A stretch of DNA of 62,740 bases, filler included, from Globobulimina sp. (lineage: Eukaryota), in assembly GCA_003354225.1 (NCBI GenBank). It is 23 parts of 23 records of this genome, joined end to end, with 100 filler letters (N's around TTAATTAATTAA, not from the genome) between each part and the next. Parts side by side here need not be neighbours in the genome. Positions count along the whole stretch, not along the records: positions 43,730 to 46,360 come from PIVH01005616.1; 22 more parts are not named here. The stretch is one strand, 5' to 3'. A model generated the notes under the pieces. That model was not told the DNA's origin. It was given only the letters and a program-made list of their open reading frames with translations, and searched no databases. How positions within the stretch are numbered: the first letter of the stretch is position 1; the number at the start of each line of letters is the position of its first letter. The position numbers and the translations under genes are program-made. Below are positions 1-62,740 of the stretch, piece after piece.

Positions 1-61
1 TTGACCGCTGGAAAATCTTTTCATTTATAAACTATTGAAAAAACAGTGAAGTAACTTAATA

Positions 62-1716
62 ATGTCCGTATCTCTTAAGGAATTCACAAAACGTGCGCAA
101 GAAGCTGAGGATAAACTACGTTCCTTAGAAGCGCAGATCAATGCATTAGCAGCAACTGCATTGTCATCAAAAACTGAACAAAAAGTAGATGAAAAAGAAT
201 CTGGTGACTGGGAAGTCGTATATTGGCCAGTTAAGCAAAACCCCACACCATACATTTTTTGCATGATTTATTTCACATAATCACATCCTATACAACAACG
301 CATACATAACGTTAACACAAAAACAGGTGAAAAACCGTGGCAATTTTGTTAAATTAGTATTTGAAGAAGCTGGTGTACCTTACAAAGCTGTTTCTGATAT
401 GACTGAGATGAAATCGCAAATGCGTTCTGACCGAGTTGGCACACAAAAATACGAAGACGGTGGGCCTTACCAAGCCATGGCAGTGCCATTAATCCGCAAT
501 GGCGATTTCATGTTATCGCAAAGTATCGTTTGTATGGGATATGCCGCTCAAAAATTCGGTGTTCGCCCTCAATCAAACGAGGACCATGGCAGAGCACAAA
601 TGATCGCTGGTAATTGCAGTGATTTAATAAGTGAGTTATATCAAAATCGCGACAAAAGCACTGAGGAATTCTTTGCATTCATCAATGGCAGAATGCAGAT
701 TTGGTTGGATATATTTGAGAAGCCGTTAAAAACAGATAAGTTGACATTCTTCTTTGATAACAAATGTACGCAGGCGGACTTAGCGGTATTTAATGCATTG
801 GATGGCGTGGAAGAATTATTTGGCACTGACTCGTTCAATAAATATGTCGTCGAAACGCATCCGTATTTATGTAAATATTATAATGCGTTAAAAGAAAGAA
901 AATCCATCAAAGGCTTAATGATTAAAGTTAGTGCATAGCAATATACACATAAACGATTAAAAAAATGATATACGATATATATTTTTTAATCGTTTGTGGT
1001 GCGATATTGTTATAAATGTCATTGTCGATAAGCAAACGGGAATGTTTTCCTATGCTCCGGCTTTTGGATGGGAGAAAACACGGAAAATATTACGTGGCCA
1101 AGATACGGTTTTAAGTTTTAAATCGGATGAGATTGTGCCGGATGTGGTGGATGCTGAGCCTTTGGAAGTGCTGCAAATGGAGTACAGATTGGGGGATAGC
1201 ATGGTGTTTAAATTGGAGCAGATGGGCCAGACATTGACGCCAATGCAAGTACAGGACTTGCCGCATAATTTGGAGTTTAAAGGGTGTGACTCGGAGAGAT
1301 TGTACACGGTGATTTTAACCGACCCGGACGCGCGCGATAGAGAGAAGCATGAGTTTCGAGAATGGGCTCACCATTTAAGGATTAATGTGAATGGAGGTGA
1401 TTTGAGTAAGAGTGGGGATGTTATCATTGAATATGTTGGGTCGGGGCCGCCGCCAAATAGTGGCTTGCATCGTTATTGTTGGTTGGTTTACGAACAGGTG
1501 AATGGCAAAATTGATGTGGATCAATGTGGACAGAAAAAATTAATTTCTGGAGGTGGCAAAGGCGAAGGAAGGAGATCGTGGAAAGCGAGGAAATTTGTTA
1601 GTGACAATAAATTGGGCGGATTGGTTGCTGGCACGTATTATAATGCGGAATATGATGATTTTGTACCCAAATTATATGCGTGGTTACAAGGTAAAGGCTC
1701 GTATAAAGATACATGA
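62..1716 (+). CDS. Spliced gene: N-terminal coiled coil + glutathione S-transferase domain + PEBP (phosphatidylethanolamine-binding) domain
   Basis: Exons 62-229, 327-926 and 1033-1716 joined by phase-0 GT-AG introns (230-326 GTTAAG..CAG; 927-1032 GTTAGT..AAG). GST motifs: YWP|VKNRGNFVKLVFEEAGVPY, VPLIRNGDFMLSQS, TQADLAVF. PEBP motifs: LYTVILTDPDA, REWAHHLRIN, YVGSGPPPNSGLHRYCWLVYEQ. Confidence 0.85.
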
Positions 1717-1880
1717 TGACATTTATTGACTTGTACTTTAATATTTTTGTTATTCATCGTAAATTAGTTAATTATTATATATTTTATTAATTCATTTGTT
1801 TATATGATGCTTCGATGATATTCTTGAAAATGTATATGAAAAACGGGCAAAAACGACAAAAACGAGCAAAAAAGGTCAAA

Positions 1881-2634
1881 TTATACATTATCCGCACCAT
1901 CGACCCCAAATTTTACTGTGATTAAATGCTTTTCATCCACAATATTCACGCCATCTAAAGTTTGCTATATAACATATATACATACCAACATACAAAGTTT
2001 TTTACACAACACACGTACATTTGGTGGCAATGATTTTAATTTTGAATAAAAATGAATATCATTAATATTTGTATCAACTCCTGATTCATTTTTATACATT
2101 TGCTTTATTGATTGTATGCTTATATTTTTTGTTACTTTCTCGTTCAAAACAATATATTTTCCTTGACTGAAAATATTAATTTTAAACTTATCATCTTTTT
2201 CTGTTGCTAATGTATGATCTTTCTGTTCCATCACATCAATATGTTTTACATCAACTGCAATTTTTTTAATTTCTGAAAATATTTTATCACACAAATCCTT
2301 ATCATTTGCAATGGAAAATGCTTGGCCAACATCGTCGTTACAAGTCAATGATATAATATCCTCTCCATTGCATTCACAATTTTCAATTTCATTTATAATT
2401 TTATTGTACCAATTCTCTGACAAATCTAAACTTATCAACCATACAATTATATCGTCAGTGGTCCATTTATTTATTGACTTGTGTTTCCATAATGTTTTCT
2501 TCTCATATTCCAACATTCGTTTTCGTTTTCTTATCAGATCCTGCATACAATTATAAATATCTCTTTTGTCTTTAAAAGCTGTAACGCCTGAACGATGTAA
2601 AGCATTTTTATCCACATCGCACAAACATCTTCCA
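1881..2634 (-). CDS. SAM-like + ubiquitin-like domain protein (5' truncated, one intron near the 3' end)
   Basis: KWTTDDIIVWLISL..IENCECNGEDIISL (SAM-like); NISIQSIKQMYKNESGV..IHFYSKLKSL (Ubl-like); GTACGT donor near 2017, last exon ends at the stop at 1881. Confidence 0.55.
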
Positions 2635-2734
2635 NNNNNNNNNNNNNNNNNNNNNNNNNNNNNNNNNNNNNNNNNNNNTTAATTAATTAANNNNNNNNNN
2701 NNNNNNNNNNNNNNNNNNNNNNNNNNNNNNNNNN
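2635..2734. other. Artificial contig-joining spacer (44 N + TTAATTAATTAA + 44 N), first of 22
   Basis: Same spacer, with stops in all six frames, also starts at 5369, 8103, 10837, 13571, 16305, 19038, 21771, 24504, 27237, 29970, 32702, 35434, 38166, 40898, 43630, 46361, 49092, 51822, 54552, 57282 and 60012. Contig lengths fall steadily from 2634 to about 2629. Confidence 0.99.
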
Positions 2735-2739
2735 AGATA

Positions 2740-2944
2740 CGGAGCACTGGTCATCACAGCAGACACAACTATTGAGCTAATTTTTTGTGGTGAGCGATTA
2801 ACTCCAAAACTTGAAGTCCGACCACCACAATGAAAATTAGATCAATAGTTGTGACTGCTGTGAAATGTCAAATCGCCGATCGTGTGTTCCGGAGTTCAGT
2901 CTGGCCAGGCAGACTCAGAAATCCTCCGTAGCCAAAACTGCGGA
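2740..2944. repeat. Long imperfect inverted repeat with flanking stems (structured element)
   Basis: 2754-2792 pairs with 2823-2863 (about 40 bp). Outer stem CGGAGCAC/GTGTTCCG (2740-2747 with 2884-2891). Two further small hairpins AGTCTG..CAGACT and TCCGTAG..CTGCGGA. Confidence 0.8.
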
Positions 2945-3014
2945 CGATATGAATGATCGCTGCCGAAACATTTTTTGATGAATTCTAGTCAAATAAACTA
3001 CACTTCATCTTATC

Positions 3015-4694
3015 ATGACTCATACGTTTTTTCCGAAAACAGGTGATTGTTTATCTCATTATTTCTGTGGAGAGAACACTTGCTTTTTAATTGATACGAC
3101 TCACATCAACGAATCGGATGAGACAGTCACAGGATGTCATAAATGCTTTGATTCTGACAGTTCAACGTGTATTTATTCGTGTAATTCATGTGGCTCACAG
3201 TTTTGTCATCCTTGTATGATAAAATGGGGCGGAATTATTGGCAACAGCTTATTATTGAGAAGACATTTCCCATCGTTTGAGAATTGTTTGGATGAAAATG
3301 ATGTTGATATGAATTTCATGAAGAAAACAAACGGAATAATGCACAGAATCTGTAATATCTGGTGTTTTATAGGCGAAATTGTTAAAAATATTTCATCATT
3401 GAATAGACATCGTATCATTGTACGAGATGTTATGAATCAAGAAGTTGAAATTCATTTTTATCTTCAAAATAATAATTTAATCTCGCCGCAAAAACTCCAA
3501 ATTGGCGCATTAATTTGTATTCGATATGCATTGATTCATCATTTTTTTGATGGAACACGAGGGATAAGAATGGAGGATGAAGATTTAGATTTTATTACAT
3601 TTATAGCCAATGTCTCGTTGCCAGAGTTAAAAGACATTGATTCTACCGGTTGTTTGATGCAATATTATCAAAATAATGTGTTAAATAAGAGAAATAAAAT
3701 AAGATTAAACACTAAATGTTGGTACAGTCGTTGCTCAAAAAGCAAATCATTATCACGTTGTACAGGATGTCGTATGGCATTGTATTGTTGCACTGAGCAC
3801 CAAAGGAAGGATTGGAAAGAAAAACATAAATATTTATGTAAACAAATGAAAAAAATACTAACTTTATGTAGTGTGGATTTAAAAATACATTTTGATGAAA
3901 GATCATTGGTTTCATTTAAAATGAATACAAAAGAATTATTGCATGGCGGATTGAAAAAATATTTCAAAAAACATAAAGGATTCTATTCCAGGTCAAAAGT
4001 TGAAGCATTATTTTTCATTTCATATGAACAATATTTTGAAATGGATAGTGTTTCAATGAGAAATGAGTTTGGATTAATGTATGATCGATATCATCAAAGA
4101 TATATTGATAAAGAAATAAAACCGGTTACTTCGAGATATTATACAAATTTTTTGAACAAACTGATTCCAATGATTGCAAAATCAATTGATTCGTATATAT
4201 ATACAGCTTCTTTTGGTGAAAATGTTATAAATTATGTACATTCTCCTTCTTTGAAAATGTCGAATGGAATTTACAAATTATTTGATCAGTTTATCAATCT
4301 TTATTCGATTTATTCACATCGTTTATGTTTGATTGAATGTTGGAAAATATGCTATCGATTTGGTGAAAATATGATTGGTTTTAAACACCATCCCAATGTC
4401 AGAAAAGAATGTATGTTTTGTATGTTGGATATTATTTTGTACAGTAATTATGATACAATTCATGATGATGTGCGTGATGGATTTCTTTGGTGGCAATGTG
4501 ATAGAATCCAAAATAAGATATTTGGGACAAAATGTGGATATTCAAAGTGTGATAATATTGAGAAACATAATGAGCGCTATAAAATGTGCTCCCAATGCAA
4601 GATTGTATTCTATTGCAACCGCAAATGCCAGAAAAAAGACTGGAAATCAGGACATAAGAAAAAATGTGCGGCAGTAAAAGCGTTATATAATTAA
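3015..4694 (+). CDS. Protein with two MYND zinc fingers
   Basis: CWYSRC..LSRCTGCRMALYCCTEHQRKDWKEKHKYLC and CGYSKC..CSQCKIVFYCNRKCQKKDWKSGHKKKC match the MYND consensus. Confidence 0.85.
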   Translation: MTHTFFPKTGDCLSHYFCGENTCFLIDTTHINESDETVTGCHKCFDSDSSTCIYSCNSCGSQFCHPCMIKWGGIIGNSLLLRRHFPSFENCLDENDVDMNFMKKTNGIMHRICNIWCFIGEIVKNISSLNRHRIIVRDVMNQEVEIHFYLQNNNLISPQKLQIGALICIRYALIHHFFDGTRGIRMEDEDLDFITFIANVSLPELKDIDSTGCLMQYYQNNVLNKRNKIRLNTKCWYSRCSKSKSLSRCTGCRMALYCCTEHQRKDWKEKHKYLCKQMKKILTLCSVDLKIHFDERSLVSFKMNTKELLHGGLKKYFKKHKGFYSRSKVEALFFISYEQYFEMDSVSMRNEFGLMYDRYHQRYIDKEIKPVTSRYYTNFLNKLIPMIAKSIDSYIYTASFGENVINYVHSPSLKMSNGIYKLFDQFINLYSIYSHRLCLIECWKICYRFGENMIGFKHHPNVRKECMFCMLDIILYSNYDTIHDDVRDGFLWWQCDRIQNKIFGTKCGYSKCDNIEKHNERYKMCSQCKIVFYCNRKCQKKDWKSGHKKKCAAVKALYN

Positions 4695-4805
4695 CATTTT
4701 CATCACTAACTCCTTACTTAACAGCATGGCAGCAAAAAAGGTACCACTTTATTCATTGCAATTAAATTCGTCACCAATACAAATAAACAGAGGAAAAGGT
4801 GTAAG

Positions 4806-5249
4806 TTGCAAGAAGAAAAAGAGGAAAAAGTACGAATTCGAATGCCAACTAAAAAAAGGAAAATATCAAAAATTAAAAGTACGAAATGCTCAAAATGTGA
4901 TACAAAGACAAAATTAAAAAATTTAATATGTTGTGCTGAATGTAAAGAGTGTGTTGGATGTCAAGAGTGTTTAACTGAAGCTACAATGGAAGATATAGCA
5001 AAAATAAATAAATTATTTAATACTAAAATGGCACAAAAAATTCCTAAAACTGCGAAATCCGTCGCATTACCATTCGACCCCGATTTTATCCATGTAAAGA
5101 AATTAATTAAAAGCGATTCTGGATTGCATTGTGGTTCATGCAACGAATATGCATGTCATACTTGTGAATATGTGGCTGTTTCTATGGATTATTGTGAGGA
5201 TTGTCATGGTATTTATTGTCCTGATTGTACATGTGTCCATCAATGTTGA
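4806..5249 (+). CDS. Cysteine-rich hypothetical protein (multiple CxxC); start uncertain
   Basis: Many CxxC pairs (CSKC, CAECKEC, CGSC, CHTC, CEDC, CPDC). Confidence 0.5.
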   Translation: MQEEKEEKVRIRMPTKKRKISKIKSTKCSKCDTKTKLKNLICCAECKECVGCQECLTEATMEDIAKINKLFNTKMAQKIPKTAKSVALPFDPDFIHVKKLIKSDSGLHCGSCNEYACHTCEYVAVSMDYCEDCHGIYCPDCTCVHQC

Positions 5250-5555
5250 TTTCTTAAAGTGAATGATTGCATTAATTTCAAGAGAATTACAAACAACTCC
5301 CTTGCAACACGTTTATGACAGTTTTTTCTTTTATTTAATTATTTTCTGTTAAACAAAAGTCCTGAATANNNNNNNNNNNNNNNNNNNNNNNNNNNNNNNN
5401 NNNNNNNNNNNNTTAATTAATTAANNNNNNNNNNNNNNNNNNNNNNNNNNNNNNNNNNNNNNNNNNNNTGACAACAATATCGTTGTGCGCTATTTCGTAA
5501 CGTAAGCATGGTCAAAAACAGCTTTTAGTGTGGCACAAGATTTCGTTCAGTAACC

Positions 5556-8102
5556 ATGATGTCGTTATGGATATTCCTCTTGACCATTGTTACAGGTTTG
5601 TTTTATTATAATAATAACGCTGTATATATTCTTTATAATGCATCAGTACATATAACAGTTGCTGCTTTGGAACAGATCCAGTGTGGTTCGAGTATATCAG
5701 CTCAAATAACAAGCACAACAACGCATGATTATTTGGTTAATTTATCGTCTCCAGAATATAGCAACCTGTCATCATTAGATGTTGAATTCACTACATCTCC
5801 ATCACTACCAATTGAAATATATTTTATAAACACAACAATTTATAATTCATGCAATAAACAATGCTATGTGAGGCAAATGCAAACATCGCGAAATTATGTT
5901 GTGAGATTAAATAAATATTTAAGAGATTCACAAGTCATTAACTATACGTTTTCGGTTATTTGTAATAAACCAAAGTACATTACAACATCGACATATACTA
6001 CGAATATTAATACTTATATGTCTCTGAGCACCTCGCCACCATTTGATTATTCTGTTAGTTTTAATCAACAATTAACATTTAGAAATCGTGGGAATATATT
6101 GTCATTTGGCGTTAGTATATTGATAGTTTTATTTTTTATTACCATTGGATTATTCCATCATTATGACTCTGAGCGTCCAGAATTACTGTTTCTGGCCAGG
6201 TATAAAAAAACGTTTTTGAATTCCATATACAAAAAATGTAAACGCAAACAATTGAAATTCAAAAACAACTTTGATTCCTGAAAAGAAAATCGAATGCACC
6301 CTATTATTTATGCTCATTGGCAACATTGCTTTTTTGCATCATCATGGTCAGCACAAGATATACAGATAAAAAGTTATTGGGCATTTTGGTTGTATTGACC
6401 ATGACATCCATTAATTTTGTGGCGGTCATCGGAATGAAATATTACGGCAGTTACATCAGTAATATCAAAATAAAAAACACCAACTTGACATTAGCGCGGT
6501 TGTGCAGATGGAGTGTGTTGTTATTACTGATATTTTATTTAACTTTTTATTATATTTGCCTGTATCGAGGGATATCATTGAAATTAACTGTACTGATTAT
6601 CATCTATATTGAATTAGCATTGTTATCTGTTGCCTCATTTGCGTCCAAGACCGCGCAGATCCAATGGTGTATTTTATTTATTCTTATTTGGTGGTTACAT
6701 GATAGTACAGTCGAGGAGATATTTTTTGATTTCTATTGGTATTCTATGTTTTGTATTGGCTGTGCGTTAGGTACAATATTTTTATTTTCGAACAAACAGC
6801 ACTCAGTACATTTAAAAACAATGTTTATCAACGTATTTGGTGCTTTTATATCTATATTTGATATAGCCACAGATGTGACTGTTATGGTACAATGGGTCAG
6901 ACAGGAATTATACTTTTGGACCATAATGCAATTAGTATTTATTTTTACTGGTACTCTTTATGCTGCATTTTATATCGACGATTATTATTTCATTGATGAT
7001 GGTTCATCGCAGAAAAATGCTGAATTAGAAAGTAACGAAAAAACAAAAAGACTGTTCTGGGGTCGCATATTCACTCTATTTGGTTTAGGAAGGTATTACA
7101 AACTTGTTTAATTTCTGTATTTGTGAATCAACATTTTCTTAATTCATAACAGAGTCTATCATGGTGTGTTGGGGTGGGATGAGGATAGAAATAAAGATAT
7201 GGAGATTAGCAATCGTATATTAAAAGTGTGGGAACTTATTTTTGGTTAAGTGTTGAACATATTTTTTTAATTTGATAAATTAATGATTTAAGCTCGCATT
7301 ATATAACAGAATCATTTCCAACAATATGCCTACAAACATGGATATCACTGTATACTGATTTGGATGTCAACATTGTCTTATCTTTGTTTGTTGGGTTTGC
7401 CTCGATATCGTTTACATTTTTCCGTGTTTTATACGGCGATCATAGTTCAGATGAGAGAGAGGCAGAATTCATCATTGCGCAAAGATTACGGGAGAAACTG
7501 AGAATATCCGGATCAATGAGGAATGTCAATTATAATAAAAGCGCACCATCCTTGCAATCAAAAGAACAAAGTGCGAGAACTAAAATAATATCATTGAACC
7601 AAGAGGATGGCACAAAATCAGCACAGAAACATATGCGAAAAAGATCAAGTTTGTCGACAGCAGCAGCAGCGGTTAGAGAATCGCAAACATGTCGAAATTT
7701 GTGGAGACATTTTGTATGTTGTTACCCTGTTAAAATGTGCGTTGATTATTCAACAAAAGACGATAACAAAGAGAAGGAGCAACATGCATTGACGTGGAAA
7801 GATAAATGTTTTTATTTAGGTTTATATTTATGGGTAATCACAGATTTCGGTGTAAGAATATTTCCTATCTTAGCTTGTGCGAGATTACGACAACAATATT
7901 TGGTAATTTTATGTTCTGTTGCTCTGTTGTACATTTGTTTGGTTTTATAAATGTTTGATGTTTGTTTGAAATTAATATTACAGGAATTTTTAGCTGTGAT
8001 GTTTGGACTGACATTATTTGAATTTTTCAGTTATTATTATATGTTATCGGGAGAATTTAAGACGCCACGATCAGCGACACATTTCTTTTGGACATTATAT
8101 TT
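5556..8102 (+). CDS. Multi-exon multi-pass membrane protein with XK-related-like C-terminal region (3' truncated)
   Basis: ORFs 5556, 6317, 7360 and 7951 linked by GT-AG introns (e.g. 6200-6285 restores the frame). Motifs FDIATDVTV..W and WELIF|ESFPTICLQ. Confidence 0.6.
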
Positions 8103-8285
8103 NNNNNNNNNNNNNNNNNNNNNNNNNNNNNNNNNNNNNNNNNNNNTTAATTAATTAANNNNNNNNNNNNNNNNNNNNNNNNNNNNNNNNNNNNNNNNNN
8201 NNTGACTTCCTTTTTTTTTTAACTATACCAGTATATTTTAGTAGACTTTTAACACAAAAATAATATATGAAGAAGTAATAAATTA

Positions 8286-10712
8286 TTACATTGAATGTCT
8301 ATGTTGATGTTGAATTGTGGAAGAAATGGTTAATGCATCTAACAATTGTTGCTCTTCCATACTATCCATTGTTGGAATAGTGACGGTGTTGCTGTGACTG
8401 ATGGATATGTCATTAATGTTGTCGTTGTTACGGTTTCTATATCTATCAATTATACCCAACATATCATCATTGGGGTATATCGGTGTTATATTTTTTGTTG
8501 CATCATCCGGATCCATGGAGTTTAAACTATCAAATTGTGTGGCTGTCAGAACTTCAATTTTTTCATCATTATTGTTATTATTAATACTATTATTTTTCCT
8601 TTTTGTTGAATTCTTTGATGATGATATCTCATCCGCATCAGCCAATGCATCTAAACCATCAACATATTGTTCAAATGTATCATAGCCATTATTATTATGT
8701 ACATCTTCTTCATCAGAGTCTGTTTTCAAAAGTAATGCTTCATCGTTATCAACGGTTTCATATTCAGAAGATTGATAATAAGGATTTCCGTCCAGCGAAG
8801 ACCACGATGCCACTTGTTTCAAATATCTTTTCTTTTTCACTTTTTTTTTGATTTTTTTATATTTTTTTGCAGCACTTTTCTTATTATTTACTATCGTCAG
8901 TTGGTTTTGTTGTTGATTGTGGATTTTTTTATTTTTGCAGCAAAAACAACATTTACATTTACATTTGTATCGTTTTTGTAATTGAATCTGATATACATAT
9001 CTTTTTTTTTCTTTTCTTTTTCTTTTTAAATATTGGTTTGATTGATATCTCCAATCAATTGTGCATCTTTTATAAATTGAAAGTTATAAAATCATAATGC
9101 AACAAATACATAAACTACACCATATTCCATTTAATGATGATAATAAATCTGGAATGTAATTATGCGCCGATGATGATATTAAATACAAACATAATGGAAT
9201 TCCAACCAGAATAAAAATAAATAGATTGAATAAACCAAACCCTTTTAATTCTAAATTAATACGTTTATAAATAGCATGATTTATAATAATTGCTCCGTAT
9301 AAAACAACAAATAGACACATCCAAGGAATGGATATATTGTGCAGATCATTATAAATTAAGTCATACTCTCTTATGGCTATAGAATATGGAATATATAATT
9401 TAATAATGCTATCTACAAATACATAAATAATGACAATTAAAACACAAATAATAAACAGCCATAAAGCAATTACTGTATCCCAAATATCATTAATATTATT
9501 AATTTTAGTTAATTCATTCATTGCGTAATTTAATGATATGGGTATTACAAGTAATATGTTCATAAAATTATACACTAAAACGTTGCTTAAAAACGCAGCC
9601 GACGATATTGTTGCGGGTAGCAAAATTAATGCAAAATATACAATCCATTCATAGCTACAATGAATGACCATATGTTTGATTGTTAACAAAATAATTTGTT
9701 TGTTTCCGATTGGATTAAACATTTGCCGCAAATCCCAGCCTTTCCAGGTTGGTAGAAAAAACCATGGATTTTGAATAGCAGATTGTGTTGATTGCGATTG
9801 TGACGATGTTGGTGATCCTTTTATATTATTATGTGTATTAAATGTGTTATAATTATATGTTGAATGGATGCTATGTATGGATCCTTGTGAGTATATTTGT
9901 GTTTGTATGGGGTGGGTATCGTAGGGTTGTGGTTGTGAGACGAATGTACCTTGTGGTTGTTGTTGTAGTTCCGCCTCTGGTTCTTGTTCTTGTTTTTGTT
10001 TTGGTTGTAATAAATATTTATGTTCATTATAATTATTTTTATACGTATTACAACCACAACAGTGCAACATTGATAATGATATAATTATTATGCATTGAAC
10101 AGTAAATGTTATTGACAATGCCGCAACATCAAACATGTATAAATCATTACCATTATCAAATATATTTAAAGCAAAAAATTCCACCAGAATTCCAAAAATA
10201 GCGATAAAAGATAACGTGTATTTAATTAAATTTTGTGAGAATAAGAATTGTGCGATGTTATAATAAATAGACAATGGATATAATCCAAATAATAAAACAA
10301 TTAAATATGTTGAGGTTATAGTGATAATCTGTGGGTCGAGGATAGTAATTGAAGTTATTAAAGATAATAAATAATCACTCCAACAAAATAAACACGCAAT
10401 AATAATGAATAATAAATTTGTAATTAAAAAATTACGTTGTAAAATTATGCCAACATTAACAAAATCATAACAAGCTAAAGCAATAACAGTCAATTTATTC
10501 AATGTTTTGGTTATCGATGTTAATAATAATGCACTAAATATGATAAACAGTGTTGAACCAAATGAACACCCTATAATTATATCCAATGAATCATTATGTT
10601 GATGGTTGATCCATATTAAATTGAATGTATAGGTCAGTGATACGAAAAGTGTTTGCAGAAATATAGGCAACCCACACCGACAAATTGAGGGAATTAATCG
10701 GATCACCAACAT
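8286..10712 (-). CDS. Divergent MATE-family transporter with long acidic/Asn-rich C-terminal tail (spliced)
   Basis: About 12 hydrophobic helices; N-lobe IGCSFGSTLF..LNKLTVIALACYDFVNVGIILQRNFLI resembles MATE; CSYEW and second-lobe pattern present. Linkage to the 8286-8840 ORF is inferred. Confidence 0.6.
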
Positions 10713-11169
10713 TTAGTTAAACTCTTAAGTCAAGTAATACGCAAAAAGATATAACATTAATTTATAAAAAAATTGACTTTGGCCAACATATTATGGCGGC
10801 GAGAAAGAGAATAAAAAGCCGTCATATATTACGGCGNNNNNNNNNNNNNNNNNNNNNNNNNNNNNNNNNNNNNNNNNNNNTTAATTAATTAANNNNNNNN
10901 NNNNNNNNNNNNNNNNNNNNNNNNNNNNNNNNNNNNAGGGAGTATTGGAGGAGAGGAGGAGTATCAAAATTTAGTAACAATAACCAAAGAGGGAGAGGAG
11001 GATACGGCAGAGGAGGAAACCAAAGAGGTAGAGGAAGAGGATGGAGATATTAAAACAAACCATAAAAATGCTTGTCTTTTTAGTTTGTTTTGTCCGGTAA
11101 GGAAATATTTGATTTTTAAATGTGATAATAAAAACACATTTTAATTACATAATTTAATTTCATTTTTTT

Positions 11170-13167
11170 TTGCAATTCCATAAACAGATATCACGCGACA
11201 GAAAGTTTTTAGCCTCAGACAAAGCTTTAGAAAAAGACCCAGTCATAAAAAATTTCCTAAAAAAATGGAAAGAAGAAAGACCACAGAAAGAGCCACCAAG
11301 ATGGCCGCTAAACGCAGATTTATGGGAAACGCTTTTAGAAAATAACCCGTGCTCCGACAAAAACGTTTTCATAAAACAATTAAGAGAGGGCATGGATTTG
11401 ACAAAGGATAAAAAGATAGAATGCGATCAAGGGAAGGAATCGTATAAATTAACATTGAAAGAGTGGCGTTTTGTGTGTGAAAAAGTAGATGACTACAGAA
11501 GCAAAGAAAAAAATTGTGTCTGGGGGGCCTTCACAAAAAACGACCTAAAAGAGAACCCGGCTTTGGAAGGGCATAGAATTATGCCACATTTTATCGCATA
11601 CAAAATCAGAGATGATGGTACTGAAAAGCTGCGAGTCGTAACGGACGCATCGACCAAAGGAGAGAGTGGCAGATCTTTCAACGACAACGTAGAAACAGAC
11701 GAATCTAATTTAAAATATACACACATATATGATATAATACTAATGATAGTCACAGCAGGTTTGGTATGGCTGGTAATGGCAGACGCAGTCAATGCCTTTA
11801 ACAGAGTACCAATAAATAAGAAATATGTCAAATATTTTGGCATAAAAATAGCCCAATTTGTATTCTTTTGGACATGCGTAGTTTTTGGAGGATCGTCAAG
11901 CTGCAGAGTCTATTCATGGTTCGCAGCGTACGTAGTTTGGATAATAATATATCATAATAAGAAACTATTCATTATAAACAATATAAATGTACTAAAAAAC
12001 TATTTGGATGATTTCATAGCTGGACATCCAACATATTATGGAGCCTGGCTACAATATTACACTTTGTTGGCTTGGTTTGCAATCCTTGGCATTCCGACAC
12101 AGATAAAAAAAATGCAAATACCAACGAGAGTAATAAAATATATCGGATACACAATAAATACGATCGATAGATCACTAATGATGCCAACAGATAAATTATT
12201 AAAAATATGTAGATTGGGGCACGAAATAATACATTTAATAGATACGAAACAGAAAATAAAGGTTCAAATGATACAATCTTTTGATGGCAGCACACGTTTC
12301 GCGTCACCTATATATTATTATTTTGCTCCATTTTTGAGAAATATGGAGGAAGCCATAAGAGGCAAAGACAAAAACGAAAAGGTTTGGGGGAATCAGGAGA
12401 TCAAAAAGGACATTGAATTGATCATAAACACCATAAAAGACACAAACAGAAACAAAGTATCCTGGGAATGGCTGCTTTACCCAAAAGACAAAGGAGATAT
12501 AGTCGCTGAAACAGACGCGTCTGGAAAATTCGGTATGGGCGGTCTAGAAAAGAAAAGCGGAGGAATCTGTTTTATGGTAAGATATCAAGACATAATTGGA
12601 TGGGACACAGAGAACGAACCGGACATAGTTTGGAAGGAACTCTGTGCAGTTTATATAATCAATAAATTGCAGAGCAAAGCATGGGCCAATAAGGCGATTC
12701 TAATAAAAGTCGACAACAAAGCCGTCGAACACATACTGATTAAGAAAAAGTCATGTTTTGAGAGGAAAGATTTGCAGGTTTTAGTCAGGGAAATATGCAA
12801 AGAATTAATGCACTCAAACTACTATGAATGGGTGAATTGGATATCGACGAAGGCAAATATTTACGCGGATGGGCTATCGAGAGGAGATTGGACAATTTTA
12901 AATGAATTGACATACGATTTGGTGGACAAAAGCGATGAGGCTCTCGTATACGCGCAGGAGGCTTGGAATTTGTATAAAAATACTCGAAAACGAATGATAC
13001 GAAGCAATAATGAATCTAAAATATGTAATTGCAAAAATAAATGGATGTGCAAGGATCAAACGCTTTATCCCAAATGGAAAAGCAATAGACATTCTAATCA
13101 GTTTCATCATTGTAATAATCAACATAAACAACATTCTAATTGTCCCAATAATATTGTTGGAATATAA
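11170..13167 (+). CDS. Reverse transcriptase + RNase H of DIRS-type element
   Basis: RT: KLRVVTDAS, DAVNAFNRVP, FGGSSSC, YLDDF, YIGY. RNase H: ETDASGKFGMGG, IVWKELCAV, VDNKAV, WISTKANIYADGLSR. Confidence 0.9.
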   Translation: MQFHKQISRDRKFLASDKALEKDPVIKNFLKKWKEERPQKEPPRWPLNADLWETLLENNPCSDKNVFIKQLREGMDLTKDKKIECDQGKESYKLTLKEWRFVCEKVDDYRSKEKNCVWGAFTKNDLKENPALEGHRIMPHFIAYKIRDDGTEKLRVVTDASTKGESGRSFNDNVETDESNLKYTHIYDIILMIVTAGLVWLVMADAVNAFNRVPINKKYVKYFGIKIAQFVFFWTCVVFGGSSSCRVYSWFAAYVVWIIIYHNKKLFIINNINVLKNYLDDFIAGHPTYYGAWLQYYTLLAWFAILGIPTQIKKMQIPTRVIKYIGYTINTIDRSLMMPTDKLLKICRLGHEIIHLIDTKQKIKVQMIQSFDGSTRFASPIYYYFAPFLRNMEEAIRGKDKNEKVWGNQEIKKDIELIINTIKDTNRNKVSWEWLLYPKDKGDIVAETDASGKFGMGGLEKKSGGICFMVRYQDIIGWDTENEPDIVWKELCAVYIINKLQSKAWANKAILIKVDNKAVEHILIKKKSCFERKDLQVLVREICKELMHSNYYEWVNWISTKANIYADGLSRGDWTILNELTYDLVDKSDEALVYAQEAWNLYKNTRKRMIRSNNESKICNCKNKWMCKDQTLYPKWKSNRHSNQFHHCNNQHKQHSNCPNNIVGI

Positions 13168-13350
13168 ACCATTTTTAAAAAATAAACCATTGCACGAACG
13201 CATTTCGACTTTGGATGAATAAAACATTGACTGAATTTCATCTAATAACAGCAACAAACAATGCAACACAAGACATAAAATGGCAATTCTAAGCTTGAAC
13301 GAAAGTGCCATTGAAAAAACAGTTTTTCAGTTTTGAACTAACTTTAAATT

Positions 13351-13570
13351 TTGAAAAAACACACTAAGATGAAAAGAAAGACAAAGTTAGAAAGAAAGAC
13401 GAATCTAAGATGGATATCAAAAACAATAATATCAGATTTAGCAGAAACAAAGTTCAAAGGAAGAAATGCAAAGTTAACAATAAAACAATATAATGGGACC
13501 CAGAAACATTACGAATTATTCTGCAAATTATACAATTTGAACCCATTAATATGTAACGAACAACAAATAA
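13351..13570 (+). CDS. Probable N-terminal (core-binding) part of tyrosine recombinase, truncated
   Basis: TIKQYNGTQKHYELFCKLYNLNP fits the T..Y....Y..FC pattern at the start of DIRS recombinases; position after RNase H. Confidence 0.5.
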
Positions 13571-14076
13571 NNNNNNNNNNNNNNNNNNNNNNNNNNNNNN
13601 NNNNNNNNNNNNNNTTAATTAATTAANNNNNNNNNNNNNNNNNNNNNNNNNNNNNNNNNNNNNNNNNNNNTGACAATTATGTTCTTTGTTTTCAACAATA
13701 ACTCCTTTGCATTTTGCACATTCTCGACATTTACATTTGTAACAGAACTTCTCACAATTTATACAACAACATTCCAAACAAGCACCGTATACACCATCAC
13801 TCCAATAACTTGTTCCTGAATCTTGACAGATATCACATGAAACATGGTTGGCAAACTTGGCATCGATATCTGGAGCTGTTTTAAAATAAGTATTTCCGAA
13901 TCAAAATAAAAATTTGTTCATAATGAAATCGAAGTTAACAATGCGGAGCAAACGCCATATCCTTTAAAATATATCCTTGCGCCGAGTGGATAATTAATAT
14001 TCTGTAGTGAGGTAATGCAATTTCAAGGGGAAATTTAAAGCTTTTTTGTTGAAAACCTGTTTTAATTCACTGCATA

Positions 14077-15144
14077 ATGAAACAAATGTTGAACCTAGAA
14101 AGTGAATCAAATAGCATCAAAAATAGTGTATTAACAGCATATAAAAATGTATTAGCATTGGGGCTGGAATTACATTCATACTCATCATCATGGAATGAAT
14201 TGCAACATATCAAACATAAATTATCCACTTGTGATGGATATTCAGTGTGGAATGGCGATGCTCGATTAGATCCCATTGCTCGTATAATATTGATGGGCGT
14301 ATATGACGACGATAACATTTTTTCCAAATTACGAGGAATGAGATATATTGTAAAGTATATTTGGCAGTTAACATTAGATTTTAATAAACATTGTTGGTCT
14401 CCTTATATTCGAACTGAAGGACATTATTTTGAGGACCAAACGGGGTGGTATTCGAACAGTGGATTTCCAAAACCACAGAATATAAAAATTAATATGATGC
14501 CCTTTATTATGGAGTTCGGATTTGCAGAAACCAAACTGCCAAAATATTTGAAAGCATATCATGATACATTCATTGTGGAGTGTTTGCGTTCTGATAAATC
14601 ACAACGTGGCCATATTTGTTTTTTAACCATTCAAGAATCAGTGGTCGAGGCTGGGAAGACACAGAGGAGGCCCTGTGTTCATGTCGAACATCCAGGATTT
14701 GTCTATGTGGAGAGTAAAGGAGGTGGACGCGCTCATAAAATATGGGTGGATAGTTGGAGTGGAGGGTTTTTTGATTTTGAAGCCAAAGATGGACTGTACA
14801 TTGCATCATCAGTTGACAGATCATGCGCTGTTTGGGACTGTGCAGTAGTGAAATTTGGTGGACATGAAGCTATTGGCAATTTAGGTGACATTCAACATTT
14901 AAAATCATATTTACCATCAGATAGGAAACACATTTTGAGGAAAAATAAATTGTATTGGCTAACGGATAGGACACCACACGAAGCGTTGCCAGTGAAAGGT
15001 AAAGTATATAGACAGTTTTTCAGATTGGTAACGCATAACGTTTCTGTGTGGCATAAACAACATTCAACAATGAATCCAAACGGAGTTGGACCAGATGAAA
15101 CAATTACACGTATCATTCATCTCAATAAATTTGCAAATAATTAA
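14077..15144 (+). CDS. Uncharacterised protein with putative 2OG-Fe(II) dioxygenase-like fold
   Basis: Intronless ORF; RRPCVHVE (HxE), TPHEALP (distal H), RQFFRL (co-substrate Arg). Confidence 0.55.
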   Translation: MKQMLNLESESNSIKNSVLTAYKNVLALGLELHSYSSSWNELQHIKHKLSTCDGYSVWNGDARLDPIARIILMGVYDDDNIFSKLRGMRYIVKYIWQLTLDFNKHCWSPYIRTEGHYFEDQTGWYSNSGFPKPQNIKINMMPFIMEFGFAETKLPKYLKAYHDTFIVECLRSDKSQRGHICFLTIQESVVEAGKTQRRPCVHVEHPGFVYVESKGGGRAHKIWVDSWSGGFFDFEAKDGLYIASSVDRSCAVWDCAVVKFGGHEAIGNLGDIQHLKSYLPSDRKHILRKNKLYWLTDRTPHEALPVKGKVYRQFFRLVTHNVSVWHKQHSTMNPNGVGPDETITRIIHLNKFANN

Positions 15145-15185
15145 GAAACATAAATCTTTTTATCCATCAATTACATCTTCTAAAC

Positions 15186-16304
15186 TTGCAAAATCTGCTA
15201 AAAATATTCGTATTTACAGTTTTTTTCCCAAATAAGGAATTCATTGAATGTCTGATGTCGTCGGATGAAAAACAGACAATTGCTCATGATCAGGAAGATA
15301 ATGATGAATGTAAAAGCGAAACGTTTATAACAAATAATGTGGGTACAATTAAAACTCATAAAACTAAATTGTATCACTACATAATAACAGAAATTGAATT
15401 AGTTACAAGTGTAATGCATCAACACGCAACCATAGCTACTGATGGTTTGGCAAATTTAGCGAAGAGAAAATTTGATTATATACGATTATTAATGCCATTT
15501 GAAGATAAAAGGATAAGTCGCTTTGAGTGTATATATCCTTTTTGTTTTATAATTACACAAAACCAGTCACCATTATCAATCATCAAGATATCAATAAATT
15601 GCATAACAAACTTATTAAATCATTCATCATTTATAAACATACGTAGTTTAGATATAAAACAATGCATCCAATTGATTGGAAACACCATCAATAGCTTCAA
15701 TTATGTGCAATACAGCAATGATCAAGCATTATTATTAAAATTTATACATTTAATTTATTGCTTATTTAACAATGAATGTTTTATATTTTTATCGGATGAT
15801 AATGTTTGGAATATATTCAAATTAATGCTATCTATTTATCATACTTATAATACCAAAAAACCTTTGTTTGAATTCATTGATATTACAATTCATACATTCA
15901 TACAAAAAATATTTCAAACATTACCAAAATTATTAAATAAAAATAATGCACAGAAAGTAAACAAAATTAGTAATAAATCCATTGAAAATCATAAAACCAG
16001 AAAAGTTGAAAATAAATATATCTCATTAAAGCAAAAAATATTAAATAAAAACGATAAGCAATCAAATGATAATACGGATGGATTTAAATTATGTACACCG
16101 TTTAACAGTGACTGTTTAGTTCGCATTTTGACGGGTTTGTGTTCTATGGATCCATTAAAATATTTTCATGGTGAATTAAATAGAAATAATAATCAATTAA
16201 AAAGTAAAAACGAATTAGTAATTTGTTTAAAATTAATATTGATTGTCATCAGAGAGAGTGGTAATTATTTTATTAACATACCACGTGTTTTGCCATTAAT
16301 CACC
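15186..16304 (+). CDS. GBF1/GNOM-like Arf-GEF N-terminal (DCB) region, truncated
   Basis: IITEIELVTSVM..YPFCFII..DQALLLKFIHLI..LSDDNVWNIF..PFNSDCLVRIL pattern. Confidence 0.6.
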
Positions 16305-16404
16305 NNNNNNNNNNNNNNNNNNNNNNNNNNNNNNNNNNNNNNNNNNNNTTAATTAATTAANNNNNNNNNNNNNNNNNNNNNNNNNNNNNNNNNNNNNNNN
16401 NNNN

Positions 16405-16736
16405 AATGATAAACAGCCTGGCGACCAATGATGTGCACGAAATAGCTGTTGTTTGTTGTATATAAATATTGATGCGTCACCGCATATTGTTTCGGTACAA
16501 TATAACGTTGCGGCCACTACTATTTTATCCCATGTTGGTGGTATTTTCATTGGTCGTAAATATAAATGATAAGTTCCGGTGTCATACATTGGATATCCAA
16601 TGAGTTGGAACGTAATTCCACCAATAATAAAGGTACTAGACACAAATTGCTCTCGTTGCGTTGAGCTGAGAATATGGCCTAATGTTTGTTTGCTTATTAC
16701 CCATTTAAATGTATCGTTGTACTCTGTAGCCGTCAT
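16405..16736 (-). CDS. MATH/TRAF-like domain protein (3' truncated)
   Basis: FKWVIS..FVSSTFIIGGITFQLIGYP..YHLYL. Confidence 0.55.
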
Positions 16737-17183
16737 GTTGCAAAAATAAAAATAAAAAAACTAAGCGAGATAATAGTTTCGGCAAAGACAGTAAAGCAAT
16801 AAAAGTAAGAAGCAACTAAATGACCGTACGTTATTTTGTATTTAATAATAAAATGACCGTTATTATAACAGTTATTAACGAAACAAGTTCATTCAGGCAG
16901 AAGAATGGAATCAATGATTCAAGGTTTCAATGCTTGTAGGTTCGACAAAATCCGATTTCCTATGGAACACAAAGTAAAACAATGTAATATTAATTAAAAT
17001 AACGTATTATTATTATATAGAAAAGGTAAAAGAAGAATTGTATATTTACATTTTTTAAAGTCATAGCTATAACGCTTTTATTTTTAAATGAAGGAAAGAA
17101 AAAAAAACATATGTCATTGTGTAAGTCAAAGTAAACCATAAATACAAAACGACCCCAATTGCCAAAAAACCATATCTTAAACA

Positions 17184-18524
17184 TCACGGCCCATCAATTT
17201 GTGTTTTATCTCCTCGCGAATGCGAACGAGAGCCTTGCGAATGATAACAATTCCCATTCCACGGCAACGAAGACACCGAGTCATCGCTCCAAATGTTATG
17301 CGTCGTATACATCAGCGCCGAATTGGCCGAATTGGCCGAACTCGGCGACATTTTCCCGCCGCCACTCACATGCTTCGCCTTCGCGCCGCCGCCGCCGTGC
17401 CCGCCCAACATGGCGGCATATTTGATCAACTTTTTCCGATGTCCCATTTTATTGATGCCCACCGTCTGCAACTCAGTAAACGTAATATCATGAATACTCT
17501 CCAAGTCATCGTAGCCGTTATTCACCAAAACACTCAAATACTGCGGCAATTTCACCGTCTCAAACAGCCAACTTTTCAATTTCTCCTCCTCCTCCACGCC
17601 CGGCGCAACGCCGCCTTTCTGCGCCAATATCTTACTGATTTTGTTTTGCTTTCGCAACATATTATTCTCCGTTTTCAACTGCGACATCTGGCTCTCCAAC
17701 GCATGGATCCTGGCTTGGTTCTCCTGCCGCGACGACTCCATTTTGTGCGTGATCTTAATGATCTGGTTATTGATCTGATTGTTGATCTGATAGCAGAGCG
17801 CCGTGATGGTGGAATTGAACTGTTTCTGAATGGTGTTGATGTCGTTGATGCGACGATGTTCTAAGCTCACGAGCGTCCGACTCATCCCCACCGCTATTGT
17901 CTCAAACTCGCCCTTTAGCACTGTCATGCGGTTCTCGATCACCTCCAAGCGGTCGCGATAGATATCAAAGATCTGCTGATATCTGCCCTCGATCTCGGAG
18001 AGCGAAATGGCGGTGGCCGCCGCGGTCGCAGCCTCTTCCAACTCTGCATAGGGCACAGTCGTGCTGCTATGGCGCTGGTGCTGCTCATTGAGAGTGGCGA
18101 CCGCAACGGGCACAGCAACAAAATCCAAGGTAGCTGGGACAGGCAGCGGTGGACAGGGTGGCAAACGTTGGGGTGGCGGAGGTATGGAAGGGTCGCGGAG
18201 ATAGAGCGGCTGCTTATCGTTGGGATGGAGATAAAAGAGGGTTAGGTCACAGATATGGTTTAGAGAGTCATTCGGGATCAATGGTCGGATGTATCCGTAT
18301 ACAATTAAGTCTGTGTCCACATGTACAGCGTCAGGAAGCGAGGCCGTGGGGTCAGCGCAGCCCTCATTGCTCGAGATATTGCTCGAACTCGATTGGCGCG
18401 ATTTGGTGCATGAAGAGGACAGCGATGATAACGAAATTATGTCATTCTCTTTGGAATATAATCTGTGCGGATTGGATTGTGACATTGTAAAATGAATATT
18501 GTTTCTGGTGTTTGTAGAGTGCAC
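17184..18524 (-). CDS. Coiled-coil + C-terminal SAM domain protein
   Basis: LKSWL..VKLPQYLSVLVNNGYDDLESIHDITFTELQTVGINKMGHRKKLI is a clear SAM domain. Confidence 0.8.
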   Translation of the reverse strand: MHSTNTRNNIHFTMSQSNPHRLYSKENDIISLSSLSSSCTKSRQSSSSNISSNEGCADPTASLPDAVHVDTDLIVYGYIRPLIPNDSLNHICDLTLFYLHPNDKQPLYLRDPSIPPPPQRLPPCPPLPVPATLDFVAVPVAVATLNEQHQRHSSTTVPYAELEEAATAAATAISLSEIEGRYQQIFDIYRDRLEVIENRMTVLKGEFETIAVGMSRTLVSLEHRRINDINTIQKQFNSTITALCYQINNQINNQIIKITHKMESSRQENQARIHALESQMSQLKTENNMLRKQNKISKILAQKGGVAPGVEEEEKLKSWLFETVKLPQYLSVLVNNGYDDLESIHDITFTELQTVGINKMGHRKKLIKYAAMLGGHGGGGAKAKHVSGGGKMSPSSANSANSALMYTTHNIWSDDSVSSLPWNGNCYHSQGSRSHSRGDKTQIDGP

Positions 18525-18676
18525 TTAACGTGTCGTCGGGTTCAGGTGTCAGAGGTGCGACGCATTGGAATTGTTGGTTTAAAGCGATATATTCGAAGGT
18601 ATGCCGCTTCCATTGCAAGTTCTGAATGGTTTTTGTAGGTTTGTTGTGTGTTGGGATGGGAACATAGGAAACGGTT

Positions 18677-19037
18677 TTAATTAATTTGTTTTTTTTTACA
18701 TACCCTTGCGTCTGGATTCATTAATGTGACACACAATGAATGGTCTAAGGCGATGATGGTCTCATTCATTTCTTGCGCGGCGCGAAGTGCATAATCGATG
18801 CGCGAGAAAGTGATTAATGCATAGATGGAGGAGGAGGGGAGCGGAGGAAGGCCGTTATTGGGAGGGATGACGGGGATGAGTTCGATATGCACGATATCGC
18901 CGAATGGATTGAAATGTTTTTCTAAATCTTGAATGTTTGAGTTTGATAATATGTTCGTGACTTTGAGCGTGGATAAATCTTCTTTGTTGCACCAGATAAT
19001 GAACACTCTGATGGCTGCTTTGTCGATGATGGTATTG
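18677..19037 (-). CDS. RRM-containing protein fragment
   Basis: TLKVTNI..DLEKHFNPFGDIVHIEL..YALITF..ALRAAQEMN. Confidence 0.7.
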
Positions 19038-19887
19038 NNNNNNNNNNNNNNNNNNNNNNNNNNNNNNNNNNNNNNNNNNNNTTAATTAATTAANNNNNNN
19101 NNNNNNNNNNNNNNNNNNNNNNNNNNNNNNNNNNNNNTATGATTGGATTGTGACTATTTTGTGAGTTGCATAAAAGGTTTGCCATGAATGATGATTCAGG
19201 AATGACAATCTTACTTCAGTTGCGACCAAGTATGAATTAGCAATTATTTCTCTTTTGGTGATGATAGTTCTTAATTTATTCTTTCACTTTTGGTAATTTT
19301 GGCAAATGGTTGTAATTTTAATTTTGTTGACAACAAAGTGGATTTAAATAAAAATAAATATACAAAAAAATTAAATTAAATATTCGTAAAATATGAATGT
19401 GATTAACACAATTTGTATTAAAAAAAATAAAAATTGAATGTAAATAACAACTAATTTCTTTACAAATGGTCCAGCGGTTGCCGCTGGTTTTGAAAGGCTT
19501 AGCAAAACGAAAAACATTAAATCGCTCCAATGAAAGAAACACTTATGTATCAAAATACAGTGGGAATATCATTAGGAAGGATTGCCAATCATTTACGTTT
19601 GCATTGCAAACCACACAGTTTACATATGGTTTACATTATGGTTTACAGGATTTATTGGAAAGATGAAAAAATGGTTATCAATACAAAAAATTATTAAAAC
19701 AAGCAATAACAAAGTATTCTTTGGTAGTTTGGGATGGTTTGATCTTTATTGGTTCGACTTTTCATCGGATTTGGATATGTTTGTTGCTGTTTGTAATATA
19801 CGTCAAGAAAACTATTGTAAACTGTACATATTATTTGGATCTAATCTAAGTATGTGAATGACATTCAAACATATATTGAAAAAATAT

Positions 19888-20416
19888 CAATTCCGACGGT
19901 AAATGAATACAAATCGTGGAATTTGCAACAAATCATGGATTGGATTGTGAGTCATTTGTGACATTGGATGGAGGTAAATTTGAGCAATATGCACAACGAT
20001 TACGTGGAGGATTTGAAAAAAGTGGAATATTGACAGGTGAGTTATTACCGGAATTAACAAGAACTGACTTAAGTTCACCACCATTTAATATCAATTAGTT
20101 TACAATTAAACGCGATTTAATTGAACATTTTAGTTCGTTACGAATTGCAAATATAAAAATAACACCAATGGATGAAAAATATGATTCAGTGAAACAAAAT
20201 ATTATATCACCAAAAACAAACGTTGTTAGTATTGATCCAAAAATGGAAGTTACTTTAAGTAATTTAACAGCAATGGGATTTGACAAAGATAGAGCAAGGT
20301 CAGCATTGAAACAGACTGGTAATAATATCCAAGCGACTATTGAATGTTTACTTGCATCAACAGGCACAAAAGATGCCAAATATGGAACAGAAGGGACTGA
20401 TACTGCATACATTTGA
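19888..20416 (+). pseudogene. SAM + UBA domain coding region, disrupted
   Basis: SAM-like WNLQQIMDWI/VTLDGGKFEQY..DLSSPPFNIN*FTIKRDLIEHF has a frameshift near 19950 and an in-frame TAG at 20096-20098. UBA LTAMGFDKDRARSALKQTGNNIQATIECLL. Confidence 0.55.
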
Positions 20417-20674
20417 AGATATTTTACTTCAATTACATCCTCTTTAAATTCTTGTTTATTGTCATATAACTTTAAGTATTATCATCTTGTTGATATTATA
20501 AAGCAGTATGTAGCCATGATTGTTCAGTATACCCATTAAATACATGATTGTTCAGTAATGCTGGATTATGTAATTATGATTTTACAAAAATAGATTGTAT
20601 TTTTATACAACAGATACAAAAATAGATTTTACACTAAGATTTTCGAAGTATTAAAGTGCTCTTCAGTTACTACA

Positions 20675-21675
20675 ATGACAAGCCAAGATAAACAAGAATG
20701 CAAAACAAACACAAAATACAAAGGATTTGACACCACAACAATCCATGCCGCACAGAAACCAAACCCGATACATGGCGCAGTAATGCCTGGCATTGAATTG
20801 GCAACAACCTATGCACAAGAATCACCAGGTGTACATCGTGGATTTGAATATTCACGAACAAGAAATCCAACCCGCGAAGTCTTGCAAAATTTAATCGCAG
20901 CGGTTGAAACAGCTAAATACGGCTTATGTTTCGCATCGGGTTCTGCTGCCACTGCCAGTGTTACGTCCATTTTACGCACTGGAGATCACATCGTATGCAT
21001 CGATGATGTTTATGGCGGCACAAATAGGTATGTTATAATCTACAAACTTCATAGAAACATATCATACAAACTCGCTAATTATATATATAAAAAATATTCG
21101 TTTCTAGATATTTTACAAACATTGCAGTCAAAGTGAATGGAATGAAGCTATCTTTTGTAGAATTATCAGGTTCGAATGGCGCAGATAATTTGCAAGCGTT
21201 TCTCAATAAATGTGATGCAAATAATAAAGTCAAAATGATATGGATAGAAACACCAACAAATCCAATGTTGAAATGTGTGGATATTGAAAGAATATGTTTG
21301 GTGGCACATAAATATGATATTATTGTCTGTGTTGACAATACATTTGCAACGCCTTACAATCAACAACCACTCACATTTGGTGCAGACATTGTGGTTCATT
21401 CAATCACCAAATATTTAAATGGCCACAGTGATGTTGTAATGGGCGTTGCTTTGACAAATAACGAATCATTACGTGACAAGTTAGCATTTGTTCAGAACAG
21501 CATCGGTGCGGTGCCCTCGCCATTTGATTGTTATATGGTTATCAGAGGAATGAAGACATTGCATTTAAGAATGGCGAGACATGCTGAAAACGCCTTGATT
21601 GTAGCAAAGTGGTTAGAAAAACACCCAAAGATCTCCCGAGTGTATTATCCGCATTTAGCGTCCCATCCGGATTAT
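20675..21675 (+). CDS. CTH: Cystathionine gamma-lyase (spliced; C-terminus lost at a chimeric junction)
   Basis: FEYSRTRNPTR, DDVYGGTNR|YF (intron 21028-21107), WIETPTNP, VDNTF, HSITKYLNGHSDV (PLP lysine), RGMKTLHLRM. Confidence 0.9.
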
Positions 21676-21770
21676 AAAATTTCAATTTCCCATTCGAATG
21701 AATATGCCGCCGCAGGACTTTGTACGAACCCTGAGGTTGTTTTGGGGATTGATATTGAAAAAATCGTATC
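21676..21770 (+). CDS. Fragment of a bacterial-type 4'-phosphopantetheinyl transferase (chimeric end)
   Basis: ISISHSNEYAAAG..LGIDIEKI is the Sfp/AcpS-family SxSHS..GIDIE motif and is unrelated to the CGL C-terminus. Confidence 0.65.
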
Positions 21771-22237
21771 NNNNNNNNNNNNNNNNNNNNNNNNNNNNNN
21801 NNNNNNNNNNNNNNTTAATTAATTAANNNNNNNNNNNNNNNNNNNNNNNNNNNNNNNNNNNNNNNNNNNNAGTTTTTCTGACCTTTGCTGTTAAACAATT
21901 GCGTACAAAAAAATTGAAATCGTGCAAATGGAAAGTGACATTACGTGGTGATATTGCAGTTTATATGGAATGTATAGAAATAGCATTGGAGGAATGTATT
22001 GTGGTGATAGAGACTCTTTATTCTGGTGAAGATCTAAAATGGCGGCAACCATTATTGCAAAAGTTATCAAACAAATATAAACTGCATTGGCAAGACAGTT
22101 TGTCATTTTCTATCAGAAAAATAAAGTTGCAATAATAATAATGATGGATGATTTTTATTCTGCGCCATTTAAGGCATTTTTCAAATTAAAATTTAGACTT
22201 TTGAGACACTCCTAAATAAAGAGCTCACCTAAATAAT

Positions 22238-23297
22238 TTGAATCTGACTGAAAACGTTTACTTAACCTCATCAATCATGCCACCACATGTTTTTATAAGA
22301 ATAGGATTATTAAGTTACATAATCCAAATCGCAAATGGTTGGCCATGCCAAATGAAAGATGTGTTACCAACTGATTTAATCGGTGCACAAATTGGTTTCT
22401 GGAATGAAAATTTGCATATAATCAATGGCGTATACAATGCCACCAAATTAAATTACAACGAGGACAATAATAATTTAGTCATATCCAACAACATAACCAT
22501 AACCGATCCCACCTCCTCACAAACCGCCGTATTTAGCACCAATCCAAGCATTGAATGGTGGGACATATTAACCACTACAAACTCATTGGGCGGTTTCTTT
22601 TGTTTCAGCAAATGTAGTACACAAATTCATGAATATCTTTACGTGATATCGCCTCAAAAACTGGATATACAGACACCTACAAACACGCATAGTTATGATA
22701 TATCCACCAATGACCCAACATGGGCCCCATTCACCTCCTCGCCATGTTACGTATATATAATTTATGTTTTATTTTTATGTATTTCCATTTACAAACTGTG
22801 CGTACTCCGTAGCAATGAGCGATGATGACCCATTTATTGTTGTTATTGAGATACTGATAAATTGTGCATCTGAGCCGCCCATAGACACAATATATCCGCC
22901 AACGGTCAACCAAATCACGTATGATTTACTAAAACCAAAATACGAAAACCCGCCCAAACTGTGGGTCGATTCTAAAGTAACCCAATTCCACACAAATAAA
23001 AATGCAATCTGCGAAATTAAAATTAACTCAAAATATACCACCAATCTCATCACAAACGCCATGCAATTGAACCACTATGCAAATACCACACTATCTCGAG
23101 ACATATTGCATGCACTCCACACATTGTACGCCATTGTCATATCACCAGACAACGTCAATATTTTTTTACCAAATACAAATCAATATTTTTTTACTCCAAA
23201 TGGCGCAGTCATGGCACGCAACTTTGATATTAAGGAATATACAGATTTAGGTATGACAGTTCTTACACTTTGTGATCCAATACGACACAATATATAG
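22238..23297 (+). CDS. Hypothetical secreted protein (spliced)
   Basis: Signal-like N-terminus; two overlapping ORFs separated by a GTATAT..TAG intron-like stretch. Confidence 0.35.
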
Positions 23298-23578
23298 TTT
23301 ACAGTGTTCTATTTTTTTAATCCTCGCACTCAGTGCACAATTGGAAGATTCTCTCATTTACACACTCAATAATTATATACCATTACACCTTCCACATAAT
23401 TATTATGTCACTGTAAACATGATTTAATATTATTAATTATCTACGTTTTTGTATAATATATCTGATAATCATAACTGTCATCTCATTGAATACCTATAAT
23501 ATGTGGAAGATTTTGACGTGAAATAAAAGGACATTTTTTCTGTATTGTAAATATTTGTGTGTTAATTAATATTATTTT

Positions 23579-24503
23579 GTGTTGTGTGTTTATACAGTTA
23601 TGATTATGAATGGTTTTTATTTTGAGGTTACCGCAACATTACAGACATCAGTAAGATATACATTGATTACTATCATCGCCATGGCAAAATGGATTGCTTT
23701 CCTGTTTATTGTAAGCTATTATTCGTATTATGTTTGTAGTGCTGTCATGTTTTTGTTTATGATAATAATGTTTGTAGCTGTTAATGCCGATAATTATAAT
23801 TTAAATATGATGCAAAAAATTGTTGGCGGCCCCGGTACAGATTTTGGAAGAAGTGTATCCATTTATGATAACATTGCTGTGATCGGCGCAAGTTATGATA
23901 ATAATGGGATAGGTGCCGCATATATATATGAGCGAGTACATGGAGAATGGGGTCAAACAGCACAATTAGTTGCCAGTGCTGGTGCAAGATATGATTGGTT
24001 TGGCCATAGTGTATCCATTTATAATAACGCTGTGTTGATAGGCGCATCTGGTTCAGATTCCGCATATATATTTGAGAAAGTAAATGGAACATGGATTGAA
24101 ACAGCAAAATTAGTTGCTAGTGATGGTGCAGATGGTGATTCTTTTGGTTTTAGTGTATCCATTTGTAATAACATTGCTTTGGTGGGCGCATATCGTGGTG
24201 ATAGTTCTTCAGGTTCCGCCTATATATTTGAGAAAGTAAAAGAAAGATGGATTCAAACAGCAAAATTAGTTGCTAGTGGTGATCATTTTGGTCGTAGTGT
24301 ATCCATTTATAATAACACTGCTTTGGTGGGCGCACATGGTGATGGTAGTTATTCAGGCTCCGCATATATATTTGAGAAAGTAAATGAAACATGGATTGAA
24401 ACAGCAAAATTAGTTGCTAGTGATGGTGTAGCAGAGGATTACTTTGGACGAAGTGTATCCATTTATAATAACATTGCGTTGATAGGCGCAGATGGTGATG
24501 ATA
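23579..24503 (+). CDS. FG-GAP (integrin-alpha-like beta-propeller) repeat protein, truncated
   Basis: About 5 repeats of KLVASDG..D.FG.SVSIYNN.ALIGA..SGSAYIFEKVN.TW.ETA, also visible as DNA repeats. Confidence 0.9.
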
Positions 24504-24603
24504 NNNNNNNNNNNNNNNNNNNNNNNNNNNNNNNNNNNNNNNNNNNNTTAATTAATTAANNNNNNNNNNNNNNNNNNNNNNNNNNNNNNNNNNNNNNNNN
24601 NNN

Positions 24604-24960
24604 ACATTTACCAAAACACGAATTTAATAACGCACCAATCACTGCAGCCGCGGGCGTATAATACAATTTAATTATTTTCCAATATGGAATTACCATCCAA
24701 ATCAAGAAAAATTGTGCCATTCCCATGATCAATCCCCATACAAATGATAAGGCCACACCGACCACCATGGACATGCAATTAAAGCATCCTTTTTTGGTTC
24801 CACCATAACAGGTTTTTTGAAGCCGTCGTACAGCTTCATATTCGTCATCAATTTCTACAAATTGTTTTTCAAAATTAAGATTAAATGGATCTGCACTGTC
24901 GCCGGGGATTAATTGTGATTCAATGTCAATGTCGACATATGCTCTTTGTTTTTGTTTTTG
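24604..24960 (-). CDS. Membrane protein exon (fragment)
   Basis: Open frame with hydrophobic VVGVALSFVWGLIMGMAQFFLIWMVIPY; caveolin-like spacing but weak. Confidence 0.3.
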
Positions 24961-25722
24961 TAAATATTAAAGTTGTTAATATATTAAAATTAGTATATAT
25001 ATACTGTACGTTTTTTGCATGATGACTTGTTGGGTGTGGTCGAAAGAATGGTATTTGATTTTTGTGCGAGTAAAAGTTTTTGAGGGAAAACTGAAGAGAT
25101 CAAAGCATGTCATTTGTATTACTACATGTACAGTACTATGTAAATCAGCGCTTTTTGCATGATTAATATAATTCGGAATAGTATGGAAATATCGATTGGA
25201 TGTAAAAGTAATCAATCAATACTTTGTATTTATCACTTCAATTAATATTACTTTTCCCATACAATTGAATTTCTTTTATCGATCTACATTTGGAAAACAA
25301 TCCGATTTTGTTGTATTATATCTGTTATAAATTATATGATCATTAGTTTGCGTAAAATAATACAATTATTTTTAAATAATTATTGGAATCAAATTTTTAT
25401 TTTCTCCAAACTCACATGTTTCTACATTTTGAATTATAATTTGAAAGTCTTCACCACATTGCAATGTGGACCAAGTTAGGTGAACTTTGCAAATTTTTTT
25501 TCCTGATTATAATAGCACATAATTATTAATATGGATCTGTTAATTATGATAGATTCAATTAATACCTTTGTTTTTTGATAGGTTCACATTTGCTAATTTT
25601 TCTCTGTTTTCTTGCGCTGCATTGTTGTAATGGTATGACGGAAATGATGAGTTTGTCGTAGATTCCACTGAGTTTCCCATACTTTTGATGCAAAAATAAA
25701 AACTTTCAACTGCTATACTAAA

Positions 25723-26940
25723 ATGGGCACCACCATACCCTGCGAATGTTGTCTTGCGGCAACAACAACTGACCAACATTTAGACGACGATGACTCATCA
25801 ACAGCAACTGACGAACAACTACCATTAAACAACAAAACCGAAAAACGCCACGTTAACAGAAACAAACACAAAAAAGTAGCTGCACTCGATGACGAATCAT
25901 ATTTCTCCAGTTCTGAGGATACTGCATCCAAACAAGCAGCAGATATCCAACAAACTATCATGCAAAAATCACAAAACGAAGTCAATAAAATCAATAATAC
26001 GGATTTGCATGTAATGGATTCAAAAACCATGCAATTATTAATGGATATGGCCACACCGCAAGTACTCGCATATACTGCTTTGACGGTGGATGACGACGAT
26101 AATACCACACCGGCATTGCCACAGAACACAGAGTCAAAACACAATGAATTCGAACCATTACACAAAGCACTCGGTGGACTGGATTACGATTTGATTGCAC
26201 AAGACACAGAAATGAAACCTCTCGACCCGTTGCTCAAAGACGACAAAGATTTGAGCTATACTCGCATTAAAACAATAGCAGCGAAATCAGGTAAGCACAA
26301 TGCTGACTTTTCTGCATTTAATACATTTTAAAGTGTACAGTTGTGTAATTTTCGTGTTTGCGCATAAATAATTTGTATGCTGCAGTATATAATGCAACTT
26401 TTTCCAGCATAAACAATGCTGTTTGACACTGATTGAATTGTGGCGTATTATGCAGGTCAATCACCAGGACATCAAGAGATAGAAAGCCTTATTTTTAATG
26501 CGTATACCAATGCAAGTGAGGAACCTGAAGAAAGTGACGAGAGTTCGTACGAAGAACAGGAAAAGGCAGAAATTGAAATTTTAAGGCGAGAGACTGAGCA
26601 TTTGGATAAGAATAAGAAAGTGATTGAGGATATGGATGATTTGCAGGTGGCGATGATGAAGGCAATGGAAGCAATGAAAAAACAAAATTCAAAGGATATT
26701 GATGAGGAAGAAAGGGATATTGTGGATGTGCAGGATATTGAGAAACAAATTGTGATTGGATCAGGAACCTTGAATGGAAATGTCTGTGCGGATGGTCGTG
26801 GGAGTAAACAATCGCAATTATTGAGGAAAAAATCGGCGTATAAATGGAATAAGCAACGGTTAGTTGAGGAGAATGAAGATATGAGAGCTCATATGGTACA
26901 TTTGATGATTGCGCATCAGAGTTCGCTTGAAGATCTGTGA
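25723..26940 (+). CDS. Acidic hypothetical protein (two exons)
   Basis: Two long ORFs with a GTAAGC donor near 26291 and a GCAG acceptor near 26455. Confidence 0.5.
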
Positions 26941-27336
26941 TTTGTTGCACTTTGTACTTGAAAAAATATGGTTTAAATATGAATGCCATATTACTGTTCA
27001 TATTTGAAGTTTTATATAGATTTTCTCACTTCACTGCCCCCAAGAAATCAAAACAATAATGGCGTATCAACCTAAAACAAGAAATTGTAATTCCAACCTC
27101 TACGTTGTTGGTGATAATGGATATGGCCAATTGGGATTAAACCATACCAATCACATGTACATTAAACACGTCAAAGAAATCATCATATTGCTTATAATAT
27201 AACCACGCTTATACTGTAACCATCACACTTATAATANNNNNNNNNNNNNNNNNNNNNNNNNNNNNNNNNNNNNNNNNNNNTTAATTAATTAANNNNNNNN
27301 NNNNNNNNNNNNNNNNNNNNNNNNNNNNNNNNNNNN

Positions 27337-28766
27337 ACTTCGATCCGTTCGATATTGATCATTTTCCGATGCATGCTGACAAAGTGGAAAATAATTCGTT
27401 CATTCAAAATGATTTGCTATTACAGAATGTCGATAATGATATTGACAGTATCTGCGGTTTGATGGAGCTGCAGGACATCTTCACGTTGAATGATTCTCAA
27501 ACCCTCAACACATCCAACCAATTTCACGATAAATTCATGTCATGTCACAGGAATCGGGTGCGGCTGTGGCGTGCTATGATGGCGCGGAATGCATTGCCGA
27601 TGGAACCTATACCAACCTATGACCAGAACCGCATTGCTATTGTCCCAGAGATGACTGATTCAGTTTGTTTTGATGAACAACCGTCGCCACGTCAAGATTT
27701 TGACACATTTCAAGCAGATATGGCAGGCATCGATATTAAGAATAGAGTCATTTTTGATTGTTTAGACAGTAATTTGTCAAATCTCGACGACTCTGATGTT
27801 TGCAGGAATATTAACACTAAGTTGGACGACATTAATTTATCTCCCATTTTATCAACCAACGCGACTATGAAACAAACTTTGATGGATCAATTTTTATGTC
27901 ACGACAACCCACGGTTTACTGAATTATGTTTTGATGCGTTACATAATTCTATACCGGCACCAAATGATGCTGCAATTGTGAGTGCTGATGCCCGCCCATT
28001 GAATGGTTCCATTGATAATATTTATTCCAACAATGAATTATCACTCATTGACGAGAACGCAACGATGCCTGCTGACCATTCCATTACTAATGTTGTCATT
28101 CAACAACAATTATTGCCTCAACTCACACAGACAGATAATAGTAAGCAACGACGCAAAGTTAAATTCATTCCCACTTCGAATAACTTTATTAATAATCTTG
28201 CTGTTATTGCTGAGGAGGAACTAATAATTGATGAGCAAATCAAACATGATTTTATTCACTCCATTTTGGCCCAGGCTACGCCTCCAAATAACACCAACAT
28301 TAATCCCTCCATTATTCCATCAACAGCAATCACCAATCAATCACTCATTCAACCCCCAGTCGTTAGTATTAGTCCGCGGTTGCTATCCACCAACAGCACG
28401 CAACCTACATCCAAACCATTTCGTGCGAGGTCCACATTGACACCACACAACTTAACATATTTGAGGGACGCTTCCTATCATGCAACCCCTCCGATATCTC
28501 ATTTAATACCAGATTCTCAACAAAGTGACTTCAACCGATTCCAAAATGACATCTTTGATTCAGCATCAAATCAAGATAATCATACTGCACATTCTCAGAT
28601 TGTGAAACCTGAGACCAAAAAGGATATCGAATTCCGGAAATTTAAAGATTTGTGGCTGTTACATAACGAACCTGACCGTGCGCGTACTTTATTTGATGCA
28701 ATGTATGACTCTGGCTCAGATATCAACAATTTAGATGAGAAAGAATTAGAATTAGACCCAGAATAA
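27337..28766 (+). CDS. Intronless low-complexity hypothetical protein (5' truncated)
   Basis: 465-aa open frame rich in D/N/S/T/P; no motif recognised. Confidence 0.5.
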
Positions 28767-29393
28767 ATAGGTTCGCAATCTTCGTATTATGTATCTTATT
28801 AATTGATATTTCATCCACCCACTGATATTCATTCATTTTGTTCATTTTGATTATTATTATTTTTCAGCAATTTACTTTTATTGACACCTTTTTCATTTGA
28901 ATTAATTTAATTTATGGTCTAATTCTTCATCCATGTTATCTGTATCATTGATTTTTATTATTATTTTCGATACCATTATTGGATTGTTGTTTTGTCCGTG
29001 ATTTATTGTTTTTGACTATGATTAAGCAGTTCAATGGGTGGCTTTCTTATTATTATTATATATTATCTCAGTATATTATACTTTTCTTTTTATTTTTATA
29101 ATTTATAGAATCAGTATTCGATTGGATTCAGTTTGATTTTTACAATATATTTTCCTTTTATTTTCAATCATTTCTATTTCACTTCTTACTTTTTGTTTTT
29201 GTATCTATTTATTTTATATAGTGATTATTATTATTGATTGTCAGATATTTTCCTTAATCCATTCATTCTTTTCTCTATATTATTATTATATTATTTTGTT
29301 TGTATACATCGTTTGTATCTTTCTTATATTCTCACAGTGTTAAGCTTTTTAGTTTTAGTTTTTTTCATAAAACTATTTAACTTCAATTTACCT

Positions 29394-29428
29394 TTCCTGA
29401 CGAAGACAGCATTTGTCGAAACGTCGAA
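29394..29428 (+). ncRNA. Minimal type I hammerhead ribozyme (Penelope-like element type)
   Basis: TTC-CTGACGA-A-GAC(AGCATTT)GTC-GAAA-CGTC-GAA: core CUGANGA 29397-29403, stem II GAC/GTC, GAAA 29418-29421, palindromic ACGT stem III, predicted cleavage after C29425. Stem I is only 3 bp. Confidence 0.7.
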
Positions 29429-29529
29429 CTTTACAACTCGTTTAAAAGTAACCTCCCCTAGAAACAAACACCTTACAAACACCTTCAAATTTATCTATAT
29501 AGCCACTAAATAACTTGCCCTAATTTGTT

Positions 29530-29969
29530 TTGATAACATTTAGCCGCACATTTAGTAGCATTATTTGGGTGTGGTTACACCACGGCATCATGAATAATAA
29601 CATTAAAACTAATACAATGAAGCTATTTCGTAACGTATTAAAAAATTGCAGGTCTCGCGACCATTGTTATTATTCGTGGAGGAATCTCCCCCACCGTGAT
29701 AATTTAACGCCTTCGTTGATTAGTTATTCGAAGGCAAAGCTGTGCAGAAAGAAGAAATTTATTATTAAGTCATTATACGATTTCCATGAACCTGTCGATA
29801 TCCCTCACAATGTATTTGATCTTTATCGCAAATATCGATATTGTTTTAAGAAGATATTACAATATTCACATCATATCAACAACCTCACGCTATTTAAGAC
29901 GCAGTATATGGACACTTATTTATTACGCCAGCGCTGTAAACCTGTTTTAATTAATAACGCTTTATTAGG
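29530..29969 (+). mobile_element. Probable 5' end of a Penelope-like retroelement ORF (truncated)
   Basis: Starts just downstream of the hammerhead on the same strand. RKYRYCFKKILQYSHHINNLTLFK..LLRQRCKP resembles the N-terminal H..FL..C...P region of PLE ORFs. Confidence 0.45.
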
Positions 29970-30069
29970 NNNNNNNNNNNNNNNNNNNNNNNNNNNNNNN
30001 NNNNNNNNNNNNNTTAATTAATTAANNNNNNNNNNNNNNNNNNNNNNNNNNNNNNNNNNNNNNNNNNNN

Positions 30070-32670
30070 AAATAAACCGCTGTTGTGACGATGTATTAAC
30101 AACTTTTATAACTGACATACAAACTTCATTTGATATGGTCAGTGATACGGATGTGGTTTTTACCGATTTTTCAAAAGCGTATGATAGTGTGTGGCATAAT
30201 GGATTAATTTATAAATTGATAAAAAATAACATCAAAGGAAATATATTGAATGTTTTAGCCTCGTTCATACAAACTCGTTTTACAAAAGTTATAGCTAAAA
30301 AAGCAGAGTCAAATTGGGTGGCACAACCAATTGGTGTCCCTCAAGGATCTGCTCTCTCCCCTATACTATATATAATTTTTACAAATGATTTCAATCTACA
30401 ATTCCCGAATTTGTCCACTTTGCGTGCTTTGCAGATGATACTGCATTTTGGACAAGTCCAGGCACAAAAGACCCTCTCCGATACAAATTCCTCCAAAAAG
30501 AGCTTGATAATTTCAGTAATTGGTGTGATAAATGGCAACTTATAATTAATCCATCCAAATGCGCTTCGATGAATTTTTCTCATGGAAATCCTATGAAATA
30601 CTATCCTAAATACACAATTAAAATTGACTCAATTTCGCATAAACCCAATAAAATAAGTAAATACAATATCCATTCTATTCCAATCCAATACGAGATGTCT
30701 GCCAGATATCTGGGACTATGGTTTGATGAGAAACTTAATTTTAATGCTCATTTCGACAAAATTAAAGCCAAAACAATGCGTAGCTTCTGGCGATTATACT
30801 TTACTATTAAATCTGGAATAAAATTGACACCGTTATCCATTGCTATCCTCTACAAATCTTTAGCGAGATCCAGAATTGAGTTTGGATTAACTCATTACTT
30901 CCCGTATGACTCTAAAAATATACTTAGAACTCTCCAAAATAAATTCCTCCGATTGGCGATTCCATGTCGGTTAGATACACCTTATAAGAGCCCATTACCT
31001 CACCATGCGACAGCTCGCCAGAGCATACTACAATGATTCGTATCATCCATTGCATAAAACATATAATGCCTTATTAAAATACCAAACAACAATACAAAGT
31101 CATAAATATAGAAGAAATAATAAAAACAAACCAAATAAATATGTAAATTTGAATAAAAACCCACTAATAATTGCGTCCAAAGCCTGTCAAAATGACTCCC
31201 AAATAAAAGCATTAACTCAGAGATTTGAAACAATGAATAAAAGCCAAGTCACAGCCTCCCCTACGTATAACTTACGAACTCTCCCAACAAATTATGCTGT
31301 AATCCTTTCTCCCGCAACCCCCTCAATTCCAACTGATAAACTAATAACAATCTCATTTACAGATGGTTCATGTGACCATAATCCAGGCAAAGGAGGATCT
31401 GCAGCTTATATCCCCTCCCAAACATCACAAGAAACGCAATTCAAAAAAGTATATTTCTTTAAAATCCCAGTCACGATTACAACGGCAGAAATTGAGGCAA
31501 TCCATTTAATGATTGATTTCATTCTAAACTGTCCCAATAATGACGAAATCCATTACAAAATATATGTTGATAACTTACCGGTGCTCCAATTCATAAACGG
31601 ACTAAATTATCCACGATATAATGACACAAAAATAATAATTGAGAATATATTTATAAAACTCCTCCAAATCCAACATAATAAACCTAATATTTTTGTAACA
31701 TTCATCAAAATAAAATCACATAATAATCATGAATTTAATGATGAAGTGGATAAATTGGCAAACTTTGCAGCAAAACATACAAAGTTTGACCCAAACTTAT
31801 ATAATGAAATTACATATAATACGACAATTACGCAATTACATAAACAGATTAGATTCAAATGGAGCGAAAAATGGGCGAATAGAAACACGAAATCGACACA
31901 AGACAGCTACAAAATGTATAATAATAACCCAACCCTTCATAATAAATTAAACAGAATAACCAAATACTTAAATAAAGATGAATCAGCAATGTTAAATAGA
32001 ATAATTTCGGGCCACATTGAGTTAAATGCATTTTTATATAAACATAAATTTACAGATACTGATAAGTCTATTATTGAATCCCCGAATTGTAATAACTGTA
32101 ATTTAAATAAAAAAGAATCCATATTTCACTATTTTGTAAAATGTCCCAAATATTCTAACCAAAGACAACGACTAATGAATTCACTCAAATCAATATGGAA
32201 TGGATTTAATAATGGAGGCCGTGTGTATTTAGATGAGTTATTCTATCCATACACTATTAGACGACCTCCAGACATTGAGAGAGAGCTAGATATAGCCACT
32301 CAAGTAGAAATTTGGAAAAAACTTCTTCAATTTATTAAAGAAACTAAAAGATTCAGCTTCCTGTACCAAGTAGATCTAATGAATTTATCTCCGATCATTT
32401 CGGATTAGGAAACTATTGTACAATTTGTACTACTGTAGTTCCAAATATTTTTATTTACCTTTGTTCATTGGTCTCATCCCCAAATAAAAGGGCCTATATC
32501 CTTGTTTTGTGTGTATACTATTTAATTAGTGTTCCCTTCTTGTGTATAAGGTGGAATCTTTAATTGATTTCTTAGTGTTTTAAAGAAAAAAAAAAAAAAA
32601 AAATCTTAAAAACAAATGTAAATCCAAAAAAAAAAAAAAAATAAAATAAAAAAAAAAAAAAAAAAAAAAA

Positions 32671-32701
<31 letters not shown>
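30070..32701 (+). mobile_element. Non-LTR retrotransposon 3' half (RT + RNase H + CCHC + poly(A)), frameshifted
   Basis: RT: DFSKAYDSVWH, GVPQGSALSPILY, CFADD in a shifted frame near 30425, YLGLWFD. RNase H: FTDGS, AEIEAI, YVDN, KSH..NDEVDKLA. C-terminal CNNC..ESIFHYFVKC. Poly(A) at 32585-32701. Confidence 0.93.
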
Positions 32702-33370
32702 NNNNNNNNNNNNNNNNNNNNNNNNNNNNNNNNNNNNNNNNNNNNTTAATTAATTAANNNNNNNNNNNNNNNNNNNNNNNNNNNNNNNNNNNNNNNNNNN
32801 NATCAGGATGGTAATATTTAATTTTATGTTTTTTGTTATTGACATTTTTGACGTTGCCAGCACTTTTATATTGTACTTGGAGTGGAAGTATGATATCGAT
32901 TGTACGACGATTGAAAATGAGAAAACGTTTATTTTGTTGTTTGGGATTATTGGTTTAGTTCTTACAAATATGGAAATATATTTTAATTTTGAAGAAATAT
33001 TTACAGATAAAACCTTATTTTATGATAATAGGAATAATAAATATGATGTGAAGAATAAAGTTATTGGCGTAAAAAATAATAATTTTTTCCACAATATATT
33101 ATGTTGATGTAATATTGAGTTGATTTATCATAATTTGATCATTTTTTGATGATTTGATATCGCGATAAAATGGGTTGTAGTGCGAATTTTGAATTGGTTT
33201 TTTTTTTGTTTATTGTTTAAATTTAGTTTCCTTTCCATTTTTGACGATTACAATGTGTTTCCCGTTTGTGACGAAAAGTGTGAATGAAATGAGAATAAAA
33301 GTTTTCGCATTCCATTCGCATTCTATTCACATTCCATTCACAAAAACACTAATCCAGTTTCATCACTTCC

Positions 33371-34790
33371 ATGGGCAACGAAGCTGTTACCAGTCATCAT
33401 CAGCGTGGAATACCACCACCAGTCATCACTCTGAGACGTAGCAAGCGTAAATCATCCAAATGCGCGACTAAAAAGATTGAAAAACAATGTGATGATAAAC
33501 TAAATAAAACAATATCACATTATGGCTCGCATTATTATGAAATGGGAAAATATGATTACATCGATCATAATTTGAATGTATCATCGGCATCAAAGGACAA
33601 TTTTATTATTAAATATATGTGGCTGCCTCGAACTGAATTTAGTGACGAAAGTGACGCAAAATTCATCGGTATACCTGTGATTTGGGATGGATTGAATGGT
33701 GATTGTTATATTGAACGGTTAGATATTATTTTGGATTCGCATCACGATTTTTTAAAATGTGAACTGGATAAATTAGATATAAAACAAACATATGTTTGTT
33801 GCGAATATGCGGAAATAATGCAATCAATGCGTGAGTGGAGAAAGAGCGCCAAAGCCAAAGTTAAGTGTTTGTATGGCTTACATTGTATTATTTAAACTAA
33901 ATATATACAAATATATAGATGCAAAAATACAAAAAGGGACAAACAATATTATTAGACCCGCTATTATCAGAATATGCAAAGGAAAATCCATTGGCGAGAA
34001 TTACAAAGATTTGTAGACGAACATATAATTTCAATATCGATATTAAACATTTGAAAAATTTGGATGGTGTATTAAAGCCAATATCATCCACCGGCGGTAC
34101 CATTGACAGTAGCTCTATTCTTGAAATATTTAATAATGATTTGGATGCAATTAATTCATTAAACAAAGCGAAGAATGAACATAATATAATATTTGAGTGC
34201 AAAACATTAGCAGATCAAGAAATAAATGCACGTAGAATTGGGATTGATATCGATTACATTAAAAATTGTGCGAGATTGCAGGGATTAAAAGTTAATTTTT
34301 TTCCGTGTTAAATTTTTGATCCTTGCACTTATTTTGTTTGTTTGTCCATGTTCAGGATTGTGCCGCGGTGGAAGTACAACAAAAATTGATTTATTTGTGT
34401 ACAGCTCTTAATGGTAAATTAACTGAAACGATTTCAAAAAGAAATCGACGCAAAGGCAGACCCAATGTCTGCACAAAGATAACAATGAATTCAATGAATT
34501 TAGTCGGTTTTGGTATATTTCAAGCGATATCAAATGTAACTGAAGAAAAAGGTGATTTAATTCATTATACAAACTTGGATTGGGAAAAATTGTCTGAATA
34601 TGTTGGAATGGATTTGCTATATAAATATCAAAATGGAAAACAGATATATTATGCACATGATATAAATGGAAAGTATTCTAAAGGCACACATTTGTGTTAT
34701 TTTTATTTTACTGTAGTAAGATGGACACCTGCCGCAGCACACAGACATCGTATCATACCACCATTGGGAGATATAAACATAGACAAATAA
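33371..34790 (+). CDS. Hypothetical protein (probably three exons)
   Basis: ORFs 33371, 33919 and 34323 end at GTTAAG/GTTAAT donor-like sites and resume after TAG/CAG. Confidence 0.5.
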
Positions 34791-34982
34791 TTTAATTACG
34801 TTGTTTATTTAATTTAGTTTACTCAGATTCAGAATCACTTCCATCTCAAAATAAAACATAAAAAAACAAAAATCCATGACACAAGTCACTAAAATCACTC
34901 CATGACTCAAATAACAAAGTCCATGACTTATTGATATTGTTATATTGATGTTGATATTAGTTATTTATTCCGATATTATAAT

Positions 34983-35062
34983 TGAATGAAATTTATGACA
35001 GACGGGAAGCGAGGCGGCTTCGCCGCCTCTCCTCGCTCCCCCCCTGTCATAAATTTTATTCA
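34983..35062. repeat. 80-nt GC-cored hairpin
   Basis: 19-bp arms 34983-35001 and 35044-35062 (one G-T) enclose GAGGCGGC-TTC-GCCGCCTC. Confidence 0.85.
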
Positions 35063-35533
35063 TTAATAATATCATGGGCCTTTAATGTAATAGCCACAGT
35101 AAATGTTTTTTTAAAATCATCATAATTTAAGTTTTGAAGATGTTTCATATGATTTGCTATGCTACTTGCTTCTTTGCGAACATTTTTTGCCTTCTTTGCA
35201 GCGTCCCATCTTTTTTTGGCGGCAGCTTTTGAAGTTTCTGAAAAAAAAACAGATTTGAAAAAAATCGTCAAATTTGAAAAAATTACGTCACATTATTATT
35301 CATCATTTATTGTGATGAATACCCGCCAAGGAAAAAAAAGTTTGAATTGCGTGACTCTGCGAGTATTGAAGAATACCGTACTGACTTTTTTTTTTCATTT
35401 CATGCATACAACTTTTTTTTCTATGCATTTTCANNNNNNNNNNNNNNNNNNNNNNNNNNNNNNNNNNNNNNNNNNNNTTAATTAATTAANNNNNNNNNNN
35501 NNNNNNNNNNNNNNNNNNNNNNNNNNNNNNNNN

Positions 35534-35730
35534 TAGCGATCTCTGCTTTAATCTCGATTGTATCTCTGCCATGAACTACTCCTGCAAGTAGGTAAGAAAG
35601 TAAGATTACAACTTCTACAATGTAAATTCCAACTATAAGCTGGAATACAAAAGGTGGTATTGCTGATTCAATTTGGAAGAATGAGAAGGATTTCATCTTT
35701 TCCGGAATTGCAGTTCTTTCCCATGGAAAT
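35534..35730 (-). CDS. Fragment of archaeal-type T2SS-F/TadC-like membrane protein (chimeric end)
   Basis: IPPFVFQLIVGIYIVEVVILLSYLLAGVVHGRD resembles the C-terminus of archaeal pilus platform proteins; codon style differs from the neighbouring gene. Confidence 0.5.
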
Positions 35731-35758
35731 GTGCCGGTGAAGTTTCTTCATTCGAAGG

Positions 35759-38165
35759 TCAATGAACGTCTGATGGCAGAGATGAAGATGAATTCGCCGA
35801 TGAAACATGTACAGAAACCGAGACAGATTCCCCAGTCTCATCCTCATCCATCACCATGGGCATATTATCATTATCAGCCACATTATCATCATGAGCAACA
35901 TTATTATCCAATGTATTGGACTCTTTATCATTGCCATCCTCATAATATACACTGTTATCCGTCAATGTGGCCATATTTGCCAAATGCGGTGGCGACTTTA
36001 TAATAAAAGTCTGCGCTGTGTCACTCTTCGCACTTTGTTGTTTGTTCATTTTATTCAATTTATCTTCAGCTTCAAAGTACGTTAAATACCGAGTGACCTG
36101 ATCCAGATCCACTGCATAATGTGCTCCTGATCTCTGTCTATTGTGTGATGCCGACCTATTGGCATGCGATAATTTGGTGTGTGGCAGATCGTCATCTTCC
36201 TCTTCCAGACTATGATTAAATCGTTGCGTCAATTGATATTTCCAATGTTGAAACCGATTTGTACTCACTTTATTAAATGAATCATTCTCCCGACTCGATA
36301 AAGTTAACGTTTTTTGATCATGTTCGTCATGATCATGGTCACTCACTTCCGGAGATTGGGCACCCACTCCATCCATATCATCAGTATGTTTCTTAACGTA
36401 TAGTTTTCAAATACTCAGATTACTGTTTTCCAAGTCAGCTTTTTCAGATTGCTTTACTTGAAAAAGTGCTGCAAAACAGCAATCCTCAGTGTATACTGTA
36501 CTGCATAGTGCAGAACTACCTTAAATAAATTGGACAATTTCGAGTGTGACCCCTGACGGCTTGGATGTTCGTCATTATTTTTATGTTCGTGCCGGAACAT
36601 CGTAGAAAAATTACGAAACGTCATCCTCAGTCCGTGATCCCCAGCAACTTCCTTTTTTTTCGCCTGTTGCAAAATCTCATTATTCACCGATTGGACGCGC
36701 ACTGATTGTAAAAACTTTTCTCGTTTTAATTTGTCCTGTCTCTCTTTCGCCACTTTCCTGGCCCCGTCCTTGGCCAATTTCCGCCGCTCCCGCAGCTGCA
36801 CATATCGATACCGCCATTTTACTTTCAATTTATGCAACCGGCCATGCAGGAATTCGATATCTTTCTTCTCCTTCACATACAGCTCGATGTGCTGCAGATG
36901 CAAACGTAACAACTTCTTGCCGTCAATGTGATGGTGTTCGAATTCAGATTGATAGCGAGCCAAACCCAGTGAGTGTATCCATATTCCTGTTTGTGTTGCG
37001 TTCCATTTTGCGACATCAACGACTAAGCTCCGCGAAGCTTGATCATTGTGTATGATTTTTTTAATTTCTTTCTCAGCCAAAACAAACCTATCGCTCCAGT
37101 ATTGTGCATCAAATAACTTCAGCTCAGATTGCTTGGGCAAGCATTGCAGAACAGTCCTTTCTTTCATTTGTTTGATTCTCGCACTCTCCGATTCCACCAA
37201 TAATTCAATAGTGGCTGGCTGGAGCCGCTGCGGTGTGGATAACGCCATGCAACGCATCAATATTTCGCACAGAAAGAATGTAATGAGACCCATATATAAC
37301 ATACTTATAAATTCATTCATATTTAGCTTGATGAGAGCAAATAATAAGGAGAGGAAGGCGATGCATAATATGTGTAATATTAATAGTAAAATGCGGTCAC
37401 AATGGTATAAATTGGTACCAATGTCGCGGTTCCATAGCGCAAAACATAAATGTGAGTTGTCTGAGTATACACAGATTAAACGATAGAGTCTGCGGCAAAT
37501 GTTGAATGTGTCGCTATGGCGCAACAAGTCATTGATTCTGCCTTCTTTGGTGTGCGTGAACATTCTGTAGCGGAAATGGGAGGGAATTATAACGTTTTTG
37601 GAGATGAGGGGAATGTCGTCGTGGATTGGGGCACAGCAATAACAGAATAATGTAAAGAGCCAAACTATTGAGATGAATATGATGGATACGACTGATATTT
37701 CGGTGTTTGAATAAGTTGTAAAGTCCGAGATTAAATTGGAGAAAGAGGCAGATTCGTCAAATGAAAATGAATTAGGATTTGATAACAGAAATGACAGTGT
37801 GTTTGTGTGGTTGTTTAGGTGGTGGTAACATGCACATTGGGTGGCATTTATGGTCTGTTCCAATGTGATACATTGTGCTGAACTCCATTCGTACTCATTC
37901 TGTGTATTTTTGTTTAGATATATAGGCGTATGTATTGTGTGGCAGATATACCTCATTGAATATATAGCATTGCGTATTGTTGTGGGATATGTTGTTATGA
38001 TGAGGTAATGTGATAAATAATGGTTCATCGCAGTTGTAATTATTAAGAAATGGTTGTTGGGTTTGTGGAGTATTGGGATTATTAAATGATATCGATACAG
38101 ATGTTATGTCGCTGAATGTAGTGATGTTTGTGATGGAATAGTTATGATTTAATCCAGAGCAGTAA
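35759..38165 (-). CDS. Polycystin/adhesion-receptor-like protein: GPS motif + TM helices + SAM domain (spliced, partial)
   Basis: WSSAQC..TQCACYHHL (GPS); TM segments; WNATQTGIWIHSLGLARYQSEFEHHHIDGKKLLRL (SAM). Confidence 0.7.
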
Positions 38166-38265
38166 NNNNNNNNNNNNNNNNNNNNNNNNNNNNNNNNNNN
38201 NNNNNNNNNTTAATTAATTAANNNNNNNNNNNNNNNNNNNNNNNNNNNNNNNNNNNNNNNNNNNN

Positions 38266-38496
38266 AAAATATTTTATTAATCTTACATTATAATCATTGC
38301 CATTTGTTAATGATGGCGCTGCATAATAGGTAGCATTCATTGTAAATATGCTATGACGTGTTGATGCTATAATATTTGTGATTGGTTTATTCTCTGTCCA
38401 TTCAGCTTTGGTTAATGCGTCTCTTTTTTTATTATCTCCCAATCCAAACTCACCATATCCATTCTTACCAACACACCACATTGTAGTAGTGGACAT
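38266..38496 (-). CDS. RCC1-repeat protein N-terminus (truncated)
   Basis: MWCVGKNGYGEFGLGD..ITNIIASTRHSIF. Confidence 0.65.
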
Positions 38497-38544
38497 TTTG
38501 AAGTAAAGTTTTTCTTTTTTCTTGTAATTTTTAGAAGAGTTGCC

Positions 38545-40830
38545 ATGCGCTTTTGTTACCAACACAAAGTATCTATAAAGCCGCTATGGATCCCAGACGA
38601 AGATACAAATGAATGTTATTGCTGTTTAGGAATATTTACATTTTCAACCCGCCGCCACCATTGTCGTACTTGTGGCAATGTAGTTTGCGACTCATGCTCC
38701 AAACACAAAGAAATGATTCAGGGCAATAGCATCCGCATTTGTCGCGCTTGCAATACTTATTTATGGATTAAACGCAGTGGCGAAGATATCGACCATATCA
38801 TCCATTCGATGAACCAATGTATCACCAATTACCCACAGAAATGGTCCAATCTTAAAATATTACTACGCGCTCAATACCAAATCATAAAACAAATCCAAAT
38901 CAATCATAAAAACAACAACTTTAATGACAATCACGTCTTTGTCTCCATACTGGACTATACAAAAAACAATGACATTGACTTAAGTCATATCGGTTTGAAT
39001 ACAATCGAATCTTTACTCGAATGCGAGCGTAGCACGGATATGATTTATTTTATTTGCATTCCGCCCAAACATAATCCAAAACTGTCCCCATGGACCAGAC
39101 GCATATTATTCATTACCTGCGATGCCAAAATATTTATGTCCTCCCCTTTGGACAACACCTTCTCATTAAAACAATTCGTATCCGACCACCACCAGCAACC
39201 CATTGAAACCTATATAAACTTCCAATATTACGCGCCGTTAAACCGTTTGTTCCAGCAACAAATCGTTCCAATCCAGCAGCACTTTCTTCATATCCCACAA
39301 TTCCAACACGTGCACTCCAAACAGCACACTCTCATCATTTATATGACCAAACGGAATGCAAAAATAAACGGCATGGCAGCAAACAATGTCTATTCCTCAG
39401 TCATTGTACGCGAAAAACAGAAAGCTAAAAAAAGCCACACCAACGGCATCAAAACGAGTCAGTTTAGGAATTGGTCGTATTTCAAAGACAAACGTATGCC
39501 ATTGGACTGCAAACAGGATATAACTGATCAGACAGATCCAACCGACACTGATCATGACCACAATCATCATGTATTGGACGCGAATGTATTAATTGATGTA
39601 AATAAAAGCACTCCAACCTTAGTTATATTGCCTTTTTGTGTTGGTTTGTACCCATTTTATGTGAGCAAATCAGGCAAGAATTCAACGCTCAAATTACCGC
39701 TCAATCCACCACCACGGCCCCCATTAACCCCAAGGAAGAAATCGTTGGGCGATGTGTTACCCGAACCTCGCAAACCAATTCGCAAGAAATCGCCGAAAAA
39801 TACATCGCCGACGCCGCCATTGCCACCGCCGAGACTTTCCAATGGAAAAAGCAATGACATACAGAATAGCAACGATGTGAATGATATGGATAATGCTGAG
39901 GATGAGTTTGAACTCATTGCCAAATATAACAACGGTACTGATGAGTGCAAGGATAATAATATCAAAGAGGAGGGATGGATGAATAAATTGTTTAAGCGCA
40001 AAAATACGGATAAACCAACACAGAGTGTGTACACTGAATATATGAGTCGATTTTCCTCCTTTTTTGGCGACCCAATGGAGCAAAACAGCACTGCTCATTC
40101 ACCGAAATCGCGCTCAATCTCTCGAGACATGGAAGAAAGTGATATCACATTCAATCCACAGCAGAATATGTTTCCAGAAACGGATTGGAAATATTTGGAT
40201 TATGAACGTGTGGATGGTGATGGCGATGGCTTTGTTTTTGAGTCTGCGCAAGATTTATATGAGACTTTGAACTGCCATCGGCATGAATATCTACGTAGAT
40301 ATTATGCCAACATTGTGCTATTTCATTGTACTATTTCCTTAATGGCTAAGTCTGTGAGTTGGCAGTGCCAACCACATGTATGCAAATTGGAGGTGTTATG
40401 GAATAACTTTGTCATTCATACGGCATCATATACTGCGAAACCAGTGCCCTTTTCAGCGATGATACTGCTTAAAAATGGACGCCACAAATATTGGAAAGAG
40501 ATAGGTTTCCAAGGCGCTGATCCATTGACAGATTTTCGTGGAATGGGCGAATTTGCCTTGAATTGTTTGGTGTATTTTGCGCAACATTACGCGCCGCATT
40601 GTCAAGTGATTTTTAGTAAACAGAGGGCAGAAAATAACTACTATCCATTATGCGCCTCGTTTATTAATATTGTGAACTTAATTTGTGAGCTGACCAATGC
40701 CCGCAAAGTGGAGGAGTTAGATATCTCACAACAAACCGCGTTGTTTAAATTGTTTGTGACTGCATCGGATAGTCATGCGATTTGTTTACATTGCATGGTA
40801 ATCTGTTGGTTATTTAGTTCATTGTCATGA
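38545..40830 (+). CDS. FYVE zinc finger + Pro-rich linker + ELMO domain protein
   Basis: WIPD..CYCC..RRHHCRTCGNVVCDSC..RICRAC (FYVE); WKEIGFQGADPLTDFRGMG..LNCLVYFA..YP (ELMO/ELMOD). Confidence 0.88.
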   Translation: MRFCYQHKVSIKPLWIPDEDTNECYCCLGIFTFSTRRHHCRTCGNVVCDSCSKHKEMIQGNSIRICRACNTYLWIKRSGEDIDHIIHSMNQCITNYPQKWSNLKILLRAQYQIIKQIQINHKNNNFNDNHVFVSILDYTKNNDIDLSHIGLNTIESLLECERSTDMIYFICIPPKHNPKLSPWTRRILFITCDAKIFMSSPLDNTFSLKQFVSDHHQQPIETYINFQYYAPLNRLFQQQIVPIQQHFLHIPQFQHVHSKQHTLIIYMTKRNAKINGMAANNVYSSVIVREKQKAKKSHTNGIKTSQFRNWSYFKDKRMPLDCKQDITDQTDPTDTDHDHNHHVLDANVLIDVNKSTPTLVILPFCVGLYPFYVSKSGKNSTLKLPLNPPPRPPLTPRKKSLGDVLPEPRKPIRKKSPKNTSPTPPLPPPRLSNGKSNDIQNSNDVNDMDNAEDEFELIAKYNNGTDECKDNNIKEEGWMNKLFKRKNTDKPTQSVYTEYMSRFSSFFGDPMEQNSTAHSPKSRSISRDMEESDITFNPQQNMFPETDWKYLDYERVDGDGDGFVFESAQDLYETLNCHRHEYLRRYYANIVLFHCTISLMAKSVSWQCQPHVCKLEVLWNNFVIHTASYTAKPVPFSAMILLKNGRHKYWKEIGFQGADPLTDFRGMGEFALNCLVYFAQHYAPHCQVIFSKQRAENNYYPLCASFINIVNLICELTNARKVEELDISQQTALFKLFVTASDSHAICLHCMVICWLFSSLS

Positions 40831-41229
40831 TTGTTTAATAATTGAATTAATTCATTTTGTTTGCTTTGAATGTCGTTGTTTAATTTTTGTCCTTTTTNNN
40901 NNNNNNNNNNNNNNNNNNNNNNNNNNNNNNNNNNNNNNNNNTTAATTAATTAANNNNNNNNNNNNNNNNNNNNNNNNNNNNNNNNNNNNNNNNNNNNATA
41001 TTTAATGTTATTTTTAAGTGTGTCTGATTTAATTGATTTAACTCTTTATTCATTAAAATATATTCTGAACAGTGAAGTATGTGACGAAATACTGTATGTG
41101 TTTCTGCAAAAACCATCCTTGCACTCTAATGCATGTCAGTGCGTAGAGAAACGCATTAATTTGAATTCACAATTCGCGATCAGCTTGCAAGCATTAATTA
41201 TCACACAGTACAATAACATCGTTCATTTT

Positions 41230-42088
41230 TCATGGTTCCTGAGGGAGAGCAGGTGGTAAATATTGTTGACTGTCCAGTTCCGAGTGTCTATTCGATGTAA
41301 TTCCTAAATTCAATGAAGATATCACACTAATCCCAGATTTGTGCCCTCGTTGACTATGTTGATCAGTTTGTCCATCAGATTCATACACATAGTGTCTTGA
41401 TTCCTGACTTGGTGTTGTTGGCGCTGGGACATCCTCAAAATTCTTTTCTGCCGATTCTTCAATGTCAAAGTAATCTGTTGGATGTTGCGACAACTATACA
41501 AAATATAGAAAATATAAATATATATATGCATTCACTATATAAAACATACTAATTTTGCAAATTTCCGAATGATATCAATGAAATATATTTCCATTACAAT
41601 ACTGATTATCTTGATTGTGACTGTCACTATCTTTGATGTCTTATTTATGCAGTTTCGAAAAGCAGAGGATTCCTTTGAATATTCAGACTCACATATTTCC
41701 TGTCAATATTTATTAATTTCAATATTTATATTTATTAACTTGAATAACATACATCGTAGAATGTAGTTTCGTAGATAGCGACCACAATATCTATACATAC
41801 GACAACTATGCACCACCAAAAAAATATTCGTGCTTTTGTATAATTTAATCCATACACACTAAAGAAACCAACTATACTTAATATTATTGATAATCCAAAT
41901 TTGATCCATAAAACCCACCATCCATAGCGGAAAGCACTGGAGAATATTGATATAAATGGGAGAATAACGGATAATAAACAAATCATAAATAGACCCATTC
42001 GTACTGCATATGACCATATTAATTTGTTACAAAGTTTGATGTTAAATTTGATGGAATCCACAGTTAACTTGGGAAGCATACACAGCAT
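41230..42088 (-). CDS. Spliced membrane protein, unknown function
   Basis: Hydrophobic ORF 41735-42088 and downstream exon 41230-41493 on the same strand. Confidence 0.4.
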
Positions 42089-42200
42089 AATTTATGCTGT
42101 ATCAACAAAGGTGTAGGCAGCATTAGGTCAAGTGTGCGAAGTAAGTAGAAAAGAGATTTTTAAAATTAAAATCTTCAACTCAAAGACTCAAAGACTAAAC

Positions 42201-43400
42201 ATGCGCAAAGCAAAAGATTTTATTCACGTATTATATCACAACGATTGGAGTGTAATGATATTTGTTACATCAGCTATATTGGTCACAGATAATTTATTAT
42301 CGTATCATTTTAAACGCAACATAATAAATGATTTATTTGCACCATGTTCAACAACATTAATGTTAATACAATTTATGTTTGGGATTGTAAATATGATTGG
42401 TTTTTCTTCATTTTATATTCAAATTGAATTAATTTTACCCAACGGATTAGACCCAGCACATTTAAAATTAAACAAATGGCTGCAATACTACCCAATCGAT
42501 AAAAATAGAACATTTTATGAACGCTGCTCAGCGTGGTCCGATCGAATAAATTTTAAATTATCCATATTCTGGTTTAGTTCCAGTGAAAAATTTATTCGTT
42601 TCATTAATTTATTTGGTATTTTTAATGGTTTTCTAATGGCATTTGTAGCCCTTAATTATATCCCAATTGGTGGTGCTTTTATTGCCGCTGTTTGTTATTT
42701 ATTAAATGCAATATTTTATTTGTCATTGATTCAAATATCTGGTGATTTTTTAGGCCTTCAATCCGATGCAAATTTAGTTGAAACGAATTTTGTTATGTTT
42801 ATTTGTAGCTGCTTAAATTCGCGATATCCGGTGATATGTATAATGATTCTGCGATGGTTAGCTTTCCGCACAATGCTCGCCTGCGGATTATGCAAATGGA
42901 ATGGTTCCAGAATGTGGAAGAATTTAACTGCGATGATACATCATTATTATACGCAACCTCTACCAAATCCAATCTCCTATTACGTCCATAACTGTCCAAG
43001 GTACAGTTAACAATTTACTGTACAAAATACCATGTCAATCATTGCTAAATCCGTTGTAAATCGCATTTAAGTAAATTTTAGCAATGATCCACATGACATT
43101 TCTTGTACGTAATTCGCAAATAAGATGGTACCATGAACTGGAAGTATTTATGACTTTGTTTATTGAGGGACCATTGCCATTTTTAGCATTTGGGCCATCA
43201 TGGTCGAGATATGTTGCATTCATTGGCTTTGAAGCCATAAACTTATTAATAAACACCACCGGTAATTATGGCTTTATTGGCGCCTTAAATATGACTGAAA
43301 ATGCCTCGTTTTTGGATGACAATGCCATGTTTAAAAGATTTAATGATTATAATCATACACAGAGAAATATTTCCGTTTCAGTGCATTGGCAATGGTGGGA
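42201..43400 (+). CDS. Lipase maturation factor family protein (spliced, C-terminus lost)
   Basis: NLVETNF, LRWLAFRTMLACGLCK, WKNLTAMIHHYYTQPLPNPISYYVH, intron 43001-43124, TGNYGF. Confidence 0.88.
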
Positions 43401-43629
43401 ATGGCTGTTCTTCATTCATTTCGTCACATCGGCGTAAAACAGGCCCTTACATTTTTTGCAATGATATTTATCATTGAACTTGTCCTGGAACAGATTAATA
43501 TATGGTCAGGTGGTATGATTTTCGGGGATCTTATTTACCCTGACGGAATATTCGGCCCTAAAATTATCGATGTTCCCTTTGCCGTTCCCCTTGCCATGTG
43601 CGCCTTTAACTGGCCCACCTTTGCCATCG
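43400..43629 (+). CDS. Fragment of prokaryotic carotenoid biosynthesis protein (CruF/DUF422-like), chimeric end
   Basis: LHSFRHIGVKQALTFF..EQINIWSG.IFGDLIY..GPKIIDVPFAVPLAM matches the family pattern E..G..FG.Y.Y..GP....VP..VP..W. Confidence 0.6.
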
Positions 43630-43729
43630 NNNNNNNNNNNNNNNNNNNNNNNNNNNNNNNNNNNNNNNNNNNNTTAATTAATTAANNNNNNNNNNNNNNN
43701 NNNNNNNNNNNNNNNNNNNNNNNNNNNNN

Positions 43730-43950
43730 CTGGTCGTAGCGTTTTGGCCTTCGCTTCCGCCGATGTCAGTTTGGCTTGGGCTAACGCCTCTCGTGCTTCG
43801 GCCAAGGCGATTTCTGCATCGTTCAATTCTGTTTCTTTACTAAATTACAAAATTGTGCATAATATCTGTTTAATTTAAAATACTGTGGCAGTACCTGGAT
43901 AAGTCCGAATTTTGTGACTTGTGGTCATTGTTCTGGGCAGAATCAGCCAT
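43730..43950 (-). CDS. Hypothetical coiled-coil protein, 5' part (one 55-nt intron, 43840-43894)
   Basis: Spliced translation MADSAQNNDHKSQNSDLS|SKETELNDAEIALAEAREALAQAKLTSAEAKAKTLRP; canonical GT..AG. Confidence 0.6.
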
Positions 43951-44106
43951 CGATTTCGATATGTATTATTATTAACCGTCTCATCGAATATGGGCAATTA
44001 CTTTATCGGACAAGCAGGTAGTATAACAAATTTGGTTACTGTAGTTTTTCGCGCCAAAGTTTATATTTTTAAATCATAATGTAAGAACAAAAAAGATCGA
44101 ACATCA

Positions 44107-44610
44107 CTATTTCCCACGAATTCGTAAAGCTAGTTTCATATCCCTCGACTTCACAGTTTCTCTGTTGTTTACAGTAGCGCACAAGTTGGCGTCTTGAAAT
44201 ACTTCAACCAAATAGGATTCGGTCGCGTCCTAAAAAATATGTCTGTTCCAGTTTACCCTTAAATGAATTTATAAAAAAGTACTGCACCTGCAACGCGAGA
44301 ATAGCTTTTGCTTGAAATCGACATTTGGTTGGATAGTTTTGGGCTATTTCTTTCACCAAACGTAAAAATGGTCCTTTCTTAATTAACTTTTCGGTGGACT
44401 TTTGATAACGTCGGATTTCCCTTAGTGCGACGGTTCCTGCAAATTACAACCTTTCCGAAATTATATAATTCAAGTCAAAGTCACATTCGTACCTGGTCTG
44501 TATCGATGACCTTTCCTTTTATCGTTTACAATAGACTTGCCTGGGGCAGTTTTATGGCCCACTACCATATTTGGTTTAGTATGATCCATTAAAGGTACTA
44601 ACGAAGCCAT
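44107..44610 (-). CDS. Divergent histone H3 variant (129 aa, three exons)
   Basis: Exons 44610-44493, 44436-44288 and 44229-44107; introns of 56 and 58 nt. Translation [129 protein letters not shown]. Confidence 0.95.
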
Positions 44611-44701
44611 ATTTGATATCAAACAGATATCTATAACGTTCAAAAAGTGGTACTGAATCAAAAAATAATTACTATTTCTTCACTTACTTTTTTTAAATCG
44701 A

Positions 44702-44706
44702 CCAAT
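44702..44706. promoter_or_regulatory. Possible CCAAT box upstream of the H3 gene
   Basis: ACCAATCAG about 90 nt upstream of the H3 ATG. Confidence 0.35.
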
Positions 44707-44809
44707 CAGCGACGAGCAGACAGTCTTAGGACATTACGTAATCGATTTCGTAATATATTATAATAGACGCACAGACCCATTTATAAATATTTCATTCGGT
44801 ATACCTTGT

Positions 44810-45220
44810 TTATATTACTTTAGGCAACAAAGTTATAGGATTAATCGTCAGACCTTTAGATATCTCGTGTTCTTTCAAAACTTGGGTCAAATAGGGACCA
44901 AGTAATGTCAAAAGTTCACAATTTTTCAATAACAATTGTCTACTGACATCGATTCGGGTTTTGATGGGATATTTGGCTTTGTTAGCTTCCTTTAAATTTA
45001 CAAACAATTCTTTATATTTCGTCAAATTTGTGAACAATCTTTTATTTCTACTCAACAATTTCCCGCTGCTGATCAATCGAATAATTTTAACCAAAATTCG
45101 AATCAATTTATCGTCAGTTTCAATAATAAACGATCGCCTTTCGTCCTTTGTTTCTAATTCGGAAATGCTAGTAAGAATTTCCACAACTTTGTCTCCGTTA
45201 GTTTTAAAATCGAAAACCAT
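44810..45220 (-). CDS. Small basic helical protein resembling a conserved Polinton/adintovirus ORF
   Basis: ERRSFIIETDDKLIRILVKIIRLISSGKL..LTKYKELFVNL..RQLLLKNCELLTLLGPYLTQVL follows the pattern RK..L..A...LI..ICE...N.L.G.......L.K.K..LR.L...K..L.Q.GGFL..LL.P.L of Polinton small proteins. Recognised from memory; the GGF motif is absent. Confidence 0.5.
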   Translation of the reverse strand: MVFDFKTNGDKVVEILTSISELETKDERRSFIIETDDKLIRILVKIIRLISSGKLLSRNKRLFTNLTKYKELFVNLKEANKAKYPIKTRIDVSRQLLLKNCELLTLLGPYLTQVLKEHEISKGLTINPITLLPKVI

Positions 45221-45839
45221 ATTTAAATTCCACCAATTGATACAAACCGAAGGGTTTCAACACAAAAAAATACTTTAGATCAGTGATTCATTTCCGAATT
45301 AGTTGTACCGGTGCCAAGTCGATAAACCAGTGACATCTAACTGAATTGTTTCAGTCGCTTCAAGTACGCCTACGCAAGTATACTGTTATTATTTTATGTT
45401 TCAATCCACAAAAATATCAAAGAACCAAAATAAAGAACCAAAATTTATAATAAAGAAATAAAAATTCCCATCACCAAAATAAAATATCTAAAAGTAAAAA
45501 ATCATTTTTTGTGGGTCAGGCCCATCTATGGTAACTATTAACACTATTACTACTATTAGTACTGTAAGTACTATAATAGTTATTGTAAAAAATCATAGTG
45601 TTTATAGCAAATCTGGATAATATATTTTGTGGTGTTCTAATATTATTGTGGTCACTTAGTTTAATATAATCAATTGGGTACATCATGTGTGTACATCTGT
45701 GCCCACAAGTACCCACATGTACCCACATGCACCCAAACAAAATAATGACCCACAAATATAGTTATATACCAATCCATGTAGAGCTATGCCCACAAGTATA
45801 GCCATGTGTCCACAAGTACCCAACCTATGTATATCTGTG

Positions 45840-46270
45840 CCCACCAGTCCCATTTACGTGTCCACTTATACCCACAGCTCCATTTAGGTGTCCACCTGAG
45901 CCCATCTGCCCCATTTATAGTGTCCACCAGTGTCCACCAGTCCCATTTAGGTGTCCACTGGTGCCCACCAGCCCCATATAGGTGTCCACTGGTTCCCACC
46001 AGTCCCATTTACGTGGCCACTGGTGCCCACCAGCCCCATTTAGCCCCATTTACGTGTCCACTGATGCCCACCAGCCCCATTTACGTGTCCACTTGTACCC
46101 TGAGCCCTCCAGCCCCATTTACGTGTCCACCGGTGCCCACCAGCCCCCATTTACGTGTCCACCGGTGCCCACCAGCCCCATTTACGTGTCCACTGGTGCC
46201 CACCGGTCCCATTTACGTGTCCACTGGTGCCCACCAGCCCCACTTACGAGTCCACTGGTGCCCACCAGGG
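45840..46270. repeat. 31-bp GC-rich tandem repeat, about 13 copies
   Basis: Consensus CCAGCCCCATTTACGTGTCCACTGGTGCCCA. Degenerate related sequence from about 45675; copies more uniform toward the right. Confidence 0.95.
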
Positions 46271-46460
46271 GCCCACGAGTCGTGTAGCCTAGGCCTCAAT
46301 ATACTACTATCTCCATACAAAACCATGACACCTGAGCAATGGGAAACATATAAAGAATGGNNNNNNNNNNNNNNNNNNNNNNNNNNNNNNNNNNNNNNNN
46401 NNNNTTAATTAATTAANNNNNNNNNNNNNNNNNNNNNNNNNNNNNNNNNNNNNNNNNNNN

Positions 46461-48956
46461 AAGAAACTCAGAACATATGGCTCCAAAGCTGACCTAGTAA
46501 ACCGATTGCTCGCCAAACACCAATTGCATAACAGAAAGATGCCAAGGTCGAGGCGACACAGTTCGATGCAAATGCATTTTAAAACTGTTAAAGCGCCATC
46601 AAAACGACGCAGAGCCTCTGTCACAGAATTAAGCACTGTTTGCAACAAAAAAGATCCGCACAATATAAATGTCGAAAAATTGTTAAAAGAACATAAGAAA
46701 TCAACAATGAAATCAAAAGGCTACAAAAACATAATAACAATGAAATCTGCCCATAATAGTACAACAAATAAAAATATTCTACAAAAACACAGAAAAAGAG
46801 GGAAAATTACATATCATCAGTTGCCACCACATAAATATACAGAAATGAACGATGATAATAAAGCGAACCATGCTGACAATGATGCATCTGAGCGTATTGT
46901 CGATTTATTGCATATTTACAATAAATGGATGAATGCTAAAAAGAAAAAAAGTATTTATTCAGTTGTTTGTGACTATTATTCATCAAATAATACCAACGCA
47001 TTTTTCAAGGATTATAACTCTATCATTCATACCATGGACAAAAGTAAAATATACAGAAACTACAAAAACAAATGTTCAGTAGAAACGTGTTTGTGTTTAC
47101 GACGGAATTATCGGAATACGTTTGTTTTGAGCAACGATAACGAACAACGATTGTCGCTGTATTATGGCTTCAACGATGAAGCCGATATTGTTATTATTAT
47201 GTTATTGGATATCGTTCATAATCAAATCTATCATATTTTTGATTGTGGCCTGAGATGTTATGATGAGACTGACGAGAAACAGGGAACAGCAGCAAATATA
47301 TTAAAATTGAAAAGCTTGAAACATAAAATCAAAAAACAACGAGCTGAGTTTGACGCAATTTATGGTGACCACACTCAGAATAAATTTGTGTCAAACTTCA
47401 ACACAAATATATCCACTGATAAATATGTTACATTTTCCGGTGGGCTCAGGTTTTATTATCACGAACGATATCAACATCTCAACACACAAAGCGACAAAAT
47501 AGGCTCTAATTTGGTTGACGATGGAAATTCGGGATATTCTATTTGTGACTGGTTCATCCGAGCAAAATATGCCGATTTAAAAACAGAAATGCTGCGGAAC
47601 AAAATGTTTGTTTTTTCGGTGAATCAGTGGAAGAACACGTTTTTGAAAGCAAAGTTAAAATGGAACCAACATCGGAGCTATGTCAATAAAACGCGTTCAA
47701 TATGGCATAAACTATACGGATTTGGGGATGATAGCACCATTACATTGAAACATATAATATGTCTTTTACTATATACTAATTTTGATTATTTATGTTCGAA
47801 ATTTACTGCTTCGTTTCGTAAATGGAGTGAAGTGGTAAATAATGATGACGATGATGCTAAGAATAATGCATCGAATGTATCTGAGAGTGATGAGGAATTA
47901 AAGAGGAAACACGCTCATTATGTGAATTGGGCGAAGGGATTGAAAGAATGCGTTGAAGTGTTTGGAACTGTATTAAGTGAATCGAAATATGGTGAATTTT
48001 ATAGAGGGATGAATGTTAAATTGCTCTTTGATACACTTTCAGTTCGATTTTGTGGACCAACGTCAAGCAGCATTTTCCAGGACGTTGCGATTAATTTTGC
48101 TGTGGATGGGATAGTATTAACTGTACGAAATGATAGGAGTGCGGTGACTTATTTTAATTGCATTCCATTTTCAGATTTTCCGGGTGAAGGAGAGATGCTA
48201 TTTATGGCTGGATTTAATGCATTGCAAATAATTGGATTGAAAGATATGTCGATACCGCAGGATTATGATGAATATATTCGAGCGATACGCGTATTTGAGA
48301 GCTGTTTGCAAGGCGTGGCGTCTTCAGATGCGGTGACTGATTTATATTATACTAAAATAAAACGGTTAGTGTATTGCAGGATATCTGCGAAAAAAAGATA
48401 TTTGCAGATTGCAGAGTATATTGTGGATCTTTTTAATCATTTATGTGAAGCATTTGATTCGATACAAATTGATGTTGCTATGTTTGAACAAGATTTAATT
48501 GTTTCGGATGTTTATCGTTATGGATATAAGCCATTATCATCCATATTTTTTAGATCATTGGAAGAGCCAGAATCGGGGCAATGGATTAAGTTGCGTCTTT
48601 TGCATAAATTGTTGCCACAAATAAAAGGAATTGTGGTGAAAAGTGTAGATAAATGTACGTTATGTCAATCAACAATGATCACAGATTATATTTTAGAGGA
48701 TATTCATGAGGTTTTGGCGAGTTGGCAGTTGAAATTAGGAATTAGTGTTTTTAAACCATTGAATGATATAATTTCGTTACAGTCGTTGATAAATAAGCAT
48801 ATGGATAAATTTTTAAAAATCGGATACGTTCTACAAATTATTGAAGATAATCATGAACGATATGGAAATTATTATGCATTGGGTATACTTTGCATGTCGG
48901 AGGATAACGATAAAAAACTATCAAATCGTTGGAGGACTCTTGCAAATACTATTTAA
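46461..48956 (+). CDS. SAP-motif + R-S-E type ADP-ribosyltransferase-like protein (5' truncated)
   Basis: Frame is open from the contig edge: KKLRTYGSKADLVNRLL (SAP C-terminal half). ART-like: LLLYT, FYRGM, GPTSSS..VAINFA, SDFPGEGEMLF. Confidence 0.65.
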   Translation, partial: KKLRTYGSKADLVNRLLAKHQLHNRKMPRSRRHSSMQMHFKTVKAPSKRRRASVTELSTVCNKKDPHNINVEKLLKEHKKSTMKSKGYKNIITMKSAHNSTTNKNILQKHRKRGKITYHQLPPHKYTEMNDDNKANHADNDASERIVDLLHIYNKWMNAKKKKSIYSVVCDYYSSNNTNAFFKDYNSIIHTMDKSKIYRNYKNKCSVETCLCLRRNYRNTFVLSNDNEQRLSLYYGFNDEADIVIIMLLDIVHNQIYHIFDCGLRCYDETDEKQGTAANILKLKSLKHKIKKQRAEFDAIYGDHTQNKFVSNFNTNISTDKYVTFSGGLRFYYHERYQHLNTQSDKIGSNLVDDGNSGYSICDWFIRAKYADLKTEMLRNKMFVFSVNQWKNTFLKAKLKWNQHRSYVNKTRSIWHKLYGFGDDSTITLKHIICLLLYTNFDYLCSKFTASFRKWSEVVNNDDDDAKNNASNVSESDEELKRKHAHYVNWAKGLKECVEVFGTVLSESKYGEFYRGMNVKLLFDTLSVRFCGPTSSSIFQDVAINFAVDGIVLTVRNDRSAVTYFNCIPFSDFPGEGEMLFMAGFNALQIIGLKDMSIPQDYDEYIRAIRVFESCLQGVASSDAVTDLYYTKIKRLVYCRISAKKRYLQIAEYIVDLFNHLCEAFDSIQIDVAMFEQDLIVSDVYRYGYKPLSSIFFRSLEEPESGQWIKLRLLHKLLPQIKGIVVKSVDKCTLCQSTMITDYILEDIHEVLASWQLKLGISVFKPLNDIISLQSLINKHMDKFLKIGYVLQIIEDNHERYGNYYALGILCMSEDNDKKLSNRWRTLANTI

Positions 48957-49210
48957 CAATAAACTATTTTTTAATGAATATAACACTTTATATACACGTT
49001 GGGAATGGATCGCCTGTTTAAATAATAACTCCTAGTGCACCTAAACTAATTTCTCACTTCTAAATTCTAAAAGTAAAAGAATGTCGGAGGANNNNNNNNN
49101 NNNNNNNNNNNNNNNNNNNNNNNNNNNNNNNNNNNTTAATTAATTAANNNNNNNNNNNNNNNNNNNNNNNNNNNNNNNNNNNNNNNNNNNNAAAAAAAAA
49201 CTTAGTTCAA

Positions 49211-50128
49211 TCACAAAAAAAAAACTTGAAAATGAAAATAAAAATCACCTCCAAATCTGCCTTGATTTCTCGCATTTTGAAAAATATTCATAATTTGATT
49301 TAATCCATTCATGCCATTCGATAATGGGCCGCGAGAATAATTTCTTAATCTATTTACATTATTCGCTCCATACTGTGTTCCTCGTATTGCTCTTTGACAC
49401 ATATTATGCGACAAATAATTTTGAGCCATCATTGGCGACCCATAATATGGCGGTTCTTGACGATAAATAGCAACGGTACGATCCGATACATTTCCAATTT
49501 GTTGCTTATTCATAGACGGTGGAGGCAATACATTTAGACTCAGATTCGAATTCGTATTATTTGCAATTGGCTGTATTTGTTGTTTTTGTTGTTTCTCTGC
49601 CTCCAACGCCACATTTTTTTCTTTTGCTGCTTTCTCTGCCTCCAACGCCACAATTTTTTGCCGCAATTCTTGTAATTCATCTTCTTTTTTTTGTTTTTCT
49701 CGTTGAATTTGTTGCGAATTTTCATATTCATCAAATATGCCCATTCCAAGCATCATTTCTAATTCACTGTCTTTGATGTAATCTCCTTTTAAATGCTTAT
49801 TTGCCTGTTTTTGCTCAGTTTGTGGCGGTGCCTTGTTATTATTTGTTGCGTTTTGTCGACGCATTCCAAAGCCCGGCGGTTGATCTTCATTATTATTATA
49901 ATTTGGATTCGTTGCTTGTTCACAGATTAAGCAACATTTCCTTTCTGGGGCATTTGTATATGTACATATTCTACAATCCCAATGCGGCTGTTCTGCCATT
50001 TGCAGCTGTTGTGATTGCGGCTGTTGTGATTGCAATGGTTGTAATACATCCATCGGCGACGAGATAGTTGCTATATACACAGCAAACAGAAAGATGAAAT
50101 CCATGATAAAAACAAAAAACTTTGCCAA
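49211..50128 (-). CDS. RanBP2-type zinc finger, Q/N-rich protein
   Basis: WDCRICTYTNAPERKCCLIC fits W-x-C-x2-C-x3-N-x6-C-x2-C. Confidence 0.75.
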   Translation of the reverse strand: MAKFFVFIMDFIFLFAVYIATISSPMDVLQPLQSQQPQSQQLQMAEQPHWDCRICTYTNAPERKCCLICEQATNPNYNNNEDQPPGFGMRRQNATNNNKAPPQTEQKQANKHLKGDYIKDSELEMMLGMGIFDEYENSQQIQREKQKKEDELQELRQKIVALEAEKAAKEKNVALEAEKQQKQQIQPIANNTNSNLSLNVLPPPSMNKQQIGNVSDRTVAIYRQEPPYYGSPMMAQNYLSHNMCQRAIRGTQYGANNVNRLRNYSRGPLSNGMNGLNQIMNIFQNARNQGRFGGDFYFHFQVFFL

Positions 50129-50298
50129 GCTGAAAAAGTTAAGCTTGTAAAATGCGCATTTTTCTTGGAAACCGCACAGAAACGTTACCCGCTCTGATCT
50201 GAAAACGTCATATCAGTTCTCGACGTCGTCTCGAACAGAAATAACGTTTTACGATCATCGGCAATTTGAACGTATACAAACACACAAAATATATACAA

Positions 50299-50377
50299 AG
50301 TACTCGGCAAAGCCTCGTAACATTTATAGTTTATGTTACGCAGTACTCGGCAAAGCCTCGTAACCTTTATAGTTTAT
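50299..50377. repeat. 36-bp direct repeat x2
   Basis: AGTACTCGGCAAAGCCTCGTAAC(A/C)TTTATAGTTTAT at 50299-50334 and 50342-50377. Confidence 0.95.
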
Positions 50378-51397
50378 AAAAAATACACAAAACCATACCC
50401 GAAACTTGTCGTAACACTGTAAAAAAAATGCAGTACTTTTTACATGCTTTCCTCTGCGTTGCATAAAATGTGCAATGGAATTAAAAAATAATGTTTTCTT
50501 TTTGGCGTATATCGCTTTTATATGCTTATTCTTTTTGTTTTTTCTTCGGGTATTTTTTAAACCCTTTGGATAATCAATTTTAATGTCTCGTGAATGGACG
50601 CCGTCTTTACGTAAATGAAAATGTTTAATGTCATATTTTCTTAATCCTCGGCCGCCTCTATGGAAGCGATGCAAATAAATCTGACTGAAAATGATAGATA
50701 ATAGATCCAACGGAGTCGTATTTGTTGTCAATACATTAATATTTGCATAAATCTTTCTAATCTGTGATGGTGCCAATGAGTCTTTTTCTTTGTCTTCGTT
50801 CGGATTATCTAAATAAATTTGATTATCATACAATAAATCTGCAATAATTTCACGTGTTTTCCGATAGATTGAGTATACACTGCTTTTCACATCGATAGTT
50901 TTCGGATTTCGCGCTGTGTCATCGATATCATTCACATTTTGCGCTCCTTCGATTTGATTATGTGATAAATCCAATATCATTCGATTTAATCCGCCAATTA
51001 ATTGCGAACATTTGGTGCCAAATGCACCCTCTTTATAAAATAATAAATTATTTGGTGGTGGCACGAAAATATATGCCTTTCCTCTCGCCGCCTTACACCG
51101 TGCTAATATATCAAATGGCGGTGTTTTCATCATTCCCGGTCGGTATAATCTAATAAAATACGCGAGATATTTGGCAATTTGCCATTCCTCGCATTGTAAT
51201 AATTGCTGTGCACCACCACTTAACTGTTTAATTCCTTTAAAATTTGATATCTCATCAACATATGGCTCTGATTGAGTAAGCCACCAATTCAGGCATTTAA
51301 TCGCATGCTCTGACCCAGATACTGTACTTGCCCGTGGATTCACTGTAAATGTTGACATATTCTTTTTCAGTGACTCAAAATCCTTTTTTTTCATCAA
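50336..51397 (-). mobile_element. Crypton/DUF3504-like tyrosine recombinase (N-terminal and first catalytic part)
   Basis: LAYFIRLYR..LNRMI, TPLDLLSIIFSQIYLHRFHRGG (box I Arg), KGLKN (Lys), FMQRRG..AFFLQ. The H-x-x-R and Tyr boxes were not found. Confidence 0.55.
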
Positions 51398-51424
51398 GTA
51401 AATCTTATGCTTTGTTATTCAGTG

Positions 51425-51602
51425 GCAACAAAAAGGAATACAATCAATAAAATGACTGTATCATTTATTCTCGAACCCGTTGGGTTCTCTAAACATTTTA
51501 TTATTCGTTTTATGATATTATTTTGCAACAAAAAGGAATACAATCAATAAAATGACTGTATCATTTATTCTCGAACCCGTTGGGTTCTCTAAACATTTTA
51601 TT
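51425..51602. repeat. 78-bp direct repeat x2, each with a small hairpin
   Basis: 51425-51502 identical to 51525-51602; internal GAACCC-GTT-GGGTTC. Confidence 0.95.
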
Positions 51603-52899
51603 GTCTAAAAATAGTATTCGGCTTCGCCTCATACTATTTTTCGTTTTTATTACAATCTGAAATTTCGCATTAAAAATAAATAAAAAAGTTATACAGAAAA
51701 TAATCCCATAAACACACATAATGTATACAAAATAGTTAAATAAAATCTGCTTTTTCAAGAAACTATATATTCTGTTTTTTTCTCGGATCGTTTATAGTTA
51801 ATATCCCTCGAGTTTCTTGAANNNNNNNNNNNNNNNNNNNNNNNNNNNNNNNNNNNNNNNNNNNNTTAATTAATTAANNNNNNNNNNNNNNNNNNNNNNN
51901 NNNNNNNNNNNNNNNNNNNNNAGTTTTTTTTAAGATTACAAACAATATAAGGGATAGTAGCAAAACTAAGAACGAAAATTTCGCCGAAATTTTTTGTTTC
52001 TTCCAAAATACCGGCTTTTTCCCCGAATTTTTGGGTCACACATTTCCGTCAATATTTCGGACTTTAAGTAGAGTCCTGGAAGTGGAAAAAAAATTTTTGC
52101 CTCACTGGTATTCACCACTAAAAAAATGAGATCGGCTCCGTTGCTTTTTCCAATATTTTCAATTTGTTCCGTTCGGCTCGCCTCGCCCAACATTTTGATC
52201 GGTTCCACTCGATTCGTTGGCATCATAAAAAAAGGTCAATTTTCAATCTTTTTTCCAGAATTTTGGTATCTTCATCAATTTTTTACTTCATCTCTTACAA
52301 AATTGAACATTAATAGTCTAAAACTAGTAAAAACCACCTTAAATTTCATCAATATATTTGGATTTTTCCATACAGCTGAGCTCGGATTCGCTTCAACTTG
52401 GAAATTGAAAGGCTCCGCTCAGCTAAGGCTTGCCAGATACTTGAAATGTTAACCCTTTCCTTCACACCTCGGCCCTTGAGGGCCGAATTCTTTGTCGCAA
52501 CCTTTTTTATTTTTGAGACGAAATTTAGTCATAACCTAGGGTGACTGGATTTATAGGTCTTAACTCGTTTGTCGAAAAGTTTGTCTTAACTGAAAATTTC
52601 AGATTTTACCAACTAGAAATTTGTAGTCTTAACTAGTTTTTTTCAGACAATTTTCCTCAGAGGTGAGACGACATTGGTTGAGAGAAGGACAAATGCAAGT
52701 TAAGAACAAATGATTTACTTGAGACTTGGTTTTCATCTCAACATTGGACAAAAATTATGTTAGTTATGACAACGGAACCGAAATGAAAGACAAACGCAAA
52801 TCATAAAAGTTGTGACAAAAAATAGTAGTTACGACAATTTGTAAACAGTTATGACATACGGCATTGTTATGAAAAAGTATTAAAAATTAATATTGTATC

Positions 52900-53829
52900 A
52901 CTTTTGATATCTGTACCGTTCAATGATTTCTTGAGTGGAAACATATTTCTCCTCTTCAAATTTTGACAACACATAACCGGTAAACCCGGGCAAACCCATT
53001 GACCTACCTTCTACAAAAGGAAGTCACAATAAGTAAAAGAAAATGGAAATTTCATAAAGATTATTACCCAGTGCCATCCAACAACAACTCGATTTCACAA
53101 ATTTTTTGCGCAAGTTGTGAGCCACAATTTCTGGGAATTCTACTTCACCATTATTGAACAGTACCACAGGAATTACGAGTGGTGGATACTGACAAATATC
53201 ATTGCTTTGAATTGCATAAATGTCTTCCGTTCTTGCCAAACCAGTATGACCCCAATCGACGTAATAGATCTGCAATAGAACTTTTATATATAGCCATTGC
53301 CGAGAAACGTTACCATACTTTAACAATTCCCGGTGCTGGCTTCGCAATGATGATCGTCCTATACAATTCTTCATCTCCGTCCCATCGGCATAACAGTAAA
53401 CGATTTCTATCCGGTGTTGTTTGCTGTAAACGTTCTTTTTGGATTTTATCGGCCAGTTCGTTACGTCTGTCATTGTTTGGATCCGGACAAACGAACATTC
53501 TGTTGCCATCTATAACGATAACGCACTACAAAATTTTACTAAACCTGTCAAACGATTTACCTTTTTCCACAAATATGGGCCTACAAACGTCGAAATCATT
53601 GACCCATGAGTTCAATACATACGGATTAGGCACTCCATCAACACGGAAAATTGTTCGACGCTCGTTGTTTCCTGCCGGCTGCTCTATCACTGCTTTACCT
53701 TCGCTGTAGCGACACGTCCCCGGGACTCCTCCTATAACATATTGTCTAACTGAAAATTTAGAAACAAAATTCCGTCATAATCTTACCAAGATTGAGCTCG
53801 AATGGTGCATTATTTTTGTTGTAAGCCAT
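52900..53829 (-). CDS. Tudor-domain protein with very short introns (metazoan/nematode-like); 3' end approximate
   Basis: LLCRWDGDEELYRTIII..IVK|IYYVDWGH..EDIYAI..QYPP. Introns of about 37-50 nt, e.g. 53786-53750 ending TTTTCAG. Confidence 0.75.
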
Positions 53830-54713
53830 ATTCTCTAGCATTCACTACAAACTGTACAGAAACCACGGAAATACAATCAAAATATTAAAGTTTTACGTTT
53901 CTAAATTAAAAACGTAGAACCAGAGAGGCGAAAACGAACGTTTTACATATTTTTGGTAAATATTGATTCTGCGCCGCAATTTCAAAAAATCCTGCAATAA
54001 TTCATAGCTCTATTCATGATCTGACATTGACGTTGAGTACCTGTTTGTGTATGAGAACCGATAAAGCAACTGACACTATGAAGTAGTAATGTCAACAGAT
54101 GCGTCTAGTGCTTTATATTACACCTCTCATAAATGATGCATTGATTTTTGCAAAATCGGAAAGCATGGAAAGAGAAATTTTCGAGCGAATTTTTCGGACA
54201 CAAATCTAAAATTTTCCTGGTTAGTTTTCTTTTTACCCCTAACAGACGAAGAGTTTAACGATCTATAAGTAGATAAGGCGTATTCAGACGAAACAAAGTT
54301 TTGCGCAAGATTTCTCTAATTGCGTAAATTAGTAAAAGATATTAGATACGGTATCAATTAGCAACATCTAAAAACCGTATTATGTGATAAATTTTAAACA
54401 GCGCCTATAACATATCTTACGAATTTCTATAAATATGTTTGCACTAATAATTGATTAGTTTTTAATTTTTGCAAATTTACATAGTTGTACGAATAACAGG
54501 TGTAATTAAATTAAAACATATTCACATACAGTGCAACAAAATATTTCGTTANNNNNNNNNNNNNNNNNNNNNNNNNNNNNNNNNNNNNNNNNNNNTTAAT
54601 TAATTAANNNNNNNNNNNNNNNNNNNNNNNNNNNNNNNNNNNNNNNNNNNNTTGAAACCGACAGAAACATAAATTGTCAAAGTTATAAATTTGAAATCAA
54701 AAAAGAAAGAAAA

Positions 54714-56856
54714 ATGAGTAAAAGTGTAACACCAAATTTTGAATGGGATGAAATCAAAGAATGGTTACAAGAATTAAATTATTCAAATTATTCGCAATTA
54801 TTTGGCGATGGCGGCTATGATTTATGGGAAATAATTTACGATCTAAGCATGACCGATTTAACATCGCTTGGCATCTTACCGGGCCATGCAAAGCGGATTG
54901 AAAACAAACTAAAATTAAAAAAAGCAAAAGAAGAAAAAGAGGGAAAGACCATCAAACATAAAAACAAAAAAAGGCATATTGCAAATATCGCCGCATCCAC
55001 TAAGCAAAATGAAATAAAATTACAATTAACGCAAAAACAGCAACACCAACAACAGATTTTAGCAGCTCAACAATTACAGCAATTAGCAGCAGAAGGGAGG
55101 AGACGTAAAATACGCGAAAGATTCCAACAAAATGCCTTATTTGCCGGTGGCATTAAAAATAAATTATTCGAGACTATGACCCGTGTTTTAAATGGCTTAC
55201 AACAGGAATTAATTCAATATAACGGCAAATTCGCCGAACCAATCAATGAAATGAATCAACGCATTGTGGCTTTACAGAAATTGGATGTACACAATTTAGA
55301 CGGCATTTGGGATAGCAATGATGGCTTATTTGAGCCAATGATGCGAAATGTCAGAGATATAAAGAAATTCAATGCAAATATGTGGACCAAAATCAATGAA
55401 TTTCATAATTTGGCTGAATTACAAATTAAGCAAAGCATTAAACAGTTACAATCGCAGATAAATGTCATCAATCAAATGAAGACTCAGTACCTATTAAAGC
55501 AACAACATATGAATGCAATCAAACGGCAGCAACAATTTATTGTAAATAATACGAATAACAGTCGCTACAACCAAGCACCGACGCCGTTGAATACCATAGT
55601 TACAAATAATGCAAATAAAGTAATTAATCAATCAGCAAAAGTTTCAAATGTAAAATATTCAAATATTACGCCAGTGCATGTACCCGTTGCACCACTTAAT
55701 TATAAACAGTTTATTCAACAGCAAAGGGGCGTCAATATAAGCAATGCCATCAATTTAGTAAAGCCAATGGCGGCCAATGTAGAAAGGAAGAAAGAGATTG
55801 TCGTCGTAGAAGAGAAGAAAAAAAGGAAAAAACCAAAGAGTGCAGTCGGGCGGAAACCAGCTTATACATCGGGCGAGTTGCAAATGATGAAAAATTACGA
55901 CAATAAAAAACAAACTGTCGCCGATATCATCGACTTACAACGCAAAATGCAGTCCATTTATGGCATACCACGCAGTGCCTACGGCATTGCACAGAAAATG
56001 TATAGAATGGGTGTATTATCTGCCACATTGCCCAAAAAATTACAAGTTTCGTTTGTTTATATACGATTACAATGATTACATGCGACATCTATATGCGTTT
56101 CATGTTACACAGGCATTACAGGACAAAAAAGACGAAGACAAAATTAAAATCGGTGACGGTATCATGAATGTGCGTAAACCGAGAGGCAAACCGCGTGCAT
56201 TGCCCGGTGTGGCCCATTCAGACTCGTATTATAGTTCCAATTCCAATGATGCTATGTCTTCGAGTTCGGATGATGATATTTCAAGCAATTCCTCCTCGGA
56301 TGACGACGATGATGCCGGTGCACATATACTCTCTTTGTTTGACTATGGTGCGGGCCATATGCATGGCGGAGATAGCAGCGTACCACAAAGAAAGCCGCCG
56401 AGCACCAATCTACGTCGGTATACACAGGATGAAGTTGTTTGTATTAGGAAGTTGATCGACGACTATCCCATGGAAGAAGCAAAGGTGTTATTCAAGAAAT
56501 TCAGGACGAAATTTACATATTGGAAAGATGAGACGGAGGCATACACCAAATTTTATCAAAAGAAATGGAGGCTTTGCAAAGAGAAAGAGACGTTCCATCA
56601 TAACCGGAAGAGGGCGGCACAGCAAGTAAACCAAAATCAAGCGCCGCCGGCAAAGAAATTAAAATTGAAATTGAGGTTAACGGAGAGCAAAGTGGCAATG
56701 TCACCGCTACGTATTCCGAAAATAGAGCCGCGAGCGATAGAATTTGATGCTTCTATTATGCCCAAAATGAATGTCAAGCAAACAAGTCAAGGGAATGCGG
56801 ATAAAACCGATATTATGCCACCTCCATTACCGCCGCCACCAATCAATGGCAAATGA
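54714..56856 (+). CDS. SAM + coiled-coil + two Myb/HTH-like segments (two exons)
   Basis: IKEWLQELNYSNYSQLFGDGGYD..DLTSLGILPGHAKRI (SAM); KPAYTSGELQMM..RSAYGIAQK and RRYTQDEVVCIRKL..KFY (Myb-like, weak); intron about 56046-56112. Confidence 0.65.
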
Positions 56857-56949
56857 AACATTTTCTTTTTTTGTAAGTTATTGGTTTTTAGTTTGTATTT
56901 TGTAATATTCGGCGTTTTGCTTACTTAAAAAACAGTTTTTGTTATCCGT

Positions 56950-57281
56950 TTACTTAACTTTTAGGAAACGTTCGTATAAATGGCCAGAGGCGACACTCAT
57001 AACATGAATAGTGGTTTCTTTGTCCGCTTTGGCATCGATTCGTATTTGCGGTGTGGGTGTTATATAGGTTTCTGCTCTCATATTAAATAACGATTTTAAT
57101 GGATTGTGATCCTCGTCATCAACCTCTCCGTCTTCTTCCTCTGTTTCTGTGGATTGCTCATCGGATGGACCCAATATAGCTGTTTTTATTTTATCCAGAA
57201 ACGATAGACCGGAGTTTGAAGATTCTGGTTCTGGTTTTTTGGAATCTGTACGTTTTTTCTTTCGTTTCTCTAGTTTTTCTT
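56950..57281 (-). CDS. UGGT: UDP-glucose:glycoprotein glucosyltransferase fragment
   Basis: TIHVMSVASGHLYERFLK is the start of the UGGT GT24 catalytic domain. Confidence 0.75.
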
Positions 57282-57381
57282 NNNNNNNNNNNNNNNNNNN
57301 NNNNNNNNNNNNNNNNNNNNNNNNNTTAATTAATTAANNNNNNNNNNNNNNNNNNNNNNNNNNNNNNNNNNNNNNNNNNNN

Positions 57382-57847
57382 AATTTATTCAATCATTTTC
57401 TTTGATGTTTCACTTCTAATGGATAGTGCATTAAATGTCTACTATCTAATAATGGCTATTTATGGTTGGTATGCATGGAAATACGGAGGAAGATTACAAA
57501 ATAATGAACTTGAAGTAAGTACTTATGGTTTAATCAAAAACATCAAAATCATTGCCCTACTTTCGGTAATTTCACTTGTATTCGGATTTATAATGAGTAA
57601 CTATACTAGTGCAGATTTTGCATATATTGACTCTTTTACTACTATATTTGCAGTATTCTCTACATATATGTTAGCTCAAAAAATACTGGAGAACTGGATA
57701 TATTGGATAGTTATTGATTTTATTTCTATTTATATCTATATTCAAAAAGGTCTAAATCTGACAGCTATCTTATTTGTAATTTATACAATTTTAGCCTTTG
57801 TTGCATACAGAAGATGGAAAGTAGAGTATGAAACTTCAAAAGCTTAA
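57382..57847 (+). CDS. pnuC: Bacterial PnuC-family vitamin (nicotinamide riboside/thiamine) transporter, 5' truncated
   Basis: LNVYYLIMAIYGWYAW, YIDSFTT, MLAQKILENWIYWIVID. Confidence 0.88.
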
Positions 57848-57935
57848 AAAATACGAACTATTTTCAAATGAAGAGTTGTTAAATCTAAAACTATTAAAAA
57901 CTCAAGGTTTATGTAACACAATATATAAATTAAAG
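57828..57935 (+). CDS. Start of bacterial choline/thiamine-kinase-like gene overlapping pnuC (cut at a chimeric junction)
   Basis: ATG at 57828 gives MKLQKLKKYELFSNEELLNLKLLKTQGLCNTIYKL; overlaps the pnuC stop as in an operon. Confidence 0.5.
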
Positions 57936-58608
57936 AAAACGATACTATGCCGGTAGAAACAGCGAAAACAGCGCGGTAATTAAAAAAGTGAACAATAATA
58001 CCAGTTATTATGGGACCAGCAAGGTACGAAAATCCACCCACTACATAGAGGTAGCTTGTATATTTTATTGCATATTCATTTGGTAAATATTTGGCAAAAA
58101 AAGCTAACGATAATGAGACTATCCCACCAGTTGAGGCCAGCAGCATTGTTCCAATAACTAATACATTGAAATTTGGAGCATTCCATTCGACCGCGGCAGC
58201 ACCCACACGAACAACAGTTAAAACTGCAGCAAGTGTATCATATCGATACGTGTCTCCAATTGTGGCCCAAAACATTGCACTCGCTCCTTGCATAAAATAG
58301 CACGCATATACTACAAATCCCAATATGGTCGTGTTATTTTGCCCTAAGCTCTGTGCATATAAAATCCAAACATACCAACGCATCGTTCCATAAATTGCAA
58401 GTGGCACAATTATGAAACACCAATATTTTGCCAGGCGTAATGATTCAGCAAGTACTTTATTATGATCTTCTATCGATGGGAGTGAAACTAAATCATTGTA
58501 CTCAAAACCAGAGTCAATATGTCTCTTTTTACTGCTGGCTAGATGTGAACCAACTACTTGACTGGGATAATGCAGAGCAAGTGATGACTCTATGATACCC
58601 GCACTCAT
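57905..58608 (-). CDS. MFS transporter N-terminal half (truncated at the junction)
   Basis: WATIGDTYRYD (motif A-like), LAGPIITGII..YRAVF; six TM helices. Confidence 0.75.
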
Positions 58609-59810
58609 GAGGACACTAAACCGTTTTTGTATAAAAAACAGTCAAAATAAAACAATGCAACGCAGACAACAACAGTTTGAATATCTAATAGTACTTGATT
58701 TTGAAGCCACGTGCTTCACAGAATCAGCAGATCCGGACGAGATTATTGAATGGCCCGCAATGATTATCGATACAAGACAAAAATGTGTATTGGACAATTA
58801 TTTTCATTTTTTTATAAAACCACGAATTAATCCAATCCTTTCTTCACAATGCATTGAGTTAACTGGAATAAAACAAGAAATTATCAGTAACTCATCAGAT
58901 ATTGTTTATGTTATAAATAAATGGAATGAATTTTGTTATTTAAATAATTTATTCTCCAACAATTCATGTATTGTAATTTGTGGCAATTGGGATTTAAAAA
59001 TAATGTGGCCGATGCAATCAAAAATAATTAATAATCAATCAATAAAACAAATACATTATTCGATATTACACTGGTTTAGAAATTCCATTTCAAAGTCAAA
59101 CCAGCAAAATAAACAAATTCCGTCAGAGATTATGGATTTAATCAAATTGTTTTGCACAGATTCATTGATATCAAAACCGGTTTTATTCGATTCATGGATA
59201 AATATTAAACATTTATATCACGAGATATATAATAAGCGCGTGAATGGAATGAAAGATATTTTGTATCAATTTTGTATATCTCATGAAGGACATTATCATT
59301 CCGGCTTTGATGATGTAACCAATATTTGTTCCATTGTTTTATATATGTTAAACAAGGAAATTTTATTTGTTCCAACATTTACAAATTGTAATGATATCAC
59401 TGTTGAATGTGAAATGCAAATACGCCAAATGTTGGAGATAAAGTTAGGAAAAAATAAAAGAAAAATGTTGATGGATAAAGAATTGATGAAATCTTTTTGT
59501 ATTGGTGAGAATATTTGTAATTATAAAGGAGATATCGGCGGAATCATTGAGATTGGAATTGAATCACAAATATTTGGTAAAAAAACAAAGAAAAAGAAAA
59601 TAGTGACTATAGTTAATGGCATTAATCCGGACATTTTAGAGAAGTACGGAATTAAAGGTCTAAAATCTAAACAAATGAGTCGAATTTTAGCAAAAGAGTT
59701 TGCGACAACTGTCGGGTATAGAAAATTGTCAAAATTGGATACAAGTAAAGTATTAATAATAAATGGTAATATTCCCAATCAAATTGCAAAGTTTCTCCAA
59801 AACAGTCTCC
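58592..59810 (+). CDS. ERI1-like DEDDh 3'-5' exonuclease fused to a SUI1/eIF1-like domain
   Basis: VLDFEATC, EIIEWP, CIELTGI, CGNWDL, GHYHSGFDD. C-terminal KKKKIVTIVNGI..RILAKEFATT..LIINGN..IAKFL. Confidence 0.75.
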
Positions 59811-60011
59811 AAGTGAGGAAGAAAGTCGGCCCCTAAATCCCGAGATAAGACTGACAATAAATCTAGTATGGGTTCCAGTGACAGAGCATATTCCATTTTG
59901 AGCCTTTTCAAAAGAGACTCAAGAATTTCTTCTTGATGGTGAACCAGCTGGGGCAACGTTGCAGATAGCTGCTGCACCTCCGAGCAACACTCCAGCCAAT
60001 CATGAGCCGCG
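59800..60011 (-). CDS. UTP20-like HEAT protein fragment (chimeric end)
   Basis: EVQQLSATLPQLVHHQEEILESL..LEPILDLLSVLSRDLGADFLPHL resembles the UTP20 N-terminal region; higher GC than the neighbouring gene. Confidence 0.6.
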
Positions 60012-60111
60012 NNNNNNNNNNNNNNNNNNNNNNNNNNNNNNNNNNNNNNNNNNNNTTAATTAATTAANNNNNNNNNNNNNNNNNNNNNNNNNNNNNNNNN
60101 NNNNNNNNNNN

Positions 60112-61769
60112 GCCAAGAATATGGCAGTCGTACTATGTCCCAATTTGTATGACAATAATGAGCAAACTGCCGATGCCTTGGACCGCCCAAACGCAAAAAT
60201 AAAGCAGCAGTCAATAACGAGCCTATACCCGCAATAAAAACATATTTGTATACAAATCCGCAAAGAAAACACGTTTTAATATTTAGCTCGTCCAGCACCG
60301 CCGAAAAAAAAGAAGAAGAAAAAGAAAAAGAAATTGTTGTTGGAATCAATGGTCGATAATTACCCGGCCGCCTCCGCCGCGGCTAAAGTGCCTGAATCGG
60401 AGACGGAGCCGGAACCAATTCGCAGACAGTCGCACCACGTTCCGATGGAATCAAAGGTATTTGGTGGCTTCGTGCAGCCTGGCTTGGCAATGCTGCCCCA
60501 TTATGATCATGGGGCCAATCCGGAGCAAAAGGAACGAACTGAGAAAAAGAGTAAGAAACATAAGCGAATTAAGGTAGACTCCGATTCTGACGATGAATTA
60601 ATTCCAGCTTTGGCTCATTTGGATGGCGATGGCATCGCCGGCGAAGATGGAGATGGTGGCGGTATTGGTGGCGCAGTGATTGATTATGTGTACGAAGAGA
60701 AGCAATTTGAGTTTGAGACAAAACCAATGGGCTTTCAGATCGAAGCTGAAAATGGAAAGATATCGGTTCGCAGTGTACGGCAAATGAGCGTTGCTGGCAA
60801 ATATGGAGTGGAGGCGAAGTGGGATATTGTGGCAGTGAATGGTTTCCGTGATTGGTCGTCGATGTTAGGCATTTTAGAATCGTCGTTAGGTCCATTTGCG
60901 ATCATATTTGCTGTGCCGGTGTCTGTTGCTGCGATGCCTGCAAATAACTCCAATTCGAATTTGATTACAGTAGAGAAGTCATTGTCAAATACGAGTAACC
61001 AACATCCGATACCGCCCATTATTAATAATAACAGTTTGCCCGCACCGCCCGAGCAGAAAGAAGTGGATATCGTAGCACCGTACGTACCGCCCCCGGCACA
61101 GCAAAAAGCACAGGTAAACCTTCTGCGTTTCTGGTGTTTAATGTGTATGGATTTATTGTGTGGTATATATAGGCTATGATAGCAACGCAAGAATCCGTAA
61201 TATCAATATCCGGAGCACGCGATGATGAGATGAAGGAAGACGAATATAATAGAAATAAAGCCAATTTTGACATGATGGGCCGGAACAGCTCAGCCATTGC
61301 CAAGCAAATATTAAATGAACATGACGATGAGGAGAATAATAAGATGATAATTGCAGACAGAAATGTATATAATTCCAGTGGCAGTATGCAACAAAATGAG
61401 TATAAAAGATTGGAATTTGCGATTAAAAAACTACAAAATAAAAATGCGCAGTTACTGGAAACATTGCAAGTGATCCGATTGAAAGGTGAGATGGAACGGA
61501 TTGAGTTGGATAATGCGAAAAATATACAAAATGAGAACAATAAATTAAAAAAAGAATTGAATGATAAAATAAAACCGCTTAAGGCGCACTTAAAAAATGC
61601 AAATAAACAAATACAAACACAAAGGCAATTAATGTATCAATATGCCAATTTATTAAGAAGGCATAAAATACCAATCCCGGAGTTGCAAGTTTCTTTACAA
61701 GAGAATGAATCGTCGAGTGAGTCTGATTCCGATTCCGATTCGGATTCTGATGATTCATCACAGGACTAA
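60112..61769 (+). CDS. PDZ-like + coiled-coil protein (spliced, 5' truncated)
   Basis: FETKPMGFQI..VRSV..AGKYGVEAKWDIVAVNG (PDZ-like); intron about 61114-61172; acidic SD tail. Confidence 0.6.
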
Positions 61770-62028
61770 GCTGCGTTGTGTCTGCATAACTTTTTCGTTT
61801 GCTTTGTATTTTTATTTTTTTTTCTCTTTTTTGTTGTTGTTTTCCCCTTCTTTTAAATTGTCCAACATGTTTACGTGTACACAAACTAGTTAGTAGTATT
61901 AATTAAAATCATTCTTCCGTTTTTTGTTTACGATGAGCTGCGCAGTCGGCTTACTCAATTAAAGTAAAATATGAGTTGTATAATGTATATCCTTGCACAT
62001 AACCACATATGTTTTGGTTTTATATTTT

Positions 62029-62388
62029 TCAGTTTAGTTTTCTTGGCAATAAGGGGTTTAATAGTCTGTAAACAAAAAATGCAGTCATTAATACAGATAA
62101 CATTGCAACTAATCCGATGGGCATAATATTTCCAGATTTTGACCATCTTGAACATGTCATAAAAGCTAATACCGCAGACACAACCAATCCTGACACGTTT
62201 TCATTTCTATCTGATGAATTTGTAAAATATTTTTGGTACGCTGAATATCCTAAAGCTGCGGATATAGCACCTCCGAAAAATAAATAGAATATTAATGAGA
62301 TTGAAGCTTCTTTTCTAAAAAATGCAATTAACCCTCCAAATGATACAATAATACCATATGGCAATGAGAAACAAAAAGCATAGGTCAT
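62029..62388 (-). CDS. TMEM14/FAX-family small membrane protein
   Basis: YGIIVSFGGLIAFFRKEASISLI..RWSKSGNIMPIGLV. Confidence 0.8.
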   Translation of the reverse strand: MTYAFCFSLPYGIIVSFGGLIAFFRKEASISLIFYLFFGGAISAALGYSAYQKYFTNSSDRNENVSGLVVSAVLAFMTCSRWSKSGNIMPIGLVAMLSVLMTAFFVYRLLNPLLPRKLN

Positions 62389-62585
62389 GTTACAATATGT
62401 AATATATTAATAACGTTGCAAATTACAAATTACAATTCGCAACAGGATCCAAGTTATTATATATAGATTTAAAATAAAACAGTTTTTCCAACTTCGATAT
62501 TTATACAGCTTCGTGTTAGCGAGCGGACGACGGTAAAAGAAATTATTCATATTAGACTATTAGTGGAAGGAATGCATTTAAGTCA

Positions 62586-62740
62586 GAGGTTGAGAAGTTG
62601 AGAGGTTTAGAAGTTTATGCGTTGAGAGGTTGGGATGTTTAGAAGTTGGTGGATAAAAGTATCGTAGAATTGGATTCTTGTTTCATTAATAATTCAACTT
62701 CTGAACCTCTCAACTTCTGAACGCATAAACCTCCGAACCT
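62586..62740. repeat. Inverted repeat built from about 9-bp AGA(A/G)GTT subunits
   Basis: 62586-62648 (GAGGTTTAGAAGTTTATGCGTTGAGAGGTTG..) is complementary to 62695-62740 (CAACTTCTGAACCTCTCAACTTCTGAACGCATAAACCTC). Confidence 0.75.

What the first reader, a model, noticed from the sequence alone, without database searches (positions are those of the whole stretch)
43730..46360. Candidate Polinton/Maverick (adintovirus-like) end carrying a divergent histone H3
Seen: three compact co-oriented genes (136-aa basic ORF, spliced H3, spliced coiled-coil gene), then a 31-bp tandem array, then ACTACT (minus strand reads AGTAGTATATTG..). Known: Polinton termini are often 5'-AGTAGT, their TIRs often hold tandem repeats, and Mavericks can carry cargo genes. 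Inference: this is one end of a virus-like element that captured a host H3 and let it diverge, for packaging its own DNA or perturbing host chromatin. I know of viral histones in giant viruses and bracoviruses but not of an H3 cargo in Polintons.
Basis: partly seen in the sequence, partly recalled or inferred. Interest (0 to 1): 0.8.

Follow-up and report, generated by a model that had tools for sequence, protein, structure and literature searches.

The report
Likely Maverick end carrying histone H3
A 2.6-kb assembly fragment from an AT-rich eukaryote looks like one end of a virus-like Maverick/Polinton transposon that carries its own divergent histone H3 gene, which would be a new kind of viral histone, but the element's core genes lie off the fragment and were not seen.

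Summary
The finding covers exactly one 2631-bp contig; the window is 23 short contigs glued by N linkers. On the minus strand lie a basic 136-aa ORF, a three-exon H3-like gene of 129 aa and the spliced start of a third gene. A 31-bp array of 13.4 copies follows, then ACTACT at 46303-46308.

Three independent results favour a Maverick/Polinton (adintovirus-like) end.
- The 136-aa protein belongs to a tiny unnamed family. One relative sits about 70 bp from a stand-alone Maverick-type integrase gene in a metagenome contig.
- Its confident model has as its only notable structural match the adintovirus 'GasderminX' protein.
- Contigs of a public run branch at 46306, inside the ACTACT end motif reported for vertebrate Mavericks (PMC8097293).

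The H3-like protein is 60% identical to canonical H3 across the fold, with a replaced distal tail.

No polymerase, capsid, ATPase, protease or integrase gene, no second end and no target duplication could be examined. The H3 and third genes have introns and host-like composition.

Verdict: probably (about 0.5) a Maverick end with H3 cargo. A new variant of a known kind.

The parts
43730..43839 (-). Third gene, exon 2 (partial, runs off the contig's left end); alanine/glutamate-rich, probably helical
   Evidence: Reading; translation; no Pfam match
43895..43950 (-). Third gene, exon 1 (ATG 43950), followed by a 55-nt GT..AG intron at 43894-43840
44107..44229 (-). H3-like gene, exon 3 (40 codons plus TAG)
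   Evidence: Pfam Histone E 1.9e-10, profile 86-122
44288..44436 (-). H3-like gene, exon 2
   Evidence: Pfam Histone E 1.8e-12, profile 36-84; 71% identical to canonical H3
44493..44610 (-). H3-like gene, exon 1 (ATG 44610): divergent N-terminal tail
   Evidence: no Pfam match
44810..45220 (-). Intronless 136-aa basic ORF; member of a small family that is GasderminX-like in fold and linked to a Maverick-type integrase
45680..45823 (.). Degenerate short repeats (10-nt unit and 47-nt family) related to the array unit
45837..46268 (.). 31-bp tandem array, 13.4 copies, 59% G+C; length variants exist in the public run
46303..46308 (+). ACTACT, candidate 3' end motif of the element (the minus strand reads AGTAGT)
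   Evidence: motif described in PMC8097293
46306..46360 (.). 55-nt right flank that occurs in two contexts in the run (branch point at 46305/46306)
   Evidence: tables 2 and 7; unique in the window

Best explanation
The contig is the right-hand terminal 2.6 kb of an integrated Maverick/Polinton-type (adintovirus-like) element.

Anatomy. The element ends at or within 3 nt of ACTACT (46303-46308). About 600 bp of degenerate and 31-bp tandem repeats form its subterminal region, possibly part of an inverted terminal repeat. Three genes then read inward:
- a GasderminX-like accessory gene (the 136-aa ORF);
- an H3 variant;
- a third, probably helical, protein.

Origin of the H3 gene. It was taken up as genomic DNA from a cellular intron-bearing H3 gene, since it keeps two spliceosomal introns. 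It has diverged to about 60% identity, keeping the histone fold and replacing the distal tail.

Proposed mechanism (inferred, not shown). The gene is transcribed and spliced by the host. The protein pairs with host H4 and is laid onto the element's own DNA, either in the nucleus or for packaging. The stretch that in canonical H3 carries the lysine-4 and lysine-9 marks is missing. Such nucleosomes could therefore not be marked for lysine-9 heterochromatin, which would keep the element expressed.

Shown here: the gene models, the histone fold, the tail replacement, the family links of the 136-aa gene, and the branch at the end motif.

Inferred: membership in a full-length element, the cargo status of the H3 gene, and its function.
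For: (a) A rare, conserved family. The 136-aa protein has only 6 relatives at E <= 0.001 among 1,835,955,588 representative proteins. These stand for 9 sequences, which carry no name or only 'hypothetical protein' and come from metagenome, Logan and one NCBI record. They align over the full length.

(b) Link to an integrase. In metagenome contig L002 the relative P0004 (3219-3803, +) lies about 70 bp from the first ATG of a divergently read stand-alone 344-aa ORF. By features the nearest Atlas clusters of that ORF score 0.97 and include rve/Chromo integrase clusters. By structure TM is 0.63-0.73 over the 6 rows; 5 of 6 rows are rve clusters (TM 0.63-0.69), 3 of them with Chromo. Three of 6 rows have Preplasmiviricota as commonest taxon, one being the 'F54H12.3 family' cluster. 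The next ORF overlaps the integrase gene's end, which is a compact virus-like layout.

(c) Fold. The AlphaFold model from the 10-sequence alignment has pLDDT 91.5. Its top hit among viral models is 'GasderminX [Terrapene box turtle adintovirus]': prob 1.00, TM 0.55/0.66, 118 columns, E 0.11. The second hit has TM 0.33. GasderminX is a hallmark accessory gene of Beta-class adintovirus virion modules and usually has a basic pX-like C-terminus (PMC8502044, passages read). Six of 9 relatives carry a basic C-terminal tail.

(d) Branch at the end motif. In run X1 one contig matches 46306 onward but has 59 unlike letters before it (table 7). The window contig ends exactly 55 nt after that point, as contigs do at a branch of an assembly graph (inference).

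(e) The motif itself. The branch falls inside ACTACT. Vertebrate Mavericks end 5'-(AGT)2//(ACT)2-3' (PMC8097293, passages read). ACTACT occurs 9 times on the + strand in 60,540 non-linker bases. A motif ending within 3 nt of a given break is therefore expected about once in 1000.

(f) A second version. A lower-depth, diverged version of the locus joins 44783 to 45504 and lacks the 136-aa gene (table 5). The H3 upstream region and the terminal region thus occur together in at least two versions.

(g) The three genes are tightly packed, with gaps of about 200 and 157 bp.
Against: No hallmark gene (protein-primed polymerase, integrase, packaging ATPase, protease, major or minor capsid protein) is on the contig. 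None was seen in the 10 long ORFs of other contigs that I scanned, out of 43 long ORFs listed.

Only one end is available, so the inverted repeat and the 6-bp target duplication are untested.

Intact vertebrate Mavericks are intronless (PMC8097293). Here the H3 gene has 2 introns and the third gene at least 1.

G+C of the three genes (32-53%) and third-position G+C (35-47%) lie within the spread of the 18 long ORFs I sampled from other contigs, most of them ordinary-looking genes: 28-51% G+C and 23-63% third-position G+C.

The GasderminX match has E 0.11 and 14% identity. No solved gasdermin structure appeared among the listed matches (best Foldseek E 2.1, best VIA Z 4.6).

Four scans of IMG/VR with the family found nothing.

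The window's own protein lacks the basic tail.

The branch at 46306 could be an allelic rearrangement or a paralogue rather than an empty site.

The end motif is documented for vertebrates only.
Confidence: 0.5

Rival explanations
1. A truncated or decayed Maverick remnant beside host genes. Only the terminal repeat region and the 136-aa gene derive from the element. The H3 variant and the third gene are ordinary host genes that happen to lie next to the remnant.
For: The Maverick-related evidence concerns only the 136-aa gene and the end. The H3 and third genes have introns and host-like composition. They share a 24-nt upstream motif with each other but not with the 136-aa gene. A variant copy lacks the 136-aa gene. 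This shows that the 136-aa gene is a separable block.
Against: A branch at the end motif with both forms present in one run suggests a recent or polymorphic insertion. That fits a heavily truncated old remnant less well. The gap between the 136-aa gene and the H3 gene is only about 200 bp, with no sign of a breakpoint.
Confidence: 0.2
2. An ordinary chromosomal locus. The H3 variant is a host replacement-type or centromeric-type H3, the 136-aa gene is a host or long-domesticated gene, the array is a minisatellite, and the branch at 46306 is an allelic structural variant or a paralogue.
For: The H3 gene has introns, and no Rfam family of any kind was matched in the window; by my recollection Rfam holds a histone 3' stem-loop family, which would then be absent too. 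Both points suit a replication-independent cellular variant. The tail is divergent, and one helix-1 glutamine of canonical H3 is replaced by leucine. I recall that replacement as typical of centromeric H3. Composition is host-like. ACTACT is a common hexamer, with 14 copies in the window against 11.7 expected.
Against: This reading needs three coincidences. One is the integrase neighbour of a relative. One is the adintovirus top structural hit. One is a graph branch within 3 nt of the Maverick end motif, expected about 1 in 1000. The histone fold aligns to canonical H3 without any gap, so there is no longer loop 1. The 136-aa family is very rare and patchy for a host gene: 6 clusters in 1.84 billion representatives.
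Confidence: 0.25
3. An assembly chimera. The repeat array joined unrelated sequences, so the contig's layout is not real.
For: The bin 46194-46281 has depth 0.85 in the run's contigs. Several array-length variants exist (tables 2 and 5).
Against: Run contigs cover all 30 bins. Long pieces tile 43796-45725 with 0-1 differences (tables 2 and 8). The bin 46282-46360 is covered.
Confidence: 0.05

Closest known systems
Maverick/Polinton elements, as described for vertebrates (Barreat and Katzourakis 2021, PMC8097293) and nematodes (10.1101/2023.08.22.554363)
   Same: An (ACT)2 motif at the point where flanks diverge. A long repeat-bearing terminal region within the reported 100-1500 bp range for inverted repeats. 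An accessory gene close to the end. A relative of that gene lies beside a Maverick-type integrase gene.
   Different: No core gene was seen. Two of the three genes have introns, whereas intact vertebrate elements are intronless. An H3 gene is not among the accessory genes in any paper I searched.
Adintovirus GasderminX (Starrett et al. 2021, PMC8502044)
   Same: A small helical domain of similar predicted fold (TM 0.55/0.66). Six of 9 relatives have a basic C-terminal tail, like the pX-like domain described for GasderminX.
   Different: 14% identity and E 0.11. The window's copy has no basic tail. No similarity to solved gasdermin structures was found.
Viral histones of giant viruses and polydnaviruses (summarised in 10.1101/2021.11.30.470311) and the 'Histoid' genes of adomaviruses and a tailtomavirus (10.1101/2024.03.25.586562)
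   Same: A histone-fold gene carried by a DNA virus or virus-like element. The Histoid case shows histone-like genes next to adintovirus-like virion genes.
   Different: Here the gene is a plain H3 derivative, 60% identical to cellular H3. It has spliceosomal introns and sits in a small integrating element. Histoid has only remote similarity to histones. Giant-virus H3 genes in IMG/VR are no closer to it than cellular H3: at most 73% on exon 2 against 71%.
Cellular H3 variants (replacement H3 and centromeric H3)
   Same: Intron-bearing, no 3' stem-loop detected, a full histone fold and a divergent tail.
   Different: The fold aligns without a gap, unlike the longer loop 1 that I recall for centromeric H3. 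The distal tail is replaced, unlike replacement H3. The neighbourhood is linked to a mobile element.

Membership tests
Maverick/Polinton (adintovirus-like) element | [quoted passage not shown] | not testable with these tools
   The contig is 2631 bp, no genome is held, and none lies on the contig.
Maverick/Polinton (adintovirus-like) element | Retrovirus-like (rve) integrase gene | tested here: inconclusive
   Absent from the contig. Present beside a relative of the 136-aa gene in L002 (Pfam rve only E 0.061).
Maverick/Polinton (adintovirus-like) element | Capsid proteins, packaging ATPase and maturation protease | not testable with these tools
   Not on the contig. The L002 285-aa ORF could not be modelled (pLDDT 41.7).
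Maverick/Polinton (adintovirus-like) element | Terminal inverted repeats and a 6-bp target-site duplication | not testable with these tools
   Only one end is available. There is no second copy of the array unit in the window.
Maverick/Polinton (adintovirus-like) element | End motif 5'-(AGT)2//(ACT)2-3' at the junction with flanking DNA | tested here: met
   ACTACT lies at 46303-46308. Run contigs branch at 46306. The motif is described in PMC8097293.
Adintovirus GasderminX | Fold like the GasderminX helical domain | tested here: inconclusive
   Top BFVD hit: TM 0.55/0.66, prob 1.00, but E 0.11 and 14% identity.
Adintovirus GasderminX | Basic pX-like C-terminal domain | tested here: not met
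   The window protein ends right after the helical domain. Six of 9 relatives have a basic tail.
Histone H3 | Histone fold of the H3 type, aligned end to end | tested here: met
   Pfam Histone on exons 2 and 3. 66 of 110 residues identical to canonical H3, with no gap in the fold.
Histone H3 | Canonical N-terminal tail | tested here: not met
   The first 19 residues have no counterpart and hold one lysine. The alignment starts at residue 20.
Centromeric H3 | Longer loop 1 and a strongly diverged fold (features recalled, not taken from a call) | tested here: not met
   No gap in the fold region and 60% identity.
Centromeric H3 | Localisation to centromeres | not testable with these tools
   This needs cytology or chromatin profiling.
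Replication-dependent histone gene | Intronless, with a 3' stem-loop | tested here: not met
   Two introns. No Rfam family matched in the window.

The most novel reading that the evidence does not exclude
A currently mobile Maverick/adintovirus-like element of a small eukaryote encodes a genuine, spliced histone H3 that has lost the distal tail. It uses this protein to wrap its own DNA in nucleosomes that cannot receive lysine-9 silencing marks, or to package that DNA. This would be the first bona fide core histone found in the Polinton/adintovirus lineage. It would be an anti-silencing histone carried by a transposon.
Probability: 0.3. Interest if true: 0.85.

Novelty: new variant of a known kind. 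Interest (0 to 1): 0.62.

Why it matters
Core histones are known in giant viruses and polydnaviruses. Remote histone-like genes are known in adomaviruses. I found no report of an H3 gene in Mavericks, Polintons or adintoviruses.

A transposon that brings its own H3 without the silencing-prone tail would be a new way for a mobile element to deal with host chromatin. It would be directly testable by tagging the protein and mapping where it is deposited.

The work also ties a small unnamed protein family to Maverick-type elements. It gives a predicted fold for that family.

Tried and rejected
No genome. None is held for the window, so the contig could not be extended and no inverted copy could be sought.

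The 136-aa protein.
- Pfam gave nothing above threshold and PHROGs nothing.
- The word-index search found nothing at near lengths. The profile search recovered only 3 members already known.
- The ESM Atlas gave no usable hit.
- Solved structures gave no match: best Foldseek E 2.1 and best VIA Z 4.6 among 48,161 chains.

Collection scans.
- IMG/VR scans with the family found no relative (A1, P0004, P0005, P0003). Nor did scans with the L002 integrase or the array unit.
- One scan of prokaryote genomes with P0003 found nothing.

L002 ORFs.
- The PDB sequence search gave no match for the integrase-like ORF, and only one chance-level row (E 0.98) for the 285-aa ORF.
- The single-sequence model of the 285-aa ORF was unusable (pLDDT 41.7).

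The H3 variant.
- The exon 2 search with 'longer' lengths listed only canonical or fused H3 proteins, all at 71%. It says nothing about closer variants.
- The full spliced protein could not be sent to the remote search or folding tools, because joined sequence is not accepted. Its nearest relatives and its fold were therefore not examined. It was only compared locally.
- None of the 49 H3-bearing IMG/VR loci holds a 136-aa family gene. Only two chance-level hits appeared, at E 0.95 and 0.087.

Readings I dropped.
- Depth as copy number for the terminal region: the bins are noisy, and the tool warns that summed contig depth is no copy number.
- A resemblance between the window's end (AGTAGT..ATTGAG..CCT) and a site downstream of the gene in L001: it scores no better than chance matches on the other strands.
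- A splice fusing the 136-aa ORF to the H3 gene: by eye the frame closes.

Other.
- Earlier findings of this scan gave nothing relevant.
- Supplementary files of the papers were not seen. Gene lists there could hold histone-like accessory genes that I missed.
Full report
What the window is. The window is not one stretch of genome. It holds 23 segments of 2629 to 2634 nt, sorted by length. They are joined by 100-nt linkers of 44 N, TTAATTAATTAA and 44 N. The finding, 43730-46360, is exactly one of these segments, a whole 2631-nt contig. Nothing to its left or right in the window is a genomic neighbour. No whole genome is held. The other contigs carry ordinary eukaryotic genes (ELMO/FYVE, SAM, MYND, an exonuclease) and retroelement ORFs. 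The source is an AT-rich eukaryote with introns of about 55 nt. I did not try to name it.

On the minus strand there are three co-oriented genes.
- A 136-aa intronless ORF (45220-44810), pI 9.74.
- An H3-like gene with exons 44610-44493, 44436-44288 and 44229-44107. Its GT..AG introns are 56 and 58 nt, and it gives 129 aa.
- The start of a third gene: ATG 43950, a 55-nt intron, and a second exon that runs off the contig.

Pfam Histone matches exon 2 at profile positions 36-84 and exon 3 at 86-122 (E 1.8e-12 and 1.9e-10). The profile continues across the proposed splice, which supports the gene model. To the right lie degenerate short repeats from 45680 and a 31-bp array at 45837-46268. The array has 13.4 copies at 79% matches and 59% G+C. 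ACTACT is at 46303-46308, and 52 more bases follow.

The H3 variant. Against a canonical H3 copy inside P0016, the spliced protein is 60% identical (66 of 110) and 77% similar from its residue 20 to its end. There is one 3-residue gap in the tail and no gap in the histone fold. Over the full length the best local matches are 54% over 134 columns and 59% over 113 columns. The first 19 residues have no counterpart and hold a single lysine. The stretch that in canonical H3 carries the best-known distal marks is therefore gone, while the proximal tail and the whole fold are kept. The gene has introns, and no Rfam family of any kind was matched in the window; by my recollection Rfam holds a histone 3' stem-loop family, which would then be absent too. 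It is built like a replication-independent variant. I recall that cellular replacement H3 genes have introns at similar places. I did not test this. Exon 2 is 71% identical to canonical H3. The 49 H3-like loci in IMG/VR, mostly giant-virus bins, reach at most 73%. No closer relative was found. The full spliced protein could not be sent to the large searches.

The 136-aa gene is the key to the context.
- It has no Pfam or PHROGs family.
- A full scan of 1.84 billion representatives found 6 relatives (E 1e-34 to 7e-6, 51-35% identity). These stand for 9 sequences, which carry no name or only 'hypothetical protein'. They align over the whole domain. Six of the 9 carry a basic C-terminal tail that the window's copy lacks.
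- One relative could be seen in context. In metagenome contig L002 it sits about 70 bp from the first ATG of a divergently read stand-alone ORF of 344 aa, and the next ORF overlaps the end of that ORF.
- Pfam sees rve in that ORF only weakly (E 0.061). In the ESM Atlas its nearest clusters by features (0.97) include rve/Chromo integrase clusters; by structure (TM 0.63-0.73 over 6 rows) 5 of 6 rows are rve clusters, 3 of them with Chromo. Three of the 6 structural rows have Preplasmiviricota as commonest taxon, and one of these is named after the F54H12.3 family.
- A stand-alone integrase in a compact multi-gene DNA element is what Mavericks have. It is not what LTR retroelements have.

Independently, the AlphaFold model of the 136-aa protein (pLDDT 91.5) matches nothing solved. 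Its top hit among predicted viral structures is 'GasderminX' of a box turtle adintovirus: prob 1.00, TM 0.55/0.66, 118 columns, E 0.11. The next hit has TM 0.33. In the passages I read of PMC8502044, GasderminX is a hallmark accessory gene of Beta-class adintovirus virion modules and usually carries a basic pX-like C-terminus. The match is weak by E-value. But it is the only hit that stands out, it points the same way as the integrase neighbour, and it fits the basic tails of the relatives.

The end. I laid the contigs of the one public run that holds the stretch (83% of sampled words) on the contig.
- Pieces tile 43796-45725 with 0-1 differences at depths of about 7-9.
- One contig matches from 46306 to the right but carries 59 letters before it that fit nothing on the contig (table 7).
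- The last bin has about twice the depth of the genes. The tool warns that summed depth is not copy number, so I do not lean on that.
- The window contig ends exactly 55 nt after 46306. This is what assemblers leave at a branch of the graph (my inference).

The right flank therefore exists in two contexts, and the break is inside ACTACT. In the passages I read of PMC8097293, vertebrate Mavericks end 5'-(AGT)2//(ACT)2-3' and have 6-bp target duplications. ACTACT occurs 9 times on the + strand in 60,540 non-linker bases. A motif ending within 3 nt of a given break is expected about once in a thousand. By my own reading of the 30 letters shown, the + strand frame of the flank stays open through the alternative junction. 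That would fit an uninterrupted exon at an empty site, but ten codons are weak evidence. The run also holds array-length variants. It holds a lower-depth, diverged version in which 44784-45503, with the whole 136-aa gene, is replaced by 25 letters (table 5). Its sides are 30-31 letters, as expected for a bubble between unitigs. The locus thus exists in at least two versions.

Weighing it. Three independent lines point to one end of a Maverick/Polinton-type element: the integrase neighbour of a relative, the adintovirus structural match, and the branch at the end motif.

Against this:
- No core gene, second end or target duplication could be examined.
- Intact vertebrate Mavericks are intronless, whereas two of the three genes here are spliced.
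- Gene composition is host-like.
- The family is absent from IMG/VR in four scans.

Whether the H3 gene is inside the element depends on whether the element continues past the 136-aa gene. A truncated remnant next to host genes would look the same on 2.6 kb. I put the full reading, a Maverick end with H3 cargo, at about 0.5. A remnant beside a host H3 variant gets 0.2, an ordinary host locus 0.25, and an assembly chimera 0.05. A centromeric H3 is a sub-case of the host readings. The ungapped fold and 60% identity speak against it, and the replaced tail and one helix-1 substitution speak for it (the criteria are recalled).

How it would work. If it is cargo, the gene was most likely captured as genomic DNA, since it keeps its introns. 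It is expressed and spliced by the host. The protein, which keeps the whole fold, would pair with host H4. It could then go into nucleosomes on the element's DNA that cannot carry the distal-tail silencing marks. Or it could help condense DNA for packaging, next to a GasderminX-like protein whose relatives carry a core-protein-like basic tail. None of this was tested.

What is known. Histones are reported in several giant-virus families and in polydnaviruses (10.1101/2021.11.30.470311, passages read). Remote 'Histoid' genes are reported in adomaviruses, one of them paired with adintovirus-like virion genes, and in a tailtomavirus (10.1101/2024.03.25.586562, passages read). In four full-text searches combining polinton, maverick or adintovirus with histone terms, I found no report of an H3 gene in these elements. 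For most of those papers I saw only the listings.

Noticed in passing
window 1-62740: The window is 23 contigs of 2629-2634 nt, sorted by length and glued with 100-nt N/TTAATTAATTAA linkers. Any feature that seems to span a linker is an artefact.
   Followed up: yes
window 44784-45503: The public run holds a lower-depth (3.4 against about 9), diverged version of the locus. In it this 720-bp block, with the whole 136-aa gene, is replaced by 25 letters.
   Followed up: partly
window 43949-43972 and 44741-44764: A 24-nt motif, 83% alike, lies just upstream of the third gene's ATG and about 130 nt upstream of the H3 gene's ATG. It may be a shared promoter element. By a rough estimate it is not clearly above chance.
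   Followed up: partly
L001 886-903: Downstream of the P0004 gene the metagenome contig reads AGTAGT..ATTGA.GCCT, like the window's end on the minus strand. The alignment score (19) equals chance matches on the other strands.
   Followed up: yes
window 11158-13167 and 30070-32701: Retroelement ORFs: a reverse transcriptase (RVT_1) in the first contig. In the second, a reverse-transcriptase-like ORF (by eye) and an RNase H ORF, followed by a 120-nt A run at the contig end.
   Followed up: partly
window 23911-24490: A 144-bp tandem repeat (3.9 copies) inside a long ORF, so it encodes a repeated protein motif.
   Followed up: no
L003-L051: IMG/VR holds 49 loci with H3-like genes that are 41-73% identical to exon 2. 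Most are giant-virus bins, and a few are short contigs (6-20 kb) of unknown kind.
   Followed up: partly
window 46325-46360: An ATG-initiated frame (+) starts in the right flank. Read by eye, it stays open upstream in the alternative context seen in the run. The insertion site may be a coding exon.
   Followed up: partly

Follow-up and report, generated by a model that had tools for sequence, protein, structure and literature searches.

A spliced, divergent histone H3 gene with a replaced tail and an altered H3-H3' interface on a short contig of Globobulimina sp.

The DNA analysed here (the window, 62,740 nt) consists of 23 contigs of 2629-2634 nt from Globobulimina sp. (assembly GCA_003354225.1), joined by spacers of 44 N's, a 12-base linker with stops in all frames and another 44 N's. 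One of these contigs, 2.6 kb in length (43730..46360, PIVH01005616.1), encodes a divergent histone H3 that we call H3v, and this contig alone is the genuine context of the gene. H3v lies on the minus strand at 44610..44107. Its three exons (Table 1) make up a coding sequence of 390 nt for a protein of 129 amino acids, and the gene is split among three stop-to-stop ORFs (69, 79 and 40 amino acids). The ATG has an A at -3 and a G at +4, as read from the sequence. A first-pass annotation had proposed a spliced H3 gene with a replaced tail at this locus, in a frame intact over both introns, and both proposals hold: the coordinates are exact, and the 129-codon coding sequence, the start, the stop and the four splice signals are all intact.

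Table 1. Features of the H3v contig, in window coordinates
Feature	Position	Strand	Remarks
H3v exon 1	44493..44610	-	ATG at 44610; 39-residue new tail and first base of the G44 codon
H3v intron 1	44437..44492	-	56 nt, GT..AG, phase 1 within the G44 codon; GC 32%
H3v exon 2	44288..44436	-	alphaN, alpha1, loop 1 and first half of alpha2; G44 to Q93
H3v intron 2	44230..44287	-	58 nt, GT..AG, phase 0, between Q93 and residue 94; GC 28%
H3v exon 3	44107..44229	-	second half of alpha2, loop 2 and alpha3 (residues 94-133), TAG stop; carries V113 and N114
Putative promoter elements	44687..44706		read from the sequence; function inferred
Downstream neighbour gene	43730..43950	-	ATG at 43950; 55-nt GT..AG intron at 43894..43840; runs off the contig end; frames hand-checked
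Upstream neighbour	44813..45256	-	148-aa ORF, ending about 200 nt before the H3v ATG

Membership of the histone H3 family is supported by several searches. Both fold exons score above the Pfam gathering cut-off of 26.4 bits for Histone (PF00125), exon 2 at 48 bits (E 1.8e-12) and exon 3 at 41.5 bits, while the tail exon alone has no Pfam match. In a search of the PDB, the best matches of exon 2 were all H3, and every top match was either H3 or CenH3. When spliced, H3v aligns without gaps to positions 30-134 of an H3 profile (154.5 bits), which we built from 36 canonical H3 proteins retrieved by searching a collection of 5.8 billion proteins with the exon-2 ORF, and the elements alphaN, alpha1, L1, alpha2, L2 and alpha3 are collinear. 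Because this alignment is gapless, both splice junctions restore the H3 register, far beyond chance, and nothing else in the sequence speaks as strongly for the gene model. The coding sequence also differs from its surroundings in composition, with a GC content of 41% compared with 28-32% in the introns and 30-31% in the flanks. An 827-nt Logan contig of a DNA run, here X1, spans 43796..44622 with no differences at a depth of 7.3, and this contig and the assembly were probably built from the same reads. The run listing for the H3v contig contained this one DNA run and no RNA run.

H3v is a compact orphan gene between two unrelated genes. The start codon of the downstream neighbour limits the 3' UTR of H3v to less than about 155 nt, and the intron of this neighbour is of the same size as the two introns of H3v. 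The upstream ORF matched no Pfam family at E <= 1e-5. Two putative promoter elements lie about 80-95 nt before the H3v ATG: an A/T-rich, TATA-like run at 44687..44698 and a CCAAT box at 44702..44706, which reads on the plus strand, inverted relative to the gene, at about -92 from the ATG. Elsewhere, the window is AT-rich (34% GC overall), and its other contigs encode Pfam domains that are eukaryotic in character (zf-MYND, SAM, ELMO with FYVE, LMF1 and reverse transcriptase). The 804-aa ELMO/FYVE ORF on one of them has three database relatives, at 42-57% identity. Neither rRNA or tRNA genes nor any other H3-like ORF or gene was found in the 62.7-kb window.

Divergence from canonical H3 is distributed unevenly along the protein. 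Over the whole fold, 57 of 89 residues (64%) are identical to the canonical consensus and 32 differ. The stretch from H39 to E59 is identical at all 21 positions, exon 2 as a whole at 37 of 49 and exon 3 at only 20 of 40; across loop 1 and alpha2, 23 of 40 residues are identical and 17 are changed. All of the substitutions listed in the first-pass annotation are present (Q68L, K79P, KAIL at 87-90, T107A, H113V and K115N), as are the residues it described as kept (K56, C110 and D123), and loop 1 has the normal length (a difference of zero) with F84 retained. To these we add L60K, L65G, G102E, I112T, A114N, V117E, M120K, P121S, K122R and R128L on the side of change and R49, R83, I89, R116, T118, L126 and I130 on the side of conservation. 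The C-terminus is two residues shorter than that of canonical H3. Some of the replacements are exceedingly rare: in a comparison of 175 H3-family sequences (102 from the exon-2 protein search and 73 divergent representatives), neither K60, P79 nor V113 occurred in any sequence, and N114 occurred in one. Among the 73 divergent representatives, D123 is invariant and H113 is kept in 66.

The tail is new. As reported in the first pass, it lacks ARTKQTARKS and with it the K4 and K9 contexts, positions 2-11 of the profile being unaligned, so H3v does not have the tail by which bulk H3 is recognised; no canonical tail motif was found in any of the six frames of the H3v contig. Its net charge is +6 compared with +14 for the canonical tail. 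The tail has a single match to K[ST]AP, at residue 20, and such a match turned up in 0.34% of shuffled tails. The KTAP within HKTAP, which had been likened to the K27 site, is present, but equating it with K27 means moving it by three residues from its place in the gapless alignment, where R32 and K33 of H3v stand opposite K36 and K37.

Searches for closer relatives of H3v returned ordinary H3. The exon-2 ORF had 562 matches in the collection of 5.8 billion proteins, the best of them reaching 78% identity over exon 2, as ordinary H3 does, and at least 528 relatives among metagenome contigs, the best 80 of which were ordinary H3 at 56-76% identity. With exon 3, no protein of the 5.8-billion-protein word-indexed collection shared three 5-mers, while 497 of 1.84 billion cluster representatives matched at E <= 1e-3; none of these 497 was closer to spliced H3v than about 65% fold identity. 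The tail ORF gave 515 pattern matches among metagenome contigs and no relatives. The closest fold identity in any retrieved sequence was 60 of 89 residues. In all, these three large collections yielded neither an orthologue nor a second copy of H3v; as the representatives are clustered at 50% identity, an orthologue may hide inside an H3 cluster.

For a tree, 95 of 270 retrieved sequences were dropped for multiple or incomplete domains, and 95 fold columns were used from 92 sequences, namely H3v, 71 divergent representatives and 20 sequences picked at random from the filtered results of the exon-2 search. A 154-aa representative, P0213, is the sister of H3v with an SH-like support of 0.93 in the full 165-row FastTree tree but in only 39 of 100 bootstraps (FastTree replicates on the 92 sequences), which makes the placement of H3v tentative. 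P0213 and H3v have A107, T112, N114, N115, M124 and a normal loop 1 in common. They differ in that P0213 is only 62% identical to H3v over 98 residues, retains both Q68 and H113, and bears a recognisable tail of the canonical type (ARVKQTARKT).

The positions of the introns offer another view of ancestry. We surveyed 77 H3 genes that cover the fold, taken from the best 80 of at least 528 metagenome loci, using numbering without the initial Met. In this sample 52 of the 77 genes were unsplit and 23 introns could be placed exactly: four at P38 in phase 0, four at R42 in phase 2, three at G44 in phase 1, three between Q93 and E94 in phase 0, and nine at other positions. The G44 introns have the position and phase of H3v intron 1, and those between Q93 and E94 form the class of H3v intron 2. 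The three carriers of the latter among the 77 genes from these best 80 loci (L020, L027 and L036) all have AAIG at 87-90, and the two with tail coverage show S31. One of them, L027, combines the Q93/E94 intron with one at R42 in phase 2, an arrangement that we take to be that of vertebrate H3.3 genes. Intron 1 of H3v lies 5 nt from this R42 position.

These data bear on the suggestion, made in the first pass, that H3v is of H3.3 ancestry. Intron 2 agrees with it, matching the AAIG-type genes; intron 1, at G44 in phase 1 rather than R42 in phase 2, departs from the two-intron AAIG-type gene L027. The lack of a histone stem-loop downstream, noted at the same time, was borne out: Rfam gave no stem-loop match at the gathering threshold in the whole window, and at E <= 10 only four weak, unrelated matches in 43730..44800. 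H3v does not resemble the intronless, clustered H3 genes with a stem-loop, a class defined by an animal rule that may not apply to this host. The sequence signature of H3.3 consists of S31 together with A87, I89 and G90. H3v keeps I89 of this signature and otherwise departs from it, with KAIL in place of AAIG and an I at the position aligned with 31, and so has no equivalent of S31. With 32 of 89 fold positions changed and a new tail, it also differs from H3.3 itself, in which few residues depart from canonical H3 (PMC3156773). The likeness is one of gene structure, since both are intron-bearing orphans without a histone stem-loop, and as a general rule replication-independent variants are encoded by intron-bearing genes that lack it (PMC3156773). 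Because the Q93 intron is found in AAIG-type environmental genes, introns are present and the stem-loop is absent, descent of H3v from an intron-bearing, H3.3-like replacement gene is plausible.

To gauge how far H3v resembles a gene left to drift, we simulated neutral change from the codons of the fold in 34 metagenomic H3 genes without introns, which served as stand-in ancestors, by random, AT-biased substitution (transitions favoured 2:1, no indels) down to a fold identity of 62%. Only 560 of 4000 runs (14%) remained free of stops, and the folds from these runs scored 97.1 +/- 6.0 bits on the H3 profile, the highest of them 115.9. At 131.3 bits, the real H3v fold was matched by none of the 560. 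The substitutions in H3v are thus far more conservative than those of neutral decay, and they are unevenly placed, as the contrast between the unchanged H39-E59 block (21 of 21) and exon 3 (20 of 40) illustrates. Taken together, the simulated scores, the absence of indels, the unchanged 21-residue block and the difference in GC content between exons and introns argue for purifying selection on the H3v fold over most of its history.

Change is most unusual at the H3-H3' interface. H113 is hydrogen-bonded to C110 and D123 across this interface and packs on A114, R116, K122 and L126 (PMC6795475). Engineered changes at these sites have been described in several systems. H113A and A114Y destabilise the interface, and budding yeast does not survive with either (PMC3017104). 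In S. pombe, both (H3-H4)2 and mixed tetramers lose stability with H113D (PMC6795475), and work on human cells has used H3.3-H113A as a mutant in tetramerisation (PMC3589533). Yeast carrying H113N or H113Y is viable, though slow, and tetramers with H113A, H113N or H113Y no longer bind copper in vitro (bioRxiv 10.1101/350652). H3v is altered at the same two positions of the four-helix bundle as these mutants (H113A, H113D, H113N, H113Y and A114Y). It differs from them in that the change is a natural one, combines V113 with N114 and stands in an otherwise constrained gene; neither V113 nor N114 is among the mutants described in the available portions of PMC3017104, PMC6795475, PMC3589533 and bioRxiv 10.1101/350652. 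The earlier suggestion of an altered interface is on firm ground, given that the published H113 and A114 mutants weaken it. A block of tetramer formation does not follow, and normal tetramers may accommodate V113, since H113N and H113Y yeast are viable.

A bolder possibility, and in our estimation an unlikely one, is that V113 and N114 form a new H3-H3' contact that excludes pairing with ordinary H3. This contact could be self-selective and homotypic, for instance through a pair of Asn114 and Asn114' across the dyad, and H3v nucleosomes would then always be homotypic. Alternatively, H3v might form dimers with H4 and no stable tetramers, which would exist as half-particles or as a chaperone-bound store of H4. 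If either version is true, the resulting particle would have neither the C110/H113 copper site nor the K4, K9 and K79 marking sites, and selection would have kept H3v as an 'interface-mutant' histone of natural origin.

Among the explanations for H3v as a whole, we rank a special-purpose variant as most likely, with an atypical CenH3 as its main rival and a dead copy and a bulk H3 trailing. The rival holds that H3v is the CenH3 of the host, with a loop 1 of normal length, which a dedicated chaperone would deposit at centromeres and which would seed the kinetochore; we consider this possible, if rather doubtful. CenH3s are diagnosed by a divergent tail, an extended loop 1 and the loss of conserved Q, F and T residues (PMC4359364, PMC3156773). 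Much about H3v is reminiscent of proteins such as S. pombe Cnp1 and the CenH3 of Dictyostelium: its tail cannot be aligned to that of H3, and Q68 and T107 are both replaced, in keeping with the diagnostic loss of Q, F and T (PMC4359364). The fold identity to H3, at 57/89 or roughly 60%, is near the ~50% quoted for CenH3s (PMC3156773), and the loop 1 and alpha2 region in which 17 of 40 positions are changed is the region that targets CenH3 to centromeres. The gene has introns and no stem-loop, and the window holds no second H3-like ORF, as is usual for CenH3 genes. Even the short C-terminus is compatible with a CenH3, since the solved Cnp1 chain likewise ends just past the RIRG motif. A score that might be read as a further signal, the equal match of exon 3 to Cnp1 (34.1 bits) and to H3 (34.2 bits), was rejected because the C-terminal part of Cnp1 is near-canonical and keeps T107 and H113. 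On the other side, the normal loop 1 and the retained F84 are at odds with the two commonest recognition features (PMC4359364, PMC3156773). It was on these features that the first-pass annotation argued against a typical CenH3, and the weight of that argument is reduced by the CenH3-type changes Q68L, T107A and the tail (PMC4359364), and by the CenH3 of Dictyostelium, which has no extended loop 1, so that the extension is not obligatory (PMC2995078). Of the diagnostic traits, H3v thus displays the divergent tail and the absence of Q68, and does not display the extended loop or the absence of F84. The outcome for the conserved threonine depends on the residue meant, as H3v has A at 107 and T at 118. 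The third diagnostic residue is, we presume, T107. In PMC4359364, however, it is position 118, and T118 is kept in H3v. The fully canonical H39-E59 block also tells against a CenH3, as does the replacement of H113, which is kept in Cnp1 and in all of the sampled long-loop representatives of the S/W/A type (e.g. P0207, P0209 and P0221). H3v was the sister of such a long-loop representative in only 2 of 100 bootstraps, a weak point given that CenH3s are not expected to group reliably. Should H3v prove to be the CenH3 of its host, there would be two examples, with that of Dictyostelium, of a CenH3 whose loop 1 is not extended.

We think it decidedly unlikely that H3v is a dead or dying copy whose frame is still open, either unexpressed or recently released from constraint. 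Such a copy would fit with the absence of an orthologue from every collection searched, with the appearance at otherwise conserved sites of residues seen in none (K60, P79 and V113) or one (N114) of 175 H3-family sequences, and with the death of yeast whose sole H3 carries H113A or A114Y (PMC3017104). Decay is contradicted by the intact 129-codon frame, start, stop and four splice signals, by the lack of indels relative to H3 from profile position 30 to 134, by the simulations, in which 14% of 4000 runs stayed open and none of the 560 open folds equalled the score of H3v, by the 21-residue block without any change and by the retained difference in composition between coding sequence and introns. 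These points indicate constraint over most of the history of H3v, and a very recent inactivation may nevertheless have occurred. Still more improbable, in our view, is a bulk, general-purpose H3 of a lineage in which all histones are unusually diverged. The host is poorly sampled, to judge by the three relatives at 42-57% identity of the 804-aa ORF, and the 62.7-kb window contains no other H3 gene. But a generally diverged set of histones fits poorly with an H39-E59 block identical to that of canonical H3, and for a bulk H3 it would be extreme to lose K79 as well as the contexts of K4 and K9. H3v moreover appears to be a single-copy orphan with introns rather than a member of a replication-type cluster. 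In run X1, a contig that matches the alphaN part of H3v departs from it at 44390 into a canonical alpha1 that includes Q68 (translated by eye). A canonical-type H3 is, by this sequence, present in the X1 sample; this coding piece counts against a bulk role for H3v, at low depth and with the reservation that it may come from another organism.

Our verdict from the sequence is that H3v is a real, intact and constrained H3 paralogue, restricted to its lineage and without detected orthologues in the collections searched. With moderate confidence, we interpret it as a functional replacement-type paralogue that serves as a non-centromeric, special-purpose variant, descended most likely from an intron-bearing, H3.3-like gene. 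Such a protein would still pair with H4 and wrap DNA as H3 does, and would build a different kind of nucleosome. Its new, weakly basic tail offers no K4 or K9 context and its K79 is replaced by P, so the particle could not carry those marks. The surface of loop 1 and alpha2, which decides the choice of chaperone for an H3, would be altered through its 17 changed positions of 40, and this suggests that H3v has its own route of deposition. H113V and A114N would together rebuild the H3-H3' contact, with loss of the hydrogen bond from His113 to Asp123' and of the proposed C110/H113 copper site, and tetramer pairing should in consequence be weaker or selective. As with other H3 variants specific to one lineage, we would expect H3v to be limited to some domain of the chromatin or some stage of the life cycle.

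Lineage-specific H3 variants are common and arise independently in each lineage. H3B of Giardia and H3V of Trypanosoma are divergent, non-centromeric variants of this kind. Like them, H3v is a diverged paralogue with a non-canonical tail that does not seem to be the bulk H3 and does not have the full signature of a CenH3, a likeness drawn from general descriptions that implies no shared ancestry. What sets H3v apart is the natural replacement of both His113 and Ala114, which is very rare and affects residues at the heart of both the H3-H3' four-helix bundle and the proposed copper-reductase site. If expressed, H3v would provide a test, set by nature, of the extent to which a working H3 can dispense with this interface, and of whether a histone can be brought to pair only with itself.

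The window (1..62740) comprises 23 contigs of 2629-2634 nt each, ordered by length; every spacer between them consists of a 12-base all-frame stop linker flanked on either side by 44 N. Adjacent blocks, among them the contig of the H3 variant gene (H3v), carry no physical linkage. Reverse-transcriptase (RVT_1) and RNase H domains occur in long ORFs on two of these contigs; the ORFs are probably retroelement fragments. On another, a Cys/Met-metabolism PLP enzyme is split between two ORFs that overlap but differ in frame, one matching profile positions 1-120 and the other 107-295. This arrangement implies that this gene, too, has a short intron.

Features of the window outside the H3v coding exons
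Feature	Position	Remarks
RVT_1/RNase H ORF	11158..13164	probable retroelement fragment
RVT_1/RNase H ORF	30975..32405	probable retroelement fragment
PLP enzyme	20594..21771	two ORFs
Implied short intron	near 21091..21133	within PLP-enzyme gene
Spacer (example)	43630..43729	
Simple repeat	45534..45574	trinucleotide-like
Tandem array	45837..46268	31-bp unit, 13.4 copies, 79% matches

The H3v contig itself has the 31-bp tandem array at its end, some 1.2 kb upstream of the gene; the array has a higher-order period of 235 bp. Despite a long open frame on its + strand, the array looks like satellite DNA. The simple repeat on the same contig is matched by short 31-mers from sequencing runs X2 and X3, at very high depths of up to 900; beyond these 31-mers, the rest of the contig is absent from both runs.

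In DNA run X1, the only DNA run listed as containing the H3v contig, we found a low-depth contig that matches the alphaN-coding part of H3v exon 2 at 80% or more, with a loose end at window position 44390. Beyond this point it translates as a canonical H3 alpha1 segment, Q68 included. The sample with H3v therefore also contains an H3 gene of canonical type, at low depth and possibly from a different organism.

At exactly the site of H3v intron 1 (G44, phase 1), three environmental H3 genes from metagenomes (L002, L012 and L040) also carry an intron; L002 has a further intron at codon 120, phase 1. At the protein level, H3v has residues in common with two divergent H3-like cluster representatives: L68, the 86-89 segment, T96, A107, M124 and L128 with P0153, and A107, T112, N114, N115 and M124 with P0213. 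No robust pairing of H3v with either protein was found in the tree. The residues that H3v has in common with P0153 and P0213 are derived in H3v.
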